A stretch of 64,000 bases of DNA from a virus. Its lineage: Duplodnaviria > Caudoviricetes. This document shows positions 1 to 64,000 of this stretch, one piece after another. The stretch is taken from IMG/VR virus record IMGVR_UViG_3300020718_000010, positions 27,035 to 91,034 of that record; one strand, 5' to 3'. Under the pieces are notes generated by a model. It saw nothing but the letters and a program-made list of their open reading frames with translations. It did not search any database and had not been told where the DNA came from. The position numbers and the translations under genes are program-made. Each line of letters begins with the position of its first letter. Positions within the stretch are counted from its first letter, which is position 1.

Positions 1-3000
1 TTGTAGGATGCAACAAAAGAACCTGCGTCGTGGTCGTAAATAAATGGAACGGGGCGAGTAACAACACCGGGCCCAGAAGATGTTCCTCTTACTGAGTCAA
101 AAGCAGAATAGGTAGAAACATTTCCTTCCCATACGTAAAGACCTGCTTTTGGAAAATTTAAATTGTTGTTGTAAAAACCGGCTTTTGGTTGCTGCAAGGT
201 TTTTAATTGACTATCTGTAATAAATACTTGGTTCCCAACAACATTAGATGGTTGAACTGAAAAAATAGAATTTTCGTAAACAAAGGTAGATACACCTTTT
301 GACAAATAAGAAACTAAAGTACTTGTACTATCAAGCGTAACGCTTGCTTGGTTTTGGTTTTGGAATATTTCTGGTGTTCCATTTGTTGCAAGAACTCCAG
401 TAAACGAAGCAGTAGCCGGTTGGCTCATTGTCAATATCAAACCAGAAACAGAAACAAGTGTTGTGCCAAGTGGAATTCCCGGACCGGTTACAGAACCACC
501 AATTGTAAAACCACCAGTTGGTGTAGATGTTGCTGTCAATTGAGTTGATGAAGCAACAATGTTTACTGTAAAACTTCCCGGGGTTGTTTTTCCTGTTAAA
601 ACAGTATTGGAAAGTGAAATTATGTTGTTAACAGAGTCAATGGCAGTTGCATAAGTGCTGAAGGTAACATTTGTTGGCCAAGCACCGGTACTTTGAGTTG
701 CGCCAAGGGAAACCGGTTTTGTTATGTTGATTCCAAAACTTCCACTTGGAATTGCCGTAAATGTTCCACTGAAAGTACCCGTTGGCATATTTGAGCCTGT
801 TGTACTTAAGTTAATTGTTGTCCCTACTTGACTTGCAGCAACTACAGCAGGGGATGTCGGGAGGGCTATGGTATTTCCATTTGAATCTTTACCACTACCA
901 GTTATAACTGCGCCGCCAGAAGGGAACGAAGAACCCGGACTTGTTGATGTTTTTGCAACTCCGGTGATAGAAAAACTTGCAGCAGTTCCACTTCCAGCAA
1001 TTGAAACAACGCCAGAATAGCCAAAGGCTTGATATATATAATCATCTACAATTCCATCATAAATACGTGCAAGAATTTGCGTTTGCCCCGCAGGGATTCC
1101 CGAATATGTCGAATTATAAAAACCACCAGCAAGATACTGGCCATTGCTTAATTTAAACCATGTAGCAACTTTTCTGTCGGTCATGTTTTTTGTAGCGTTT
1201 TTATTTACGTAAACGCCAGCACCATAAGGTATTCCATTTCCATCAGCAGAAGATGTTTGAGAATTTGGAACCGCAGCGTTTACAGAAAGAACTTTTGAGC
1301 CCCTTAATCCATATTGGTCACCATCATCGACAAAAGAAACCCCGTACCATTCTGATAAAGGACTTAAACCAAAGTTAAGAACTTCACCTGAAGCGTGATA
1401 GTTAATGGTTCCTTTGTTGACGCCTGTATTTAGGTATGCACCTTTATTTGACGTAGAAACAACAACAATTTGATTTTTTGCATATGCAGGGTTGTTTACC
1501 CCAGTATCAATAACATAAAATTCTTCAGGTCCAGCGCTTTGTCCAGTAGGTGGTGTCGGTGTAACACCATTGACGGTTCCCGGTAAAGAAAAAGTATCTC
1601 CGGGGTAAAAAATGGGACGACCATTAAATGTGTTTGATGTAATGGTTAAGACTTTTGAACCATTGCCAAGAACGGTTGTTGTTCCGCCTACTTTTAGTTG
1701 GAAACCCGCTGGGTGGTCAAAAACTGGAAAACCCCACCACATTGTTGGTGGTACATTAATGTTATTAAGATAAGCATCTTGATATGTTGTAATAGAGTGC
1801 GCCATTGTTGTTGCGCTAGTAAAGTAAATAGTATTACCACTAATAGAAGATACTTTTAAGACTTCGGAACCATTTGTGTTGTCAGTAATTGTTACGTATT
1901 GGCCCGCAGAAAGTCCGCTTGGCGCATAGGCAAGTGTTACAGATGTAGCACCAGAACTTACAGCACCAGATAATTGGCCAAATTGCGCATAACAAACAAT
2001 GGTGTCACCGTTGACATTTGCAATGGTAAGTGTCTCTGCGTTTGCACCACTACCAATTGTTATTTGTTGTCCTGATGCGTAGTATTGACCAGTTCCTGTT
2101 GTAACCGTAAAAACAGCGGGAATTCCTACGTAAGCACCCTCAGCGTAGTAAGACTGAAGGTAACCATTAAGGCCATAAACGTATCCCGGTGCAGCGTCTA
2201 CCCCGGTGTAACCAGAAAGGTTTACGTAGTCAAACCCAGCATATCCGGCGCCGCCAAATGTTGGTATAGCAACTCCACCGGCAACATAAAGGTCTGCGCT
2301 TCCTGATGCCCCCGCTAAGTTTGCATAAGCGTTTACAACTGAAGCATTTAAAGAATTTGTTTTTACAGCAACTGAAGTATCTCCTGCTTTGGCGGAAGCA
2401 TTTGGTAACGAATCAATTGTGCTGCTTGGGTATTCAGTAAAGGTAAAGGTTTCAGTTACATTTGTGGCGCTTAAAACAGTAATTGATTCCGCTAATTTTG
2501 TAGAGCCTGTGTAATAGTTGGCTTGGTTAAGCGTAATAATGTAATTGCTACCAGATTTTGTAACTGCAGTAATGTAGGTTTCAGTTCCTGTAATTCCACT
2601 GTAAAAGTAATTTCCAACAATTACTTGACCAACTTGTGGAACTGTACCTACCGTACCTTGCGTGGTTATTGTCTTTGACTGAGCAGTAAAATTACCGGCA
2701 AAAGATGTAGTAATGGTTGTTGTGGGTGTCTGACTTGTGGTGATAATTGTTGTGTTAAAAAATGAATCGTAAGACACGCTTGTTAGAGATGTTCCGGTTG
2801 GAATTTGTCCATTTGCATCTGTAACAATTGTTGAGAAAAGCGGCAAAGAAGTTAATGCAGTTATGTTCCCTGTAAAATAAATAGTTCCAAGTCCGGGTTG
2901 AAATCTTCCGTTGGGCACCACGGTTGGTGTATAAATTTCATTTGGTCCCTTTGTTAAAGTAAGACCGTTAGAACCAACCGTAGGTACAATTTCACTTGTT

Positions 3001-5747
3001 GTGTAAGAAGCGGCGGTGGTGGTAGTTGTAGATGTTGCACCAGCGGCATTTGCGGTTAACTTAACGTACGCATCTTTTGCTGCGGGAACGTGGCCCATTA
3101 AATTGATAACAGGCGATGCAGACATTGCATTTGAACCAGAATTTGTAGCGGTTGCAGTTGCAACAACGGCTGTACCAGAACTGTCAACCATTTTTATGGT
3201 TGCTGATGTTGGGCTTGCCCAAGTTACATCTCCAGCAACATTTGAAATAAGTGTTCCCGCAGGTATTCCAAAACCAACTAAAGAATAACGGAATGGCCCA
3301 GTTGCATATGTTTGGTAGATACCAGTTATGTCAGAACCGCTAACAGTAATTGTGCTGCTTCCTAGGGTTACGCTTCCATTAATTAAATAAGTTTGCGCCC
3401 CAAAACCAAGTCCTGAGTCAGCAAAATTTCCTGTTGCTTGAATTGTTGCGTAACTACCATCTGGATTTAAATACCAAGGCTCAGTAACAGATTGCAAAAC
3501 TTGTGTTGAAGCAGTCCCTGTGTATGTACCTGTAAATGTATATGGGTTATTGGTAAAAACCGGGCTTCCAACAGTTGTTCCGGAAGCAATGTAGCCTTTA
3601 TCGTCCGTGACAGCCATCCCAGAAACAAGATTTGCAATACTTGAACTGAATTGCCCCGTAATTGGTGGAATAATAATTCCTGTTGTTGAAGTGTTGTCAG
3701 ACGCTTGAACACGTGCTGCACTTGCAACCGGACCAAAAAGAGTTGTGTCACTTGAGTCTGAAACAGTTGGGTTTGTTACACCAATAAGAGCACTGTAATT
3801 AGTTGCGTCTACAAGTCTTGGGTTTGCACCGTAGTAGCCAGCATCTGTTGTGTACGAACCGGTAAATGGATTTGAACCAATGCTTTTTACCGTTGCGACA
3901 AGTGAAAGATTGCTAGTTCCGCTAAAGTCTTGAATTACAACTGGCATTACAAGTGTTCCGCCATAAACAGGATTATTAACCGGGTCTGAGTAAATGTATG
4001 GTGCTGTTGAAAGACCAGATGTAAATGTATTCCCACCCGAAGTGTTTAAAGTAAGGCTTTGCCCTGCGATGTTTGAGGCAAACGCCGTTGCGCTATTTAT
4101 TGTGTAATTAAAAGTGTAAGTGGTAGAAACCGTGTCGTTTACAGTTACATTGTTTGTAAGTGTTGAATAGGTGCCGTTACTACTAAAAATACTTGTGTGT
4201 GACACAACGCTAACTGTTCCGCTTGCGGTTGCAGAAGAACTTATTTTTACGGTGTTTGTTCCAACGCTTACAATCCAAGTTCCTGCAGGGATTCCCGTTC
4301 CTGTAACAACTTGTCCCGGGTTCAAACCGGTTACGCTAGAAACTGAAGTTAAAACGTTGCTTCCATTTGAGGTTGTTGCAGTGAAAGTCCAAGTTGGTAC
4401 GTTTGAGTTTCCCGTTCCAAAAATCATTCCACCAAGTGGATACCCAACAGAGAATGCGTTTGGTTGAAAAACATTTCCGGGCGATGCTGAAGAAAGTGAA
4501 CCCGAAAGCATTTGGCCAGTTTTTCCAGTTGCCGTAAACGAACTTGAGTATGGGAATGTGTATGTCCCACCTGAGGGTGTAGGAATTTTGTAAAGGTACG
4601 TACTTGTTGATGTGAGGTCAGTTGTAATGGTTGTGCCATTAATTGCAGTAATTACACCACCGTACCAACCAACTGGCTGGTAGTTATTTGGTGTCGCAAT
4701 GTTAAATACTGCAGTAAGTGTTTGGCCAGTAGAGAAGTTGCCCGCACTTGAAAGAACAATCGTAGTGCTTGAAGAACCAATGGTGATACTGGAAATTTGA
4801 AAACCTGAAGCCACAAAAGAAACACTTCCGTCAGCGTCGCTTTCTGCGGCCTCTGGAGAAATGACTGGGTACTGGGTTAATACAACCGATGTTCCGCTTA
4901 CCGAAGCGATGTGCGTCCCTGCCGTAATGCCGGGTCCAGAAACCATTTGCCCAACACTCAAACCAGTAATTGTGGGAACCGTCAAAATCTTTGTTACGTT
5001 TCCACTTGAATATGTAAATGTTCCAGAAAAAGCAACTGTATTAAAATCAGTAAGAATTGTTTCTAGGTTTGTTAAAGCCTTTGGGTCACCCGAACAAGAA
5101 ATGTAGAAAGGGTCGCTAGAGTTTCCACCAACATTGTCTGGTGTTGGTGGATTGACCAAGGGCGCATAGTAATTTGTTGAAGTGCCGCTAAAAGATGCGT
5201 TGTTTTGCATTACCGTTGCAGCAATTGCGCTTGGGGTATGTTGATAGTTATTAGAAGGAATCATTACTGCTGATTCATTCGCACCAGCAGCGTAAAGGTC
5301 AGTTGAAACGGTTGGAATCAACCCTTTAACTCCAATAATTCCGGTTTCAGTAACAAAACCATCAGTTGAGTACGAGGAAGAAGAATAAGGGGTTTGACCC
5401 TTTTTGAGGCCTTCCATTACTACCAGAGAATCACCAGCAGCAAAATTAGAAACATCTTCTACGTAAAGGAAATTGTCTCCGTAATTTGCAACACTTGCTG
5501 AGCCAGCACCGTCAAGAACAATGTTTGTTCCACCCCTAATAACTTGGGTTGAATATGAATTACCAGTAAGAAATTTGGTGATGTCTTCTACGTGAGCAAA
5601 GTGAATTGTGCCAGTGGAGTCATTAATTGTTCCAACTGCAAATTTTGTAAGGTCAGCAAGGGCGGCGGCGGCTCCCGATGAACCAACTACGTTCCAGTAA
5701 TCCGTGGTGATATTTGCAGCAACTGCTGTAGCGGTTAGTAGTTTCAT
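1..5747 (-). CDS. Very large tail protein directly downstream of the tape measure (tail tip / evolved distal-tail-like); 3' end runs off the window, at least 1,915 aa
   Basis: Not in the ORF track because no stop lies in the window. ATG at 5745-5747 gives MKLLTATAVAANITTDYWNVVGSSG; the same frame is open where checked (near 4870 VVLTQYPV; window edge TRPVPFIYDHDAGSFVASY). S/T/G-rich with repeated GxxVxGxGIxxGTxxxSVSG modules. Not every codon was checked by hand. Confidence 0.85.
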   Translation of the reverse strand, partial: MKLLTATAVAANITTDYWNVVGSSGAAAALADLTKFAVGTINDSTGTIHFAHVEDITKFLTGNSYSTQVIRGGTNIVLDGAGSASVANYGDNFLYVEDVSNFAAGDSLVVMEGLKKGQTPYSSSSYSTDGFVTETGIIGVKGLIPTVSTDLYAAGANESAVMIPSNNYQHTPSAIAATVMQNNASFSGTSTNYYAPLVNPPTPDNVGGNSSDPFYISCSGDPKALTNLETILTDFNTVAFSGTFTYSSGNVTKILTVPTITGLSVGQMVSGPGITAGTHIASVSGTSVVLTQYPVISPEAAESDADGSVSFVASGFQISSITIGSSSTTIVLSSAGNFSTGQTLTAVFNIATPNNYQPVGWYGGVITAINGTTITTDLTSTSTYLYKIPTPSGGTYTFPYSSSFTATGKTGQMLSGSLSSASPGNVFQPNAFSVGYPLGGMIFGTGNSNVPTWTFTATTSNGSNVLTSVSSVTGLNPGQVVTGTGIPAGTWIVSVGTNTVKISSSATASGTVSVVSHTSIFSSNGTYSTLTNNVTVNDTVSTTYTFNYTINSATAFASNIAGQSLTLNTSGGNTFTSGLSTAPYIYSDPVNNPVYGGTLVMPVVIQDFSGTSNLSLVATVKSIGSNPFTGSYTTDAGYYGANPRLVDATNYSALIGVTNPTVSDSSDTTLFGPVASAARVQASDNTSTTGIIIPPITGQFSSSIANLVSGMAVTDDKGYIASGTTVGSPVFTNNPYTFTGTYTGTASTQVLQSVTEPWYLNPDGSYATIQATGNFADSGLGFGAQTYLINGSVTLGSSTITVSGSDITGIYQTYATGPFRYSLVGFGIPAGTLISNVAGDVTWASPTSATIKMVDSSGTAVVATATATNSGSNAMSASPVINLMGHVPAAKDAYVKLTANAAGATSTTTTTAASYTTSEIVPTVGSNGLTLTKGPNEIYTPTVVPNGRFQPGLGTIYFTGNITALTSLPLFSTIVTDANGQIPTGTSLTSVSYDSFFNTTIITTSQTPTTTITTSFAGNFTAQSKTITTQGTVGTVPQVGQVIVGNYFYSGITGTETYITAVTKSGSNYIITLNQANYYTGSTKLAESITVLSATNVTETFTFTEYPSSTIDSLPNASAKAGDTSVAVKTNSLNASVVNAYANLAGASGSADLYVAGGVAIPTFGGAGYAGFDYVNLSGYTGVDAAPGYVYGLNGYLQSYYAEGAYVGIPAVFTVTTGTGQYYASGQQITIGSGANAETLTIANVNGDTIVCYAQFGQLSGAVSSGATSVTLAYAPSGLSAGQYVTITDNTNGSEVLKVSSISGNTIYFTSATTMAHSITTYQDAYLNNINVPPTMWWGFPVFDHPAGFQLKVGGTTTVLGNGSKVLTITSNTFNGRPIFYPGDTFSLPGTVNGVTPTPPTGQSAGPEEFYVIDTGVNNPAYAKNQIVVVSTSNKGAYLNTGVNKGTINYHASGEVLNFGLSPLSEWYGVSFVDDGDQYGLRGSKVLSVNAAVPNSQTSSADGNGIPYGAGVYVNKNATKNMTDRKVATWFKLSNGQYLAGGFYNSTYSGIPAGQTQILARIYDGIVDDYIYQAFGYSGVVSIAGSGTAASFSITGVAKTSTSPGSSFPSGGAVITGSGKDSNGNTIALPTSPAVVAASQVGTTINLSTTGSNMPTGTFSGTFTAIPSGSFGINITKPVSLGATQSTGAWPTNVTFSTYATAIDSVNNIISLSNTVLTGKTTPGSFTVNIVASSTQLTATSTPTGGFTIGGSVTGPGIPLGTTLVSVSGLILTMSQPATASFTGVLATNGTPEIFQNQNQASVTLDSTSTLVSYLSKGVSTFVYENSIFSVQPSNVVGNQVFITDSQLKTLQQPKAGFYNNNLNFPKAGLYVWEGNVSTYSAFDSVRGTSSGPGVVTRPVPFIYDHDAGSFVASY

Positions 5748-5783
5748 AGTGGCCCTACACCACTTTACCCTTAGTTTTTTTGA

Positions 5784-8225
5784 TTAGCGACCCATTGTTT
5801 TCAGGGTAAAACGAAGTTCCCTGAACTGCTGCTCTACGTGGTGCTTGATGTCGGCAACGGTGGCTGAGTCGGCGTTGCCGTTGATATTGATGGCAACTGC
5901 ACCCGGGTGAATATTGAGGGTTGAACCACGGCTTGACTGCATTGCACGCATACTTGAAAGGCTCATTACTGCCTCCCCGGCCTGCATCATCATTGGGACT
6001 TCTTTTCCAAATGGCCCCGGGACAATTCCTCCGCTGTGCATTTTGCCCTTTGGTTTTTCACCTACATGGGGAATTGTGCTTATTTGTACGGCGTGGCCGA
6101 GAATTGGAATCCAATTAGTTGCTTTATTCCAAAGGTTAATAATCAAATCAATCGCATCAATAAATCCGTTAATCATCCCATTCCACATAGAAGAACCAAG
6201 ACTGCTAATTCCGCTCCACAATGTTTTAAAGAATCCTAAAATTTTATTTATGCCTGTTGTTATTTGGTTCCAAGCCCAGTCAAAAGCGGCATAGACGCCA
6301 TGCCATACGTCAACAAAGACTGTTTTAATTGCCCTAAAGATATCAAGCCACATATTGATGTACATATGAATGTACTTATCGATGGCGGCAAAAATCATCT
6401 TTCCAAAATCAAGAATTCCCTGCCATACAATTTTAACTATTTTTAAGAATGTTTGCCAATGGGTGATGATAAGAGTAATTACCGCAACCGCCGCTATACC
6501 CGCAATTACCCATGGATTAAGAAGCAATGAACTAAGTCCACCAAGTTTTGAAGCAAGCCCCGCTACTCCACCAACATCTTTTACGACAGTGGTTCCGGCT
6601 TTTGCCGCCGCTTCGGTTGCCTCGGCTGCTGCCATCGCTTTTCGCATTTTCATAAATGCTTGTAATTTAGAAAGAAAACCAGCACCCTCTGCGGTTTGGA
6701 ACATAACAAATGCTGTTCGTAGTTTCCCTATTTTTCCAATTAAACCTATGATTCCATCTGCAACAAGGTTCAACGGACTTATAAAAAGTTTGCGGGTAAA
6801 CCATACTGCTGCAAGGACTTCAAGAATTCCCTTAAGTGGTCCTAGGTTCTTAGCAACCGTAGAAATAACACCAATTATTTTTCCAAGAACAACTCCAGAG
6901 AATGCAACCGCTGTAGCAAAAACGTTAATTAAATAAATAATTGATGGAAGAGCACCTGTTACAAGTGGCATTAATGCCACCAAAAGGTTTGCAATCGATG
7001 TGGCAAGTAGTGGAAGAACTGGTGCCATGGTTACAAATGCTTGTAACAATCCGTTCATCAATTTTTCTAATTGTTTGTTGTCTGCCATTTGTTTAAATGT
7101 TTTGGCAATTGCATTTACGCCAACCATTAAGTTTTTGCTAACCGCATCACCCATTGTGACAAATAATTTACCAAGTGGCCCTAATTTATCTCCGGAGCCC
7201 ACAAGTTTTGCAAAGGCATCAGCAAGTGGTGTAACAATTGCGGCAACCAATTGAATGAACGGTGTGACCATATTCAAAATTGCTGGAATTATAGAATTTG
7301 TCAACAGGGTAAGCAATGGCGCAAACGCATTAAAAATCTTACCCAATGCATTACCAAGTGTTTGAGCAACCTGTTTAATGGCGGTGCCCATAAAAGAAAG
7401 TACGGGCATAAGTGCTTGAACGACTGGGATTACTGCTTGTGCCAAAGAGTCAAAGATAGGAATAAGACCTAATCCAAGTGACTGCCAAATTAATTGAATG
7501 TCATTCTTCAAAAGGTCAATTGGACTTTGCGCACTTTTAGCAAGGTCTTTAGTGGCGGAGCCAATGTCACGCAACGCCATTTGTTGAGCCGCAAGAACAC
7601 CGTTTTGCTTTTCTGTATTCTTAATGGCTTGTTGTTGTGCGTTAGTAAGGGTGATTCCCATACGACGAAGTGCGCCCATTGATTTTGCAGGGTCTGCAAT
7701 CATGCGTGTCAACATACGGCTAGTAGATGAAATATTTCCACCAGTCACTTCAGCAATGTTGGCAGCATCTGTCAAAACGGTATTTAAACCGTCTTTCATG
7801 CCCTTTGTTGCATTCATTACGTCTTTGTTAGCAATAATGAAGTTTTGAGCACGAACAATGTCTGCTTTGTTAATACCGTTTTGAATTGATAGAGCCGTAG
7901 CCATTTGGTCTAGGCGCTGTGAATACCACCTAGTTGACTGCGCATTACCTTGTAATTCGTATTGACGTTGAAGGTTATTGTTTTTTACAAGTTGAGACTG
8001 AACCTTTTGAAGGTTAATAAGTTGTGATGCGGATTCAATGGCATGAGAGATTCCCACACCAACACCAACAACACCAATGGTGTTTTTGATAATTCCGCCG
8101 ACTTTGGAAAATGAGCCTTTAATTTGCTCTGCAGCCATACTGGCCGCTTTTTCAATGTCACTAAACCCAGATTTGGTATCGGTAGTGTCAAGTAGCGCTC
8201 TTAGTCGAATGTCAGTTGTTGCCAC
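5784..8225 (-). CDS. Tape measure protein (813 aa)
   Basis: Follows the tail chaperone; long Ala/Leu-rich helical body, W/F-periodic repeats and C-terminal MHSGGIVPG...PMMMQAGEAVM motif. Confidence 0.93.
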   Translation of the reverse strand: MATTDIRLRALLDTTDTKSGFSDIEKAASMAAEQIKGSFSKVGGIIKNTIGVVGVGVGISHAIESASQLINLQKVQSQLVKNNNLQRQYELQGNAQSTRWYSQRLDQMATALSIQNGINKADIVRAQNFIIANKDVMNATKGMKDGLNTVLTDAANIAEVTGGNISSTSRMLTRMIADPAKSMGALRRMGITLTNAQQQAIKNTEKQNGVLAAQQMALRDIGSATKDLAKSAQSPIDLLKNDIQLIWQSLGLGLIPIFDSLAQAVIPVVQALMPVLSFMGTAIKQVAQTLGNALGKIFNAFAPLLTLLTNSIIPAILNMVTPFIQLVAAIVTPLADAFAKLVGSGDKLGPLGKLFVTMGDAVSKNLMVGVNAIAKTFKQMADNKQLEKLMNGLLQAFVTMAPVLPLLATSIANLLVALMPLVTGALPSIIYLINVFATAVAFSGVVLGKIIGVISTVAKNLGPLKGILEVLAAVWFTRKLFISPLNLVADGIIGLIGKIGKLRTAFVMFQTAEGAGFLSKLQAFMKMRKAMAAAEATEAAAKAGTTVVKDVGGVAGLASKLGGLSSLLLNPWVIAGIAAVAVITLIITHWQTFLKIVKIVWQGILDFGKMIFAAIDKYIHMYINMWLDIFRAIKTVFVDVWHGVYAAFDWAWNQITTGINKILGFFKTLWSGISSLGSSMWNGMINGFIDAIDLIINLWNKATNWIPILGHAVQISTIPHVGEKPKGKMHSGGIVPGPFGKEVPMMMQAGEAVMSLSSMRAMQSSRGSTLNIHPGAVAININGNADSATVADIKHHVEQQFRELRFTLKTMGR

Positions 8226-8244
8226 TTGTCACCACCTTTCCTTA

Positions 8245-8783
8245 CTACCCGTTCTGAGCCTTTCTCATCGCTTCTTCTTGTTCAAACGCACGCAATTTCC
8301 AAACTGCTTGCCACTCAACAACTTCCGCTGCTGAGATGGCATTATGTGCCGGTGAACCGTCTAGCAACTCGCCAACCGTCCGACCCAACTTCTCCGCTAG
8401 TTCGTAGAGGAAGCGTCGGTCAGGATTGGCGAGAAACCTTTTCCCGCCGCATCAACCGCCTCTTCAGTCATTCCAGAAAGTTCCATAGCAACCGTAGCAA
8501 TTTGCTCAACCGCTGCTGCAGACTTGGCCATGAGTGCGTCACGGTCACCTTCTGCAAATACACGCTCTCCCGTTTCCGGGTCGAACGTGCAAAGAATTAC
8601 AAGGTCTGGAAGAACTTCTTCTAAATTAAATGCGCCAGTTGTAGAAGCAGCATTGTTAATCATGCGTGCTCGGTCCTTGGCGGTCATTGATTTAACAAGA
8701 ACAGTTACATCCCAAGCCGTGACGTTTACTTCTCTAGAAGCAATATCGTCTTTGGCGAAGATTTGTGCTGAAAGGTTTGACAT
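8245..8783 (-). CDS. Tail assembly chaperone, -1 frameshift-extended form (gpGT-like)
   Basis: After GGGAAAA the -1 frame reads RFLANPDRRFLYELAEKLGRTVGELLDGSPAHNAISAAEVVEWQAVWKLRAFEQEEAMRKAQNG, stopping at TAG 8245-8247 just before the tape-measure RBS. Confidence 0.85.
8397..8783 (-). CDS. Tail assembly chaperone (gpG-like, 128 aa)
   Basis: Lies between tail tube and tape measure; acidic; motif DPETGERVF...D...L. Confidence 0.88.
   Translation of the reverse strand: MSNLSAQIFAKDDIASREVNVTAWDVTVLVKSMTAKDRARMINNAASTTGAFNLEEVLPDLVILCTFDPETGERVFAEGDRDALMAKSAAAVEQIATVAMELSGMTEEAVDAAGKGFSPILTDASSTN
8439..8445 (-). other. -1 ribosomal frameshift slippery site GGGAAAA
   Basis: XXXYYYZ heptamer (G GGA AAA, Gly-Lys) near the 3' end of the chaperone gene, with an open -1 frame behind it. 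Confidence 0.85.
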
Positions 8784-8812
8784 AAGTATTAGTACTCCTA
8801 TAGGTGGTTAAC

Positions 8813-9502
8813 CTATAGTGTAGTACGTACCACCGCACCAGTCACTTGAATTTCACCGTCAAATGTAACCACACCGGAAACAGATGATTTGAGGTCGTAC
8901 TTGGTAGAAATGCCTTGGCCGTAGTATTTTGGCGAAGCAGTTAGACCAGTAAATCCACCCGGTGTTGAAGGACCATAAACGAACGATACAAAAGCGCCTG
9001 TGTTTTGGAAGGCGAAAAGGTCGTTCATAATTTGGTCAATTCCACCAGATGCACCGTCAGCGCCACTGTAGGCGGTTGGGTCGTACATACCGCTGAATGA
9101 AATTGTGTATGACTTTAGACCAACGATGTATGACTTAACACCAGAAGCGTTAAAAGTCGTTGTTTCCGCAGACTCAATTGCCTGTGGGAATGAAATGTCG
9201 TTGATGTAAGGGCTGATGTTTACCATTGGCAAAACCACAGAACCAGAAGCAGCAGTTGCTGAAACACCAAGTGTGGTGCTTGTAGAAACTGCGGCAGATG
9301 AGTAGTTTGGTACGCCGTTGATGAAGAGACCGTAAGTAGAACCACCAGCGATGATTGACTCTTGGGTGCTCAACATTGAGCCTGTGCCGAGTGTGATTGA
9401 AGCAGCGGTGCTAGAAACAGCAGAAGTTAGCGTCGAAGACGTTGTTCCGATGTCGTAACCAAGTGCTAGAAACGCATTCTTACCGTGTTGGAAGGTAGGC
9501 AT
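8813..9502 (-). CDS. Major tail (tube) protein, paralog 2 (229 aa)
   Basis: Directly upstream of the chaperone; starts MPTFQHGKN; contains ETTTFNASGVKSYIVGL and TKYDLKSSVSGVVTFDGEIQVTG. Confidence 0.8.
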   Translation of the reverse strand: MPTFQHGKNAFLALGYDIGTTSSTLTSAVSSTAASITLGTGSMLSTQESIIAGGSTYGLFINGVPNYSSAAVSTSTTLGVSATAASGSVVLPMVNISPYINDISFPQAIESAETTTFNASGVKSYIVGLKSYTISFSGMYDPTAYSGADGASGGIDQIMNDLFAFQNTGAFVSFVYGPSTPGGFTGLTASPKYYGQGISTKYDLKSSVSGVVTFDGEIQVTGAVVRTTL

Positions 9503-9519
9503 GATGGATTATTCCTTTC

Positions 9520-10251
9520 CTAGTATCGGGCGAACCCGAAGTAGATGTTTGATGTTGCATTGGTTCCCGTCAACGTCCAGTTAAGGCGTGTGTAACGGTA
9601 AATAGTGCTTGGGAGTGAGGCGGTGCTTACGACTGAAGTTCCCACGCCAGTCACAGCGCTCGTTGCATTAACCCAAGTTGAGTTATCCGCTGAGTGCTGA
9701 AGCGTAACGGAGAGCGTTCCCGTAAGCGAAAGAACGCCAATAACGAAAAGACCCCCACGTGTTGACGGAGATTTTCCGTCAAGAACGGTGGTGCTTCCCG
9801 ATGTGGTGGTGGTGAAGAATTGACCAAAGCCATTCCAAACTCCCCCATCAGCCTGAACCTCTGCGTCAATAGATACAACTCCACTGACTGGAGATTTCAA
9901 GTCGTACTTTGTTTCAATGCCTTGTGCCATGTAGCAACGGTCGTTTTGCGCCGTTCCGCCAGCAGGGAATACAAGGATTGCTTCATTGGCAGTGTTGCTG
10001 ATTGCCGTAGAGATAATTGAGTCAATTCCGCTTGAGGTTCCATCGTAGAAACCTGAAAGAGCAATTGTTCCGGTTCCAAGACCTGTAACGAAAGACTTAA
10101 CGCCTGAGGTTTGGAAAGTTGTTACTTCAGATGCTTCAAGTGAGCGTGAAACAGCAGCATCGTTGAAGTATTGAGAAAGGTCGTAACCGAGGTTTACAGC
10201 AGGGTTTGAGAAAAGAACTCGGGTATTCTTACCGTGAAGGAATGTTGCCAT
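9520..10251 (-). CDS. Major tail (tube) protein, paralog 1 with C-terminal extension (243 aa)
   Basis: Starts MATFLHGKN; contains EVTTFQTSGVKSFVTGL and TKYDLKSPVSGVVSIDAEVQADG, clearly homologous to 8813..9502. Confidence 0.78.
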   Translation of the reverse strand: MATFLHGKNTRVLFSNPAVNLGYDLSQYFNDAAVSRSLEASEVTTFQTSGVKSFVTGLGTGTIALSGFYDGTSSGIDSIISTAISNTANEAILVFPAGGTAQNDRCYMAQGIETKYDLKSPVSGVVSIDAEVQADGGVWNGFGQFFTTTTSGSTTVLDGKSPSTRGGLFVIGVLSLTGTLSVTLQHSADNSTWVNATSAVTGVGTSVVSTASLPSTIYRYTRLNWTLTGTNATSNIYFGFARY

Positions 10252-10442
10252 TAGTTGCTTTCCTCTTCAGTTGGTGCTGCAGCGGCTGGTGCTGAACTTG
10301 GAACGATGAATCCATCGGCCATAAGCCAAGCAATGCTTTCGCCCGGAAGGTCTTCAATTACATCGCCGCAGGACGCTACCTTCCCTTGATAAAACAAGGG
10401 AGATTGGTCTGTTACCAAATACGCCGTTTTTGACTTAGCCAT
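10251..10442 (-). CDS. Small virion-associated protein (63 aa)
   Basis: Coupled to the tail-tube gene (TAATG overlap); pattern GDVIEDLP...WL..DG.I typical of small head/tail accessory proteins. Confidence 0.6.
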   Translation of the reverse strand: MAKSKTAYLVTDQSPLFYQGKVASCGDVIEDLPGESIAWLMADGFIVPSSAPAAAAPTEEESN

Positions 10443-10492
10443 CCGTGCCTCACATAGCAGAAAGTGGGTTACTTACTAAGAAATCGTACCAT

Positions 10493-10537
10493 TGAAAAAC
10501 AAAAATCCCCTTAGACGAAAACTCGACCAAGGGGATT
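10493..10537 (-). terminator. Intrinsic terminator after the 98-aa gene
   Basis: AATCCCCTT...AAGGGGATT stem followed by TTTGTTTTT on the minus strand. Confidence 0.75.
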
Positions 10538-10562
10538 ATTAAAGACTTTTGGAAAAGAGGTA

Positions 10563-10859
10563 TTATGCAGCGTCTTCTTCAACGGCACGGCGACGACGTT
10601 TACCTTTTGGAACGACCTTGCTCACACGCTCAGGTGCAAAGAAACGGTCTGTGGTGTTCCCATTTGGCCCGCCAAAGACATGGACGGCGATTACCTTATC
10701 CTCTTTAACATGAACCGCTTTAAAGGCAAATGAGCCGGCTGCCCCACTGACCTTAACTGCATCACCGGGCTCTAGACCTGCATCACCCCACAACGGAAGC
10801 GCCGTCCACGCTGGTACATAATGCGGAACATGAACTCCCGTAATTTTTTTACTCGCCAT
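10563..10859 (-). CDS. Hypothetical beta-rich protein with basic tail (98 aa)
   Basis: Strong RBS AAAGGGAG; own promoter and terminator; C-terminal KGKRRRR. Confidence 0.75.
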   Translation of the reverse strand: MASKKITGVHVPHYVPAWTALPLWGDAGLEPGDAVKVSGAAGSFAFKAVHVKEDKVIAVHVFGGPNGNTTDRFFAPERVSKVVPKGKRRRRAVEEDAA

Positions 10860-10895
10860 TTGTTGTCTCCCTTTCTTTCAAATGACTACTCATTA

Positions 10896-10924
10896 AGTAT
10901 AGCAGGTTATAGTACTGCTTTCAA
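10896..10924 (-). promoter_or_regulatory. Sigma70/sigmaA-type promoter TTGAAA-N17-TATACT with extended TG
   Basis: -35 at 10919-10924 (overlaps the upstream TGA stop), -10 at 10896-10901, exact 17-nt spacer. Confidence 0.8.
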
Positions 10925-11148
10925 GCACCCAATTGTTCGCCGCACTCACAAACAAGGAATTCTCCAGTTAGAGATGCGACAGGTACTGCGTTTTCATGTT
11001 GACAATCGCCATCAAAAAGTTTTTCAACTTTTTTTTCGGGTTGTGGTGGTGTGAGCAATTTTTCGACTGCGGTGAGTGCATGAAGCGCCGCTTCGTTCGC
11101 CGCTTTTGCTGCTTTGATACTTTGCAAAATTAAATTGATTTCGCTCAT
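10921..11148 (-). CDS. Hypothetical protein with CxH...CxC motif (75 aa)
   Basis: ATGA overlap with the tail terminator gene; DCQH...VCECG. Confidence 0.65.
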   Translation of the reverse strand: MSEINLILQSIKAAKAANEAALHALTAVEKLLTPPQPEKKVEKLFDGDCQHENAVPVASLTGEFLVCECGEQLGA

Positions 11149-11573
11149 GGAAGAATGTGTGCTTGTAAGTTAGCGGTGAAACGTGGTCGGTCAACATCGT
11201 CATAACCAATTGGGTTTGGAGAGCCAAGCGGTTCAAGTCGAAGAATTGTTATTCCATTAATTGTTACGGTGCTGGTGATTGCACCAAGTATGTTTCGTAC
11301 AACCATGCAGAGGTCGTATGCGCCCGGGTAATCCTCACGGTCACCACGGGTCATAATTTGGATACGTGGATTTTCTAGTTGCGAAACATCATTTCCAAAA
11401 GTAAGCGTTGGACTTTCGCCTTGATATTGCTGAATAAGGACTGCAGCGTTTGGCGCTTCTGCGGGGAGGCGACCTAAAAACAAATTTTTACCAAGTAACA
11501 ATTGCTGATTAGCGGGTAAACCCACTGTTTGAAGTGGCAAGTAGTTCCCAATTGCGTCTAGAAGAGTTGTCAT
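11145..11573 (-). CDS. Tail terminator protein (142 aa)
   Basis: Last neck gene; motifs P.IQIMTRG...Y and GYDDVDRPRFTAN typical of siphovirus tail-completion proteins. Confidence 0.75.
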   Translation of the reverse strand: MTTLLDAIGNYLPLQTVGLPANQQLLLGKNLFLGRLPAEAPNAAVLIQQYQGESPTLTFGNDVSQLENPRIQIMTRGDREDYPGAYDLCMVVRNILGAITSTVTINGITILRLEPLGSPNPIGYDDVDRPRFTANLQAHILP

Positions 11574-12022
11574 TAGTTTCCTTTAGAAAAGTCTAGTGGG
11601 GGCATCTTTGTTGGCGCTTGCAAAACAGTATTACTTCCAAGAAGCAACGAAATGTTTTTTTGTATTTCAGCAATTAAATCTTTTTCATTTTCAAGCGCAG
11701 GTATTTCTAAAAACTTTGATTGTGTTGGTGCGGCGTGTTCTTTTGTAAGGTCTTCGTGAACATAAATTGCATAGTCAACGATGTCGTCTCCGTAAATAAT
11801 TTCAGCGCCAGCACCGGTTGTGGCAAAAGTTGGCTTTCGTGTATTTAGTTGACCTGAGGCTTTTAATGCCCCCGTGTCAACTGGAACAAGTTGCTGGCTT
11901 CTTTCAAAAATGGTGCCCATAACCTTGTTAATGGCAACTTGAGCAACTTTGTTTACCATTGGTGCTTTAGCCAAAAGACTTTTAAGTTCACTTAAATCAA
12001 CGGTGATTTTCATTTCGGCCAT
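11573..12022 (-). CDS. Neck protein, HK97 gp10-like (149 aa)
   Basis: Motifs VPVDTGALKAS, YAIYVHE and KFLE.P. Confidence 0.85.
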   Translation of the reverse strand: MAEMKITVDLSELKSLLAKAPMVNKVAQVAINKVMGTIFERSQQLVPVDTGALKASGQLNTRKPTFATTGAGAEIIYGDDIVDYAIYVHEDLTKEHAAPTQSKFLEIPALENEKDLIAEIQKNISLLLGSNTVLQAPTKMPPLDFSKGN

Positions 12023-12030
12023 GTCAAAAC

Positions 12031-12441
12031 CTATTCAAAGTGAAGAACTGTGTTGTAGCCAATTAATCCTGTTTCGTCGTAATTATTAGATACATACATA
12101 ATTACTGGGTGTAGCAACGCTGGTTGAGTCTCTCCCGGAACGGTTACACGTGCTTCGGTTGTTATTGCAGGATAAAAACCATCCAAATATGCACGTCCCG
12201 AACTAACTCGGTCACGACCATCGATGGTAGAAAGAACTTTTGTTTCGTATTCAAGGCGGCATTTAAATTTACTTTGAGGACCATATTCAACTAATGAATC
12301 GCTTGTTCCATCGCCTTCAATGTAGTGACGACCATACCCATCAAGGGTTGCTGTTCCTTGTGTGACGGCTGGGTTGGCAATAATGTTTTCAATAATTATT
12401 GTCTGCGTCATCATCGCAAGAAGTGCGGGGTCGATTGACAT
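12031..12441 (-). CDS. Head closure / stopper protein (136 aa)
   Basis: Between adaptor and gp10-like gene; LDGYG...KCRLEY.TK......G...VS.GRAYL pattern. Confidence 0.7.
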   Translation of the reverse strand: MSIDPALLAMMTQTIIIENIIANPAVTQGTATLDGYGRHYIEGDGTSDSLVEYGPQSKFKCRLEYETKVLSTIDGRDRVSSGRAYLDGFYPAITTEARVTVPGETQPALLHPVIMYVSNNYDETGLIGYNTVLHFE

Positions 12442-12450
12442 TTAAGACTC

Positions 12451-12948
12451 CTAGAAAGGTTCTACTGAGTCGTTTACGTTGTCATCGAAACCGGGCTCGT
12501 AGCCAGTTCCGTATGTTGAAGTGACACCCGTAACCGCACCAGAAGGCCAGTCGTTTGCAACTGCGTAGTAGCGGTCAAACTTTCCAATTCGCAACTCTGC
12601 ACCGAGAGCGTTGGGGTCGGCATTTGCGTGTGGTGGGTTGACACGGCGGCTACGCATAAGTAGTTCTGCGGCGAGAGCCTTAAACTTTTCAGCACGGTCT
12701 CCGTAGGATTTACTTAGGCTTAGACCACCAACGGTCTTTGTTTCGGTTTCGGCCAATTGAATAAATTGAGAGGCAAGACTAAAGCAAGTATTAGAGGCGG
12801 CACGGTATGGCTCGTTATTGACTTCATTAAGGCTGAAGGCAATTTCCTCGTCTTGCACCAATGGCGTCGCTGGGTTTGTGTCTCCAATTAAAAAACGAAC
12901 TGCGTCTTTTGTGGAACTTGTGGGGTCTGCTGAATAACTCCAACTCAT
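12451..12948 (-). CDS. Head-tail adaptor/connector protein (165 aa)
   Basis: N-terminus MSWSYSADP...DAVRFLIGDT...LVQDEEI characteristic of this adaptor family; first neck gene. Confidence 0.8.
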   Translation of the reverse strand: MSWSYSADPTSSTKDAVRFLIGDTNPATPLVQDEEIAFSLNEVNNEPYRAASNTCFSLASQFIQLAETETKTVGGLSLSKSYGDRAEKFKALAAELLMRSRRVNPPHANADPNALGAELRIGKFDRYYAVANDWPSGAVTGVTSTYGTGYEPGFDDNVNDSVEPF

Positions 12949-12955
12949 AATGCTC

Positions 12956-13282
12956 CTATGAAATTACTGCTGCGTCGATGCGCAGAGTACCGCTAAGAAT
13001 TCTTTGGTGTCCGTCTGAAGAACTTGCTGTTATTTGAATGTTCCAAATACCCGGCGTAAGTACGGCAAGTTCATTTGGTGCCCAGTTCACAAAAAGGTTT
13101 GGTGATGTTGAGCGACCTACAAGTCCAGTCGTCTTTGTAAGAACCGCTGCGTTTGGTGGGCGTCCGATTGTAAGTTTGAAAGTCCATCCAGAACTGAAGT
13201 CCAATGTCGCTCCGTTTACATCTATCCAGTTGAACTCCGCTGCTGGGAGACTGGCTGCTGCTGTGGGGTAGTGAATTGTCAT
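12956..13282 (-). CDS. BppU-N-like beta-sandwich adaptor protein (108 aa)
   Basis: Pattern F.W.D.NG..LD.S.WT.KL.I...W...E...L.PG.W.IQI resembles baseplate-upper-protein N-terminal domains. Confidence 0.55.
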   Translation of the reverse strand: MTIHYPTAAASLPAAEFNWIDVNGATLDFSSGWTFKLTIGRPPNAAVLTKTTGLVGRSTSPNLFVNWAPNELAVLTPGIWNIQITASSSDGHQRILSGTLRIDAAVIS

Positions 13283-14616
13283 TATGTTCCTTCTCCATAC
13301 GAGGATAGTCCGTCATCTTGAAAAATAATTCCGTCACCGTCTTGTACCGTGCCAAAACCATCATCTTGGAAGGTATTAACGTTATCATCGGTTTCGGTGA
13401 TGGTGTCGCCTTCAACGCCGTGAATGATAAATGCGTCAGAAACAATGTCTTTGAGGAAGCCAGATACTGCAAACATTGATTCACGTACTGAAGAAAAAAC
13501 CAAGTAACCGAAGTTTTTAAATGCCACTTCTTTTTGGAAAAGGGTGGGTGAACCAGAAACTGATACACCATGTGAAGTGGTAGAAACTGTCGATTCTTTC
13601 TCTGTGACTGAAGAAACACGTCCATAAGTAATGACACGAGCCAAAGCGCTAGACATGATTTCCGTTGTCTCAGAAGTAACGCTATGACCAAGGCTTCTAT
13701 TGGCACCAAACAAAGTTTTGGAAAATACTTCGCTTGTTTTCTCTAAGCCCTTTGATTTAAACGCTGTTGAAAGTTGCGTCTCAACAGAAACGTTGCTTCT
13801 AGTTGATTCTTGCGCACGAGAAGCGGTGGTGATTTGGCTTTGCGTTGTTTCGCTTTCTTTAATTGCACTGTATGACTTGGCACCATCAGTGTATTGAGAT
13901 GCAAAAGCAACCGAGCCGACAAATAGAGCACGGAGCGATGTGCTTGTGGCTTTAAATACTTCCCCAACAATTCCAAATGAAACAAACGAAAGAACTTTAA
14001 GACCGCTAACATTTTGTGTTTCAGAAACAACACCACTACGTTCAGAGGCGACGGCCTTGGCGCCCGCTCCAGATAAGCGCTCTGCCATTTCTGAGGAACG
14101 TTGAGCATCATACTTACGTGTATTAGCGGAAACTGTTGTTTCAGAAACGGTCCCAGTTTCTACCACACCAAATATTTTGGAGTTTTCAATGGCAAACAAC
14201 TCTTGCTCTGCAGCAGTAACCGAAGAGCCCTTAGAGCGTGTGTTGGCGGTTGTAAGTTTTTCGATTTCACTTGCACCCTGTTCTGCGGTTGTTAACTTAA
14301 TTGACTCTGCCGAAATAAATTCGCTAACCGCTGATTCAACATTGTGCGTAAGCAGTTTTGCCATTTCAGAAAATTGAATTGTTTTTTGCGATGACGCCTC
14401 AATAAGGTCAGCAATTTTTACGGAATTAGACGCAAGGTGTTGGGCGCTAGAAGAAACTACATCGTATTCTTTGCCAATTTTTGCCCGAAAAAGAGCGCCG
14501 CCATGATAGAGGGGTCTGGTGATATTGAGAATGCCACGATAGGGGAAACCATCGAAGTAGTACTCGTTGTCATACCCGCTATAAAAGGTATCGCTAATGC
14601 CGTACTGAGATGGCAT
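13282..14616 (-). CDS. Ser/Thr/Glu-rich structural protein with ~20-residue periodicity (444 aa)
   Basis: Long coupled ORF; xSE/xAE/xGE recurs every 20 residues in the central region. Confidence 0.65.
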   Translation of the reverse strand: MPSQYGISDTFYSGYDNEYYFDGFPYRGILNITRPLYHGGALFRAKIGKEYDVVSSSAQHLASNSVKIADLIEASSQKTIQFSEMAKLLTHNVESAVSEFISAESIKLTTAEQGASEIEKLTTANTRSKGSSVTAAEQELFAIENSKIFGVVETGTVSETTVSANTRKYDAQRSSEMAERLSGAGAKAVASERSGVVSETQNVSGLKVLSFVSFGIVGEVFKATSTSLRALFVGSVAFASQYTDGAKSYSAIKESETTQSQITTASRAQESTRSNVSVETQLSTAFKSKGLEKTSEVFSKTLFGANRSLGHSVTSETTEIMSSALARVITYGRVSSVTEKESTVSTTSHGVSVSGSPTLFQKEVAFKNFGYLVFSSVRESMFAVSGFLKDIVSDAFIIHGVEGDTITETDDNVNTFQDDGFGTVQDGDGIIFQDDGLSSYGEGT

Positions 14617-14632
14617 AGCCAGCCCCTACGGA

Positions 14633-15031
14633 TTAAACGGCTACGAAAAGTTGCTTGCCGTAGATGGTTGTTCCACCGTCTGGCGAGTAAAACTGAACGA
14701 GCGAGCGCTTGTTAGAGGTGAACGTCGGTGCAACTCCACCATCCCAAAGGATTCCATTGAATGTCACGGTGTAAGAACCGGGCTGAACAACGTCTACGTA
14801 CCAGATGTTCCAATAGTAAGTGACTCCAGTTGATGAGTTGTATGGCACACCCGTGAAAGTGATTGATGTGTTTGACGTAAATGTGTTTAGGCGAATGACC
14901 GCACCGTTTGTGACTGTGTAAGTCGTTGCTCCGTTAACACCTGAAAAGTTTTGGATTTTTCCAGTAGTTCCAGCGTTAACGTAAGCGTCAGTTGCCTGAG
15001 TCAAGATTTGTGGCTGTGATGTAATTCCCAT
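14633..15031 (-). CDS. Small fibre-tip-domain-like protein (132 aa)
   Basis: C-terminal WDGGVAPT...DGGTTIYG loosely resembles the C-terminal fibre domain of 27773, 35760 and 41560. Confidence 0.6.
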   Translation of the reverse strand: MGITSQPQILTQATDAYVNAGTTGKIQNFSGVNGATTYTVTNGAVIRLNTFTSNTSITFTGVPYNSSTGVTYYWNIWYVDVVQPGSYTVTFNGILWDGGVAPTFTSNKRSLVQFYSPDGGTTIYGKQLFVAV

Positions 15032-15381
15032 TACTTTGCATCCTTCTCGCTGGGGGTGCTAGATGCCTTTTTTGGGGCCTCTTCTTTTGCAGGTGCCTCA
15101 ACGCTTGTAGTCACATCAGCAGGGGCCTCTACGGCCTTTGGGGCGTCTGTGGCGTCAGGCTCGTTAAAGCCCGCTCCGTGCCAAAGAGCCTTTGCTGAAT
15201 CGCCAATGTTTGGCGGGAACCAAACGCCACCTTCAAAAGTCCAACCAACCGAAGGCTGTGGCTCCATTGAAGTTACGTCGTAAGGCGTGTAGATGAGACC
15301 GTACTCGCCCAATGAAGGGATGTCTTTACTCACCATAAGGTGAGCAACTTGTGTGCCACTAACGAGTGCGAATGTTGCCAT
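15031..15381 (-). CDS. Putative fibre assembly (Tfa-like) protein (116 aa)
   Basis: FALV...V.......YDVT....QPSVGWTFEGGVWFPP; similar to 48532, 39461 and 39688; follows a large adhesin gene. Confidence 0.55.
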   Translation of the reverse strand: MATFALVSGTQVAHLMVSKDIPSLGEYGLIYTPYDVTSMEPQPSVGWTFEGGVWFPPNIGDSAKALWHGAGFNEPDATDAPKAVEAPADVTTSVEAPAKEEAPKKASSTPSEKDAK

Positions 15382-15400
15382 TTTAAAAATCTCCTAGGTA

Positions 15401-18400
15401 TTAACTGTAGAATACTGCTTTGTCGAACCAGCGAACGAGTGCGTAACCGTCTGCGCCGTTTCCACCGTTTGACTTGTAACCAAAGTATCCAAGGCTGTTT
15501 GCAAAGTCAACATCAACAACGTCACCAGCATCCATGTAGAGGTACTCCCAACAAACATCAAAGTAGTAGGCGTTAGCCGGTGCTTCGAGGGTCTGCCAAG
15601 AACCTGCCGTAGAACCTACTGGTCCTAGGTAGGTGGTGGTGTTAACCGCTGAGAATACAATGTTGTAAATTGGGCGGTCTTCACGGATAATGTTGTTGTT
15701 CTGGTCTTTCCAACGCACGGTTGGTCGAACTTGCTTGGTTAGTCCAGCAAACTGAGGCGAAGTTACACCGTTTGGAGCAGTTGTTAAGCGTGCTGCAATG
15801 TTTGGGAAGTACAAGGCTGTACGTGGCAAGATTGAGAATGACTGCCAAACAGTGTTTGCTTTAGCATTTCCAACATCTTGAATCGTTCCACGAAGGTTAT
15901 ATGAGTTAAAAATTCCAGATGCAGAAGATGCAACAACGTTAATGTTGTAGAGCGACTGCCACTTATAAGCATCAGATGTTGCCGATTCGTATGAAATTGC
16001 TGCTGCTGCAGATGTGTGTGTGATTGGTGCGGATAGCCAGAGGTTACCTTGGTTTGTCCCGCCACCACCGCCACCACCGCCAGTGTTCTGGATTGCATCC
16101 ATTCCACGTGAGTAAAACATAACGTTATTTTGTTGGTCGACAAGGTAAGAGTTTCCTCCACGTCCACCACCACCAGAACCACGTCCAGAGTAGATAAATC
16201 CTTGGTTTGCGTTGTATGTCCAACCAGCACCACCACCGCCACCACCCATAGGGACACCATTTGGAGCACCTGAGTTTATTCCTGAAATTGCAGTTCCGGC
16301 ACCACCATCACCTGCTTGACCATACATACCGTATGTTGCGTTTCCACCTGTGTATACATTGTAAGAGGCGTAACCACCGGCATTTCCACGCATTGGCATT
16401 GTATCAAATACATATGAACCAGTTGAGTATTGGTATGTAGACGCAGGGAACTGGTATGTAGTTGTGGCAGATGGCGTTGGGGTTGCGATAATTGCATTCA
16501 TTCCCGGTAACCATGAGCCTCCACCACCACCGGCAAGGGTGATGTACTGTGAACCCGCAGAGTTAAATGCAGCGTGTCCACCATTATTGGCGCCTTGAAG
16601 ACCGTATTGCCACTGGTAGTTGTTGGTGTTGTAAGTTCCACCACCACCGCCACCTTCAGCAATGACTGAGTATGAACTAATTACAGGTGAGTTTCCTGAT
16701 TGACCAGCCCAGAAGTAGGTAACGTTGTCAACTTTTTTGTAAGCAGTAACGCTTGCACCCGGTTCCAATTGTGGAGCAAAAATCTGGTACGTAGTTGAAG
16801 CATTCTGTCCACCTTGGTAAACAGTGAATCCAATACGAGCATATAGTGAACCCGTTGGCGCAACCTGACCAGCAATTCCAAGACGTGTTGGTACGGCCAT
16901 TGCTGGTGATGTGTATGAAGAAGACATCTGGCTACCAGATGTAACACCAGTAATAGCAATTGGCAAAGCAGTTCCAGTAAAACGTGTAAGTACGTTGTAG
17001 TCTGCGTCAAGGTATTCAATAAATGCGTTAACCGGACGGTACTGGTTGGAAGTGTTTGAACCAATTACGTACATTGAAGCACTGTATGTACTACCAGCAG
17101 TGACACGGTTTGGAACACTTGAAATTTCTAAATTGTTACCGTTTGTAACTGCAGAAGTTACTGCAAGTGCAGCCTTCTGTGAGTAAATAGGTGGTGAGAA
17201 TGGGGTTGTGTTGTTACCCATTTCAAGTTGAACATTGTCAAACCAGAATGTTGTGCTTGGCTGCTGAATAACAATTGAAGGGTAAATAAATTGTGGTGTT
17301 GAACCGTAACCGTATGCACCGTTTGCAGTTGCTGTAGCAAATGAAGGCGTTGTAAATGTAGCCGAAATGCGGCGCCATCCGTTTTGTCCAACGGTTACGT
17401 TTGAACCAAGGACTTGAACACCAGCAGGCTGAGCAAATGTAATTGTGCTTGCAACTGGACCGCTTGTAGTCAATGAAAGACCAATGGTTGTTCCAGAAAC
17501 AGAAGAAACGGTTGTGTTTGACTGAATGTTTGAACCGGTTACTGTCATACCAACAAAAATTCCCGTTGCTGAAGTTACGGTAATTGAACCAGCACCTGAT
17601 GTACCCGTAGCAGCAACAGAAACTGTTCCACCGTAGTTTGTAAGCGCCGCTGGTGTTGCTTGACGAACAAAGAATCCGTTAGCAGTACCTGCGTCAATTG
17701 ATGAAGTTGTACCAGAAGTTGTACCACCCAAGTAGGAAACCGCAGTCGCAGCACCGTATGAAGCACCGGTAGAACGTAGTTGGAACAAGATTGGTGTCGT
17801 GGTAGAAACATTGGCAGAGGCCGATACGTAGGCTGACATTGTGTATGTCTGACCCGGAATGTATGGAACGCCGTTGTAACCACCAGCAGTTGACGTTGCG
17901 TTTGTGGTAATTGAGGATGCCGAGGCAATTGTTGAGAAGTTCATCCAAGTTGGGTTTGAAGTAGAAACCGCAGAACCTGTAATTGCGTTAAGACCGTTGA
18001 TACCGGCAGTTCCAGAATATGAAACAGTTACAGGACTTGTAGAAAGCGCCTGTGTAAGACCGCTGCTAATTGTAAATACGTATCCAGCAGTTGAGTTACC
18101 GCTAACTGAAGTAATAACCGTACCCGAAGCAAATCCAGTACCAATTAGGAACATACCAACTTGAACAATTGTTGGGTTGTCCAAAGTAATTGTTGTTGCA
18201 CCATTTGCACCGGTTGCATTCATAACAAATCCGGCAATCATTTCTGTCAACTTGGTAGGAATACCAGAAGATGAAATTGCAATTGTTGCTGGGTTTGTTC
18301 CCTGAACGCTGATTAATGAAAGGGATACAAGAGTTGGGTCTTCCAATTGAGAAAAACGTGGAGGAAGAATGTTGTTAGAGAAAATTTGTTCGTTTGTTGC

Positions 18401-19165
18401 AATTTCAGCAACCTGACCATCAGGAGCACCGGGAGCGTTTACCGTGTAGTTGCTTGATGTGATTGAAGAACCACCAACTGCCGTAATGTTCGGGTACATA
18501 ACCTCTGAAAGTGCAAGGGTGTTTTGCCCAAAGTCAAAAGAAATTGTTTCACCAATGGTTGACGTTAATGATGCGCTTAAGTTAACAGTGTTACCAGAAA
18601 CCGTAGTTACGTACGTGTTTGTTTGAATACCAGCACCTGATTGGTTGGTAACCAACATTCCCGGAACAATTCCAAGGGCGTTAGGGTAGACAGTAATTGA
18701 AGACGCACCGTTAACACCAGAAGCGCCACGAAGGATTACGGCTGGAGTCCAACCGGTCATGTTAAGTGAGAAATCTGAGTTGTTTAAGTAGTTGAAAACA
18801 GTAGTCGAACCAAATGTGGTTGCCCCACCATTTGCACCCGGGAGTGTGCTGGTTACATCTCCTGCTGAAATTTGTGAACCAAGTCCACCTTGACCACCGG
18901 CTCCAATGTTAATTGAATAGGCGGTTCCACCAGTTACTTGAACATTTTGAACAACAACGGCTCCACCGCCGCCACCGCCACCAGCAACCTGTGACGAACC
19001 ACCGCCACCGCCTCCACCAGCACCTACAAGAACAACCTGTGCATATGAAACGTTTGCAGGTGGTGTCCAAGTACCGCTTGATGTGAATGCTTGCTCGTTT
19101 ACGTAAACACGACCGGAGTTATCGTTCGGGAATACTACGAAATCTTTGCTTGAGGAAATAGCCAT
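15401..19165 (-). CDS. Large glycine-rich fibre/adhesin protein (1,254 aa)
   Basis: N-terminal FTSSGTWTPP...VLVGAGGGGGGG split glycine-rich domain closed by GGNGADGYALVRW at the C-terminus; galactose-binding-like segments ending in QLE.G; three GMxVxGxxIxxxTxVxSVSG modules. Confidence 0.75.
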   Translation of the reverse strand: MAISSSKDFVVFPNDNSGRVYVNEQAFTSSGTWTPPANVSYAQVVLVGAGGGGGGGSSQVAGGGGGGGAVVVQNVQVTGGTAYSINIGAGGQGGLGSQISAGDVTSTLPGANGGATTFGSTTVFNYLNNSDFSLNMTGWTPAVILRGASGVNGASSITVYPNALGIVPGMLVTNQSGAGIQTNTYVTTVSGNTVNLSASLTSTIGETISFDFGQNTLALSEVMYPNITAVGGSSITSSNYTVNAPGAPDGQVAEIATNEQIFSNNILPPRFSQLEDPTLVSLSLISVQGTNPATIAISSSGIPTKLTEMIAGFVMNATGANGATTITLDNPTIVQVGMFLIGTGFASGTVITSVSGNSTAGYVFTISSGLTQALSTSPVTVSYSGTAGINGLNAITGSAVSTSNPTWMNFSTIASASSITTNATSTAGGYNGVPYIPGQTYTMSAYVSASANVSTTTPILFQLRSTGASYGAATAVSYLGGTTSGTTSSIDAGTANGFFVRQATPAALTNYGGTVSVAATGTSGAGSITVTSATGIFVGMTVTGSNIQSNTTVSSVSGTTIGLSLTTSGPVASTITFAQPAGVQVLGSNVTVGQNGWRRISATFTTPSFATATANGAYGYGSTPQFIYPSIVIQQPSTTFWFDNVQLEMGNNTTPFSPPIYSQKAALAVTSAVTNGNNLEISSVPNRVTAGSTYSASMYVIGSNTSNQYRPVNAFIEYLDADYNVLTRFTGTALPIAITGVTSGSQMSSSYTSPAMAVPTRLGIAGQVAPTGSLYARIGFTVYQGGQNASTTYQIFAPQLEPGASVTAYKKVDNVTYFWAGQSGNSPVISSYSVIAEGGGGGGTYNTNNYQWQYGLQGANNGGHAAFNSAGSQYITLAGGGGGSWLPGMNAIIATPTPSATTTYQFPASTYQYSTGSYVFDTMPMRGNAGGYASYNVYTGGNATYGMYGQAGDGGAGTAISGINSGAPNGVPMGGGGGGAGWTYNANQGFIYSGRGSGGGGRGGNSYLVDQQNNVMFYSRGMDAIQNTGGGGGGGGTNQGNLWLSAPITHTSAAAAISYESATSDAYKWQSLYNINVVASSASGIFNSYNLRGTIQDVGNAKANTVWQSFSILPRTALYFPNIAARLTTAPNGVTSPQFAGLTKQVRPTVRWKDQNNNIIREDRPIYNIVFSAVNTTTYLGPVGSTAGSWQTLEAPANAYYFDVCWEYLYMDAGDVVDVDFANSLGYFGYKSNGGNGADGYALVRWFDKAVFYS

Positions 19166-19185
19166 TAGCCGTTACCTATCCTTTA

Positions 19186-19491
19186 TTAATTCACTGTTAC
19201 GCCAGATACGAAGTAGTTAATTACTCCACCGACGCTTGCGAGAATGTTTGTTGATTCACCAGCAATTGTTACTGCACGGGTATCAAAGTTGACCGTTCCG
19301 TTTGCTGGAATCTGAAGTCCTGACATATACGAGTAACTACCAATTGTCATTGTTACCGTAACGGTGTAAGAAGCCGTGTTAGCAAGCGTGATGTTGGTGA
19401 TGATTCCTGTAGTTGATGCCGGAACTGTGTAAATCGTGGCTGACGAAGTTGTTGCTACGCCTGCTCCGAATCGTGTGACTGTAGTTGCCAT
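19186..19491 (-). CDS. Small beta-sandwich virion protein, paralog of 30057..30380 (101 aa)
   Basis: IYTVPASTTGIITNITLAN...IPANGTVNFD...VSGV. Confidence 0.65.
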   Translation of the reverse strand: MATTVTRFGAGVATTSSATIYTVPASTTGIITNITLANTASYTVTVTMTIGSYSYMSGLQIPANGTVNFDTRAVTIAGESTNILASVGGVINYFVSGVTVN

Positions 19492-19492
19492 A

Positions 19493-19831
19493 TTACGCTA
19501 GTACTCCCATGAAGGCTTGAAGTTGAAGGGTTGTTGCAGTGTTATTAATTGCAGTAATCTGCGTTGAGCCAGCGCTGTTTACTGCAGCAACTTGAGTAGT
19601 TCCGGCAGAGTTGACGGCATTTACTTGGGTTGTTCCAGCGGTGGTGATTTGTGACACGTAACTGGCAGTTGCAGCAACGATGTCGTTAATACCAAGCAAA
19701 GTCCCAAGAGTTGAAAGGGCGTTTGCGTAGTATGCGTAGTCAGTTGATGAAAGTCCACCAGCCGCCAACGATACTGTCATATCGTTCTGGAGTGCTGTAA
19801 TTTGGGTGCTTAGTGTTGAGTAAGACGACAT
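19493..19831 (-). CDS. Small helical/11-mer-repeat structural protein (112 aa)
   Basis: Repeats (T/S)AG(T/S)TQ(V/I)xA(V/I)N; ends LQAFMGVLA. Confidence 0.7.
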   Translation of the reverse strand: MSSYSTLSTQITALQNDMTVSLAAGGLSSTDYAYYANALSTLGTLLGINDIVAATASYVSQITTAGTTQVNAVNSAGTTQVAAVNSAGSTQITAINNTATTLQLQAFMGVLA

Positions 19832-19861
19832 TTTGAGTGACCTCCAGTGGCTTCAAGGAAA

Positions 19862-19870
19862 AGTATAACA
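19862..19870 (-). promoter_or_regulatory. Possible extended -10 promoter TGtTATACT
   Basis: In the 69-nt gap before 19831; upstream A-tract; no consensus -35. Confidence 0.45.
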
Positions 19871-19900
19871 GCGGTTTTTTTCTTGGCTGAGGGCTTAAAA

Positions 19901-22900
19901 CTAAGCCTGAGCCTCGGTCCATGAAACACGGGCAGCAATGTTTGAGGTTGATGTTCCAATGTTTGTACAAGTAATCACAAGTACGTCTGGTCCGTTAGGG
20001 AAAGATGGAGAAGAGACGTTTCCATCACCACTCAAGTAGGAGTTACCCATTTCTTTAATACCTGTAAGGGAGTATACGGATGAGTTGTAGTTAGAAGAAC
20101 CACCACCGTTTTCTGAGAAGAATGAGAATACTGAGTCACCTTGGAAAACCGTCCCAGTTGGCACTCCTCCGGCTGTGGAAGTAGAACCCGGGGTTCCACC
20201 TCCACCAGAGCCTGAATTATCAAAATAAAGAACCTGAGCAAGAGAGTTAGCGGCAACTGGGTCCTTGGTCCAGTCATTTGGAAGACCCGAATAACCGACT
20301 GCAGGGGTGAAGGTTATAATCGTACCGTTAGTAACTGCAGAAGTTGTACCGTTGCTCAAAATAACGTTTGAACCAGTAACGAGGTTGACAATAGTTCCGG
20401 CTGGGATGTTACCGGCTGAACTTGTTACGCTCATTCCCGGAACAATACCAATTACACCGTTGTTATTCTGAGTTGCAGTGTCTGCTACAACCAAAGTAGT
20501 AGAACCGCTACTTGCAGTAACCGCAGTGCGTGTACAGGCCAACTGAGAAGGAGTCCAGTTTGTGTACGTCATCTGTGCTGGGTTCAAAATACAGTCAATA
20601 CGAAATGAGCCGTTAGTTTGAACTCCAATAGTCTGTAGTGATAATTGCATTCGGTTAACAAGTTCACGAATACCAAAGTTTCTACCAATAGCGTTGTCCA
20701 CTGTCGGGGCAACACGAATTGCAACGAGAGGACGTGTCTGTCCAGCGGCAACCGCTAAGTATTTGGTCATACCACCGGTATAGAGGGAAAGAAGGTCGCT
20801 TTGGAATTGACCATCCATAACAACCGAACTTCCCCAGTGCTGAACAATGGGTGCGCAGGTTTGAGTAATTGGCTGCACAGATACTTGGGCGTTTCCACCA
20901 CTCCCAGTCCATGATGAGTCTGTGCTGAAAGTAACGTTGCTTGTGGTCCCTGAGTAAACAAATGGTTGGTCAGGATACGTCAGTGTTACTGATGCACGGC
21001 GCTGACTAATTGTCAATGGATAACCCTGTGCCGCAACGTTGTACGCACCAATTGATGAATACGCCATAATTTCACAGTTGGTGTCATCTTTGACCCAAAT
21101 GTAGCCACTTGGAAGCCAGTTGGTGACGTTCGTAACGTAGATTGTTGTGTCGGTTGGCTGAAGAACAGAACCAAGAACTCCGGAGGCACCCGAAGTCATA
21201 ACACTTGTTGTGAGTGGGTCGTTTGCTACTTCATAGCGTGCAGGTAGGTTACCTGAACGCTGGTATGAAACTTGGTTAACGTTGTTGTTTGCGATGCGGT
21301 GGAAGAAAATAATGTTTCCACGTGGTCCACGAACACCGTAACGTATTGTTCCCGCTCCGTACCATGAGTAGTCAATGTAAACCATTTGCATTTTTTTAAC
21401 GTCAAAGACATATCCAGAAGGACCAGTTCCATCTAATTTGTCCATGTTCCATTGGTTTTGCAAAATCTTGATTGTTTGTGTAAGGCAGAAACGAGTTCCA
21501 GAAACGCTAGGGCCACGCCATGCTGGCGAGATATACATTTGTGTATCACTGCTGATTCCAAGAATTCGATATGAAGTACCCTTAATAACGATGTTCTGAC
21601 CTGTTTGAAGTTGCTTTCGGAAAGATGTTCCAACGCCCAAAACAAGGTTGCTGTTCTTTGTAAGAGTCAAACGCCCTTGCATAATTTTGTCTGAGTGGCG
21701 GCGGTTAACCGACATATTTAAACCGTCGTATTCAAAGTAAAAACCACTTTGCTCGTCATACATTCCACAACGTGCTGCAGCATTTGCCCATTGGTATGCG
21801 TGGCAGTACATATTGTTGCTTGATGGGCTTAGGTCATTTGTATTTACTGTTCCGGTAAGCGTCTTTTGAACTTGGAATGTATTTGAGTTGCTTACAGAAG
21901 TTACGGTGAAATAACCGTTGTAGGGGTTGTAGGTTCCAGCAATTGTTACGCCTTCAACGTAAACGACCGCTCCAGCCTGTAGTCCGTGGTCTTCAACTGT
22001 GGTGATTGTTATTGTTGAAGTTGTTCCATTTACTCCACCACTCATTGAAAGTCCATCAATGTTAAATGTTGGCGTTAATTTTGCACCAGTAGAGAATTGG
22101 ATAGCCTTACCTGCTTGGTAGCGGAAGTAACGACGAGTTTGGCGAATTGTTTGTGCACCGGGAACGTTGTTGTACGTGGTGATTGCCACACCAGCGTCGT
22201 ATGGTCGGTGAATTACGTATCCTTCGGATTTTGCAACAATGCGTGAACCCGTTGGGACAAGAACAGAAGCCTGACTTAGTGGTAATTGGAAAATAAATTG
22301 CGTTGTATTTGGAACTTGCTTAATGATGTAGTCACCATCAAATGAGTTTGTTCCACTAATAGAAATAGGTGTTGCCGGAAAAAGACCGTGGGGCGAAGTA
22401 AACGTAACGGTGATGTTTGAGTATGGCGATGCACCGTCTGATTGTGCGTACCAAGGGTTCATTGTGTTTACAGAACCCTGAATTGCACCATAGAGCGTCT
22501 GGCCCTGTGCAGGCCAGTTTCCACCGGGAATGTGTGCGGAGTCGAATACGTCTCCACCATAGACAGAACTAAGTCCCTGATAAATACATTCACCACCGAC
22601 AACTCCACGTCCACGGTATGTAAATGTGTAAATGTTTGGAGTACTAATTACAGAAAAAGTACCTTCAGCCTTGTAGTTTTGTGTTTCTTGTACTGAAACA
22701 ACAGCGCCCGGAAAGAGACCATGAGGCGTTGAGGTTGTTACTGTGATTAGAGAACGTGGGCTTGTTCCATCTCCGTAGATAGAGGTTGCACCAATTGAGT
22801 TACCACCGTTAGGTTTTGCAAAGAAAGAAGGGTAGTTTTGCTCTAGAAAAATTGCTTCCCATTTTGAAGGTTGTACTGAGTATTCAAAGTCGGTGTCAAT

Positions 22901-23260
22901 AAGTGATTGTGGGTTTCCAGAACGCAGGCGCTGAGCACCGTCAATCATTGTTTCTTCGTATGTTACAAGTTGTGCAATGTCATCGTAGTAAACCTGAATA
23001 ACATCTGTAGCGAGCATCGCCGCAGTAATTGCTGAAGTTGCAAATGTAATCTGCGTGTTGTACATTGCGGTTCCAGCGTCAACTTTTGTGACAGACTGAA
23101 GTGGTTTAGATGAATCAGAAAAGTTGTAAAGGACAATGTTGCGTGTTACGTTGGTGATGAGCATAAGGCGCTCTTGACGAATCCAACGGTTGTTGATGGT
23201 GAGCGTGTAGGTTGATGGACTAAATACATAGTCCGTTTCTAGTAATACGCCTCTTGCCAT
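19901..23260 (-). CDS. Large virion structural protein (1,119 aa)
   Basis: N-terminus Y.F.P....LTI......ERLMLITNVT.N.VLYNFSD; three ITVT...PHGL..G..V.I.G...F.V repeats. Confidence 0.75.
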   Translation of the reverse strand: MARGVLLETDYVFSPSTYTLTINNRWIRQERLMLITNVTRNIVLYNFSDSSKPLQSVTKVDAGTAMYNTQITFATSAITAAMLATDVIQVYYDDIAQLVTYEETMIDGAQRLRSGNPQSLIDTDFEYSVQPSKWEAIFLEQNYPSFFAKPNGGNSIGATSIYGDGTSPRSLITVTTSTPHGLFPGAVVSVQETQNYKAEGTFSVISTPNIYTFTYRGRGVVGGECIYQGLSSVYGGDVFDSAHIPGGNWPAQGQTLYGAIQGSVNTMNPWYAQSDGASPYSNITVTFTSPHGLFPATPISISGTNSFDGDYIIKQVPNTTQFIFQLPLSQASVLVPTGSRIVAKSEGYVIHRPYDAGVAITTYNNVPGAQTIRQTRRYFRYQAGKAIQFSTGAKLTPTFNIDGLSMSGGVNGTTSTITITTVEDHGLQAGAVVYVEGVTIAGTYNPYNGYFTVTSVSNSNTFQVQKTLTGTVNTNDLSPSSNNMYCHAYQWANAAARCGMYDEQSGFYFEYDGLNMSVNRRHSDKIMQGRLTLTKNSNLVLGVGTSFRKQLQTGQNIVIKGTSYRILGISSDTQMYISPAWRGPSVSGTRFCLTQTIKILQNQWNMDKLDGTGPSGYVFDVKKMQMVYIDYSWYGAGTIRYGVRGPRGNIIFFHRIANNNVNQVSYQRSGNLPARYEVANDPLTTSVMTSGASGVLGSVLQPTDTTIYVTNVTNWLPSGYIWVKDDTNCEIMAYSSIGAYNVAAQGYPLTISQRRASVTLTYPDQPFVYSGTTSNVTFSTDSSWTGSGGNAQVSVQPITQTCAPIVQHWGSSVVMDGQFQSDLLSLYTGGMTKYLAVAAGQTRPLVAIRVAPTVDNAIGRNFGIRELVNRMQLSLQTIGVQTNGSFRIDCILNPAQMTYTNWTPSQLACTRTAVTASSGSTTLVVADTATQNNNGVIGIVPGMSVTSSAGNIPAGTIVNLVTGSNVILSNGTTSAVTNGTIITFTPAVGYSGLPNDWTKDPVAANSLAQVLYFDNSGSGGGGTPGSTSTAGGVPTGTVFQGDSVFSFFSENGGGSSNYNSSVYSLTGIKEMGNSYLSGDGNVSSPSFPNGPDVLVITCTNIGTSTSNIAARVSWTEAQA

Positions 23261-23269
23261 TGGATGTCC

Positions 23270-23677
23270 TTAAATTAAACTTGTTGGTGAAATAACTGTA
23301 GTAGATGTAACTTGCGTAACGTAGGTTGTAGAAACCTTCTTTGGAAAATAGATTCCAATTCCCAATTTTGCGTCGTTGGCCAAAATGTTTCCAAACTGGT
23401 TACCAGAAATACCCTGAGGTCCTAGGCCACCAGCGACGCCTTGTGCCCCTTGACTCCCTTGTGCCCCCTGTGTTCCAGAAATTCCGGCTGCTCCTTGAGC
23501 GCCCTGAGGGCCAACTTGTCCAGAAGAGTACGAAAGGTTGTTCCAATACGTAAGACCGTCGCCAACCTTGAATTTGCCAGTATCTAACTCAAGACCAAGT
23601 TCTCCTTGGGCTAAAAGTGTATTAGCGGAAGTCCATTGGGCAGCGGTTCCACGACGAAATTGAATGGTTGTAGTCAT
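23270..23677 (-). CDS. Mtd-N/hyaluronidase-N-type fibre anchor domain with short collagen segment (135 aa)
   Basis: IQFRRGTAAQWTSANTLLAQGELGLELDTGKFKVGDG..YWNNLSY followed by Gly-X-Gln triplets. Confidence 0.8.
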   Translation of the reverse strand: MTTTIQFRRGTAAQWTSANTLLAQGELGLELDTGKFKVGDGLTYWNNLSYSSGQVGPQGAQGAAGISGTQGAQGSQGAQGVAGGLGPQGISGNQFGNILANDAKLGIGIYFPKKVSTTYVTQVTSTTVISPTSLI

Positions 23678-24025
23678 TTAAAAGTGGCCTCCGTCGATAC
23701 CAACAGTACCACCGGAAACCGTTGTTGGGGAACCCGCATCTACGTTGATGCCGTATGAACCCTGTGTCCCTTGAAGACCTTGGTATCCAGTCGCACCTTG
23801 CGCACCGGTTAATCCTTGCGGGCCTTGGGTCCCGGTTGGAATGCTGAAATTAAGAACTGCGGCTGCAGTTGTCCCAGAGTTTGTTACGGATGCAGGCTGA
23901 CCAGCGGCTGTAGTCGTTGTTGTTCCAATTGTTACTGAAACAGGGGCACCCTGAGGACCTTGGGCTCCGACGATAGCGGGAAGCCACGTACCAGATGTGG
24001 AGTCATAATAGCGAAGGACAGGCAT
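23678..24025 (-). CDS. Short collagen-like fibre protein (115 aa)
   Basis: MPVLRYYD..SGTWLP leader, GXQ triplets, one IGTTTT...VTNSGT..AAVLNFSIP knot. Confidence 0.7.
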   Translation of the reverse strand: MPVLRYYDSTSGTWLPAIVGAQGPQGAPVSVTIGTTTTTAAGQPASVTNSGTTAAAVLNFSIPTGTQGPQGLTGAQGATGYQGLQGTQGSYGINVDAGSPTTVSGGTVGIDGGHF

Positions 24026-24074
24026 CTTTTCCTTTCAGAACCTATATCAATACTACTTTGACATTGCTGATTTT

Positions 24075-27000
24075 TTAGATGTTGACTTGAGAGAGTGCCA
24101 TTGAAGGTAGGTCATCAAGACCCAATCCAGAAGATTGAAGAGCCCCTGCTGAGGTTGAGATGGTAGAAACCGTTGATAAAAGAGTCACCGTGACAAAACC
24201 GTTGCTGTTTGGTGCGTTTGCCCCAGTCGAATTTACTTGGTTTGTACCGCTATTGTAAGAACCTGAAGCACCCGGGGTTCCACTTGCATTTCCACCCGTG
24301 TACCCACCACCTGCACCACTTTGACCTTGGCAGCATCCATCTGTTGCTGCACCGCCACCAAATCCACCACCACCGTTACACGATGTACTTCCATTTCCAC
24401 CATTAATAAAAGAATAAGGAAAACTTGATTGGCAAGCAGAAGCAACACTGCCATTCCCAGAAAAACCTCCGCCACCCGGAGCGCCTGAACCACCAGTTCC
24501 ACCGTTTGGCCCACTATTTGTCGTAAGCGCATCTACACGGCTGGAACTCCATGGTGAAGTTGAAGCACCACCACCAGCCACAACTAATGCAGTATTTGTA
24601 TTTGTTGCTACAAAAGTTCCGCCACCGCCACCGCCATAAGATGAATAAACACCACATTGACCAACAAGAATTTTAATTACTTGACCTTTTGACAAAGTAA
24701 AATCACCACGCATTGATGCGCCATAACCAGCAGTTCCGTTTCCTTGATAACCAGCAGCGCCAACCGCAGTGATTCTGTAAACAGCCGTGCTTGGAACTGT
24801 CCAATATTGAATTCCTCCTGTAGCGTTAAAATATAAAGAGTTATTTAACCATGGGTATGTGCTTGTGCTGTATGAACCAAGAAGCGTAGAAAGCGCTGGC
24901 CCAGTAGGCCCTGATGTTCCACCAGAAGTAAATGTAAATGTGCTGAAAGAATAGGAAGGCGTTTCTGAAGCACCACCAAAAGATGGCGTTTCTACGCCGG
25001 GCAAAAATACCATTTGGTCAAGCCAAATAGATTGACCTGTTGATGGTGACCCTTGGGCGTCGTCTGTAATGTAAAGGGCACAAGTACCTGCCGTTGTTGT
25101 TGCAGGAACACTCAAAGAAACAAGATTCCACGTATTGAGCGTTGGGGTAAAATTACTTGAAACCCTTGTGCCATTTGGGTATTGAAACATGATTGTGTAT
25201 GTTTTACCGGCACTTGTTGAATCAGCATAAATGTATCCGTAGTACTGATATGTCTGATTTGCAACCATTGAATAGGCGCTATTTGCAACGTAACCATATC
25301 CAGCCGTTGTATTTGCACGAGTGCATTTAAGCGAATAAGTTCCAGACTGTGCATATGTTGAATCTTGTGTCGCCGTCCAGTTGATTCCAGCGCCCCAATT
25401 TCCTGTTCCTGATTCAAAACCAATATCTGCCGCAGTCATTGATGTTGAGAAACCAACATTGTTAGTGAGCGCACCAGCGGCGTCAACCACTCCTGCCTGA
25501 ACATCTGCATAAAATGCGTTTCCAATTGTCAATTGTTGGTTTGCAGAAATAACTTTTGGCCCCATAAACGATGTGCCATCTGGTAGAAACTTTGCAACAA
25601 GGATATTTGTCCCACCACCGGCGGCTCCACCTATGTACCTTGTTGTTGAGCCGGGAACGGCAATTGTTAAATAACCGGGGCTCGAAGGTGCGTATGCTCC
25701 TACTGTCCCGTTGTACCCAACTGTTGAGGTGATTGTCGTTCCATTAAAAGTAGAACCTCCATTGTATTGGCCATTCGATGTACTTAAATTTGTTGCTGTG
25801 GCAATTACATAAGAGCCCCCGCCACCGGCATTGTTGGGGTTGCTCGTGTCCCCACCCGCACCACCAGAGTAACCACCGCCACCGCCACCGCCCCAACCGT
25901 TTCCGTTAGAGCCACCGCCACCGCCAAAACCACCGTAAGAATAAGAGGGATTGTTAAGTGCATACCCACCAATTCCACTATTGGTAAATGCTTTCCCATT
26001 CATGTATGGATAACCATTTGTATTTCCATTTGAGTCTCCAGTTAGCCCGCCACCACCACCGGAAAGACCATTTACAGAACCGCCTCCGCCACCGCCCGAA
26101 CCACCAGTTCCACCGTTATATCCAGCACTTCCATTATTTGTAGTTTGACCGTCAACCTGAGATTGACTTCCTATGCCGTAGTTGTAATAAGTTCCACCAC
26201 CGCCACCTGCAACAATGATTGGGTTATTTGATGAATCAGTCATGAACGTTCCACCACCGCCACCGCCGTCATAGTATGCACTACCCGGCTGTCCAACAAT
26301 AATTTTGTAAACCGTTCCAGCAGTAAGCGTTACCGTTGCTTGAATTATTGCACCACGCCCGGCAATATAAGAAGTTGTTGTTGGTGTTCCACCACGAGCG
26401 CCCGGGGCACCCGCTGCCGTAATTGTGTATGAACCGGTGGCTGGAGCGGTCCAATATTGAGTTCCCGTTGTTCCGGGCTCATTAAAATATGCGGTGTTTG
26501 TAAGCCATGGATTTTGTGTGGTGTTGTAATAACTTAGAAGCGTAGAAAGCGATGGCCCCGTGTATGCGTTGACGCCACCAGTTCCAAAAGTAAATGTATT
26601 TCCAGCAACTGTGTATGAAGAAACCGGCCCGGGTACGGTAACGGTTGTTGCTGGAAGACCATTTCCAATTTGACCAGTTACGTAAACGTTACCTGTTGCG
26701 TCGTTTGCGACACCGTAAAGAAGTGTATTTCCTGCGGCACCAGTAAGTGTTGTTGAAGGGCCTGTAAGCGCTTTTTGCCAAAGAAGAACGCCTGCATCTG
26801 AGTATTTAAGTAAGTACGATTGGTTTGGGGTGTTGTTTGTGTCGTTACCCGTTACGTAAACCAAACCTAGGTTGTCAACCGATACAGATGTATTGTAAAG
26901 ATTTCTACCAATTCCACGTTTCCATTGAATAACACCACTGGAATTATATTTTGCTACAAAACCAAAAGTGTTGTAGTAGTAACCAACTACATAAACGTAT

Positions 27001-27773
27001 CCTTTTGCGTCCGTGGTAACTCCAAGAACTGATGTGTTTGTGTTGTACAAAGAGCGTTGCCACGCAAGGGTTCCGCTGGTGTTATATTGCGCCAAGAAAC
27101 CATAGTTATCTGTTCCATTATTGTAAATTCCACCAACGTAAACATTTCCTGATTTATCTAATGCAACTCCGTTGCCCTGAACAGAGCCAGATTGTGTCAG
27201 GTAACGCTGCCATTGATAAACACCTGCAGATGTGTACTTAATTACAACTCCGGCGAAAACCGTTGCTGATGTTGCTCCATAGTAACCAGTTACATAAACA
27301 TTGTTAGCACTATCAAGCGCAACTGATGCTGCGTAGTTTGGATATGAGGTACTTGAACCATTGGCGTATTGAACTTGCCAGAGAATAAGCCCGTTTGCTG
27401 AATATTTAAGAAGAGAACCAATCCAGTATCCGTTGTAGTACTGGCCAGCAACGTAGATATTTCCAGAATTATCTACTGCAACCCCTTGGTGATTTCCACC
27501 ACCTGCTCCATTATTTTTGAAAGAGCGCTGCCAAATAACCTGTCCATTGGGTGAATACTTGGTTAAAAGTGCAAAACCATAATTATTGGCACGCCCTACC
27601 GTATAAACATTTCCTGATGCGTCAACCGTTATTCCTTGGTTTGAGTCCGATTGGCTGGCTACTTGCTGAACGTAGTTAGATTGAGACGCAATAAAGTTAG
27701 GGCCGTTAACGGTTAACCCTTCACCCCCAGCACCTTTAACCGAAGCCGCCCCCGCAGTATTTGCTAAAGGCAT
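24075..27773 (-). CDS. Multidomain adhesin: beta-propeller, two ALK/LTK-like glycine-rich domains and a CBM-like domain (1,232 aa)
   Basis: About seven VAVDxSGNxYVxG / KYxxxGxxxW repeats; two QYWTxPxTxxYxITAxGAxG...KIxVGQ...GGGGGTF domains. Confidence 0.75.
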   Translation of the reverse strand: MPLANTAGAASVKGAGGEGLTVNGPNFIASQSNYVQQVASQSDSNQGITVDASGNVYTVGRANNYGFALLTKYSPNGQVIWQRSFKNNGAGGGNHQGVAVDNSGNIYVAGQYYNGYWIGSLLKYSANGLILWQVQYANGSSTSYPNYAASVALDSANNVYVTGYYGATSATVFAGVVIKYTSAGVYQWQRYLTQSGSVQGNGVALDKSGNVYVGGIYNNGTDNYGFLAQYNTSGTLAWQRSLYNTNTSVLGVTTDAKGYVYVVGYYYNTFGFVAKYNSSGVIQWKRGIGRNLYNTSVSVDNLGLVYVTGNDTNNTPNQSYLLKYSDAGVLLWQKALTGPSTTLTGAAGNTLLYGVANDATGNVYVTGQIGNGLPATTVTVPGPVSSYTVAGNTFTFGTGGVNAYTGPSLSTLLSYYNTTQNPWLTNTAYFNEPGTTGTQYWTAPATGSYTITAAGAPGARGGTPTTTSYIAGRGAIIQATVTLTAGTVYKIIVGQPGSAYYDGGGGGGTFMTDSSNNPIIVAGGGGGTYYNYGIGSQSQVDGQTTNNGSAGYNGGTGGSGGGGGGSVNGLSGGGGGLTGDSNGNTNGYPYMNGKAFTNSGIGGYALNNPSYSYGGFGGGGGSNGNGWGGGGGGGYSGGAGGDTSNPNNAGGGGSYVIATATNLSTSNGQYNGGSTFNGTTITSTVGYNGTVGAYAPSSPGYLTIAVPGSTTRYIGGAAGGGTNILVAKFLPDGTSFMGPKVISANQQLTIGNAFYADVQAGVVDAAGALTNNVGFSTSMTAADIGFESGTGNWGAGINWTATQDSTYAQSGTYSLKCTRANTTAGYGYVANSAYSMVANQTYQYYGYIYADSTSAGKTYTIMFQYPNGTRVSSNFTPTLNTWNLVSLSVPATTTAGTCALYITDDAQGSPSTGQSIWLDQMVFLPGVETPSFGGASETPSYSFSTFTFTSGGTSGPTGPALSTLLGSYSTSTYPWLNNSLYFNATGGIQYWTVPSTAVYRITAVGAAGYQGNGTAGYGASMRGDFTLSKGQVIKILVGQCGVYSSYGGGGGGTFVATNTNTALVVAGGGASTSPWSSSRVDALTTNSGPNGGTGGSGAPGGGGFSGNGSVASACQSSFPYSFINGGNGSTSCNGGGGFGGGAATDGCCQGQSGAGGGYTGGNASGTPGASGSYNSGTNQVNSTGANAPNSNGFVTVTLLSTVSTISTSAGALQSSGLGLDDLPSMALSQVNI

Positions 27774-28324
27774 TAGTACCTCGTTAGAGAAGCAAAGACC
27801 GTATAGGTCGGAGTTGCACTTGTTTTTACAATAGTAAATACGTAAGCGTCGTATCCGTTTGCGTTACCCGCAGTTGGTGCATATCCACCTTGCCAAAAAG
27901 CATTTTGCGTTACTCCGTCAATGTTTACGTTTAGGCAGTAATAGGCAGTTCCACCTTGGTTGACGTATGCAGCGATGGTGATTGACTGTCCAATGGAAAG
28001 CAATGAGTTAAGCGTTGCGCTGGATGTTGAGGCAATATTAAATGTCCAGTTATTTGTAGCCTGCGCCGTCCATACATAAAAAGACCCGTTTGTCGTTACG
28101 TAAAGCGGAACCGTTGTATTTCCAGTTGAACCCAAAGACACTGTGGTAGAAAGTGACGTACTTTCCAAAGGTGAGTTCAAAACAACGTTTACGGCATTAA
28201 CTCCATTAGTTCCAGCCGCCCCTTGGGCGCCCTGAGCACCAGCAGCACCCTGTGAGCCTTGTGCCCCATAGACAGCAGGAAGCCAACTCTGTGACGTGTT
28301 ATCAAAGTAATAGAGTTGGGGCAC
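27773..28324 (-). CDS. Short collagen fibre with conserved C-terminal tip-docking domain (183 aa)
   Basis: MPQLYYFD...WLP leader, GXQ triplets, then PLE...NWTFN...GQSITI...IDG...WQGG.AP..GNAN..D.Y..TI.KT...YTV.AS.T.Y. Confidence 0.75.
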   Translation of the reverse strand: MPQLYYFDNTSQSWLPAVYGAQGSQGAAGAQGAQGAAGTNGVNAVNVVLNSPLESTSLSTTVSLGSTGNTTVPLYVTTNGSFYVWTAQATNNWTFNIASTSSATLNSLLSIGQSITIAAYVNQGGTAYYCLNVNIDGVTQNAFWQGGYAPTAGNANGYDAYVFTIVKTSATPTYTVFASLTRY

Positions 28325-28335
28325 TTTTAAAAACC

Positions 28336-28752
28336 TTAACTATCGGTTGATGAAGAAGGCGCAGACTTTGTTTCACCAGATGCAATAAAATCTGCCTGTG
28401 CTTTTTCGTCTACAGGCAAAGTTGGCGCTGGCTCTTCTCCTGCTTCTTGTGCCTTGTAAGCATCAAGACGATTCTGAAGAGCATCAATTTGCGCTTGAAT
28501 AGTCGCAGCAGTTTCTGGTGATGGGATGTGCTCAGCGTTGTAGTGAGTTTGAATTTGTGCGATTACCCATGTCTCTGCTTCTTGGTAACTAGCCCAGTCG
28601 ATTCCAGTATCAGGATTGTGTGGCTGGTCTAGAACCGCCCATCCTTCAGGGTGTGGGTCATTAGCGTTAAAAACGTTAACTGTAAATGGTGGTGTTTCTT
28701 GAATTGTGTAAGCCCATCCATCAAGAATTGTTGCGTGGTCTGGAAATGACAT
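28336..28752 (-). CDS. Putative fibre-associated/chaperone protein (138 aa)
   Basis: GTG start; DQPHNPDTG..W.S..EA..W; follows the propeller gene; function inferred from position. Confidence 0.55.
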   Translation of the reverse strand: MSFPDHATILDGWAYTIQETPPFTVNVFNANDPHPEGWAVLDQPHNPDTGIDWASYQEAETWVIAQIQTHYNAEHIPSPETAATIQAQIDALQNRLDAYKAQEAGEEPAPTLPVDEKAQADFIASGETKSAPSSSTDS

Positions 28753-28764
28753 TTTTTATTCTCC

Positions 28765-30057
28765 TTAGTATGTGTTCGATGAACCGTTGTAGACACCAAA
28801 TGCTATTGGAAGCGCAGCGCCCATTGGTACCACTGTTGCATACTGGTTATTATTATTTGGCGACATTACAATAAAACCATTTCCGTAAGCAATTCCACTT
28901 GGTTGATATGAGACGCCAGTGGTGGTCCAACCATTGCTCCAAGAACCATTTAAGATGTACGAGTATCCTTGGTTGTTGTTGTTATATGCGTTAATAAAAT
29001 ACCCAGCAGCAAAAACAGATTTTCCACTATAACTACTTTGCGACATACCGTTTGTACTAACCCATTTTTGTCCATTGTTTATCGAGTATGCGGAAACGTT
29101 TTGATTTTGTGTTGTACTCATGACCCATGTAGGCACACCGTTGGGGTCACCATAGGCAAGACCTTGCCAATAATAAGAACCTAAATTATTTGTGTACTGT
29201 GTCCACGTGTATCCGTTTGAAGTGGTCGCCAAAATGTTTGTAGAAGAACCGTCACCAGCAATAGCCATCCAAATTCCGTTTCCATAGGCAATGCAAGTCC
29301 AATAAACCGTTGAAGGAAGGGTTGATGCTGTCCAAGTTTGTCCATTGTTGGTTGAATATGAGGCGGAATTTGTTGACGAACCACCAAGTTGCGACTGTGA
29401 ATACCCAGCAATATCAACCCAAGTTCCAGCACCATTTGAAAGGTTTGTACCAAAAGCAAGACTTGCCCAGTACGTTGATGATGAATTTGTGTAGGCAGTC
29501 CATGTGTACCCGTTTGGTGATGTTGCTACATAGTTATGCGTAGACGCAGCACCAGCAATGGCCACGAAGATACCATTTCCAAAAGTAACGCAACTCCAAT
29601 AAGCGGTATATGGCATTGAAGCAAGGGCCCAAGTAGAGCCATTATTTGTTGAGTAAAGACAGTTAGAACTGCTGTTGTTATTGATGGTTACAAAAGTATT
29701 GTTTCCAAAAGCACACGTTGTGTAATACCCTCCATATCCCATGATGTTATTTGAGTAGGAGTTTGACATTGCTCCACCGGATGCAATCACGGTCATTGTG
29801 TGGGCGTAGTTTGCAGCAACGTTTAAAGTTCTTGTTGTATTTGACGGAACATAAGTTTTACCTCCACCAATGTCCATTTGCAAACCGTTTGAACCCGAAG
29901 TAATAATTACAACGTTACTTTTAGGCGTGATTGTTGCGGTGGCGTATCCATTGGCACTTGTAGATGTAACTACGCCGTCAGTAACAACAGACGCAGCACC
30001 CGGCGGTAATTGCGTGGAGTTTGATTGAACTACGTTCGGGTAGTAGTAAATCGGCAT
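28765..30057 (-). CDS. Asp-box/BNR-repeat beta-propeller protein (430 aa)
   Basis: Five S/T-x-N-N/x-G-x-T-W boxes alternating with W..(V/I)xFGNG.F/W repeats. Confidence 0.75.
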   Translation of the reverse strand: MPIYYYPNVVQSNSTQLPPGAASVVTDGVVTSTSANGYATATITPKSNVVIITSGSNGLQMDIGGGKTYVPSNTTRTLNVAANYAHTMTVIASGGAMSNSYSNNIMGYGGYYTTCAFGNNTFVTINNNSSSNCLYSTNNGSTWALASMPYTAYWSCVTFGNGIFVAIAGAASTHNYVATSPNGYTWTAYTNSSSTYWASLAFGTNLSNGAGTWVDIAGYSQSQLGGSSTNSASYSTNNGQTWTASTLPSTVYWTCIAYGNGIWMAIAGDGSSTNILATTSNGYTWTQYTNNLGSYYWQGLAYGDPNGVPTWVMSTTQNQNVSAYSINNGQKWVSTNGMSQSSYSGKSVFAAGYFINAYNNNNQGYSYILNGSWSNGWTTTGVSYQPSGIAYGNGFIVMSPNNNNQYATVVPMGAALPIAFGVYNGSSNTY

Positions 30058-30380
30058 TAGATAATCACCACTCCAGAAATGTGGATGTAAAGAGCCGAAG
30101 CAGTTCCCGCTCCACCAGTAATTGAGTAGTTGGCGGGCACTGTTTGTTTGATGTCAAAAAATGCGGTGGTGTTTGCTGGAATAGAAACAGCCGAAAGAAT
30201 TGGAATTGCGTTACCAGTTGGGTCTGGAAGGTTTAGTGTTGCAGTCGCAGCAGTCGCTGTGCTGTTGGCAATGGCGACGTTTGTGACAATGGCAGTTCCG
30301 GTTGCTGGGGCGGTGTAGAGAGACGTGTTTGTGGTCGTGGTCAGAAGCACACGCTTCATGAGGGTTGCTGTAGTGGCCAT
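30057..30380 (-). CDS. Small beta-sandwich virion protein, paralog of 19186..19491 (107 aa)
   Basis: LYTAPATGTAIVTNVAIAN...IPANTTAFFD...ISGV. Confidence 0.65.
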   Translation of the reverse strand: MATTATLMKRVLLTTTTNTSLYTAPATGTAIVTNVAIANSTATAATATLNLPDPTGNAIPILSAVSIPANTTAFFDIKQTVPANYSITGGAGTASALYIHISGVVII

Positions 30381-31027
30381 TAGTAAAATGCTCCCATAAT
30401 TAATTGAGTCTGAAGTTCAGTCTCTATCGTAACCGAGTTAACGAAAGGTTCCCATATTGCCGATGTGGCGTTATAAGTAAATACAACAAAAAGGCCCGGC
30501 GAAAGAACAAGTCCAGAGACACGGATTGTGTCACTTCCACCAGTTCCAAAGGCAACTTGGGCTGTTGCTGAAATAAGGTTCTGCACGCCAACAATTGTTC
30601 CCGCCGATGGGGCGGTCGGTAAGTTGACTTGCATAAGGCTGGCTGGGTTACAAAGAACCAATTGATAAGCAGTTGCTGAATAGGTTCCCGAGGTTTGGAT
30701 AGTGCTTGGTGTCAGGGCAAAAAGACCTGAGCCCGTAATCCCTTGATACCCTTGCGCCCCTTGCGCCCCCTGCGCACCCGTGGAAGCGGTAACCCAAGAG
30801 CCAATGTTTAATGGCGTACTTGTGGTGATTCCGGTAGCGCTATTTACAACAAATTGCGTCAGGTTTGTAATGCTGGTAATTGTTGTGTTTATTCCGTATG
30901 AAGAGTTGGCGACAACCATTCCTTGCGACAAAGCCGCTGTGGTAGAAACCGAGATTGTTGTTCCAGATACTGCCGTAGGAGTAAATGGAGAACCGGTGGC
31001 TGGTGAGAAGTAGGAGAGTTGTGTCAT
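30380..31027 (-). CDS. Collagen-stub fibre protein (215 aa; start reassigned to MTQLSYF)
   Basis: TAATG overlap at 31025-31029 with the upstream stop; GAQ triplets; ends LQTQLIMGAFY. Confidence 0.7.
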   Translation of the reverse strand: MTQLSYFSPATGSPFTPTAVSGTTISVSTTAALSQGMVVANSSYGINTTITSITNLTQFVVNSATGITTSTPLNIGSWVTASTGAQGAQGAQGYQGITGSGLFALTPSTIQTSGTYSATAYQLVLCNPASLMQVNLPTAPSAGTIVGVQNLISATAQVAFGTGGSDTIRVSGLVLSPGLFVVFTYNATSAIWEPFVNSVTIETELQTQLIMGAFY

Positions 31028-32136
31028 TACAGTTCCGCCGTAAATCCTATGTAACCACCAGAAATAGCACTTCTTATCCAATAAGGTCTAAATTGTGTAA
31101 GCGTTCCTGTAACTCCAACATTTAATATAACAACTTGTGTTGTATTGCTACTACCCGCCAAACCTGCTGAAGTAATCGTAAAAGAGTTTGCGCCATCGAC
31201 TGCTTGAAGGTTTGCAAAGGCAACAGTACCAGAGGGTACTGCCCTCATTGTTACAGGAAGTAAAAATGGAACGTAAAAACTGCTTGTTGTGTTTGCTGTT
31301 CCAAGTGGAGATAAAATTGCACCACTATTATTTGTGTCAGAAGTAACTTGCAAATAGTACCTCTGACACGCCGCCAACTCACCTTGAACAAGACCACCGG
31401 CACGTGTGAACTGAGTTGCTGTTGAACCAAGTTCGAGTTGTACGTTAGCAATTCTTACTGTTGCTCCATTTGTTGATTGAGCGGTATCTGGAACAATTCC
31501 AAACCTAATGCTAAGTGCATCTGTAGGAATTGTTGTGGTGAATGAAAGTCGTGTCCATACAGTAGGAGCATTGTTGGCTTGGTTTTGAGTTACGCTGAGA
31601 GCCGTTCCGCTTCCAAGTGTTGTGTATGAAGCGTCTGTCGCTGAGTTGCTGTAATAAATTTCAGGAACAATGTTTCCAGTCCAACCACCAGAGACAAGGG
31701 CGTAATAGGAGAATGTAACCGTTTGACCACGAAGGGGAATAACGTTTGCGGTTTCAATTGGTTGGTGAATTTGGCAAAAACTTCCCGCAGTCGTTCCAGT
31801 TATGTTCCATTTAAGGCCGTAACGAGCACCAACTGGAAGGTTTGTTGTTTCTTGAGTTATTGATGATGTTCCGATAACTCTTCCGTACCAGCGGTCGGCT
31901 GTGTAAACTTGGTCACTTGTAAATGAGGTTCCACGTTGCCAGATGTCAAAGGCTCCATTAATCAGTGAGTTTTTACCAGCAATATTTGTTGTAAGCGAGG
32001 ACGTACCTTGATTGCCTTGAAAACCTTGGCTCCCTTGAAAACCTTGATACCCTTGTGAGCCTTGGTACCCTTGCGGTCCACCGACTACAGCGTCCCAGTT
32101 ACCAGTTGATGAGTTATAGATGCGTGCTGTTGTCAT
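31027..32136 (-). CDS. Collagen stub + galactose-binding-like head, paralog 3 (369 aa)
   Basis: INGAFDIWQRGTS..YTADRW...QLELGSTATQFTRAGG..QGELAACQRYY...FTAEL. Confidence 0.75.
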   Translation of the reverse strand: MTTARIYNSSTGNWDAVVGGPQGYQGSQGYQGFQGSQGFQGNQGTSSLTTNIAGKNSLINGAFDIWQRGTSFTSDQVYTADRWYGRVIGTSSITQETTNLPVGARYGLKWNITGTTAGSFCQIHQPIETANVIPLRGQTVTFSYYALVSGGWTGNIVPEIYYSNSATDASYTTLGSGTALSVTQNQANNAPTVWTRLSFTTTIPTDALSIRFGIVPDTAQSTNGATVRIANVQLELGSTATQFTRAGGLVQGELAACQRYYLQVTSDTNNSGAILSPLGTANTTSSFYVPFLLPVTMRAVPSGTVAFANLQAVDGANSFTITSAGLAGSSNTTQVVILNVGVTGTLTQFRPYWIRSAISGGYIGFTAEL

Positions 32137-33437
32137 TACAACTCCGAACTAAATGCTATGTAAGATGCTGATGAGTTACTGGCATACAACTGGTAGCAAT
32201 AACCAACCGTTAATCCTGACGCAACGTTTGGTTGAATAGTTGCTGAAAGTGTGGTCGCAGAAGCACCGGCCAAGTTTATTGACGTAACAGTAATGGGTGT
32301 TCCGGCAGAAACGGCAAGGCTTCCCGAAGATGAAAATGATGGGGCTGCTCTCATAGCAACAGGAAACACAATGTGTGTATTAGCAATAGTTGTAGTTGCT
32401 CCATACCCAAGACCAAATGAGCAATAACTTGACCCACCGTTTTGCCAGTAGTACCTCTGACATAGAGCCAATTCACCACCAATAGTTCCACCAGCACGAG
32501 AAAAAGGAGTTACGGTTGAACCAAGTTCAACTTGAACACCTGTTATGTCTATGTAGTCTGCAGCACCTGATGCTCCAGCGGACGTACTCCAATTAAATTG
32601 AATTCCTAGTTGAGTCGTTGTTGCGGGGACTGTTCCTGAATATACAAAACGTTGCCATGTGCCAGTAAATGAAGAAATCGTTTGAGAAATAAATCCGTTA
32701 GAACCATTAAATCCTGTTGAGTAAAGGTTTTGGTCATTCCCTGTTCCTGAAACTAATTGTGTAGCAAAACCTGTTCCTGACCAGTTTGCGCCAACTCTTG
32801 CATAAAAAGAAAAGGTAACTGTTTGTCCAGCAAATCTATATGAATCTTTTGATTCAAAATTATATGTCAGTGGCACAAATGGTGTTGAAGTATTTCCAGA
32901 TGCTTTTTGAACACGCATTGCATAGTAAATATTTGGCAAGTTTGTGGTGTCTGAAGTTTGCACCTGAGATATTGTTATGTTTGTTGAAACAGAACAGTTA
33001 AACGTCCAACGGTCAAGGCTGTAAGCAGGACCAGCGGTAAAAGTTTGACTCGTTCCACGTTGCGCTATGTCCATGCCGCCATTTATGACCGCATTTTTTC
33101 CGGCAACACCATAAGCCGATGTTGCAATTCCTGTGACTGACGTGCTTGTGTCAAGCCAGACAACCGAAGTGTTTGCTGGTGCTGTTGATTGAGAGACGAC
33201 TGCCGTGGCACCTTGTGCACCTTGTGCTCCGCCTGATGGTCCTTGAAATCCTTGTGGACCTTGAGTTCCAACTCCGGCTGATGCTGTATTAAGCCATAAA
33301 AGCGTTGTGTCGGCAGGTGCTGTTGACCCCGTTGATACGCCCTGAGCACCCTGAAAACCTTGGCTCCCCTGAGGTCCTACGGCGGACATTGGTAACCATG
33401 TGTTGCTGGTTACGTCGTAATAACGGAGTTGTGCCAT
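32136..33437 (-). CDS. Collagen stub + galactose-binding-like head, paralog 2 (433 aa)
   Basis: INGGMDIAQRGTS..YSLDRW...QVELGSTVTPFSRAGG..GGELALCQRYY...FSSEL. Confidence 0.75.
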   Translation of the reverse strand: MAQLRYYDVTSNTWLPMSAVGPQGSQGFQGAQGVSTGSTAPADTTLLWLNTASAGVGTQGPQGFQGPSGGAQGAQGATAVVSQSTAPANTSVVWLDTSTSVTGIATSAYGVAGKNAVINGGMDIAQRGTSQTFTAGPAYSLDRWTFNCSVSTNITISQVQTSDTTNLPNIYYAMRVQKASGNTSTPFVPLTYNFESKDSYRFAGQTVTFSFYARVGANWSGTGFATQLVSGTGNDQNLYSTGFNGSNGFISQTISSFTGTWQRFVYSGTVPATTTQLGIQFNWSTSAGASGAADYIDITGVQVELGSTVTPFSRAGGTIGGELALCQRYYWQNGGSSYCSFGLGYGATTTIANTHIVFPVAMRAAPSFSSSGSLAVSAGTPITVTSINLAGASATTLSATIQPNVASGLTVGYCYQLYASNSSASYIAFSSEL

Positions 33438-33446
33438 GTATTAATC

Positions 33447-34754
33447 CTACAACTCTGCTGAAAACTGGACATAGGCGGCAGTTGCGCCACTTCCGTTGGT
33501 AATTGCACCGCCACTTTGTGCGGCACTACTAGAAAGTGCAATTTGGAAAGCGCATCCATAAGCACTGTTTTGGTCCACTGCAATGCTGCTAACTCCATAA
33601 CTGGCTGCAATATTGTAATACGAGTATGAGGTCGTAGGACTAAAAGCAACGCTTGGGGTTATTCTCATTTGGACCGGAAATTGCTGATACCCCTGAGCAG
33701 TTGTTCCGCTTGCGTAAGCCAAGAAGAGGCGAGAATACGTAAATCCCGTTACTGCTGGGTTGGCGTTGAGGTTCCAAAAATACCTTTGACATAGTGCGTA
33801 TTCACCTTGGAGGTTCCCGCCCGCACGGGAGAAACCAGTTGCTACAGAGCCAAGTTCCAATTGCATACCCGTAATGTCAAAGTAGTCGTTGGCGCTGGCG
33901 GTTCCAGTTGGTGAATATGAGAATGTAATTCCCAATTGGGTCATTGTTGATGGCAAGTTAACGGTGTAGTTAAAGCGTTGCCATGAAGTTGTCAAAGTAG
34001 CGGTCGGGGAAAAAACCGTAGAGGCTCCAGTAAAACCGGTAAACACGTTTTGGTCGGTTCCAGTTCCTGAAACAAAGTTTGCAGTGAGCAAGTTACCGGC
34101 ACCCGAGAAGTTCGCACCCGCACGTGCGTAGAAGGAAAGTGTTACTGTTTGAGCAGCATATGGAATTGATGCAACTGATTCCAAGGTTTGGCCGAGGTAG
34201 ATTGGCGCCACTTGAGTAGAGGCGTTATTGCGCTGAACACGAATAGCGTTATTAAAACTTGTTAGACCGGATGCGATTTGCGAAATCGTGTAAGCGCTAA
34301 CGGCTGCGGTTGAGTATGCCTGCCAGCGGTCCGCTGTGTAAGCAGATGAGTTTGCCGATAGTGAAAATGATGTTCCACGTTGCCATACGTCGGCATATCC
34401 GTTAACCAGCGCATTTTTTCCAGCGGCGCTTGATGCAAGGGCTGCTGATGTTGTGCTTGTGTCAAGCCAAATAGTGCTTGTGTTTGATGGTGCCGTAGCG
34501 CTTGCGGTGAAACTGCTTGGCCCCTGCGAACCTTGAGCCCCTTGTGGTCCTGCGTTAACGACTCCAGTTACAGTGTTATTTAACCAAAGAGTACTTGTGT
34601 TGAGCGGTGCTGTTGAGCCTGCTTGGATTCCAGTGATTCCTTGGTTCCCCTGAAGACCTTGGGGGCCTTGGTACCCACGTGTCCCTTGAACACCCTGAGC
34701 ACCAATGACGGTAGCAATCCATGCTGTTCCGTTCCAATATTTAATTGTTCCCAT
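33447..34754 (-). CDS. Collagen stub + galactose-binding-like head, paralog 1 (435 aa)
   Basis: VNGYADVWQRGTS..YTADRW...QLELGSVATGFSRAGG..QGEYALCQRYF...FSAEL. Confidence 0.75.
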   Translation of the reverse strand: MGTIKYWNGTAWIATVIGAQGVQGTRGYQGPQGLQGNQGITGIQAGSTAPLNTSTLWLNNTVTGVVNAGPQGAQGSQGPSSFTASATAPSNTSTIWLDTSTTSAALASSAAGKNALVNGYADVWQRGTSFSLSANSSAYTADRWQAYSTAAVSAYTISQIASGLTSFNNAIRVQRNNASTQVAPIYLGQTLESVASIPYAAQTVTLSFYARAGANFSGAGNLLTANFVSGTGTDQNVFTGFTGASTVFSPTATLTTSWQRFNYTVNLPSTMTQLGITFSYSPTGTASANDYFDITGMQLELGSVATGFSRAGGNLQGEYALCQRYFWNLNANPAVTGFTYSRLFLAYASGTTAQGYQQFPVQMRITPSVAFSPTTSYSYYNIAASYGVSSIAVDQNSAYGCAFQIALSSSAAQSGGAITNGSGATAAYVQFSAEL

Positions 34755-34764
34755 TAGTTATTCC

Positions 34765-35760
34765 TCACGAAACCTTAGTTATTGTGCAGTAGCCGTTTGC
34801 GGCGTTATATGAAACACCTGATTGACTACTTCCTGCGTTGTAAGAACCACCGCCACCGCCTCCGTTACCGTTAGTTCCAGCACCACCACCACCAGAGTAA
34901 CCGCCAGCGCCGCCACCTCCAAAACCGGCAAAACCATTAACGTAACCAGAAGCACCCCCACCAAATCCACCATAAGATTGTGTTGAGGGGCTAGTGCTAA
35001 ATCCTCCAGAACCGCCTTGAGCATAACCAAAACCATTTAAATTTGTTCCACCACCTGCCGTATAGCCACCACCGCCAGTTCCACTGGATAAAAGTCCACC
35101 ACCATTGTTTCCGCCGCCAGAGCCGTTGCCACCACCCGTGGCGCCGTTTCCGCCCGTGCCACCAGTACCGCCACTGATTTGAGAACCCGTACCAAGTGGG
35201 GTTACTCCTGTGTTGGTAGAAACAGCGTCATATGAAACGCTTCCTCCATAAATGGTATTGGCACCTCCACCACCTCCGCCGGAAATAATTAAAGGAGTTG
35301 AAGTTCCAGAGCCTTGAAGAACAAAGGTGCCGCCGCCGCCTCCGGGGGGGCCTCCATACCCACTACTAACACCCAACTGGCCTACAAGAATGTACAAGAT
35401 AGTCCCAGATACAAGGGAAAAATTTCCTGACCAAATTAAACCCCTTCCACCCACCGAACTTGCAGTTCCACCCGCCGCACCAGCAGCAAGTATTGTAAAG
35501 GTCCCCGTGCTTGGTACGGTCCAAAGTTGTATTCCACCAGAAGTATTGAAATACAAAGTATTACTTGACCAACTTGTGCTTACATTGGAACTCAATGTGC
35601 TTATTGCTGTAGAAAGAGATGGCCCCGTATATCCTGATGTCCCATTGAAGGTTACATAACTTCCGGTTGGAAAAGTATATAAAGATGAGCCATAGTACGG
35701 AGTGGTAAATTCACCATACCCGTTAGCGGAGTCATCGCCCTGACCAGAAATAATAGGCAT
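34765..35760 (-). CDS. Glycine-rich tip adhesin, ALK/LTK-like glycine-rich domain (331 aa)
   Basis: IQLWTVPSTGTFTILAAGAAGG...ILVGQLG...GGGGGTFV and multiple GGGG runs. Confidence 0.75.
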   Translation of the reverse strand: MPIISGQGDDSANGYGEFTTPYYGSSLYTFPTGSYVTFNGTSGYTGPSLSTAISTLSSNVSTSWSSNTLYFNTSGGIQLWTVPSTGTFTILAAGAAGGTASSVGGRGLIWSGNFSLVSGTILYILVGQLGVSSGYGGPPGGGGGTFVLQGSGTSTPLIISGGGGGGANTIYGGSVSYDAVSTNTGVTPLGTGSQISGGTGGTGGNGATGGGNGSGGGNNGGGLLSSGTGGGGYTAGGGTNLNGFGYAQGGSGGFSTSPSTQSYGGFGGGASGYVNGFAGFGGGGAGGYSGGGGAGTNGNGGGGGGSYNAGSSQSGVSYNAANGYCTITKVS

Positions 35761-38528
35761 TAGAACTTAGTCAATCCTGCAAGAACTGTGTAGAAGTTTG
35801 ATGCGGTTTTAATAATTGTGTAGTTGTAAACGTCAATTTGGTTAGCGTTTCCAGATGTTGGCGCAGTTCCACCAGACCAATAAACAATTCCGTATGTTCC
35901 CGCAGTTGTGGTGATTGCGTTACCGTCAATTTGTATTGCGGAGTTATACCAAGCGGTTCCACCCTGAAGAACCATTACCGCAATGGTAATTGATTGGTTA
36001 ACTCCAAGAATTGAGTTAAGCGTTGTCGGGGTAGAACTACCAGTTATGTTAAGCGTCCAGTTTGCTGTTGCCGCTGCGTTGTAGAACCAAACAGAGCCTA
36101 GGGATGCGTAAATGCTTTGAGACGATGCGATTGCACTAGTTGAGTAGCGTATTGCTTCAAGCGGAGCCGTAAATACGGTATTGGTAGAAATAGTAGAAAC
36201 CGCAGGGGCACTTTGCCATGTAGCGACACCAGATGCGTTTGCGGCCAAAACTTGGTTAGCCGTTGGGGTGTTGGTTGCAAAAATTGGGTTACTAAACGTA
36301 ATCGCTGTAGTTCCAAGGGTGTCGGTTGTTTTATTGGTGCAGTACCAAGTTGTTCCTCCGTATGATGACCCTTGAAGGATTGAGAAGTTTCCGGCGGCTA
36401 ATTTTCCAATTGTATTGGCGTCAAAGTCACGAACGAATACTGCTGAAACACCAGTTGTTCCGTAGGTTGTGCACTTGTAGACGCCGTTTTGGAGACCAGC
36501 AGTTTGGTCTTTTAGCAAGATTCGGTCACCAAGACCGACCGTGTACCCATCCAAAACAAACGCTCCGGTGGCAGTGATGGTGAATGTGTCAGATGCAGTT
36601 CCTACATCGTTTGTTGTATTTGCGCCGACTGCGTACGTTCCAACAATGTTGGTTCCCGTTGAAGAAACCTGTACAACTGGGTGAGAACCAAACTGGTAGA
36701 AACCAGCGGAAGAAGATGGTCCGCCAGACGCTAACAATTGGGAAGAAGTTCCTGTTGTTGAAGATGTTAGGGGCTTAGAAAAGTTGACTGCAGTTGTTCC
36801 CATTGTGTCGGTTGACTTAGAAGAACAAAACCAGACTGTTCCACCGTTTTGATTTCCTTGAAGAATTTGAACTACGGAAGCCGCCAACTTGTTTGTAGTG
36901 TCAACGTCATTGTCTCTTACAAATGCTGCATTAATTCCATAGACACCCTGAGTTGTACATACATAGACACCATTTTGGAATGCAATTGTCTGGTCTTTTA
37001 TAAGAATGCGGTCACCAATTTGTACCGTATATCCATCAATTACTAATGGACCAGTTGCTGATACTACAAATGTAGAGTCGTTGGTTACCGAGCCCGGGGT
37101 GTTGTTTGAATATGTTCCAAAAATATTATTTCCGGTTGTTGCAACTTGGACGGGTTCATGGACATTGTATTGAATATATTGCGGCGGTCCATTAATACCG
37201 GGAACTCCATATGACATAAGCAATTGCCCTGCTTGACCATAGCCACCAATTGCTGAAACGTTATAAGAAAAATTAATTGGTGTTATCCCCATGGTCCCCG
37301 TAGAGGAAGATGAGCAAGTCCATACTGAGCCACTATTTGAATTGCCTTGACGAACTTGAACAATAGATGCGGCTAATTTAAAAAAAGTATTTGCATCATT
37401 GTCACGGACCATTGAAGTTGCAATGCCACTAGAACCTGCAGTGGTGATAAGCCAGATTCCATTTTGAGCGCCATTTAATTGGTCTTTTAATAAAATGCGG
37501 TCGCCAGTTTGAACCGTATAACCATCTATTACTAGGGTTCCTGTTGCCGTTGTTACAAAAGTATCGGATGCTTGCGCAGGGTCAAGAGAGGTGTTTGCAC
37601 CAACCGTATATGTTCCAGCAACATTTGTTGTTGAGGCAGCACTTACTGGTTCGTGAACCCCAAAAGAAACCCAGTTAGGCCCTGCCTGACCAGTTCCTCC
37701 ATAAGACATAAGCAATTGACCTGCGGTACCAACACCTGTAGCGCTAGTAACTGAAAGGGTAAAATAAATTCCTGTTGTTCCAAGAACACCAGAATTGGAA
37801 AGCGTTGTTTGCCACGTAGAGCCACCATTAAGTGCTCCGTTATAAACAGAGACAGTCGCCGCTGCAAGTTTTGAAATTGTGTCGCCATCATTATCTCTAC
37901 AAAAAACAGCACTTACCCCAACGGAGCCAGCAGTTGTGCATAGCCAAATTCCATTTGACGCTGCGTTAGTTTGGTCTTTAAAAAGAACACGGTCTCCAGC
38001 GTTAATAAGAATTCCGTCAACGTAAAAAGCACCAGTTGCGGTGATTGTAAGAAGGTCTGCCCAAACTGGATAATCGTTAGTATTGTTTCCAGTACTTGTT
38101 AAAGCATTTCCAAGAGTGTATGTTGCAGGAATATTGCTTCCTGTAGTGGCAACGTTTACCGGTTCATGAACGTTTAACTGAATAAACTCAGGCCCACCAT
38201 TTGCTACGTTTCCATAAGACATAAGGAAAGAGCCAGAGGTTCCAGATGCTGTTGTTAATCCAGTTCCATCGGCCGCTCCATAAACAACACCGCCGGGCGT
38301 TGCGTTTGCTACTCCAACTGTTGAAGTTGCGGTTGCGTCATACCAAAGAACTGATGTATCTGTAGGCGGCACTCCATTGCTGGTGCTGATTACGCCTTGA
38401 TTCCCTTGGTAGCCTTGAAAACCTTGTTGCCCTTGGGCTCCATTTGCACCTTGGACTCCCTGATAGCCCTGAGAACCGACAACGGCAGTTACCCATGTCG
38501 AACCGTTCCAATATTTCAGTTGAGCCAT
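35760..38528 (-). CDS. Fibre protein with four tandem ~160-aa domains and the conserved C-terminal tip-docking domain (922 aa)
   Basis: Four copies of HEPV.VA.T...IDG..V..GDR.L.KDQ....QNG.W.CTT.G...RD.D; ends YTVLAGLTKF. Confidence 0.8.
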   Translation of the reverse strand: MAQLKYWNGSTWVTAVVGSQGYQGVQGANGAQGQQGFQGYQGNQGVISTSNGVPPTDTSVLWYDATATSTVGVANATPGGVVYGAADGTGLTTASGTSGSFLMSYGNVANGGPEFIQLNVHEPVNVATTGSNIPATYTLGNALTSTGNNTNDYPVWADLLTITATGAFYVDGILINAGDRVLFKDQTNAASNGIWLCTTAGSVGVSAVFCRDNDGDTISKLAAATVSVYNGALNGGSTWQTTLSNSGVLGTTGIYFTLSVTSATGVGTAGQLLMSYGGTGQAGPNWVSFGVHEPVSAASTTNVAGTYTVGANTSLDPAQASDTFVTTATGTLVIDGYTVQTGDRILLKDQLNGAQNGIWLITTAGSSGIATSMVRDNDANTFFKLAASIVQVRQGNSNSGSVWTCSSSSTGTMGITPINFSYNVSAIGGYGQAGQLLMSYGVPGINGPPQYIQYNVHEPVQVATTGNNIFGTYSNNTPGSVTNDSTFVVSATGPLVIDGYTVQIGDRILIKDQTIAFQNGVYVCTTQGVYGINAAFVRDNDVDTTNKLAASVVQILQGNQNGGTVWFCSSKSTDTMGTTAVNFSKPLTSSTTGTSSQLLASGGPSSSAGFYQFGSHPVVQVSSTGTNIVGTYAVGANTTNDVGTASDTFTITATGAFVLDGYTVGLGDRILLKDQTAGLQNGVYKCTTYGTTGVSAVFVRDFDANTIGKLAAGNFSILQGSSYGGTTWYCTNKTTDTLGTTAITFSNPIFATNTPTANQVLAANASGVATWQSAPAVSTISTNTVFTAPLEAIRYSTSAIASSQSIYASLGSVWFYNAAATANWTLNITGSSTPTTLNSILGVNQSITIAVMVLQGGTAWYNSAIQIDGNAITTTAGTYGIVYWSGGTAPTSGNANQIDVYNYTIIKTASNFYTVLAGLTKF
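36300..38230 (-). repeat. Four tandem ~480-510-nt domain repeats inside the 922-aa fibre gene (boundaries approximate)
   Basis: HEPV/HPVV anchors near 38165, 37652, 37157 and 36680. Confidence 0.8.
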
Positions 38529-38576
38529 TGACAGTCCTTCCTAAACCATTATTCTAGGGCATAAACCGGTATTTAT

Positions 38577-39452
38577 TTAGGCTTGAAGAAAGTCCAAAGC
38601 AAAAGTAACCATTTGCTCTGAGAACTGGCGCCTAAAGGTTGGTACGTCTACATAAACCCCGTCAACCGCCAAAGAGCCCACTGGGATTGGCTCATCGCAA
38701 AGGTCAACTTTGAAGAAAGGGGTTAAATCATTGTTTACATTTATTGCAAAAGAAAATAGGGCACGAACTTTTGTAGTTTCTTTTTGTAGCGGATGAGGAT
38801 TATCCCAACCCTGCCAACCACCTATTTTTTTAATTTCTGGCGTACCCACGTGAGAAAAAATTCCTGAATACGGCTCTGACGTACCCACTTCCCCTAATTT
38901 TCCTTCTGTATCAAATGTTTTAATTGCAGCAATTGCTGTTTGAGAAATTGTTTGCATGAATTGGTAATAATCATTTGAGTCTTTAAATGTCAAAACTCCA
39001 GCAATAAATACTTGACCTTCATTGTGGTAGAAAGCGCCGCCGGGTCTGTTTGAGGGCTGAATTGGGTCTTCATAACTAGAAAGGTCATCTTTAAAAGAAG
39101 TTACTTTTGTTTTGCTTCCAGTTGAATAATGGGGTTTCATTTCTCCAACAAAAAGAAAATTGCCGTTCATTTTGGTCATTATTTCCAAAGGAAAAGAAAG
39201 GTCACCATTGAAATCTTTTTTTGCCTCAAAGTGAATAACAATAAGTTCTTCTTCTTTTCCACCAATTCCACCAAACATTTTGGTAAAAAGGTCCGTTGCG
39301 CTTTCTCCGGTTGCAGAAAAAAGTGGTTTTCCAATTTCGAATGGAACAGTTGGTCCTTTGTCAATTAATTCATAGTAAAGCGATTTACAATTTTTGTTTG
39401 CAGGGTCGTAAATCTCGTTAGGGTCAGAATATAAATGAGTTACAGTAGCCAT
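38577..39452 (-). CDS. Divergent LipB-like (BPL/LplA/LipB fold) acyltransferase (291 aa)
   Basis: Colinear LipB-like motifs: GEMKPHYSTG, SNRPGGAFYHNEGQ, SGIF...KKIG, FAINVNNDLTPFFKVDLC. K209 and C252 sit at the catalytic positions. Manual alignment only. Confidence 0.72.
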   Translation of the reverse strand: MATVTHLYSDPNEIYDPANKNCKSLYYELIDKGPTVPFEIGKPLFSATGESATDLFTKMFGGIGGKEEELIVIHFEAKKDFNGDLSFPLEIMTKMNGNFLFVGEMKPHYSTGSKTKVTSFKDDLSSYEDPIQPSNRPGGAFYHNEGQVFIAGVLTFKDSNDYYQFMQTISQTAIAAIKTFDTEGKLGEVGTSEPYSGIFSHVGTPEIKKIGGWQGWDNPHPLQKETTKVRALFSFAINVNNDLTPFFKVDLCDEPIPVGSLAVDGVYVDVPTFRRQFSEQMVTFALDFLQA

Positions 39453-39460
39453 TTTAAACC

Positions 39461-39688
39461 TTAAGGGGTTGTGAATTTTCCTGTTGTTGGGTCATAAATG
39501 TCCCCGCCCGTAGCCAATTGTGCACCATTTGGTGCAGATATATTGACGCAAGAAAGTGGACTACCCGAAAGAAACTTAAGTGCTAATTCGGGCTTAAGAA
39601 ACATTGTTGCCTGAACAACGTTGTCAATAATTATTGCCACTTTTACTAATTTGGCAATCTCTGGGACCGGGGGCATTGTTTCGGGCAT
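39461..39688 (-). CDS. Small Tfa-like protein (75 aa)
   Basis: KVAIIIDNVV.......LALKFLS...GDIYDPTTGKF; paralog of the C-terminal domain of 39688..40302. Confidence 0.6.
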   Translation of the reverse strand: MPETMPPVPEIAKLVKVAIIIDNVVQATMFLKPELALKFLSGSPLSCVNISAPNGAQLATGGDIYDPTTGKFTTP

Positions 39689-40302
39689 TAGTTAACTGTT
39701 GGTGGAATATTTGGTGTTCCCATGGGCGCCAAATTATTTAATTCACCCGTGAGATTTGTTGTGTCAATGCTAATTGGCGGTATAGAAAACATTCTGGTTT
39801 TAGCATCAAACAAGTAGCCAGCCTTTACTTCCGAGGTTGCGTCAGTAACGTCTACAACGGTTGGGGCGCTTAGAAAAATTGCAGCCAGTCGCTCATCAGT
39901 AAACAAAACGTCAACCACTTCACCATCAATTACCATTGCAAGTTTTACTGGTGGCACTGCCTGTGGTGTTAATGGCTCAGGCGATGTTGAAGTATTTACT
40001 TGCGGTGGTTCTACTGGGCGAGTATTGTCTGGAACCCCAACAACCGGAATTGAGTATTCACCAATGCCTTCATCCGTTACAGATGCGATAGAAATAGAGT
40101 ATTTTTCTCCATTGGTCAAATTATCAATAGAAATAGATGTTGAGTCCTTGGTAATTGCAATGCTTTTAAGCGTTCCCGCTTCATCAGTTATTGAGATGCT
40201 GTATCCCCCCAAAGATGGGTCAACAATTGGAAGCCAATTTACAATTAGTGCATTATTAGATGGGAAGACTTGAAGATTTTGAGGAGCATTAAGTGTTGAC
40301 AT
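39688..40302 (-). CDS. Fibronectin type III domain + Tfa-like domain protein (204 aa)
   Basis: APQNLQV...LIVNW...YSI...LTNGEKYSISIASV...G.G.YS, then KLAMVIDGEVVDVL..DERLAAIFLS.P.VVDVT. Confidence 0.7.
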   Translation of the reverse strand: MSTLNAPQNLQVFPSNNALIVNWLPIVDPSLGGYSISITDEAGTLKSIAITKDSTSISIDNLTNGEKYSISIASVTDEGIGEYSIPVVGVPDNTRPVEPPQVNTSTSPEPLTPQAVPPVKLAMVIDGEVVDVLFTDERLAAIFLSAPTVVDVTDATSEVKAGYLFDAKTRMFSIPPISIDTTNLTGELNNLAPMGTPNIPPTVN

Positions 40303-40568
40303 TATTGGTCTTTCTTTGTGTCATCGGTTTTGTAAGAAATACTTACTGCGGACCATTTTCCAATTGGGCAAGAAGCATTTGGAAGTTTCACCTTGGCATT
40401 CATAATGCAACCGCATTCGGTGCATTGGTGGGTTAGGGAAACATAGTTAGGACAGGCTTTGCAAATTTCAAAACGCTCATCTGCAACAACCGTAGCCACA
40501 CGACCAATGTTTTTATTCCACAAATCCCAAGGTCTTGCTGGTCGCTCACTTGCTGCTTCGTTTGTCAT
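40302..40568 (-). CDS. Small Cys-rich probable metal-binding protein (88 aa)
   Basis: RFEICKAC...QCTECGC.M.AK.....SCPIGKW. Confidence 0.75.
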   Translation of the reverse strand: MTNEAASERPARPWDLWNKNIGRVATVVADERFEICKACPNYVSLTHQCTECGCIMNAKVKLPNASCPIGKWSAVSISYKTDDTKKDQ

Positions 40569-40570
40569 TT

Positions 40571-41557
40571 TTATACCTGCGCTCGGAAACTGGTGATTGT
40601 TGAACCTTGGCTATTGCTAGTAGGTGCTTTTACTATACCAGCGTATTGACTCTGAAGCCCAATTGTTGGTGAAAAATTTGCCGTTCCCAAAACTGTTGAA
40701 AACCCAGTGTCAGAGTAAGCGGTGGCAATAATTGAGCCAGAATCAGCATTTGCCTGCACTTTAATCGCTACGGCTTGACTACTAAGAGAAACATCATTTG
40801 TAACAGTACTAACTACACCACTTAAATTTTGCAAAATTCTCATGTAATAATTAACAGAACCACAAGATTGGTAACAAGTAGAACAATTGCAAGAAACGCA
40901 ATTACAGGGAACCGCACAAGTGTCACACGAAGTACCCCCACCGGTGCAGGTACAGGTAGTGCCTCCACCGGTACAAGTTGGTGGAATGTCAACGCAAACA
41001 AGAGGGTCGCTTCCACAGCAGTACGCAGCACCTTTTTCACCATAAGCAGTGCAGTTGCAGCCACCACCAGAGCACGACGTGCCTCCACCCGAACAGGTTT
41101 GTGGAGAGGTTACACAAGATTGCGTGCACGGCGTAGTAACGCAATTACACGAAACGTTGCAAGTCTGGCAACAATTGCTGCAGTTGCAAGAATATGGATT
41201 GCACGCATACGTGCTATTTACATTGTAACTTGTTGCAGCGTACCAAGAAGTTCCTAGTGCTGATACCCAAACGGCTACTCCGGTTCCCTCTGAAACAACT
41301 GCACTGGCGGTTTGATTAAAAGAGTTTACATCTATTGCAGAAACCGGATATACAGTTGAGGTTGCATCTGATTGGGCTTGATTGTTTGAGTTTACGTACC
41401 AAGTTCCGGTTATAGAGTTCCATGTAGCACCATTAGTTGATGTTCCTAGGCCACCTTGAGTTGCAGAGCGGGTGAAGTTGTCAGCAAGGATTTTGTGAAA
41501 CGTTTTAAGAAATCCAAATCCTTGTGATGATGAACCGCTAGTTGACGCTAATGGCAT
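40571..41557 (-). CDS. Tip adhesin with a 28-Cys insertion (328 aa)
   Basis: MPLASTSGSSSQGFG leader; beta-rich flanks; 28 Cys in 114 aa (40862-41203). Confidence 0.8.
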   Translation of the reverse strand: MPLASTSGSSSQGFGFLKTFHKILADNFTRSATQGGLGTSTNGATWNSITGTWYVNSNNQAQSDATSTVYPVSAIDVNSFNQTASAVVSEGTGVAVWVSALGTSWYAATSYNVNSTYACNPYSCNCSNCCQTCNVSCNCVTTPCTQSCVTSPQTCSGGGTSCSGGGCNCTAYGEKGAAYCCGSDPLVCVDIPPTCTGGGTTCTCTGGGTSCDTCAVPCNCVSCNCSTCYQSCGSVNYYMRILQNLSGVVSTVTNDVSLSSQAVAIKVQANADSGSIIATAYSDTGFSTVLGTANFSPTIGLQSQYAGIVKAPTSNSQGSTITSFRAQV

Positions 41558-41559
41558 GA

Positions 41560-44500
41560 TTACTTAAAGTAGTTCGTTGAGGCCAAAACTGTGTAGGTAT
41601 TGGCAGCCGTTTTTAATATGGTGAAGTTATAGATGTCAACCGAATTCGCTGCTCCAGCAGCAGTTGGCGCACCCGTTCCACCTTGCCAAATAGGCGTAAC
41701 GGCGTTTCCATCAATTAGGAATCCAGTTGCATAATACAAAGTTGTTGCACCGTTTTTAACAAGAACAGTTACACCAATTGATTGTCCAATTGCAAGAAGC
41801 GTATTTAAAGGAACTGTAGAACCAGCGATACCGGCGGAGAAGTTTAATGCAAATGTATTTGCAGAATTCGAAGTGAAATACCAAATTGAAGAAGCGCCAA
41901 GGTAGATGGTTTGAGTTGCTGTTGGCGCTGCAGTAACAACTTGGAATGCCTCAAGCGGTGCATTCATTGCAACATTTGTTGTTGCTGCTGAATAACCTTG
42001 AGGTCCCTGAGGTAGCGAGAAGTTCAGAATTGCTGAGCCAGCAGTACCTACGTTTGATACTGCAGCCTGAACTCCATATGCAACAGTCGATGTTGTACCA
42101 ATGGTGATTCCCGCTTGGTTTCCTTGGTAACCTTGAGGTAGCCCAAAGTTAAGTACGGATGCACCCGCTGTTCCTGAATTGGAAACTGTTGCCTGAGAAC
42201 CAGAAGCCAGCGTTGTCGTTGTTCCAATTGTGATTCCGCTTTGAGTCCCTTGAAAACCTTGGTAGCCCTGAAATCCTTGATTCCCTTGATTCCCCTGAAA
42301 TCCTTGATTCCCTTGAAAACCTTGTGGGCCTTGCGCTCCAACAAATGCTGCGGTACCAGTAGAACCTTGATTTCCTTGAAAACCTTGAGGCCCTTGGGCT
42401 CCGGTGTAACCCTGTGGTCCTTGAACTAATCCAAAATTAAATGTTGCTGTTCCGTTAGAGTTACCAACCGTAACTTGTGGCGTTGGTGCAACGGTAACCG
42501 TTCCAATTGCGGCGAGTGGTGCTGGTCCTTGATAGCCTTGCGTCCCTTGAACCCCTTGACGGCCTTGTGCCCCTTGAGTTCCCTGAGGTCCACCGTATGC
42601 GCCTTGATACCCTTGTGCCCCTTGAGACCCCTGTGGTCCCTGCGTTCCATTTCCTGAAGCAGAATTGTCAAGCCAAAGAAGAGTTGTATCAACTGGTGCA
42701 ACACCGTTTGCTGATACGTATACGCCTTGTGCACCTTGATACCCTTGAGGCCCTTGGACGGATGCACCTTGACTACCTTGTGTTCCTTGCGCACCAATAT
42801 TTCCCTGAGGACCTTGTAAACCGGTTGAACCTTGAGTTCCGGGGACTCCTTGGTACCCCTGAACAATTGTTGGTGTGGATGTTGTATCCATCCATAGAAT
42901 TCCAGTATTGGTTGGTGCAATGGATTGGTTAACAATTCCCGGGTCACCAGTAAGACCTGTGTAACCTTGATTTCCTTGAGTGCCAGCACCCTGATTTCCT
43001 TGGTAACCTTGAGGTCCTTGAGAACCAGTAGCGCCTTGAACACCTTGGTAACCGGCGCCTTGAACACCTTGATTCCCTTGAACTCCTTGAGTCCCTTGCG
43101 GCCCTTGTGTACCAGAGCCAGTTCCAAGACTTCCGTATCCACCAATGGTGAATTGCCAGTCAGAAAAAGCGCCGCTTCCGTATGAACTTGTGATGTTAAC
43201 TGTAATGCTTGTGTCGGTCACTACATTGGTGATTGTTCCACCCATGTAATAAGAAGTAGAAGCACTAATAACGTCAATTACTGAACCCGGTACGTACGCA
43301 CCTGTGTAGTTTGTGTAGAAGGTAAAAATTCCACTTGCAGCAATTGTGTAAGAAGTGTTTGAAGTTACGTTGTAACCACGTCCGTACGAACCTTGTGTAC
43401 CAACATAACCTTGTGGACCCTGTGAACCAAGTTGTCCTTGGTAACCTTGTGGTCCTTGATTACCGGTTGCACCTTGTGCACCGACATAACCCTGAGCCCC
43501 TTGTGCGCCTTGTGACCCTTGAGGTCCTTGGTAACCAGTTGGTCCTTGCGTTCCAGTATTACCTTGCGTACCTTGTGGCCCAGTTAAACCCTGCGTCCCT
43601 TGATTCCCTTGAGGGCCTTGAACTCCAGTGAAACCTTGGTTACCTTGCGCACCAGTTGAGCCTTGGTAACCCTGATAACCAATTGCACCCTGATAACCAA
43701 TTGGTCCCTGTGAACCAGTGAAACCTTGAACGCCTTGCGCACCGGTGGCACCGGTTGTACCTTGGAATCCTTGATTACCTTGGGCACCAGTTGCACCAAT
43801 TTGACCTTGGTATCCCTGCGTTCCTTGCGAGCCAGTGGCACCAACCGAACCTTGGAAACCTTGATTTCCTTGAGAGCCGGTTATTCCTTGCGTCCCCTGT
43901 GCACCAGTCGCACCAGTTGAACCTTGGTATCCTTGCGTACCTTGCGACCCGGTGGCACCTTGATTTCCTTGCGAACCAGTTGTACCTTGGGAGCCAGTAG
44001 TTCCTTGCGCTCCAGTTGAACCTTGGTTGCCTTGATTGCCCTGAAGACCGGTTGCACCTTGATATCCCTGCGGACCGATTGAACCAGTTTGTCCAATAAC
44101 GCCTTGTGGTCCTTGGTAGCCTTGATACCCTTGGTATCCAATTGAGCCTTGAGCACCAGTTAGACCTTGCGTTCCTTGAGAACCAGTAGCGCCGGTAGAG
44201 CCTTGTGCACCGGTAGAACCTTGCGAACCGGTTTGTCCTTGAGAACCCTGAGACCCTTGTGCACCAGTTGTTCCAGTGGCACCTTGGTTTCCTTGATTTC
44301 CCTGTGAACCAGTTGACCCTTGGTATCCTTGACTTCCTTGCGAGCCAGTTGCGCCTTGGTATCCTTGGTATCCAATTGCACCTTGCGAACCAGTAAAACC
44401 TTGCGCACCCTGTTGCCCCTGTGAACCAGTTGCACCTTGAGAGCCTATTGAACCTTGTGCCCCCTGTGCCCCCTGAGAACCAGTCGCACCTTGTGCACCA

Positions 44501-47154
44501 GCAGCACCCTGCGTTCCATTAGTTCCGGAGATTCCTTGAAAACCTTGTGCACCATTAGAGCCTTGTGCGCCCTGACCCCCTTGAGGTCCCTGAGCCCCTT
44601 GTGCACCAGTTTCGGTGTACATGACTTGTTGCACGGTAACAATCATTGAAGGTGTAAGAGGTGCAAAAGAAGTTGCAGCGAGAGTTACTATTTTAATTGA
44701 TAAATCGGTTGTCGCCCAACGGAATTTTACGTATTCATTAGCGGTTGTAGTGGTGATTAGGTAATTCCACGATTGAATAATTGCGTAGTTGTTACCTGCT
44801 AGTTGAACATCACCGGCAGAGGCGGCAACATCTGTTCCATTTTGATTAATCCAAACATACGCATTACCAGTTCCACCAGAGTTTCTAATAAACTGAGCAG
44901 AAAATTGAACGTTGTAAACACCGGGACTTGCAATAATAATATTTGGTGTTGTTAAGGATATTCCGCTTGTGTCACCAAAACTATTTAGATTTATGTCATA
45001 GGCAGTATTTACTACTGCGGCAGATTGTGTTGTTGTATCCCAGAACGAACCGTAGTAACCATGGGCGCCACCAACACCCTGTGGTCCTTGATAACCCTGA
45101 GGTCCAATTCCACCTGTTTCCGCAAAGTGAATATTGTCTGTTCCAATTATAATACTTAAGTCAGAAAGAGAACCGTAATCAATTTGCGTCCAAGTAGTGC
45201 CTGCGTACAAAGTTCCATTGGTACAAAAAACATAGTCACCAACAGAAACTTCACCTTGATTGCTATTGTCATAGTCTGAAGCACGAGTAAGAATCCACTT
45301 GGCACTTGTTCCACCAGAATTTGTTACGAGGTAAATACCGTTACGAGTTTGTGGGGTTTGATTATTTACCAGTACACGTTGACCAACTGCTGGGTTAACA
45401 CCATCGATGGTTAAAACACCATTTGCCGATGCCGTTAGTGTTGCGCCAATACCGTAACCACCATCTGCTCCAAGTGTTCCTGCTACGTAAACGCCAGAGT
45501 TTGTTACTCCTGAATAGTCAACTGCAACAACTGCGGCGTGTGCGTTAAGAGAAGACGCTGCACCCTGAACACCTTGGGGTCCCTGCAGTCCAGTAACACC
45601 TTGTGGTCCAGTTTGACCTTGGTACCCTTGGTAACCTTGGCTTCCAGTCGCACCTTGGCTTCCTGTTGCTCCTTGGTAACCCGTTGAACCTTGACTTCCA
45701 GTTGAGCCTTGATATCCCTGAGGCCCCTGAAGACCAGTTGCACCCTGAGAGCCAGTTGTTCCTTGTAGCCCCTGAGAACCTTGCGGTCCAGTTGCGCCTT
45801 GAGAACCGGTTGCGCCTTGTGAGCCAGTTGTTCCTTGCGTCCCTTGAAAACCTTGATTCCCTTGCGCTCCAGTTGCACCCTGTGTTCCCGTTAAACCTTG
45901 AACACCAGTTGCTCCTTGGTACCCCTGTGAACCCTGTGGACCAGTAAGACCTTGAGCACCAGTTGAACCAGTGCTTCCTTGTGTTCCTTGAACGCCGGTT
46001 GCTCCAGTTACGCCTTGAAAACCTTGATAGCCTTGAGCCCCTTGGCTTCCGGTTGCACCTTGTGAACCAGTTGAACCTTGAAAACCTTGTGAGCCTTGTG
46101 CACCAGTAGAACCCTGCGTTCCAGTTGAGCCTTGCGTTCCTTGAACACCTTGCGCACCCGTGGAACCAGTGAGGCCTTGATTGCCTTGAGAACCTTGAGC
46201 ACCTTGCGAACCAGTTGAACCAATTGGTCCTTGTGCTCCGGTGGAACCTTGTGAACCCGTTAAACCTTGAGGACCAGTTGAACCTTGTGTACCCGTAGAC
46301 CCCTGCGCACCCGTGCTCCCCTGCGCACCCGTGGAGCCTTGGCTTCCAGTTGAGCCTTGACTTCCTGTTGAGCCTTGCGAACCCGTAGAACCTTGTGGTC
46401 CTGTGGAACCTGTTGAGCCTTGATAGCCTTGCGCTCCTTGACTTCCTGTTGAACCAGTATTACCTTGTGGTCCCTGCAAACCTGTTGAGCCTTGTGAACC
46501 AGTATTACCTTGATTTCCTTGAGGACCAGTGTTACCAGTTAGACCTTGATTTCCTTGTGAGCCTTGGCTCCCTTGATACCCTTGTTGCCCTTGACTTCCG
46601 GTTACACCTTGCGTCCCTTGTGGTCCGGTCTGCCCTTGGTAACCCTGTGCACCTTGTGTCCCTTGGTATCCACCAGTTGCCCAGTAAGCAGTAGTTCCGT
46701 CTGATGCTAGAAACTTTCCTTGGGGGCCAATTGGAAGTCTGCTGAATTGGTTCGCTTGTGAACCAATGATGAGGTCACCTTGCGATTGGACTTTTCCAAT
46801 TGTGTTCCATACCGCAGCGTTTGCTTCAGCAATGTCAATTGCAGTAATAATTGGAACAACGATTGCATTTATTGAGTGTGGCTCGGCAACGGTGCCGTCA
46901 ATTCCACGAGTTACTCCAGTAAGGGTAACCGTAAGACCAGTCCAGTTGTAAGAACCGGCTGGTACGTAAATCTTTTCTTCGGCGGCATTTCCAAAATCGA
47001 TGGCGAGGTAGAAACCATTAGTTCCAAGACCCGACCAACCACCGGTCGTATTTGTAAGAACGATTGTGGTGTCAGAACTGCCAATAGCCGTGTAGAGATA
47101 GGCGTTCGGGGCGGCCCCGACGTAACTATTCTGAGAGTAGGCAACCCTTGACAC
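41560..47154 (-). CDS. Giant collagen-like fibre protein (1,864 aa)
   Basis: N-terminal domain shared with 50696..52702; two long Gly-X-Y runs; C-terminal tip-docking domain ending [11 protein letters not shown]. Confidence 0.9.
43384..44607 (-). repeat. Collagen-like run 2 (~136 Gly-X-Y triplets)
   Basis: Uninterrupted GXQ/GXT/GXI triplets; 9-nt periodicity. Confidence 0.9.
45556..46671 (-). repeat. Collagen-like run 1 (~124 Gly-X-Y triplets)
   Basis: Uninterrupted GXQ/GXT triplets, including tandem GSTGSQ and GSTGAQ units. Confidence 0.9.
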
Positions 47155-47257
47155 TATTTCACCGTATCTTGGCTAGTTGATTCCAAAAAGTGCCTAGCCA
47201 TGCGTAAATCTTACACGAGGGTTTTTTATTTTCCCTTGTGCTATATGGCGATACAGG

Positions 47258-48493
47258 TTAGAAGTCCAGTTGTCCGCCGTAACGGTTATTTGGGTCTTTT
47301 AGGGCAATGAGGTTTGCTGAAACATATGAGATATTCACTTGGCGGTGCCACTCATTTGGAAAGTATGTCATCAGGCGGCTGCGTTGAAACTTTGCCTTAA
47401 TTGCTGGAACATACTTACGGTGGCTTTCGCTGGTGAAATACCAAAACGAGTTTTCATTGTAAAAAGCAACGTGTGTTGGGTCTTGGAATGCTCCACGGCC
47501 ATCTGTTGATGGGGTGAAACTAAGAATCATTCCGCCCTCTGCCAAAACTCTGTACATCTCGTTAAACAATTCAATCTTGTTTTCGATGTGCTCCAAAAAG
47601 TCAACAGCACGGATTACTCCAACGCTTCCATCATCAAACGATGAAAGAATTTCAAAAACATCGCCAATGTAATCAGCGGGCGCTTCAATGTCTACCGTTA
47701 CGTAACCGGGGGCGGGGTTGTGTGCGCCACCAAGGTCTAGGCATTCCAAATCATTTTCGGTTGCCCATTTTAAAATCATCAGTTCAATGTACTTGGCGTA
47801 AACGTTGTGTGTCTCTTGCTGAATCTTTGCATTGAGGTCAGCCTTGGCCTGAGAATTTTCAGTGTGTACACGCTGCAGGTAAAGGTTCTTTGGAATGTGG
47901 TAGAAATCTGAAGCAAGGTACATACGGCAAATGATGTCTTGGTCGTCCAAAACTTCCATAGTTACGTCGTAGCCGCCAATGTCATCGTAAACAGATTTAC
48001 GGAATGCTCTTACATGGTTTGGGGCGTACCAAACATAGGCAAGGTTTGCAGGGTGGTGAGAAAGCGATTTGCATACGTGGTAGCCGTGCTCATCATCGTA
48101 GAACTCCCAACCGTGCGTCGTATCAAACTCAACAAGGTTTGGTGTTCCGTCTTCATTGATTTGAGCAAAATCAGAATAAACAAATCCAACGTTTTCATTT
48201 TCCTCAAAAGCCTTAACAATTTCTTCTAAAGCGTTTGGTGAAAGAAGGTCATCGTGGTCAAACTCAACCAAGTATTCGCCAGTACAAAGAGCGGCGGCTT
48301 CGTTTTTCAGAAGACCAATCAAAGCAGAAGAATCGCTTTCGTAAAGTTTTACCCTTGCATCATCGCAGGTCCATGTGGCGCCGTTGTTTAAAAGAACGAC
48401 CCACTCCCAGTCTGAGTAGGTTTGATTAACGAGCGACTCAAGTGCTGCGTCAAGATACTTGCTGTTGTGGCTTGGAGTGAAGAGACTTATCAT
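47258..48493 (-). CDS. GT2-family glycosyltransferase fused to a class I SAM methyltransferase (411 aa)
   Basis: GT-A motifs ISLFTPSHN, LESLVNQTY.DWEWVV, EFDHDD, IGGYD...DDQD; methyltransferase motifs LDLGG, DFLEHI, EMYRVL..GG, DPTH. Confidence 0.88.
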   Translation of the reverse strand: MISLFTPSHNSKYLDAALESLVNQTYSDWEWVVLLNNGATWTCDDARVKLYESDSSALIGLLKNEAAALCTGEYLVEFDHDDLLSPNALEEIVKAFEENENVGFVYSDFAQINEDGTPNLVEFDTTHGWEFYDDEHGYHVCKSLSHHPANLAYVWYAPNHVRAFRKSVYDDIGGYDVTMEVLDDQDIICRMYLASDFYHIPKNLYLQRVHTENSQAKADLNAKIQQETHNVYAKYIELMILKWATENDLECLDLGGAHNPAPGYVTVDIEAPADYIGDVFEILSSFDDGSVGVIRAVDFLEHIENKIELFNEMYRVLAEGGMILSFTPSTDGRGAFQDPTHVAFYNENSFWYFTSESHRKYVPAIKAKFQRSRLMTYFPNEWHRQVNISYVSANLIALKDPNNRYGGQLDF

Positions 48494-48531
48494 TTGAACA
48501 CCCTACCCCGTTTTAGGGTTGAATGCTCGTT

Positions 48532-48756
48532 TTATTGTTCAATTGGCGGGGTAAAGTTTTCCCCGTCGTAATCCCATCCAGTGTCGGGGCGTATGGGCAA
48601 CGTACTTACATCTATAACTTTTGTTGCTGAAGTCATAATTCCAGCAAGCATTTGGTCTGTATTTAGAACCAATGCAACCCTTGAACCATTGATAAAAGCA
48701 ACAGCAAAAGGATTTGCCGCCATTGGTGTCTGTGGTATTTCTTGCTGGTCTGACAT
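48532..48756 (-). CDS. Small Tfa-like protein (74 aa)
   Basis: FAVAFING.RVALVL.TD..LA.IM.....IDV...P..GWDYDGENFTPP. Confidence 0.6.
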   Translation of the reverse strand: MSDQQEIPQTPMAANPFAVAFINGSRVALVLNTDQMLAGIMTSATKVIDVSTLPIRPDTGWDYDGENFTPPIEQ

Positions 48757-48764
48757 TTTTCTCC

Positions 48765-50696
48765 TTAGTTGGTTAGGGCGTTTGAGCCTTGTGGTGGTGA
48801 GTTGCTCATTTTACGGCCGCCTCCCCACACTATACGAACCATTCCTGTGCCGCCACTACCTCCATTGTACGTACCGCTGGACCTTGCGCCACCAGCGCCA
48901 ACGGTTACTGTGTAACTGGCGCTTGTCATTGACGTATATAGAGTATTGGTGGTGCTTGCCATTGTTCCACCACCGCCACCGCCGGGATAAGTTCCAGAAG
49001 CATTACCACATCCACCACCACCACCAAAACTTTGACCATTTCCACCACTTGAGTTGTTTACATAGCCGCCATCTCTACCGGTAGCACTTACAACGTTATA
49101 TGGACTGGTTCCATAGCCTCCGTGACCAACGTTTCCGCTAACCGCACCATCTGCGTAGTTTGCAGAGTTTCCAAGTGAGTCAAAATAAAAGGCGCCCTGA
49201 CCACCTGCCGTTGTGGCCGTATTGGTAGAAGTTCCTCCTCCTGTTCCACCGGGTGCAGTAGATATTCCTGCAATAGAAGAACTGCCCCCTGCCTTACCTG
49301 TGTAATAAGACGGGCTGTATCCGGCACCGCCACCGCCACCGCCTACACACATGAATGCAACGCTAGGCTGAATCCCAAGTGGGCCTGTTGGGACGGTAAA
49401 TGTGTAGGTTCCAGCAACCGAGTAAAGGTGCTCACCATAACCTTCGGCATAAACATTTGTTGATGTTGAAGAATAAAGGCCTGAAGTATTTCCAGTGGCA
49501 GTTACCGTAAGGGTGTAACCAGTTGGGTTTGGTCCATTTATAGCAACGGTTCCACTAACAACGCCATTTGCAGCAACTGCCATTCCTCCATAACCAGAGG
49601 TTGTTGAAAGTGCGGTACCACTTGCAGAAAATGTATAGGTTTCAGAAGCGCCAGTACTTGAAGCGGTTGCTGTTCCCGTCCACGCTGCCCCAATCGTTGC
49701 ATAACTTGATTGATAACCAAGACTAGAAAGACTAACGGTTGGTGCAACATAACTTGGATTAGGGGTAACCGAATTGCTGTTCGTTGAATAAGCAGAACTT
49801 CCTGCTCCGTTAGATGCAAGAACTTTAAACGTGTAACCATTTCCTTGGGTATACGTTTCTGTGATTGTTATTGGGCTGCTTGTTCCGGAAGCCGTTGCAC
49901 CCGTAACATTGTCATAAACCAAATACGTGGTTGCTGGTGAACTGCTTGTTATAGAACCAGCAGTAAACGCAACGGAAACCTGAGTATTGCTTACACGTGT
50001 TGCTGTTCCTATTGTTGGAGCAGTAGGAATTGTAAATGGCGTTACTTGGTTAGATGCTCCACTATTGGGTCCTTGGCCAGATGCGTTAATTGCCGCAACA
50101 GAAAATGTGTATGCAGTTAGTGCTGCAGCGTTTGTGACGGTGACAGTTGTTGATGTGTATGGGTACGCAATGGTTCCCCAAGGTACTCCATAATTATCAA
50201 ATACCTTATAACTGGTTGGAGTATTTCCATTTGTAATTGTTGGTGCCGACCAAGAAACGGTTATACCAGCAGAACCAGTTGAACTTGCGGAGTTTACATA
50301 TGTGCTGATTGAGGCACTTCCAATTGTTGGCGCCGCTGGCGGGTTATTTGGATAAACAGTGCTGCTATTTCCGCTGTATGCGCTTGAGCCTGCGGTGTTT
50401 GAAGCGATGACGGTAAACCAGTAAGCAGTATTTGCTGAGCAATTTACATTAAATGTAGAAGTGTTTGTACCAAAAGCAATTGGACCAGAAACCAAAGTGT
50501 TGCCAGAAGAATTGTTCAAATATACGTAGTAATTGGTTGGCTGGTTTTGCGTTGTATACGAAGGTGCGGACCATGTAACGGTAACGCCTGCCGGTAAACC
50601 ATAACTATTTATAGTAACAGTACCAATTGTTGGTGCATTTGGTCTTGTGAAAAGGTGATTCGTTTTGGACGAAGCAACCACGCCCGGGTAAATCAT
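48765..50696 (-). CDS. Fibronectin type III / Ig-like / glycine-rich adhesin (643 aa; start reassigned to MIYPGVVASS)
   Basis: TAATG overlap at 50694-50698; three P.APTIG.....V.W/F...Y.V.....Y.F.V.A.N..G repeats; C-terminal GGGGGG domain ending GMVRIVWG. Confidence 0.8.
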   Translation of the reverse strand: MIYPGVVASSKTNHLFTRPNAPTIGTVTINSYGLPAGVTVTWSAPSYTTQNQPTNYYVYLNNSSGNTLVSGPIAFGTNTSTFNVNCSANTAYWFTVIASNTAGSSAYSGNSSTVYPNNPPAAPTIGSASISTYVNSASSTGSAGITVSWSAPTITNGNTPTSYKVFDNYGVPWGTIAYPYTSTTVTVTNAAALTAYTFSVAAINASGQGPNSGASNQVTPFTIPTAPTIGTATRVSNTQVSVAFTAGSITSSSPATTYLVYDNVTGATASGTSSPITITETYTQGNGYTFKVLASNGAGSSAYSTNSNSVTPNPSYVAPTVSLSSLGYQSSYATIGAAWTGTATASSTGASETYTFSASGTALSTTSGYGGMAVAANGVVSGTVAINGPNPTGYTLTVTATGNTSGLYSSTSTNVYAEGYGEHLYSVAGTYTFTVPTGPLGIQPSVAFMCVGGGGGGAGYSPSYYTGKAGGSSSIAGISTAPGGTGGGTSTNTATTAGGQGAFYFDSLGNSANYADGAVSGNVGHGGYGTSPYNVVSATGRDGGYVNNSSGGNGQSFGGGGGCGNASGTYPGGGGGGTMASTTNTLYTSMTSASYTVTVGAGGARSSGTYNGGSGGTGMVRIVWGGGRKMSNSPPQGSNALTN

Positions 50697-52702
50697 TATG
50701 CAATGTCTCCAGTTACTAACCAAGTTGTTGAAGAGTATCCGCTGACAGTTCCCAAGTAAATTGCTGTTGCAACGGCGCCGGTTGTACGAAGCGTTGGTGC
50801 ATTTTGAGTTGCACCCGTCGAAATAACAGAGCCAGAGGTTCCAGATATTGAACATCCAGTAGTCGCAGCAACAATTGTCACTGATTGCCCTGCTGTAAAT
50901 CCAGAAGACGGAAGAGTTATTGTCGCCGCAGAAGTAAGAACAATTATGTTTCCGTTATCAGTAGAAGCCAATGTATAGGCGGATGTTTTGGTAGAAACCG
51001 AAGTTGATGCAGCAGTTCCTTGGACACCTTGCGGGCCTTGCGGAATACTAAAGTTAAGAACTGCAGCGCCTGCAGTTCCAGAGTTACTTACTGAAGCACC
51101 AGTGGCATAAGAAACAGTTGTGGTCGTTCCAATTGTCAAACCGCCCTGATTACCCTGTGCCCCAGCAGAGCCAGCAAGACCAGCAAGGTTTACCGTCCAA
51201 GTTGAGAATGTTCCAGAACCAGTAACTGATGTGACATTTACCGTCATTGCGCCGGTGCTTGAACTGTAAGCAGTGACGTTTCCATTCATGTAATTAGATG
51301 AAGAGTTGTAAATCAGCACACCAGAACCAACGGTGTAAGCGAGGTTTGTTCCAACCGTAATTGAAATACTGCCAGTTCCAATTGTTAGTGGTGTCGTACT
51401 TGATGTTATGTAACTGGCACCTTGTGCACCTTGGCTACCAGCAGCGCCTTGATATCCCTGAGGAATGGTGAAGTTAAAAGTAGCAGCAGACGAAGTTCCA
51501 GTATTTGTTACGAGCGCCTGCGTACCCTGCGCCCCCGTAGTAGTTGTTCCAATTGCGACGGTTGCTGAAGAACCTTGAGGTCCAGTAGGCCCAACTCCAC
51601 CAGTTTCAGTAAAAGTAATGTTGTCAGTTCCAATTTTAATTCCGCCACCAGTAAGTGAACCGTTATTCACCTGAATGTACGTTTTACCGGCATCTGCTCC
51701 GTAAATAACCAAGAAATAGTCACCCGGCTCAACTTGGCCAGCAACGTGATTGTCATAGTCAGTTGCACGTGTCAAAACCCATTTAATGCTGCTGGTTCCA
51801 ACGGTGGAGAGTGTGTAAACACCGTTGTATTTTGAGTTTGTATTTGCGGCTACAAGAATTCTGTCTTGATAAACAGGTGTGTAAGTTCCAATTGTTAAAA
51901 CACCATTAGCGTTTGCCGTTATTGTTGCACCAACTCCGGTTCCACCATCTGCACCTGTTGAGCCAACTGCGTATGCACCAGCATTAGTTGCTCCAGAGTC
52001 GTCAACAACTGCAACCGATAAGTGTGCGTTTGTCTGACCGGCCGCCCCTTGAAAACCCTGTGCGCCTTGATACCCTTGAGGAATTCCAAAGTTTAAAATT
52101 GCGGCGCTTGATGTTCCTACGTTTGTAACTGTTGCTGATGAGCCTTGCGAACCAGTGGTAACAGTACCTACTGAAACGCTTGCTTGAAGACCTTGTGCAC
52201 CCTGTGGTCCCTGAGCACCACTTGTCCAATACGGTGTTGAGCCATTTGATGTAAGTACTTGTCCTTGCGTTCCAATACTTAAACGAGCGAGAGAGTTTGC
52301 ACCTGATGCGTAAAGAACGTCACCAGCAGTTGTAACTTTTCCAACTGTTTGCTGAACGGCGTAGTTTGCTTCTTTAAGGTCAGTTGCCGTAAGCACAACA
52401 ACAACCGAAGAGCCAACTGTGTGGCTTTGTGCTGTTGTTCCATCTTGTCCACGTGTGATTCCAGTAATGGTTACTGTTGCGTTTGTCCAAGTGTACGAAC
52501 CGCTTGGGACGTAAACTTTTTCTTCAGTAATTAATCCATAGTCAATTGCTAAGAAGAAACCACCGGCAGAACCAAGAGTTCCCCACGTGACATCTGCACC
52601 AGTAATGGTGATTGTTGTGTCGGATGAACTTATTGCAGGGTTTAGGACGGCGGCTATCGCACCGCCTACATAATCATTTGCTGAATAAGAACTTCTAGCC
52701 AT
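50696..52702 (-). CDS. Fibre protein, short paralog of the giant collagen fibre (668 aa)
   Basis: Same ~165-aa N-terminus as 41560..47154; short GXQ stubs, three IGT...NF.IPQG knots; ends WLVTGDIA. Confidence 0.8.
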   Translation of the reverse strand: MARSSYSANDYVGGAIAAVLNPAISSSDTTITITGADVTWGTLGSAGGFFLAIDYGLITEEKVYVPSGSYTWTNATVTITGITRGQDGTTAQSHTVGSSVVVVLTATDLKEANYAVQQTVGKVTTAGDVLYASGANSLARLSIGTQGQVLTSNGSTPYWTSGAQGPQGAQGLQASVSVGTVTTGSQGSSATVTNVGTSSAAILNFGIPQGYQGAQGFQGAAGQTNAHLSVAVVDDSGATNAGAYAVGSTGADGGTGVGATITANANGVLTIGTYTPVYQDRILVAANTNSKYNGVYTLSTVGTSSIKWVLTRATDYDNHVAGQVEPGDYFLVIYGADAGKTYIQVNNGSLTGGGIKIGTDNITFTETGGVGPTGPQGSSATVAIGTTTTGAQGTQALVTNTGTSSAATFNFTIPQGYQGAAGSQGAQGASYITSSTTPLTIGTGSISITVGTNLAYTVGSGVLIYNSSSNYMNGNVTAYSSSTGAMTVNVTSVTGSGTFSTWTVNLAGLAGSAGAQGNQGGLTIGTTTTVSYATGASVSNSGTAGAAVLNFSIPQGPQGVQGTAASTSVSTKTSAYTLASTDNGNIIVLTSAATITLPSSGFTAGQSVTIVAATTGCSISGTSGSVISTGATQNAPTLRTTGAVATAIYLGTVSGYSSTTWLVTGDIA

Positions 52703-52731
52703 CTGCGCCCCTGTCTATGGGGTCAAGTCTA

Positions 52732-53406
52732 TTAGTTGCTCAACAACCAAGTAGGCGTGACCTTGAGGGTGTCGTTAGCAGAAAGCGTTGGTGTTGAAGC
52801 GTCCGCAAAATTAGAGAAGTAGAACGCTGTTCCGCTAGTTCCCGAAGATGTGTTTGTAATGAAGTATCCAGTTGCAGCAGGCCATGTTCCAGTTGCGCTG
52901 AAAGTTACGGCTGCTCCGGCTGAGCGCTCACCACTTACTGCGTCACCAGCAGTTACTGTAACGCCAGAGGCCTGAGTGCTTGCAAGTGCTGACGAAAGAA
53001 CAACTTGGTTTCCGTTGATTCCAGTGATTGTCTTTACAGACTCTGTTCCAACAACAATTGACATTCCGACCAAAAGACCGGTTGTAGAAGTAAGGGTAAC
53101 TACCCATGAGCCAGATGATGCTGACGCTGAAGTGGTAGTTGTAAGAAGTGGAGTTGAAGCATTGTAGGCAGTTGCCAATGAAGGTGTTCCAAAACTCACT
53201 GATTGGCGAACGTAGCCAGAACCTGACATTTCGCTAAATGCGCCACCAAAAGTAGCAAGAGTTGCTGTTGCTGCTGGAACTGTTGTTCCTGTGCCGCCCT
53301 GTGTCAGACCTACGTAGTAGGTAACTGATGATGAGGAAGGCGTAGCACCAATGCTCAACTGGTTGAAGATTACGGTCAAGCCAGAGTTGGTGAAAACCTG
53401 CGCCAT
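52732..53406 (-). CDS. Virion structural protein opening the fibre block (224 aa)
   Basis: YYVGL...E.SGSGYVRQSVSF...VTF.ATG.W......I family pattern with an inserted beta-module; good RBS. Confidence 0.65.
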   Translation of the reverse strand: MAQVFTNSGLTVIFNQLSIGATPSSSSVTYYVGLTQGGTGTTVPAATATLATFGGAFSEMSGSGYVRQSVSFGTPSLATAYNASTPLLTTTTSASASSGSWVVTLTSTTGLLVGMSIVVGTESVKTITGINGNQVVLSSALASTQASGVTVTAGDAVSGERSAGAAVTFSATGTWPAATGYFITNTSSGTSGTAFYFSNFADASTPTLSANDTLKVTPTWLLSN

Positions 53407-53462
53407 AGTGGACTCCTAGAGTTCGTGATTACTGTATCTAGTTTGCCACATTTTTTGAATTT

Positions 53463-53957
53463 TTAAGACTTACCGCACTTGCAGTTGCCACCGCACTTGC
53501 AGGCTGCTTTTGGCTGCTTGGCAAGCCATTCACGGTAAAGAATAAGAGCGATGACGTAATAGTTGGCTCCGTCAATGAGACTATCTTCGATTGACTCATT
53601 GGTCATGGTTGAGCCACTCGCAGCCTTTTGAAGGCGTCGATTTTTGTCATTGGCACGAATGAGGCTACCTATCCAGCCCGGAATACCATAGTCCTCGGAT
53701 GCCCTTACGTTTGAGAAAGGGTCTTCTGTACGCCCATAGTCAGACTGCTTACGGTCATGAAGTTCAAGCATTTCCAAAAGTATTTGGCGAAAACGGTCGT
53801 CTTTGCCAGCCATTAGTCGCTCTGTAGGCAACTTTGAAGTTTCTGAATTGGAACTGCTTTGCGAGATTACATACGATGGGTTTCCCTCCATGGCTTTAAT
53901 CCTTGCATCTTCAGCATAGAGAAAATTGTTAATTGATTCGTATGTGTTCTTACTCAC
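53463..53957 (-). CDS. DUF1599 / nucleotide-modification-associated domain (MazG-like) protein with Cys tail (start reassigned to GTG 53957)
   Basis: LHDRKQSDYG...N......G...R.NDK.RRL......NESIEDSLID.ANY.VIALIL; ends CKCGGNCKCGKS. Confidence 0.7.
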   Translation of the reverse strand: MSKNTYESINNFLYAEDARIKAMEGNPSYVISQSSSNSETSKLPTERLMAGKDDRFRQILLEMLELHDRKQSDYGRTEDPFSNVRASEDYGIPGWIGSLIRANDKNRRLQKAASGSTMTNESIEDSLIDGANYYVIALILYREWLAKQPKAACKCGGNCKCGKS

Positions 53958-54441
53958 TTTGGTTTCCTTTTTCTTTAACGGTTTGGTGAATTTCATCAGA
54001 TAAGCGTTTGATTATCTTAGTCATTTCGGCTGTCTTAGCAAGTTCATTTCTTACATCTTTTATTAACTCACTACTTGATTTGGAAATTGTTAAGTGGCTA
54101 AGCGCCTGCTCTGCGGCCACTGCGTCTGCACGCTTGGCTGCAATAAGAAGAATTGCGCCCTGTAAACCAGCGAGCATAGATAGAAACAAATTTAAAAGAA
54201 TGTATGGGTAAGGGTCAAAGCCATGATTTCTAAATGCAAGAGAATTTACAATTCCCCAAATTGCCATGAACCCCAAGAAAGAGCCGACGAACCCCCATGA
54301 ACCCATTCGATTGCGAACTTGGTCCGCCGCTTTTTCACCACGTGTTAATTCATCGCCCGTGCGCACGCCCGGGAGAAGTTCCCAAGGGCTTACATCCCAG
54401 ACTTCATTATCTGTTCCGTCAGTCCATGCAGCATCAGACAT
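53950..54441 (-). CDS. DUF1003-type membrane protein (163 aa)
   Basis: GEKAAD.V...MGSW.F...F...W...N...FDPYPYILLNLFLSMLA.LQ...L; two TM segments and a C-terminal coiled coil. Confidence 0.85.
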   Translation of the reverse strand: MSDAAWTDGTDNEVWDVSPWELLPGVRTGDELTRGEKAADQVRNRMGSWGFVGSFLGFMAIWGIVNSLAFRNHGFDPYPYILLNLFLSMLAGLQGAILLIAAKRADAVAAEQALSHLTISKSSSELIKDVRNELAKTAEMTKIIKRLSDEIHQTVKEKGNQSE

Positions 54442-54781
54442 TTGATAGAACCTCTGCTCTGGTGATGATGTTTACATTTGGAAGATGCTGGAGAATGTTT
54501 GCTTCATTCTTTTTAAATGCGTAAATTTCTTTTTTGGTAGAAACCGCAACAAGCGCTTCAGTCTTTGAATCATTTGATGCAGCCCACCAAGGCAAAACAA
54601 TAACTGCGTCGCAGTCCATGAGAGCCGCTATACGGGCCTTCATTTGCCCCTCAGGGGATTCTTTGCTTGCTAGGCAGACAACCTCAATGCCTTCTTTTGA
54701 AAGCCTTTGAATCGCCTCTGAGAAGACATCGTAATTTCCGTTTGGTATGCCCTCCATTGGGCCCGATAGGTAGTATTTCAT
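54434..54781 (-). CDS. DUF4406 / nucleoside 2-deoxyribosyltransferase-like protein (start reassigned to MKYYLSGPM)
   Basis: YLSGPM.G...N...F...CDAVIVLP.W..S.....E...A; ATGA overlap with the upstream stop. Confidence 0.75.
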   Translation of the reverse strand: MKYYLSGPMEGIPNGNYDVFSEAIQRLSKEGIEVVCLASKESPEGQMKARIAALMDCDAVIVLPWWAASNDSKTEALVAVSTKKEIYAFKKNEANILQHLPNVNIITRAEVLSNV

Positions 54782-56004
54782 ATAATAAGCAAGTCGCCCC
54801 AACCACGTTTTCCGTAGTCAAGACCGATGCCTAGACAAAGAAGACCGGCTGGTGAGTTTTGGCCTGAAGTACCTGTAAACCACTTACTTCCTCCATCAAG
54901 AGCCGGAGTTTGGAAACAGGTTCTACCACTTGCCTCACTTGTAAGAAAGTGGTGAAAGTGTCCAGAGAACAAAATGGCTGCGCTTCCAACCGCTTGCTGT
55001 CCCATTACTTGGCCCTTCCACCAATTTTCAATCTTGCCTTGTGAACCGCCGCCACCGCTTCTGAATTGGTGACCATGAGCAAAACTGCAGGGTACGCCAG
55101 CAATGTCGTAAGTGAGAGTAAGGTCGTCAGGATTCAAAACTTTATCAATGTCGGGGACAGAAACGTTTGCATAGAAATCGGGATTGCCTGCAAATATTTC
55201 TCCCAATTGCTCAAAGACGGCTAAATCATCATTGTCAGTAAGTGTGGTGAAACTTTTTCCATTTTTTCTGTTTTCTCCGTGGTTTCCGGGTACAGCGCCC
55301 AAGATAATTGGAATGTCAAAGTTCTTTACTAAATCATTTACAAGACGAAGAATTAATCTACGAACAATTCTTACTTGGCTTCTGCGGTCTTGGTCCACTG
55401 AAAAACTTTGTTGCGCATAGTGTCCGTCGCATCCTTCAATTAAATCACCAAGACCCACTACATAAATGTATGAAGGTGCACGGCCTACTTTAATCAATTC
55501 ATTAATTCGTTCTATAACTTTGTCAATGGTGATTATGATTCGCTCAATAAGCGCTTCAGTGCCGCCACCTTCATCTTTTCCTGCTTGCCAGTCAGAGCAC
55601 AAAATAAGAAAAGCACGGTTTCCCGTGCCACCTTTTTTTGCAGCCCTTGGCGCTTTGTATTTCATAACAAGTTCGCAAAGTGCCTCTATGTCTTCTGTGT
55701 CAGCAGCACGTTCTTTGGTGCGAATTGATGCACGGTAATAACGCATACGTTGGACGTTTCCTTCACCAACGTTTGTGTCCCATCCACGAATGTGAACTGA
55801 ACCCTCAACAATTTCTGTTAAGTCTGGTGATAGTCCCCAGTCGGCAATTAGTTCACTCCAAATTGCGGGGTCTGGCTCAACGGCAAGCGCAGGCGTATCA
55901 ATGTAGCCCTTTTTGCCATCCCATTTAATTGTTGGCTCTAAGCCTTTTGGTATTTCGTTCTTATGTCTTTTTGGAAGAGAATCTTCAGCATCACGAAGTG
56001 GCAC
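54778..56004 (-). CDS. Calcineurin-like metallophosphoesterase / Mre11-type nuclease (start reassigned to GTG 56004)
   Basis: Motifs SDWQ, GDLIEG, PGNHG, HGH, GHFH. Confidence 0.8.
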   Translation of the reverse strand: MPLRDAEDSLPKRHKNEIPKGLEPTIKWDGKKGYIDTPALAVEPDPAIWSELIADWGLSPDLTEIVEGSVHIRGWDTNVGEGNVQRMRYYRASIRTKERAADTEDIEALCELVMKYKAPRAAKKGGTGNRAFLILCSDWQAGKDEGGGTEALIERIIITIDKVIERINELIKVGRAPSYIYVVGLGDLIEGCDGHYAQQSFSVDQDRRSQVRIVRRLILRLVNDLVKNFDIPIILGAVPGNHGENRKNGKSFTTLTDNDDLAVFEQLGEIFAGNPDFYANVSVPDIDKVLNPDDLTLTYDIAGVPCSFAHGHQFRSGGGGSQGKIENWWKGQVMGQQAVGSAAILFSGHFHHFLTSEASGRTCFQTPALDGGSKWFTGTSGQNSPAGLLCLGIGLDYGKRGWGDLLII

Positions 56005-56251
56005 GGTAAGCGCCTTTCCACACTGCGTCATCAGGACACATACATTGACCAATGAGATGATGGCGAATCGTCTTCTCGCTGATTTGTACGCCGTCACTTG
56101 CAACGACTCGGACAATGAAATTTACAGGTTTGCGGTCTTTGACCCATCCATCAAATACTTCTCTATCGTCTTTGTCAAAAGACTGATAGGTTACAGATAG
56201 TTTGCAGACCGACCCCTGCTCTAAACGGGCTTGCGCCTCTCTGAATGACAT
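55991..56251 (-). CDS. Hypothetical protein, possibly metal-binding (86 aa)
   Basis: C...I..H..GQCMC pattern; overlaps the phosphoesterase start; TAACTT 6 nt before ATG. Confidence 0.65.
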   Translation of the reverse strand: MSFREAQARLEQGSVCKLSVTYQSFDKDDREVFDGWVKDRKPVNFIVRVVASDGVQISEKTIRHHLIGQCMCPDDAVWKGAYRATS

Positions 56252-56289
56252 ACGTGTAAGTTACACCATGCCGAGGAAAAAAGCGAGGA

Positions 56290-56583
56290 TTATTTCTCGG
56301 AAGTTTTTACAGCCTTGGCAGCCGTTTTTTTAGCAGGAGCCTTTTTGGCTGGTGCTTTCTTTACTGCTTTTTTTACCTCAACCGCTTTGGCGGGAGTTTC
56401 TACTACGGGCGTGTTGTTAAGTCCTTGGACTTCATCTTGACCTAGGGGTTTCGCCCAACCCATGGTTTCGACGTAAAACTTTCCTTGCCATGTCCAATCT
56501 TGGCTAGAAGCGAAAGAGCCCGCCTCCAGCATCGTACCGTTGTGAGGAAAACTTTTAACGATACGATGCGTGAAAGCGGGCAT
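56290..56583 (-). CDS. Small head-associated protein with histone-like PAKK tail (97 aa; start reassigned to MPAFTH)
   Basis: Starts 16 nt after the capsid stop; ends KKAVKKAPAKKAPAKKTAAKAVK. Confidence 0.7.
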   Translation of the reverse strand: MPAFTHRIVKSFPHNGTMLEAGSFASSQDWTWQGKFYVETMGWAKPLGQDEVQGLNNTPVVETPAKAVEVKKAVKKAPAKKAPAKKTAAKAVKTSEK

Positions 56584-56599
56584 ACTTTCTAATTTAAAA

Positions 56600-57604
56600 C
56601 TAGGCGATGATGTTTGACCAGAAGTAACCGAGGTCTGCAGCAACAACTTTGTTGTCGAATGCAACTTCAGCCTCAACACGGTCAGCCTTCAACTCTTCCA
56701 TACGGAAGCGTGAAACACCAACAGTTGAGCCAAGTCCACCAGAAACGCCAGTCCACATGAATGTGTAACCAGCAGATGGTGTCAAGAGGCCCGGGTTAGG
56801 TGCGGTGTAGCAAAGTAGCGCTGAGTTACCAGTTGTGAAACCGTATGACTGAGCGTTAGTGCCTTCCTTACCTGAGTTAACTACTGCCTTAGCAACGAGT
56901 ACACGGTCAACACCGAAGAGTTGCGCAAGCAAGTCTTCAGTAATGATTGCACCGGCTTGGGTGTACTTGTAACGGTCAACGAGCAATGGGTGATTCTTAA
57001 GCATTTGGAATACTTTGTAACCAAGCACGAATGTGTTTGGCTCGTATCCAGTGGTGCTTAGAATCTGTGCCTTAGCGGCGTCCACTACTTCAATTGGGTT
57101 AGAAGTGTATGTAGTTGGTGCTGAAACATAGTCGTTCCAGAACGCAGTTGTGGTTGTTCCGTTTGGTGAGGCGTTTCCTGCAACATCTCCACCGGTCCAT
57201 ACGCCTGCGGCGAAGAAGTCGGTAGCCCATTGAACTTCACGACGAAGAAGAAGACGCTGTGTTACAAATTGCGTTGCTTCCATGTCTGGGTTAAGTGGGT
57301 TGTCTGCGTTAGCACGAGTCTGGTCACCGATGTCCTTGTGAAAGGCGTACACGTCTGTGGTGTAGTTGTCGGTGGTCAGTCCGTAGCCTGAACCTGCTGA
57401 AGCAGTGCCGTCTGAACGACGTTGTGCTTCGTCACGGAACCAGTCGTCCTTGGTGTACTTGAAGTATAGGTTACTCTTCTTGTCCACTGGAACTACTGGG
57501 AATACTTTGTCTGCAATAAAGTTTGCAGTGTTCTGAATGTAAGCAACCGAGATGTTAGTCAAAATTGCGTCAATGTGAACATTATTTACGTTTGGCTGTG
57601 GCAT
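56600..57604 (-). CDS. Major capsid protein (lambda gpE-like family, 334 aa)
   Basis: P...VHIDAILTNISVAY.Q..FIADKVFPVVPV.K.S..Y; follows scaffold and cement genes; strong RBS. Confidence 0.9.
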   Translation of the reverse strand: MPQPNVNNVHIDAILTNISVAYIQNTANFIADKVFPVVPVDKKSNLYFKYTKDDWFRDEAQRRSDGTASAGSGYGLTTDNYTTDVYAFHKDIGDQTRANADNPLNPDMEATQFVTQRLLLRREVQWATDFFAAGVWTGGDVAGNASPNGTTTTAFWNDYVSAPTTYTSNPIEVVDAAKAQILSTTGYEPNTFVLGYKVFQMLKNHPLLVDRYKYTQAGAIITEDLLAQLFGVDRVLVAKAVVNSGKEGTNAQSYGFTTGNSALLCYTAPNPGLLTPSAGYTFMWTGVSGGLGSTVGVSRFRMEELKADRVEAEVAFDNKVVAADLGYFWSNIIA

Positions 57605-57619
57605 GGTTTATGTCCTTCC

Positions 57620-58057
57620 TTATGCCGCACGAGCAGCGTTTGCACAACTGATAGCAACGGTAACAATGTCACCAGATACTCCAGCCGACAAAGCGGTGCC
57701 TAGGATGTATTGAGTTGTCGCAGTTCCGGCAACAATTGCAACGGCTTGGCCAGTTGCGTTTACGCCGATTACTGAACCAACGCTGATGTTTCCACCGGCT
57801 TGAACTTTGCAAACACCAGAAACAGTTACTTCTGCTTCTGAGTATCCTTGAGTTGCGCCTGCTGCGTTAGTGTAAATCTTTGGCTGGTTCTGAAGAACGC
57901 CAATTGGACGCTGTGTGATTGCAGTGATTGCAGTTGCGCTTGGTGTGCCTGTGATGGCAGTTGAAGGAGCAACAAACAAGAACTGGCTTGCAGCAGTAAG
58001 TGATGAGTCTGCTACGAGCGTAATCTTTACAGCATATGGATTCTGTTCAAATGCCAT
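57620..58057 (-). CDS. Capsid cement/decoration protein (DUF2190-like, 145 aa)
   Basis: IGVLQN.P...AEV.VSGVCKV.AGG.I.VG......G.AV...LG.AL.AG..GDIVTV. Confidence 0.8.
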   Translation of the reverse strand: MAFEQNPYAVKITLVADSSLTAASQFLFVAPSTAITGTPSATAITAITQRPIGVLQNQPKIYTNAAGATQGYSEAEVTVSGVCKVQAGGNISVGSVIGVNATGQAVAIVAGTATTQYILGTALSAGVSGDIVTVAISCANAARAA

Positions 58058-58059
58058 GA

Positions 58060-58770
58060 TTAACGACCTTTCTCGTTAAGGTACTGTGTGTACAGGTCTG
58101 GATTGCTTTGAGCAACAGACATGAGTGCTGATTCAAATGAAGGAGCAACGCCGTCTGCAACAGCAGACTTAGCAAGTGATTCCATCTTTGAGTAAGCGTC
58201 ATTGACTGAAACAGTTGAGTCGCTGCCGATTTCAGTGAAGACAGCATTTGTCTCTACTTGTGCGTTAGCGGCATCAAGAGCCTTAACAATCTCTGAAGCA
58301 AGAACTTCGTCTGTCTCTGAGAGACGACGGAGTGCAGGTCCTACGATTGAAGGGTCAATGCTGAGGTGAGACCAAGCCGAAGCCTTAACAACTGCTGCTT
58401 CGTCCGCACGTGCGTCACGCTCTTTGCGAAGTTCTGCCTGAAGGGCAGCGCTTTCGCTTAGAGCAGCCTCGGCGTTAGCCGTTGCTTCTGTGAGCATCTT
58501 ACGAATCGCTGCAGGCATTGCCTTTAGGATGTCGGCGTCAGTCGCTTCCTCAGGGATGATAACAACCTCTGGGGTTTCTGACATAGTTTCCTCCTTGGAA
58601 ACAGGTGTGATTGCCTCTACAGGGGAATCTGTAGGGCGCAGTTCGTCAAGAACCGCCGTTACTTCGGATGACTCCGCAGACTTCATAACGACCCAACCTT
58701 CAGTGAGGTGAGCAGGGTGGTCTACACCGCTCGTCTCTTGAATGTTAAGACGCACTAACTTTCGTGCCAC
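58060..58770 (-). CDS. Capsid scaffolding / maturation protein (236 aa)
   Basis: L.I.ETSGVDHPAH..EGWVVMK N-terminus and acidic coiled-coil body; first gene of the head operon. Confidence 0.75.
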   Translation of the reverse strand: MARKLVRLNIQETSGVDHPAHLTEGWVVMKSAESSEVTAVLDELRPTDSPVEAITPVSKEETMSETPEVVIIPEEATDADILKAMPAAIRKMLTEATANAEAALSESAALQAELRKERDARADEAAVVKASAWSHLSIDPSIVGPALRRLSETDEVLASEIVKALDAANAQVETNAVFTEIGSDSTVSVNDAYSKMESLAKSAVADGVAPSFESALMSVAQSNPDLYTQYLNEKGR

Positions 58771-58816
58771 GTAATCTCCTTACGACTTTCTTTACCAAAG
58801 GGCTAACCCAATGGTC

Positions 58817-58856
58817 TTGACAAACAAAAGCGTAGAACCCTTTTCTGTTTTGTCAA
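58817..58856 (-). promoter_or_regulatory. Head-operon promoter TTGACA-N16-TACGCT inside an inverted repeat
   Basis: -35 at 58851-58856, -10 at 58829-58834; TTGACAAA (58817-58824) and TTTGTCAA (58849-58856) form an inverted repeat. Confidence 0.65.
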
Positions 58857-58876
58857 TAGTTGAAATGTAGGAGGTG

Positions 58877-59677
58877 TTAGAAAGGTGAGTTGTTGTCCTT
58901 CTCACAAACATCTTGGAACGAACACCAGCCACATAAGACCGACGGTTTTGGAGGGAACACACCTGCTTCATAACAGGCCTCAATAGAGCCCCACGTCTTT
59001 CTGACGTTTAGTTCAGCATCACGAATGTCCCTATCAGTAACGGCTTTTGCAATGGTGTCGCCGTTTTTTACATAAATAAGGCGAAGACTTGTTGGTCTTT
59101 CACCATGAACTTCTTGGCAAAGGTAGGCATAGATTTTGCAGGCTTGAAGTGCCTCTGCTTGGTATCGGGGCTTTGGTGTTTTGCCAGTCTTGTAGTCAAC
59201 AATTTCTAGCGTTCCATCTTCTTTTCGGTCGAGGCGGTCAATAATTCCACGAAGTCCGAATCCGCCCATGTCGTAGTCAACTCTCATTTCGGTAGAAACA
59301 AGATTGATTTTTGTAGGGTCTTCTATCGTGTAATAGGTACGAATGTGCGAAGTGATGTCCGCAGCCATCTTTTGTTGAGCCTCGGAATCAAGCCCCATTT
59401 CGCCTGCAATTTCTGGCGTCATGTATTCCGGGTATACCTTACGGAACTCTGCCATTGCGTTTTCGATGGTCCGGTCTTGTGCTGTTGGCTGGTCTTTGAA
59501 AAGGTTTTCTAGAACTGCGTGGAAGATTGTCCCACGGTAGGCATCAATAGATTTCTTCTCTGGCAACTTTTCAACACTTACGTATTGATACTGGCGAGGG
59601 CATTTTTTGAATTGGCTTACACGTGATGGTGATACGCCATTTGGCTTCTCGCCTAAAAATACTGGTGTTATTGACAT
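58877..59677 (-). CDS. PD-(D/E)XK RecB/Cas4-like exonuclease with four-Cys cluster (266 aa)
   Basis: SPS....KCP, RGTIFH..LE, GIIDRLD, IVDYKTG, LCGWCSFQDVC. Confidence 0.88.
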   Translation of the reverse strand: MSITPVFLGEKPNGVSPSRVSQFKKCPRQYQYVSVEKLPEKKSIDAYRGTIFHAVLENLFKDQPTAQDRTIENAMAEFRKVYPEYMTPEIAGEMGLDSEAQQKMAADITSHIRTYYTIEDPTKINLVSTEMRVDYDMGGFGLRGIIDRLDRKEDGTLEIVDYKTGKTPKPRYQAEALQACKIYAYLCQEVHGERPTSLRLIYVKNGDTIAKAVTDRDIRDAELNVRKTWGSIEACYEAGVFPPKPSVLCGWCSFQDVCEKDNNSPF

Positions 59678-59683
59678 GGAACC

Positions 59684-59712
59684 ACCCTACTTGAGGGGTG
59701 TGACAATTACAA
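59684..59712 (-). promoter_or_regulatory. Promoter TTGTAA-N17-TAGGGT, 6 nt before ATG (leaderless type)
   Basis: -35 at 59707-59712, -10 at 59684-59689, ATG at 59675-59677. Confidence 0.6.
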
Positions 59713-59719
59713 GGAGGGT

Positions 59720-59983
59720 TTAGAACAAGTCTTCAAACTTGTTGTATTCACGGACCTTGTGAAACATTTTGCTTATTTTTTGGGCCATTTTTTTAGCAGA
59801 CTTTGCATCACGTGAAAAAACGCTGAAATCTTGCATGGGCAAAATCATCCCATTTACATTTTCTTTACGAATAATCCTAAGTTCAGCAAATGATTTATTG
59901 TTCCAAACAACAAATGTATAAGGGCCATCTTTGGCTTCTTGGACGTTAAAGTCCTTTTCTTCCCAAGAAAGTTTATGAGCCAT
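59720..59983 (-). CDS. Hypothetical protein (87 aa)
   Basis: ORF coupled to the upstream gene (TAATG overlap). Confidence 0.6.
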   Translation of the reverse strand: MAHKLSWEEKDFNVQEAKDGPYTFVVWNNKSFAELRIIRKENVNGMILPMQDFSVFSRDAKSAKKMAQKISKMFHKVREYNKFEDLF

Positions 59984-60228
59984 TAGTTTGTTTCTTCAGC
60001 GTATTGAACTAAGTGGCTAAAAGGCTCAAGTGACTCAACTTTTGCCTTTAATTCAGCGTTTTCCTTAGTCAAAGACTCGTTCTCAGTCGCAAGACGGCTG
60101 AGCGTTTCCTTCTGAGAAAGGGCCATGCTGATTAGGGCATTGACATCTGAGGTTTCAGGCTCAACGCCCTGACCAACTTGACGCCAAACCTTGTCAGCAA
60201 GTTCGGTTAATGTTTGTGTCATATGCAA
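59983..60228 (-). CDS. Hypothetical coiled-coil protein (81 aa)
   Basis: RBS AGGAG; heptad segment LSRLATENESLTKENAELKAKVESL. Confidence 0.65.
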   Translation of the reverse strand: MHMTQTLTELADKVWRQVGQGVEPETSDVNALISMALSQKETLSRLATENESLTKENAELKAKVESLEPFSHLVQYAEETN

Positions 60229-60280
60229 CTCCTATGTAGGGGGGTTGGTACTATCCACAGGTTACCATACCCCTGTTGAT

Positions 60281-60673
60281 TTAAACAACACCTGTGTATT
60301 TCAGCCATGTTGTTGGGTTTTCTGCATCTGGCTCGTACTCTGTTTCTGTAACTCTGTTACATTTCGCACAAGTAATTTTTACGGTTCCAGCCTTTGGGCT
60401 CTTGATTCGCCAGTCGTGCTTGCATTGGCCGGGTGCTGATTTTGAAGTCAACTTAATGGCTCGTCGATAGGGGTCTCTGACTATTCTCCCGTCACTTTCC
60501 AATTTCATAATTATGGCGTGAATGGTAGAACTGCTTTTAATTCCAATTGCCCGGGCTATGTCTCTGAGCGATGGCGGATAGCCAAGTTCTTTCCAATGCC
60601 ACTCAATGTAACGAATTACTTCATCTGATTCGTAACGTTGACTTCCCATTATCTTCTTTTGTGTTTTTTCCAT
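60281..60673 (-). CDS. LexA-like winged-helix repressor with C-terminal Zn-ribbon and no peptidase domain (130 aa; start reassigned)
   Basis: VIRYI..HW...GYPPSLRDIARAIGIKSSSTIH.....LE..G.I.RDP...RAI matches the LexA DNA-binding domain; C-terminus CKH...CAKC. Confidence 0.8.
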   Translation of the reverse strand: MEKTQKKIMGSQRYESDEVIRYIEWHWKELGYPPSLRDIARAIGIKSSSTIHAIIMKLESDGRIVRDPYRRAIKLTSKSAPGQCKHDWRIKSPKAGTVKITCAKCNRVTETEYEPDAENPTTWLKYTGVV

Positions 60674-60679
60674 GTCAGG

Positions 60680-60709
60680 ATAGTAGCGCAAACCGAACAC
60701 TGTTCGCAA
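60680..60709 (-). promoter_or_regulatory. Promoter of the LexA-like gene (TTGCGA-N18-TACTAT) overlapped by palindrome CGAAC-N3-GTTCG
   Basis: -35 at 60704-60709, -10 at 60680-60685, ATG 6 nt later; palindrome at 60694-60706. Confidence 0.55.
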
Positions 60710-60710
60710 C

Positions 60711-60739
60711 TTGACGGGGGTTAGATACTCTGATAGACT
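60711..60739 (+). promoter_or_regulatory. Plus-strand promoter TTGACG-N17-TAGACT with extended TG
   Basis: -35 at 60711-60716, -10 at 60734-60739, TGA immediately upstream of the -10. Confidence 0.75.
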
Positions 60740-60745
60740 CACGCT

Positions 60746-60823
60746 GTTCTTGGGGGCGACTGCACACAACGCTAAGGACGACCCTAAATCCCGTTTGCCG
60801 AAAGGCGACGGGATTTAGTTTTT
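60746..60823 (+). ncRNA. Candidate ~78-nt trans-acting antisense small RNA
   Basis: Bounded by a near-consensus promoter and a terminator, both plus-oriented; no ATG-initiated or SD-preceded ORF; 12+8 nt complementarity to the leader at 62804-62830. The 5' end is estimated. Confidence 0.65.
60784..60823 (+). terminator. Intrinsic terminator, plus-strand orientation
   Basis: 11-bp stem CTAAATCCCGT/ACGGGATTTAG enclosing GCC-GAAA-GGC, followed by TTTTT only on the plus strand. Confidence 0.8.
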
Positions 60824-61294
60824 GGAAGACTCAAACCCGAAGGCTTCCCATTTTTCCTTTTTGGAAATGCGGTCAATTATTGTTTTGCCATCTAAGTGGT
60901 CAATCTCATGTTGGAAGATGCAGGCCTCTAAACCCTCTGCTTCCACTTCAATTGTTTCCCCGCTTATGTTTAGCCCAATCATGTGAACTTTGTCGTAACG
61001 TGGAATGTCCCAATATTTTTCAGGGATAGAAAGACATCCCTCTGTTCCAACCTGATGTCCACCCATTTCCAAAATCTGTGGATTAATAACGGCACGCAAA
61101 ACTTTGTCGCCCATCTCATAAACAAAAAGACGCTTGCTGATTCCAATTTGATTAGCGGCTAACCCTACGCCATTAAGTTTGTACATGACCTCGCCCATGC
61201 GTGCGATTACCTTTACAAGGTCTTCATTAATCTCTGTAACGTCATTTGTAGGCGTTTGCAGAACCATGTTCGGGTAGTGAACTATTTCAAGCAA
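60815..61294 (-). CDS. def: Peptide deformylase (start reassigned to TTG 61294; 159 aa)
   Basis: All three motifs present: GVGLAANQ, EGCLS, QHEIDHLDG; RBS GGGAG 5 nt before TTG. Confidence 0.95.
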   Translation of the reverse strand: MLEIVHYPNMVLQTPTNDVTEINEDLVKVIARMGEVMYKLNGVGLAANQIGISKRLFVYEMGDKVLRAVINPQILEMGGHQVGTEGCLSIPEKYWDIPRYDKVHMIGLNISGETIEVEAEGLEACIFQHEIDHLDGKTIIDRISKKEKWEAFGFESSKN

Positions 61295-61520
61295 AAGTAC
61301 TCCCGTTGTACTGTTTACGAATTTCTTCAAAAAGGTCGGCAGCAAAATGGTCTACATCTTTGTAATTTTCTTGATGAACAAAAAGCCTGCTTGCGGCAAC
61401 CATAAAACAGTATGTCAAAAGACAACGCTCTTCCATAGAATTATCCATGAGATTATTAATCGTATTATTTGCTGCTTCCAATTCATATTGCAGCGCTTGT
61501 ATTTTTTTTCTCTTGCTCAT
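61287..61520 (-). CDS. Hypothetical protein (77 aa)
   Basis: Overlap-coupled on both sides. Confidence 0.6.
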   Translation of the reverse strand: MSKRKKIQALQYELEAANNTINNLMDNSMEERCLLTYCFMVAASRLFVHQENYKDVDHFAADLFEEIRKQYNGSTFA

Positions 61521-61687
61521 AGATTTCCCATCTGGTCATACTTTGCTGGAACTTTTCCCTTGTACGGAGCACCATTGAATTCTGCAGTAAATGCAAAACG
61601 TTCAGCACAAACAGCGCACATCACGTACGTCTTGGCACCCATGTTCATGAGCAACCATTGGTGTGGTTTGGTGCAGGCTTTAGCCAT
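61517..61687 (-). CDS. Small Zn-finger-like protein (56 aa, not in ORF track)
   Basis: MAKACTKPHQWLLMNMGAKTYVMCAVCAERFAF...GNL; purine-rich RBS GGAAGAGGA; ATGA overlap with the next gene. Confidence 0.65.
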   Translation of the reverse strand: MAKACTKPHQWLLMNMGAKTYVMCAVCAERFAFTAEFNGAPYKGKVPAKYDQMGNL

Positions 61688-61805
61688 TCCTCTTCCACCT
61701 ATTTAATAATGATTTTTTGTCGTTGGCGTAATAAGTCTTTCGCCATTTCGCCCACTTAGTTTCCATTAAGGCAATCTTTATTTCTCGTTCTAAGCGGTGC
61801 TTCAT
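61680..61805 (-). CDS. Small basic protein (41 aa, not in ORF track)
   Basis: MKHRLEREIKIALMETKWAKWRKTYYANDKKSLLNRWKRNG; fills the gap, overlapping both neighbours. Confidence 0.5.
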   Translation of the reverse strand: MKHRLEREIKIALMETKWAKWRKTYYANDKKSLLNRWKRNG

Positions 61806-62035
61806 TCTGATGGAACCTTCTCGCTGCTCATCAAAGCCTTCGCTTCAATTGCGTCATTCTCCCAGTCTTCAAGAGTTCCAAGCCTAACCATTGGTAGGCA
61901 TAGAGCGTCATATTCACCGGTCTCGCAGATTTCTATTTCTGTTTCGCTTAACGGCGCACCATCGTGCACCTCGCAAAACTGTGGTGAACAGAACTTGTTT
62001 TCAATTCCGTATTTGAGCCATTCAAGTAAATCCAT
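61802..62035 (-). CDS. Hypothetical Cys/His-containing protein (77 aa)
   Basis: RBS AAGGGGAAG; CSPQFCEVHDG...C...C.PMVRL. Confidence 0.65.
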   Translation of the reverse strand: MDLLEWLKYGIENKFCSPQFCEVHDGAPLSETEIEICETGEYDALCLPMVRLGTLEDWENDAIEAKALMSSEKVPSE

Positions 62036-62103
62036 CTTCTTCCCCTTATTTCTTGGTGAACAAGAAGATACCAGAACTCAGGCTTAAATGCCAGTAATTA
62101 TTA

Positions 62104-62736
62104 TCAAGAGCAGCCGTCTGTCCATTCAGGGTAGAAGCCGTTATTACGGTTGTAGAACCAAACCGCAACTGCTGATTGCTGCTGCGGAGTTGCCGCCATT
62201 GCCGTTGGTGCCTTTATACCTAAAGCCGATGCACCAAAAGTCCAAAGGTAAGGGAGGAATTGATAAAGCCCCTGAGCACCACTAGATACGTTTACCGAGT
62301 TGGGGTGATTACGACTTTCGGTGTAACGAATGCAGGCAAAGATTTCCTGAACGCTTAAAGGAAGGGTATGGGTTGGGTCATCTGCCGTTGGCTGATAAGC
62401 GGTCTTGTCGTAAGTCCATGTCCACCAAAGTGCTTTTCCAATTTTGTACGTATCATCGCTTGAAGCGCTGGCGTGCATGACTGGCCCCGGGCGAACCGGT
62501 CCACGCTTTGTTGGAACAAAAAAAGACGGAGTTGGCGCCAAGGCCATCGTCGTAGTTGTCACGGGTGCCGCAATCGTGGTTGTAGGCGTTGATAGCGCCG
62601 ACTGGTCATAGGCAATAGTTATTGTGCCTTGGGACGTGTCCGACCCCGCAGCGACAGTGTGTTGGTTGACAAGATTGGTAAAGAGACCAATCGTCAAAAC
62701 GAGTGCGAGGTAACCTCCCCGCACTGCACCTATCAC
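62104..62736 (-). CDS. Secreted Rpf-like / lysozyme-fold transglycosylase (210 aa)
   Basis: N-terminal hydrophobic signal ending TVAA; Thr/Pro/Ala linker; FACIRYTES...GAQGLYQF...W...ATPQQQ..VA catalytic domain with paired Cys. Confidence 0.85.
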   Translation of the reverse strand: MIGAVRGGYLALVLTIGLFTNLVNQHTVAAGSDTSQGTITIAYDQSALSTPTTTIAAPVTTTTMALAPTPSFFVPTKRGPVRPGPVMHASASSDDTYKIGKALWWTWTYDKTAYQPTADDPTHTLPLSVQEIFACIRYTESRNHPNSVNVSSGAQGLYQFLPYLWTFGASALGIKAPTAMAATPQQQSAVAVWFYNRNNGFYPEWTDGCS

Positions 62737-62810
62737 GAGCCTGCCTTGATAGAGGAATAGGACAAGCCGTTTATTTGTAAACGGTTAATGCTGATGGTGT
62801 TGTTGCACAC
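62733..62810 (-). CDS. Upstream leader ORF (25 aa) coupled to the transglycosylase; an alternative 7-aa uORF MQQHHQH lies at 62785-62808
   Basis: Perfect SD AAAGGAGG (62815-62822) precedes GTGTG; the 25-codon frame ends in TGA overlapping the hydrolase GTG (GTGA). Confidence 0.5.
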   Translation of the reverse strand: MCNNTISINRLQINGLSYSSIKAGS

Positions 62811-62846
62811 AACGCCTCCTTTGGACGACCATTGGGGGTTCGATTA

Positions 62847-62875
62847 AGGTTATCAAACGGTGAACGATAGGTCAA
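62847..62875 (-). promoter_or_regulatory. Promoter TTGACC-N17-TAACCT with extended TG
   Basis: -35 at 62870-62875, -10 at 62847-62852. Confidence 0.75.
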
Positions 62876-62910
62876 CTACCGCCGTAAAAGCCTTTATTTA
62901 AAAGGAAATA

Positions 62911-63042
62911 CTAAATTTGCCTGAGGGCTGCTTGCCAAAGGTTTTCGCCATATTTCTCGGCATCTTCTTTGGACATTCCGGAAAGCACTTCTGCTTTAAT
63001 TGCTTCAAGGTCAAGTTCTAGTGGCTTGTCTTGCTCTGTCAT
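62911..63042 (-). CDS. Small acidic protein (43 aa, not in ORF track)
   Basis: MTEQDKPLELDLEAIKAEVLSGMSKEDAEKYGENLWQAALRQI; ATGA overlap with the upstream gene; RBS GAGGA. Confidence 0.65.
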   Translation of the reverse strand: MTEQDKPLELDLEAIKAEVLSGMSKEDAEKYGENLWQAALRQI

Positions 63043-64000
63043 TTTGTAATCCTCATCGTGTAGTAATCGGGCGTCCCAAACTTGTCGTAATTCCAGTCTG
63101 TTGGGGCGTACTGCGGGTCAAACGAATTCTTGCTTTCTACCTCAAAACCTAACTTGCCATACATAACTGGTAAGGCGGGTCCAAAGCATTCTACGTAGTT
63201 GACCCCGTGGTTGTCAATGGCGTTTTTTAGCAATTGGAGCCCAGCACCGGATTCACCATTGTTAAATAGGGCCGTAGCCTCAATTCGGCCGTCACCGTGG
63301 TCATGAATTAATAGGCCGGTTTTGCCATCTGCTGATAGGAGCGGCTTCATTCCCTCGCTCTTCATTTCCTCAAGGCTGTAGTGATTCACAAAAGCCGAAA
63401 AGGGGCTGCCCGCAAAAGCCTTATCGAAAGATTCTTTAAAAGAACTTAGGCTTGCTGAACCTTGCCCCCCGGTCCACTGGTTTCCATGAAACTCGTGCCC
63501 CGCCACGTCGCCCTTTGCAACAGATAAAACTTTTTCTACCACCGCTTTTATAAGTCTTGCCTGTTTTTTGGTGACGGTAGTTGTTGGGCTGTAACTGCGT
63601 AAAAAGTCTGCAAATTTGTCGGCGCCGCCTTCTGGAGAAAGAATGTACGTGCTTGCGTGGTCCACCACAAAAGGTGTTGCTTCAATTAATTGCTCGCTGT
63701 ATTTGCCGTCGGGCATTTGGAATCCGTATTTTGTTAGAAGTTCGTGTTCATTCTGAACTCCTTCGGCATCAAGATAACGGTCTTTTCCAATTTGAACAAC
63801 AAAGTGCTGAACCATTGGTGGGCGATTCGCCTCTGCGTACGACTGCAAGTGGGTTTCGCTGCTTGTTACAATTGCCTTCATTTGACCATTTGGATAAAGT
63901 TTTTGAATGGCTTGGGCCACCACTAAGCATCCACCGGCTGTTGGGTAGTTCCCGGTATTTCCAAAAATCTCAGCAAGTTTGTCTAGTGCGCCCCTACTGT
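63039..64000 (-). CDS. Multidomain protein, 5'-truncated: papain/transglutaminase-like domain + GNAT-like domain
   Basis: Frame is open to the window edge; GGCLVVAQA...QHFVVQIG...LDAEG triad; linker KGDVAGHEFHGNQWTGG; GAGLQLLKNAI...VECF...L...YGKLGF. Confidence 0.7.
   Translation of the reverse strand, partial: SRGALDKLAEIFGNTGNYPTAGGCLVVAQAIQKLYPNGQMKAIVTSSETHLQSYAEANRPPMVQHFVVQIGKDRYLDAEGVQNEHELLTKYGFQMPDGKYSEQLIEATPFVVDHASTYILSPEGGADKFADFLRSYSPTTTVTKKQARLIKAVVEKVLSVAKGDVAGHEFHGNQWTGGQGSASLSSFKESFDKAFAGSPFSAFVNHYSLEEMKSEGMKPLLSADGKTGLLIHDHGDGRIEATALFNNGESGAGLQLLKNAIDNHGVNYVECFGPALPVMYGKLGFEVESKNSFDPQYAPTDWNYDKFGTPDYYTMRITK

Follow-up and report, generated by a model that had tools for sequence, protein, structure and literature searches.

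The DNA studied here, called the window throughout, covers the rightmost 64 kb of a 91-kb viral record from IMG/VR, whose completeness is estimated at ~72% and whose GC content is 45%. The minus strand carries every gene of the window. At 38577..39452 (minus strand) lies a gene for a LipB-like protein of 291 aa plus stop codon, recognized as an open reading frame (ORF), by its homology to LipB and by its dN/dS value. The preliminary description of this DNA had placed the ORF at exactly these coordinates, and we arrived at the same limits. The surrounding genes code for fibre proteins. The first gene of the run encodes a collagen-like fibre of 1864 aa, hereafter a carrier (41560..47154, minus strand), which ends in a shared C-terminal domain of ~145 aa. 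It is followed by the gene for an adhesin-like, Cys-rich protein of 328 aa (40571..41557, minus strand), whose N-terminus has the shared pattern MP(L/I)...G..S..G.G. Three small genes (39461..40568, minus strand) separate the adhesin from the LipB-like gene; they code for an 88-aa Cys-cluster protein (phrog_13558), a 204-aa fn3 protein and a 75-aa protein, the last being a paralogue of the C-terminal domain of the fn3 protein. From the stop codon of the 75-aa ORF to the start of the LipB-like gene, we counted 8 nt, and from the end of the LipB-like gene to the next fibre gene 48 nt. Given this spacing, the LipB-like gene is the last of a tightly packed run that holds the Cys-rich adhesin, as had been described. 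Directly downstream, another carrier (922 aa) and another adhesin-like protein (331 aa) form the next pair (34765..38528, minus strand). At the head of the run stands a fusion of a GT2 glycosyltransferase and a methyltransferase (47258..48493, minus strand), which would be a second putative modifying enzyme. This fusion is 50% identical to a copy in the lineage L004, and L004 likewise has a LipB-like gene.

The fibre block is situated between the head genes (the major capsid protein, MCP, is encoded at 56600-57604) and the genes of the head-tail connectors, and the tape measure protein is a 3157-aa ORF found further on. Because of this position, the fibres may belong to the head or neck rather than to the tail tip. 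The earlier view that the gene is embedded in a fibre block stands, with carrier and adhesin genes on both sides of it, but the accompanying mention of tip proteins may not apply. Promoter and terminator scans between 34 and 49 kb did not rise above the shuffled expectation and are therefore uninformative on transcription units.

LipB is a bacterial octanoyltransferase, which normally loads metabolic proteins with a fatty chain of eight carbons. The resemblance of the protein to LipB was faint in single comparisons and firm in collective ones. Pfam LplA-B_cat matched residues 96-249 with an E value of 8.4e-5, at 23 bits, that is, below the gathering score of 27. The NCBIfam model TIGR00214 (lipB) matched residues 104-252 (E 1.1e-6), again below the cut-off (28.3 bits for 83.55 required). 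An exhaustive phmmer search of 1.84 billion representatives returned six proteins, five of which, 267-292 aa in length, are members of the same family. The sixth, P0004, is a fragment of a genuine LipB (Pfam E 1.7e-12, and named so by its source), and it was the sole match from outside the family. Altogether, we collected nine family members. Eight of the nine matched TIGR00214 independently, with a best E value of 9.2e-9, and the remaining NCBIfam matches of the nine were to LipB models throughout. We then built three alignments, one of the nine family members (A6), one of 35 cellular LipBs (A5) and one of all 44 sequences (A7). Comparing the family with the cellular LipBs by hhalign gave a probability of 99.0 and an E value of 4e-18; this alignment covers 171 columns and sets family residues 97-287 against LipB residues 40-215. 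Identity between the phage family and any LipB is only ~16-25%, with very long branches, and identity among the family members themselves goes down to 19-30%. Searching the sequences of the PDB with the protein by phmmer found nothing, and the family profile gave only non-significant LipB/LplA matches there (E 0.3-0.6). On the strength of the profile comparisons, the protein is a true, remote LipB homologue, phage-specific and strongly diverged. The colinear resemblance to LipB that had been noticed by eye therefore goes beyond chance, as seen with Pfam, TIGR00214, phmmer and hhalign.

Structure prediction pointed in the same direction. AF2 failed from the single sequence (pLDDT 30.7), and the ESM Atlas model was equally poor, its neighbour lists giving no leads. 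With the 44-sequence alignment A7, AF2 reached a pLDDT of 85.8 and a pTM of 0.85; because this alignment included LipBs, the fold result depends in part on the sequence evidence. The top match of the model in Foldseek was M. tuberculosis LipB (1W66; E 3.8e-11, TM 0.76 on the target), and the top match in VIA-align was T. thermophilus LipB (2qht_A; Z 19.0, rmsd 2.8 A, 199 of 210 residues). The latter alignment spans residues 68-289 of the model and residues 1-209 of the 2qht_A chain. A fold unrelated to LipB had been considered beforehand, and the predicted one is a LipB fold. In the model, the catalytic alpha/beta fold of the BPL_LplA_LipB type is complete over the full LipB length, and we assign to it residues 68-291 (38580..39251, minus strand).

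Since the complete LipB fold takes up residues 68-289, the true N-terminal add-on is made of residues 1-67 (39252..39452, minus strand). The preliminary description had put this extension at ~90 aa; it is ~67 aa, with model residue 68 aligning with LipB residue 1. AF2 predicts for it three long beta-strands and a helix, at a pLDDT of about 58-87. The add-on fell into no known family, and Pfam gave no match when searched with the isolated N-terminal 70 aa of three family members. A possibility was that the add-on carries an acceptor lysine in cis. We dropped this idea, as there is no family-invariant Lys before residue 104.

LipB works through a catalytic Lys/Cys pair, K135/C169 in E. coli and K142/C176 in M. 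tuberculosis (PMC9307952). In the phage protein, K209 (codon at 38826..38828, minus strand) is the counterpart of the catalytic Lys, and C252 (codon at 38697..38699, minus strand) that of the acyl-thioester Cys. Both codons were checked. The placement of C252 is anchored by a gap-free match of NVNNDLTPF...C to the LipB motif NVxxDLxxFxxIVPC. As proposed earlier, both residues are retained; in A7, their columns are invariant in all nine family members and all 35 LipBs. The columns invariant in 44/44 sequences are G112, G138, H143, G146, Q147, G197, K209, G215 and C252, and all family members as well as 34 of the 35 LipBs have N238. Overall, of the 14 columns that are invariant in the family, 10 are invariant in LipB too (Fisher p 3e-6).

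Other parts of the active site were remodelled. Five LipB-invariant residues are replaced family-wide. In the window protein, M105 stands for the His of EHPP, F141 for the pocket Thr, E145 for the Pro of HGPGQ and F233-S234 for the His-Gly of HGxALN. The loss of this His-Gly, as well as the change of RGG to RPG, had been spotted before and both were found again in the alignment; the EHPP His, the pocket Thr and the HGPGQ Pro add to the list. The acyl pocket of M. tuberculosis LipB is lined by L47, T54, R76, T81, H83 and H157 (PMC9307952), and two of the replaced positions, those of T81 and H157, belong to it. Across the family, the pocket substitutions are Thr to Phe or Ala and His to Phe, Val or Ala. 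Kept or conservatively changed pocket positions are S110 (Thr in three of the nine members), R136 and H143, and the counterpart of Leu47 is, by eye, hydrophobic. The RGG loop reads R136-P137-G138 in the window protein and D-L-G, with the Arg lost, in its distant sister P0002. The window's sub-clade has LCD in place of PCG and a degraded RGG loop, and the six clade-B members retain both RGG and PCG. In E. coli LipB, the R71A variant retains 21% of activity and G72A/G73A 39% (PMC9307952). Given the 21-39% activity of these RGG-loop mutants, RPG need not inactivate the enzyme. Going by the conserved residues, catalysis is likely kept.

The gene is under strong purifying selection. Indeed, comparison with its 92%-identical relative in L001 gave a dS of 0.60 and a dN of 0.047, that is, a dN/dS of 0.079. 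The LipB-fold core has a mean net charge of -11.3 in the phage family versus -1.9 in the cellular LipBs (p 1e-5), and such a strongly acidic surface would be unfavourable for partners that are themselves acidic, ACP and lipoyl domains. The amino acid composition is that of an ordinary soluble protein, with 7.2% Lys versus 0-1.6% in the neighbouring fibre proteins.

Two insertions, D-x-x-G-x-LG (residues 181-187) and ET-x-P ahead of the catalytic Lys, are common, among the LipBs sampled, only to the phage family and to the Acidimicrobiales-type LipBs P0016, P0012 and P0022. In a maximum-likelihood tree, the phage clade was monophyletic (95/93) and grouped with these three proteins against the other 32 LipBs (95/90). 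The query used to sample the LipBs was acidimicrobial and the branches of the tree are very long, so the best independent evidence comes from the unbiased phmmer search, in which no other type of LipB was found. As judged from these sequence comparisons, the closest cellular relatives of the phage family are LipBs of the Acidimicrobiales type, and the phage gene was probably captured from a cellular LipB. P0016 is a canonical LipB; its contig has 65% GC, and its gene belongs to an operon with the order lpd-E2(lipoyl)-E2-lipB-lipA. The major capsid protein of the phage shares 50-54% identity with its counterparts in Arthrobacter and Microbacterium phages. GTDB genomes, scanned for sequence patterns with the alignments of both sub-clades, yielded no prophage copy.

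The nine sequences of the family, found among 15 billion proteins and contig collections, all come from uncultured phage contigs. When 50,697 phage records were searched by tblastn, neither the window protein nor a clade-B member gave a match; comparing four family members with PHROGs and scanning viral sequences once more with the clade-A alignment yielded none either. The phage clade itself is a large one, and an MCP of 60-87% identity is encoded on at least 178 contigs of IMG/VR. Of 19 long related records, a single one has the LipB-like gene, which is missing from all six records of 90% completeness or more; the clade-B adhesin follows the same 1/19 pattern. The C-terminal domain of the carriers is present in five of the 19 records, four of which are without the LipB-like gene, and also in cyanophages and Roseobacter phages. 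The absence of the gene from 18 of 19 records, including four with the carrier domain, indicated that it is an accessory of particular cassettes, not a general fibre-maturation factor. Six phage or phage-labelled records encode ordinary LipBs, 37-43% identical to cellular LipBs, unrelated to this family and probably conventional.

We next examined the gene neighbourhoods of the family members, and found the LipB-like gene behind an adhesin-like gene in five lineages. The order is a carrier with the shared ~145-aa C-terminal domain, an adhesin-like protein starting with MP(L/I)..S..GAS..GEG(E/Q)F, zero to three small ORFs and the LipB-like protein. It holds in four lineages, the window, L004, L011 and L016. 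The shared termini of carriers and adhesins were checked. In the window, the cassette consists of the 1864-aa carrier, the 328-aa adhesin, the three small ORFs and the LipB-like gene. The genes ahead of the LipB-like one encode 365, 574 and 93 aa in L004, 706 and 836 aa in L011, and 585 and 911 aa in L016. The fifth lineage, L007, is truncated on the upstream side, so only an adhesin-like gene and then the LipB-like gene are visible (771+ aa). In L011 (79% MCP identity), the second gene past the LipB-like one encodes a fibre protein of the Pfam Gp80 family. We first took the large genes upstream of the clade-B members for terminase and portal genes; by BLAST, their products proved to be carriers and adhesins of a fibre-like kind. 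In three lineages, the LipB-like gene and the clade-B adhesin were jointly present, and they were jointly missing from 18 related records. The alignment of the three clade-B adhesins gave only poly-Gly patterns and no confirmed loci, so the co-occurrence rests on those three lineages and 18 co-absences, and it could reflect plain physical linkage.

Proteins that an acyltransferase of this kind might serve were sought in the phage itself. Across the whole 91-kb record, about 72% complete, we found no lipoyl domain (PF00364), GcvH (PF01597), PP-binding domain (PF00550) or radical SAM protein (PF04055), which extends to the entire record the earlier remark that the window is devoid of lipA and of lipoyl-domain genes. 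Three related records were likewise without the lipoyl domain PF00364, and the neighbouring proteins showed no lipoyl-like domain that could act as acceptor. We also considered that the carriers or the adhesins might share an acceptor lysine and rejected this, as no Lys is conserved across either set. Where the window's carriers have the lysine of FTI-x-KT, L011, L016 and L004 have Gln or Cys, and the K in the next-to-last position of the carrier C-terminus is conserved only in part.

Taking these results together, we tentatively favour an active acyltransferase that works through a thioester and whose target, a fibre or adhesin protein of the phage, is thereby modified or matured; to this reading, drawn from sequence, we give a little less than an even chance. 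Late in infection, a host acyl-phosphopantetheine donor (acyl-ACP or acyl-CoA) would supply an acyl chain, which the enzyme would hold as a thioester on C252, with K209 serving as acid/base for the thioester chemistry. The chain would then pass to an amino group, most likely that of a lysine, of a fibre or adhesin component from the same operon. The remodelled pocket and the acidic surface may have altered chain and partner specificity, and the N-terminal domain may dock the new partner. A narrower version, in which the LipB-derived enzyme, encoded in one cassette with the adhesin, fatty-acylates a lysine of the fibre or adhesin inside the infected cell and so provides a hydrophobic handle for the host envelope, is possible and rather doubtful. 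The repurposed enzyme put forward in the preliminary description fits the pattern of divergence better than an ordinary auxiliary metabolic gene does, because of the lost pocket residues, the added domain, the acidic surface and the place after carrier and adhesin genes in five lineages. The metabolic alternative deserves attention nonetheless. It posits an octanoyl-ACP:protein octanoyltransferase that acts on the lipoyl domains of host E2 and GcvH and keeps 2-oxoacid dehydrogenases lipoylated during infection, its location among fibre genes being incidental. All NCBIfam matches are to LipB models, the dyad, the Arg, the His and the GQ are retained, and the lipA and lipoyl domains of the host could be used, making phage copies unnecessary. 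An accessory gene of sporadic spread, probably captured from a cellular LipB, would also resemble many metabolic add-ons. Yet a phage LipB serving metabolism would hardly be expected to lie on such long branches, at ~16-25% identity to LipBs and 28 bits against 83.55, or to replace five LipB-invariant residues family-wide, two of them in the acyl pocket. Its acidic surface, by inference unfavourable for ACP and lipoyl domains, its conserved extra N-terminal domain and its invariant place behind adhesin genes in five diverged lineages speak against it as well, and the ordinary LipBs of phage records, 37-43% identical to cellular ones, are unrelated to it. Overall, we hold the metabolic role to be unlikely.

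The same verdict, unlikely, applies to an exapted non-catalytic protein, that is, a LipB fold whose hydrophobic tunnel now serves a fibre or adhesin chaperone, or a virion-borne binding module, with the N-terminal domain for docking. The RGG loop degraded in the window's sub-clade and the loss of the HG/His pocket residues would agree with it, but strict invariance of K209, C252, H143, G146-Q147 and N238 at 19-30% identity is difficult to reconcile with a loss of catalysis. The place after an adhesin and Tfa-like small genes is usual for fibre assembly factors, and the extra domain and the co-inheritance with one type of adhesin would suit such a role too; on the other side, its composition sets it apart from the Lys-poor fibre proteins and matches a soluble protein of the cytoplasm, and no chaperone or structural family was matched in Pfam or PHROGs, which is an absence of matches only. 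Finally, the enzyme may be active on something else, as a Cys/Lys hydrolase or deacylase, or as an acyltransferase for the host envelope, a host protein or a small molecule. A kept dyad within a remodelled pocket and surface, an accessory distribution and the acceptor not being found among the phage neighbours would agree with this, but the tight and conserved coupling to adhesin genes would be left unexplained, and we noticed no signal peptide or envelope-targeting feature in the sequence. We consider this quite improbable, and return to the acyltransferase of fibre or adhesin proteins as the preferred reading.

Collectively, these data show a captured and strongly remodelled LipB with its dyad intact, a new N-terminal domain, strong constraint and a stable linkage to adhesin cassettes. 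They represent a variant within an enzyme family that is already known; the setting is unusual and the function potentially novel. Post-translational modification of virions is little explored in phages, and the fibre operon described here combines two putative modifying enzymes, the GT2-methyltransferase fusion and the LipB derivative. In the literature, we found no report of a phage LipB-like protein associated with fibres or of enzymatic (fatty-)acylation of virion proteins. If the favoured reading is true, protein lipidation would join the ways in which phages tune their receptor-binding proteins, and there would be a clear case of a captured host cofactor-attachment enzyme re-aimed at a viral substrate. 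On the narrower version, bacteriophages would have a first enzymatic system dedicated to the lipidation of their virion proteins. Even as a chaperone or metabolic helper, the protein represents a previously unannotated LipB subfamily, one missed alike by single-sequence searches, PHROGs and single-sequence structure prediction.

Among known systems, LipB (TIGR00214; PF21948 LplA-B_cat; 1W66, 2QHS/2QHT) is the nearest. It has in common with the phage protein the whole catalytic fold, the Cys/Lys dyad, the Arg of the RGG loop, and the motifs YH..GQ, PG(V/I)W, N..DL and the Cys loop. In contrast, the phage protein has the ~67-aa add-on, about 10 units more acidic charge, RPG for RGG, and replacements of the EHPP His, the pocket Thr, the HGPGQ Pro and the HG of HGxALN; its gene lies in a late fibre operon and not beside lipA or E2, and its scores fall under the curated cut-offs. 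LipBs of the Acidimicrobiales type (the P0004 and P0016 group) share the two insertions and the tree grouping (95/90) with the phage family, but are canonical, with all LipB invariants and an lpd-E2-lipB-lipA operon. Viral proteins of the LplA/LipB fold in BFVD, such as a lipoate-protein ligase of Bodo saltans virus, the 'LplA' of Siphoviridae sp. ctVCm11 and a protein of ctg6c78, have the same fold (Foldseek E 8e-8 to 8e-6) and gave no sequence-level match to the phage family. Should fibre acylation be true, the toxin-activating acyltransferases of the HlyC type would be a functional analogy only, no relation being claimed. Such enzymes are encoded beside their substrate and use host acyl-ACP to fatty-acylate internal lysines of RTX proteins, and they form a protein family different from LipB. 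The Bacillus octanoyltransferase LipM, the Bacillus amidotransferase LipL and the LplA lipoate ligases share the BPL_LplA_LipB fold with the phage protein (Z 14-17; 16.7 for the LplA 2ars_A), but the profiles point to LipB, and in the model the phage protein ends with the catalytic domain, apparently without the C-terminal domain of LplA. LipM and LipL likewise use a Cys acyl-thioester, and LipL illustrates that this fold is capable of transferring an acyl group from protein to protein.

In the window, about 40 kb of fibre-like genes (13282-52702) lie between the head genes, represented by the MCP gene (56600-57604), and the head-tail connector genes, which run from 12956-13282 downwards. The same head-to-connector interval spans only ~7.6 kb in the related phage contig L011. 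Because this fibre block occupies the space between head and connector genes and is not located after the tape measure, its products may decorate the head or neck of the virion. The tape-measure ORF itself (3-5747) runs on to position 23308 of the whole 91-kb viral record (G000:C1), and its length of 3157 aa implies what would be an exceptionally long siphovirus tail.

Lysine, and charged residues generally, were extremely scarce in the fibre-block proteins (14633-52702): several have a single Lys or none, and a collagen-like protein of 1864 aa has 9 in total. The small proteins and enzymes interspersed among them have a normal composition. One such small gene, a 75-aa ORF (39461-39688), lies next to the gene for the fn3 protein (39688-40302) and is paralogous to that protein's C-terminal domain (BLASTP E 3e-5, 28% identity). 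Both end in a YDP.TG.F-like motif, which recalls small fibre-assembly proteins.

The phage LipB-like family shares two insertions, D-x-x-G-x-LG and ET-x-P, with cellular LipBs of the Acidimicrobiales type, such as P0016 (L018:5001-5603); both are missing in the other 32 sampled LipBs. A GT2 glycosyltransferase-methyltransferase fusion (47258-48493) has a 50% identical counterpart in L004 (L004:12876-14162). Since L004 is the one other clade-A contig that carries a LipB-like gene, the two putative modifying enzymes co-occur in both contigs. An Mre11-like metallophosphoesterase or exonuclease gene (54778-56115; phrog_284, E 3e-52) separates the fibre block from the capsid gene and is kept at the same place in L011 with 61% identity, an odd position for a nuclease.

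A carrier gene followed by an adhesin-like gene is a repeated arrangement, found in the window (41560-47154/40571-41557, 35760-38528/34765-35760 and 27773-28324/24075-27773) and in the related contigs L011 (5064-9697), L016 (1534-5993) and L004 (708-3531). Despite widely differing lengths, the carriers have in common one C-terminal domain of ~145 aa with the pattern ...Y.(F/I)T(I/V)..T....YTV(F/L)AS.TK(F/Y), and the product of the following gene always starts with MP(L/I)..S..GAS..GEG(E/Q)F. The carrier domain is also found in the 'sericin-like' proteins of cyanophages and in the Roseobacter phages CRP-3 and CRP-738.

Follow-up and report, generated by a model that had tools for sequence, protein, structure and literature searches.

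Why should a phage genome carry a promoter and an intrinsic terminator on the strand that holds none of its protein genes, and on what might an RNA made between them act? The question is raised by a 64-kb stretch of DNA (hereafter the window), the final part of a 91-kb IMG/VR record from an uncultured freshwater phage (~72% complete as a record), in which a search for an integrase (PF00589) found none. An earlier note on this DNA had placed all protein genes of the region on the minus strand, and this is borne out, as every gene-like ORF of at least 90 aa in the window sits there. Judging from the sequence comparisons described below, we think it likely that the locus encodes a phage antisense RNA that silences a transglycosylase-like enzyme by covering the start of a leader ORF. 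The features involved are collected in Table 1.

Table 1. Features of the locus, in window coordinates
Feature	Position	Strand	Remarks
LexA-type winged-helix gene	60281-60706	-	ATG at 60673, 130 aa; Pfam PF01726, E = 1.8e-11
Palindrome	60694-60706		Within promoter of LexA-type gene
Small RNA promoter	60711-60739	+	-35 TTGACG 60711-60716; 17-nt spacer; TG 60731-60732; -10 TAGACT 60734-60739
Predicted small RNA	60746-60823	+	~78 nt; probable 5' end 60743-60746; 3' end at T-run
Stem-loop 1	60746-60779	+	5' arm 60746-60753; 18-nt loop 60754-60771; 3' arm 60772-60779
12-nt anti-start block	60761-60772	+	Complementary to 62804-62815, leader ORF start region
8-nt second block	60776-60783	+	Complementary to 62823-62830; window lineage only
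Intrinsic terminator	60784-60823	+	15-pair hairpin 60784-60818; TTTTT 60819-60823
Peptide deformylase gene	60815-61345	-	Pfam PF01327, E = 5.5e-47; stop codon 60815-60817; convergent with small RNA gene; start 61294 (159 aa) per gene callers
Transglycosylase-like gene	62104-62736	-	210 aa; sub-cut-off Pfam matches and PHROG match
Leader ORF	62733-62810	-	GTG start; 25 codons; stop TGA 62735-62733
Putative RNA-bound leader region	62804-62838	-	CCCCCAA 62838-62832; small hairpin with 8-mer 62830-62823
Leader 12-mer	62804-62815	-	Spans GTG 62810-62808
Leader Shine-Dalgarno	62815-62822	-	AAAGGAGG
Target mRNA promoter	62847-62875	-	-35 TTGACC 62875-62870; 17-nt spacer; -10 TAACCT 62852-62847

The predicted small RNA gene

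The plus-strand promoter that had been proposed for this RNA is present with all of its elements, and the same -35/17 nt/-10 layout recurs in five phage lineages, the other lineages combining TTGACA with TAGACT, TAAACT or TAGGCT. Taken alone, the promoter match is of chance frequency, as a consensus scan of the region found 8 promoter-like sites against 7.2 expected. Folding of the predicted transcript gives two hairpins (-33.8 kcal/mol; z = -4.9 relative to shuffled sequences), and its homologues in the other lineages give folding z-scores of -3.5 to -5.0. Rfam returned no match at E values up to 1 across 60000-63500, the C4 RNA family included. The DNA of two strain variants of the window (L058/L059) has been rearranged, and the breakpoint falls directly upstream of the -35 element of the small RNA, which indicates that the RNA gene behaves as a unit.

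The first hairpin holds the anti-start sequence in its loop, which measures 17-18 nt across lineages. All eight stem pairs form in the window (two of them G-U), compared with 7/8, 7/8, 6/8 and 7/8 in the other lineages. Because the 5' arm is nearly invariant, differing among lineages only at its first base (T in L084), the stem offers no double-sided covariation, and support for this structure is moderate.

The second hairpin is the terminator, which overlaps the deformylase stop codon. The claim that its T-tract exists only on the plus strand is confirmed, and the pairing in relatives proves to be strand-specific as well. Across six sequences all 90 of 90 pair positions are paired on the plus strand; four pairs vary, and each remains paired through G-U or a double change, the same variants being A-C mismatches when read on the gene strand, where the hairpin is weaker by 1.9-8.3 kcal/mol. 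On its minus-strand side the hairpin is followed by GGGTCG, with no T-run, and a plus-only T-run accompanies this hairpin in every lineage that has it; in L084 the terminator is instead a longer hairpin of another kind, with TTTATT behind it. From sequence, a discrete RNA gene on the plus strand, with promoter and intrinsic terminator of its own, is a supported prediction.

Complementarity with the start of a leader ORF

The proposed target lies on the minus strand, where transcription would start near 62840; in relatives the corresponding promoter reads TTGnnn, 17 nt, and then TAACCT, TAAACT or TAGGAT. The short leader ORF ends in a TGA that overlaps the GTG of the transglycosylase-like gene (62736-62734) as GTGA, and because of this overlap, blocking the leader ORF should shut off the enzyme too. 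A GTGA or ATGA stop/start overlap also occurs in G001/L078, G002, G004, L029, L031, L040 and L041/L084; in G003 the leader ORF and the enzyme reading frame are fused.

The downstream protein, called Rpf-like in the earlier note, has a hydrophobic N-terminal segment, a linker rich in Thr, Ser, Pro and Ala, and a C-terminal domain with an invariant ESRNHP motif that contains an invariant Glu. Its Pfam matches fall below the cut-offs (PF06737, E = 4e-4, 21.4 bits against a cut-off of 27; PF01464, E = 1e-3, 19.1 bits against 21.3). PF06737 also matches five of five relatives at E ~3e-4 and is carried by three remote homologues (P0140-P0142), and a PHROG transglycosylase family matches the protein with E = 1.5e-5. 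A PDB sequence profile search gave no match, and with an AlphaFold model of low confidence (mean pLDDT 49) the best Foldseek match was RpfB at a non-significant E = 1.7.

The three sequence blocks reported to link the RNA to this leader, namely the 12-mer, the 8-mer and TTGGGGG (60750-60756 and 62832-62838), were all found where they had been described. The shared 12-mer occurs exactly twice in the entire 91-kb record. However, the earlier estimate that such a match would be rare has to be corrected: a 12-nt complement alone is not rare, since 5.5% of shuffled RNAs have a complement of at least 12 nt somewhere in the genome, and the window RNA itself has a second, overlapping one within a coding region (window 4202-4213). 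What marks the window pair as non-random is that it sits at a start site and has a colinear 8-mer, and most of all that related phages conserve it.

This conservation was examined in the four lineages for which both sites were available (G000, which is that of the window, G002, L078 and L084), by RNAduplex and exact-match scans for targets. At the leader ORF start the exact complement measures 12 nt in the window, 18 in G002, 13 in L078 and 12 in L084, and the paired stretch runs from -5/-7 to +6/+10 relative to the start in all four, inside the ribosome footprint of about -20 to +19. Scanned in trans, the unpaired part of the RNA finds its longest exact complement at the leader start in each of them, tied in the window (12 nt) with the coding-region 12-mer. 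None of 400 shuffles of the G002 RNA reaches even 14 nt. When trans sites are ranked by duplex energy over the whole genome, the leader comes first in G000 (-41.3, with the runner-up at -36.2) and in G002 (-43.7, runner-up -33.9); at the L084 locus, two GC-rich imperfect duplexes outscore the leader in RNAduplex.

The covariation that had been suggested as a check is present in part. The core is perfect in four of four lineages, and its sole substitution is compensated on both partners, with leader and RNA gene alike reading ..TGTGCA in the window lineage, where G002, L078 and L084 have ..TGTCCA. A G to A change at +9 of the L078 leader, at the edge of the duplex, is uncompensated, and the L078 RNA has a longer match to the G002 leader (16 nt) than to that of L078 itself (13 nt). 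Outside these four lineages, the RNA of the L064 variant carries a G-to-A change within the core. Pairing of the RNA with the leader ORF start, as first proposed, is therefore upheld as a predicted complementarity conserved, in a small sample of four lineages, with one compensatory change. The accessory blocks fare less evenly. The 8-bp block said to clamp the far side of the Shine-Dalgarno sequence exists only in the window lineage, the RNAs of G002, L053, L078 and L084 lacking it, and in the other lineages a single block of 12-18 nt reaches into the last 1-3 Shine-Dalgarno bases; the TTGGGGG block recurs with 7 nt in L084 but only partially (5-6 nt) in G002 and L078.

Conservation of the module and competing explanations

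The RNA module stands right after the deformylase gene in five lineages, namely G000 with its strain variants, G002, L053, L078 and L084, whose deformylases or transglycosylases share 48-62% identity with those of the window; L082 and L083 were rejected as further lineages, being strain copies of the window. Among G000, G002 and L078 the module is 76-84% identical, compared with 58-65% for the coding DNA of the deformylase and 63-68% for that of the transglycosylase, and the next 100 nt of non-coding DNA beside it are 52% identical. The RNA gene lies 1.8-3.5 kb from the leader site across lineages (~2 kb in the window). In the P0122 lineage (transglycosylase 86% identical), the leader in L076/L077 is the same as that of the window across the paired region.

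Profile searches with nhmmer found no copy of the module in G003, G004, L029/L044, L031-L036, L040, L045 or L047. L029, L031 and L040 keep the leader ORF, with no RNA gene within 6-7 kb; a 9-mer of the L029 leader that recurs 6 kb away, within an exonuclease gene, was dismissed as a chance match. G003 also keeps the leader core GCGTTGTG, and the nhmmer profile found no RNA gene in its 75-kb contig (60% complete), so that part of the leader conservation appears to be independent of the RNA. A blastn comparison of 60200-63100 with a phage collection returned no match, and protein-pattern searches of viral contigs for the LexA-type protein and the deformylase found nothing. As a DNA pattern in viral contigs, the promoter was found only in G002 and L008, the latter a chance match inside a coding region, and the terminator only in G002; in bacterial genomes the terminator pattern matched 11 unrelated palindromic hairpins, with the module in none of them by nhmmer. 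Also rejected was a small gene-strand ORF at site 1, as its length and frame vary among lineages (9, 27 and 30 codons).

How far do these data bear on other explanations of the repeat? The two sites are direct repeats in the DNA, which makes a common origin by duplication likely and might suggest that the RNA is real but acts in cis at its own locus, the leader match being a relic. It could then be antisense to deformylase read-through transcripts, or its convergent promoter and terminator could insulate the downstream gene. The RNA is indeed fully complementary to any gene-strand transcript that crosses 60746-60823, read-through on that strand is likely because the hairpin has no T-run there, and the gene-strand copies in G002 and L078 retain, 5-6 nt ahead of the shared block, an AGGAG or AGGA remnant suggestive of an old leader copy. 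A relic would decay, however, and yet the core is perfect where the neighbouring non-coding DNA has diverged so far; its single change is compensated, and its flanks have gained lineage-specific extra matches, the 8-mer in the window and a lengthening to 18 nt in G002. Repeats of 12-18 nt at a distance of 1.8-3.5 kb are also very short for recombinational homogenisation, which speaks against the relic as well. We therefore consider action in cis alone unlikely.

Considerably less probable still is recognition of both sites by one protein without antisense pairing, be it a DNA-binding protein of the LexA type or an RNA-binding translational repressor. Each copy does sit in a non-coding stretch upstream of a minus-strand gene, and a DNA-binding gene adjoins in the window, but the shared block is non-palindromic and of lineage-dependent length (12-18 nt), and the operator-like palindrome is a different sequence that lies in the promoter of the LexA-type gene, a gene that is itself probably leaderless. 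Such a protein would also leave the conserved plus-strand promoter and the strand-specific terminator unexplained, and in most lineages the LexA-type gene does not adjoin the module. This last point equally leaves unsupported, as a general feature, the earlier idea that the RNA is wired to the LexA-like repressor, as their adjacency is not conserved: in L058/L059 the two are kept apart by a 99-aa gene that has a terminator of its own, in G002, L053 and L084 a different gene follows the module, and in L078 the LexA-like gene, at a distance of 160 nt, has another promoter and lacks a palindrome. As for the whole arrangement being functionless, with promoter-like, terminator-like and repeated sequences combined by chance, the density of promoter-like sites and the two 12-nt complements would allow it in the window alone. 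It becomes barely credible once the five lineages are compared: the entire module is better conserved in them than the flanking coding DNA, the orthologous target is the same, and the match in G002 reaches 18 nt.

Proposed action and comparison with known antisense RNAs

The antisense reading, which we favour, would operate as follows. An RNA of ~78-90 nt would be made from its own sigma-70-type promoter on the strand opposite all genes and would end at the intrinsic terminator abutting the deformylase stop codon. The loop of its first hairpin would pair with the leader ORF start, from the last base or bases of the Shine-Dalgarno sequence to about codon 3, and the bound RNA would block ribosome entry at the leader ORF, thereby keeping a membrane-anchored or secreted transglycosylase-like protein from being made. 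What we infer here is that the RNA is transcribed, that it pairs with the leader in the cell and represses it, and how the coupling works; the labels "toxic gene" and "switch" attached to the locus earlier may serve as analogies. Later relief of repression is speculative: gene-strand read-through from the deformylase gene would meet the RNA promoter head-on and yield a transcript perfectly complementary to the RNA.

Early block, later relief and loop specificity, taken together, would make the RNA the core of an undescribed timer of lysis or cell-wall degradation, a possibility that we put forward tentatively and regard as rather doubtful. A strong host-type promoter would make the RNA early in infection, and loop-loop contact would close the leader ORF start so that the signal-anchored muralytic enzyme stays untranslated. 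Rising gene-strand transcription through the deformylase gene would then collide with the convergent RNA promoter, its transcript would act as a perfect sponge for the RNA, and the leader ORF would open together with the enzyme. The single G/C position in the loop could serve as a specificity determinant between co-infecting relatives, like plasmid incompatibility groups.

To our knowledge, few phage small RNAs have been described. The candidate would be an antisense RNA blocking a ribosome-binding site and would resemble c4 in the icd-ant system of phage P1, where short blocks of c4 pair with the ribosome-binding region of icd, whose translation is required for expression of ant. Like c4 (~77 nt), it would use short blocks against the start of a small upstream ORF with a coupled gene behind it, away from its own site. 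c4 is cut from the same transcript and strand as its target, lies upstream of it and serves lysogenic immunity. The RNA described here, in contrast, has its own promoter, lies on the opposite strand 1.8-3.5 kb downstream of the target and would control a muralytic-type enzyme; with this layout and no Rfam match it falls outside the C4 family. A further parallel is Sok of plasmid R1, which blocks the start of the mok leader ORF, coupled to the harmful hok, by loop recognition. The candidate, too, would place an antisense RNA at the start of a leader ORF coupled to a second gene. Sok, however, is encoded in cis opposite its target, is fully complementary to it and restrains a small membrane toxin, whereas the RNA here is encoded elsewhere, has 12-18 nt of complementarity and would act on a 210-aa enzyme-like protein; with its gene ~2 kb from the target and a regulated protein of this size, the locus does not classify as a type I toxin-antitoxin system of the hok/sok kind. 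Two other phage antisense RNAs, sar of P22 and OOP of lambda, are both encoded directly opposite their targets, unlike the RNA here, which overlaps just the final bases of the deformylase gene and whose proposed target is a distant leader. c4 itself is reported to be an antisense RNA without which repression of ant, in the immI operon of phages P1 and P7, is incomplete (Citron and Schuster 1990, as cited in PMC8198154).

Like the candidate, sar and OOP are short (68-77 nt), with their own promoter and terminator on the strand opposite the regulated gene, and sar covers the ribosome-binding site of ant, being classed as trans in the table of a review (PMC12197685). PAK_P4as15 of Pseudomonas phage PAK_P4, a ~550-nt cis RNA over the endolysin gene proposed to delay lysis (PMC12197685), is similar in that a phage RNA would restrain translation of a cell-wall-degrading enzyme; it differs in overlapping its gene, and no leader ORF or trans pairing is described for it. 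The same review lists no phage RNA acting in trans on a phage gene from a distant coding site (PMC12197685). If our reading is true, RNA-level control of a muralytic enzyme would be added to phage biology, by a sequence family that has no Rfam match, that has a clear conserved target and whose natural compensatory variants already specify the decisive mutant pairs. Such RNAs would then be findable in uncultured phage genomes through comparative analysis alone, and the leader ORF, whose stop codon overlaps the next start codon, would offer a simple, testable case of translational coupling as a regulatory relay. Trans-acting RNAs of phages and prophages are known for host targets, as with DicF on ftsZ and PreS on dnaN (PMC12197685). 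These share with the present candidate short, imperfect pairing at the mRNA start region, but the best and conserved match of the RNA described here is in the phage's own genome.

Predicted RNA gene and its locus

On comparative sequence, the predicted plus-strand RNA of about 78 nt is most likely an antisense occluder of the start of a short leader ORF, and hence of the transglycosylase-like gene behind it. The RNA would cover the leader ORF start, and expression of the enzyme would also be blocked via the overlapping stop and start codons of the leader ORF and the enzyme gene. The earlier note had proposed that the RNA clamps the Shine-Dalgarno sequence of this leader and is wired to an adjacent LexA-like repressor; the core of that interpretation is supported, but its details have been trimmed. 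Its coordinates were all correct upon re-reading of the sequence.

The IMG/VR record is linear (91,034 bp, ~72% complete) and ends with the window, its final 64 kb; all gene-length reading frames of the window lie on its minus strand. Read on the minus strand, the terminator hairpin is followed by GGGTCG, and the T-run is therefore found on the plus strand only. At the second site, the order on the gene strand is CCCCCAA, a single nucleotide, the 8-mer, AAAGGAG(G) as the Shine-Dalgarno, and the 12-mer. The first base of the 12-mer is also the final Shine-Dalgarno G, and the 12-mer contains the GTG at 62810-62808, where the 25-codon leader frame starts. The TGA stop of the leader (62735-62733) overlaps the GTG (62736-62734) that starts the transglycosylase-like frame.

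Features of the locus and of related lineages (window coordinates unless a contig is named)
Feature	Position	Strand	Description
294-aa gene, then 43-aa gene		minus	first in transcription order, before target promoter
Promoter with short leader		minus	after 43-aa gene
Leader ORF	62810-62733	minus	25 codons
Transglycosylase-like gene	62736-62104	minus	210 aa
Three small genes		minus	between transglycosylase-like and peptide deformylase genes
Peptide deformylase gene	61345-60815	minus
Gap			140 nt, between peptide deformylase and LexA-type genes
LexA-type winged-helix gene	60673-60281	minus
PD-(D/E)XK nuclease gene		minus	beyond LexA-type gene in transcription order
RNA promoter	60711-60739	plus	TTGACG, 17 nt, TG-n-TAGACT
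Terminator hairpin	60784-60818	plus	then TTTTT
12-mer	60761-60772 and 62804-62815
8-mer	60776-60783 and 62823-62830
TTGGGGG	60750-60756 and 62832-62838
Longest complement, G000 (window lineage)	begins -5 from first base of start codon		12 nt, tied with coding 12-mer
Longest complement, G002	begins -7		18 nt
Longest complement, L078	begins -6		13 nt
Longest complement, L084	begins -5		12 nt
Leader ORFs with peptide motif	window 62733-62810 (-); L004 3936-3998; L078 5942-6004; L006 233-307; L029 about 5939-5998; L031 about 5738-5794
Pre-Shine-Dalgarno leader element	window 62823-62838 (-); L004 3908-3925; L005 3733-3749; L084 6069-6086
99-aa gene insertion	L058 1183-1640; also L059 (window strain variants)		strong terminator; between RNA promoter and LexA-type gene
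DNA methyltransferase cassette	L004 4667-5746; L078 6618-8107 (-)		variable; between transglycosylase-like and deformylase genes

Distribution and conservation of the RNA gene

The related uncultured phage lineage G002 carries the same plus-strand module directly after its deformylase gene. Its elements are, in order, TTGACA, 17 nt and TAGACT; CACGCT(C)GTTCTTGGG, which is conserved; a variable segment; ACACAACGC; a further variable segment; and the same hairpin with its T-run. Further copies were located by exact-protein look-ups and nhmmer in strain variants of the window (L055-L060, L082, L083) and of G002 (L061-L064, L080, L081), in a third lineage known from short contigs only (L053, L054), in the G001-type lineage (L078), and in a more distant lineage (L084) with a different, longer terminator. 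The L084 RNA promoter is TTGACA, 17 nt, TAGGCT, and its RNA has the same two-hairpin fold (z = -5.0). No module copy was found in G003, G004, L029/L044, L031-L036, L040, L045 or L047.

Among G000, G002 and L078, module identity is 76-84%, compared with 52% for the adjoining 100 nt, 58-65% for deformylase coding DNA and 63-68% for transglycosylase coding DNA. The terminator keeps 15/15 pairs in each of six distinct sequences (90/90 cells), and its four varying pairs do so via G-U wobble in three cases and via a U-G to G-U double change in one. On the gene strand these wobbles become A-C mismatches, and the hairpin folded from that strand is accordingly weaker, by 1.9-8.3 kcal/mol in every lineage. 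Stem-loop 1 is less secure than the terminator, with 6-8 of 8 pairs forming: in its 5' arm the first base alone varies (T in L084), and in its 3' arm both window changes are wobble-compatible, but pairs are lost through a single change in G002 and through two in L078. The module of L058/L059 is separated from the LexA-type gene by an inserted 99-aa gene that has a terminator of its own. The breakpoint sits just upstream of the -35, where the sequence is like that 5' of the -35 in G002 and L053; the module therefore moves as a unit.

The proposed wiring to the LexA-type gene is not supported across lineages: the gene is a neighbour of the module in part of the window-lineage strains and in L078 only. 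In L078 it lies 160 nt from the module and has another promoter, and in G002, L053 and L084 the gene after the module encodes 157-174 aa of unassigned function. The palindrome at 60694-60706 is part of the LexA-type gene promoter and moves with that gene; in L058/L059 this promoter and its palindrome remain intact as a separate unit despite the insertion. Its centre is 3 nt in the window (CGAAC-N3-GTTCG) and 4 nt in lineage G003 (CGAAC-AGGC-GTTCG, L012 about 1417-1430), the latter resembling the Gram-positive/actinobacterial SOS box. By Pfam, the LexA-type gene has a winged-helix domain only, without a peptidase domain, and its mRNA is probably leaderless, since the -10 lies 6 nt 5' of the ATG.

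Complementarity between the RNA and the leader

Only two copies of the 12-mer occur in the whole 91-kb record. By itself, the shared 12-mer is weak evidence: a complement of at least 12 nt somewhere on the gene strand turns up for 5.5% of shuffled RNAs, and a coding region (4202-4213) offers the RNA another 12-nt complement. The latter, inside a giant ORF (3-5747, minus), overlaps the core with a shift of 3 nt and fits chance at that same shuffle frequency. When the single-stranded part of each RNA was scanned against its own gene strand, the RNA's own locus excluded, the longest exact complement was the leader ORF start region in 4/4 lineages with both sites (tied in the window), and 0/400 G002 shuffles reached 14 nt. 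RNAduplex ranks the leader first among trans sites across the window genome (-41.3 vs. -36.2 for the next) and across that of G002 (-43.7 vs. -33.9), and first within the L078 locus. Within the L084 locus it is outscored by two imperfect duplexes rich in GC.

Pairing is supported by one compensatory event: at the single variable position of the otherwise invariant core, leader and RNA gene both have G in the window lineage, and both have C in G002, L078 and L084. L078 speaks against strict co-evolution of the two sites, since its leader has an uncompensated G-to-A at +9 and its RNA fits the leader of G002 more closely than that of L078. The RNA fold places the variable base in the stem-loop 1 loop. 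The fold predicted for the leader, no better than shuffles (z about -0.9), has this base in a small hairpin loop, the hairpin also holding the start codon; from these predicted folds, we infer that RNA and leader might recognize each other loop to loop. A G-to-A in the RNA core, ACAACGCC to ACAACACC, is seen in L064 (1346-1458, minus), a G002-type strain variant on a 2-kb contig that does not reach the leader.

The other two blocks fared differently. The 8-mer is not a general feature: its RNA copy is confined to the window lineage, and other RNAs are without a complement at that leader position. It is also present in the leader of the P0122 lineage (an 86%-identity lineage known from the leader side), and elsewhere this position is a small hairpin loop (GTAA, GCGA, GCAA and others). 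TTGGGGG is complete (7 nt) in the window and L084 and kept in part in L078 (6 nt) and G002 (5 nt). As the block lies within a 5' arm that is itself near-invariant, GTTCTTGG, something else may account for its conservation. At the DNA level the shared block is a direct repeat, with a Shine-Dalgarno-like remnant beside the RNA-gene copy in G002 and L078, which suggests that the RNA gene originated as a duplicated leader copy.

The mode of action would be like that of c4 of P1/P7 on icd-ant and of Sok on mok-hok. However, this RNA belongs to neither family, as the RNA gene has no match in Rfam, has its own opposite-strand promoter and lies distant from its target. The genes for the phage RNAs sar and OOP lie opposite those they regulate. 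A recent review classes sar as trans in its table, describes PAK_P4as15 as a long, cis-encoded RNA at an endolysin gene, gives host genes as the targets of trans-acting phage RNAs, and includes none encoded distant from a phage target gene (PMC12197685). Judged by comparative sequence evidence, the RNA forms a new sequence family and would put a known mechanism into a new arrangement.

Target leader and enzyme

Relatives of the target keep the leader ORF itself, and a GTGA/ATGA stop-start overlap with the enzyme gene is found in G001/L078, G002, G004, L029, L031, L040 and L041/L084; G003 has a single frame in which leader and enzyme are fused. Since overlap and leader ORF recur across lineages, the coupled-leader arrangement is real and old. 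Conservation upstream of the transglycosylase-like gene exceeds expectation from protein identity, which is 45-69% to relatives in other uncultured phage contigs (protein searches). In the nearer lineages (G001/L078, G002, G003, L041/L084), the leader reads CCCCCAATGG, a variable 6-7 nt, AAAGGAGG (AAAGGAAGGT in L041/L084) and CGTTGTG. The element 5' of the Shine-Dalgarno, conserved CCCCCAATGG, loop and CCAAAGG, often has a GNRA tetraloop (GTAA, GCGA, GCAA), and CC can take the first two Shine-Dalgarno G as pairing partners. The element is possibly a small hairpin with a regulatory role; its folding energy is no better than that of shuffles.

The leader ORFs (18-25 codons) have a weak peptide motif in the N-terminal region, Asn/Ser-x-Asn/Ile-Val-Ser-Arg/Lys, and a near-identical nucleotide string, AACGTAAGTA, occurs in those of L029, L031, L040, G004 and L045, none of which has the RNA gene. 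Possibly the leader ORF also has an independent function. In relatives, the target promoter has the form TTGnnn, 17 nt, TAACCT/TAAACT/TAGGAT. A TCAC motif at a fixed spot in the 17-nt spacer (window 62847-62875, minus, and relatives), together with the -10 that is unusual across lineages (TAACCT/TAAACT), may reflect either a phage-specific class of promoter or a factor that binds there.

Pfam matches of the transglycosylase-like protein to Rpf-type transglycosylase-like and SLT domains are below cut-offs and recur in 5/5 aligned relatives; it matches the PHROG transglycosylase family at 1.5e-5 and has a Glu in an invariant ESRNHP motif. Its structure model is poor (pLDDT 49), with RpfB as the best, insignificant, Foldseek match. 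The hydrophobic N-terminus, followed by a Thr/Ser/Pro/Ala-rich linker, makes it likely that the protein is an exported or membrane-anchored muralytic enzyme.

The methyltransferase cassette encodes an N6/N4 methylase on the gene strand in G002 and two C5-methylase ORFs on the strand opposite to the genes in L078, and is absent from the window at the transglycosylase-deformylase interval. The G002 record in IMG/VR (95 kb) is a trimmed part of the 130-kb metagenome contig L039 (Ga0316221_1000079).
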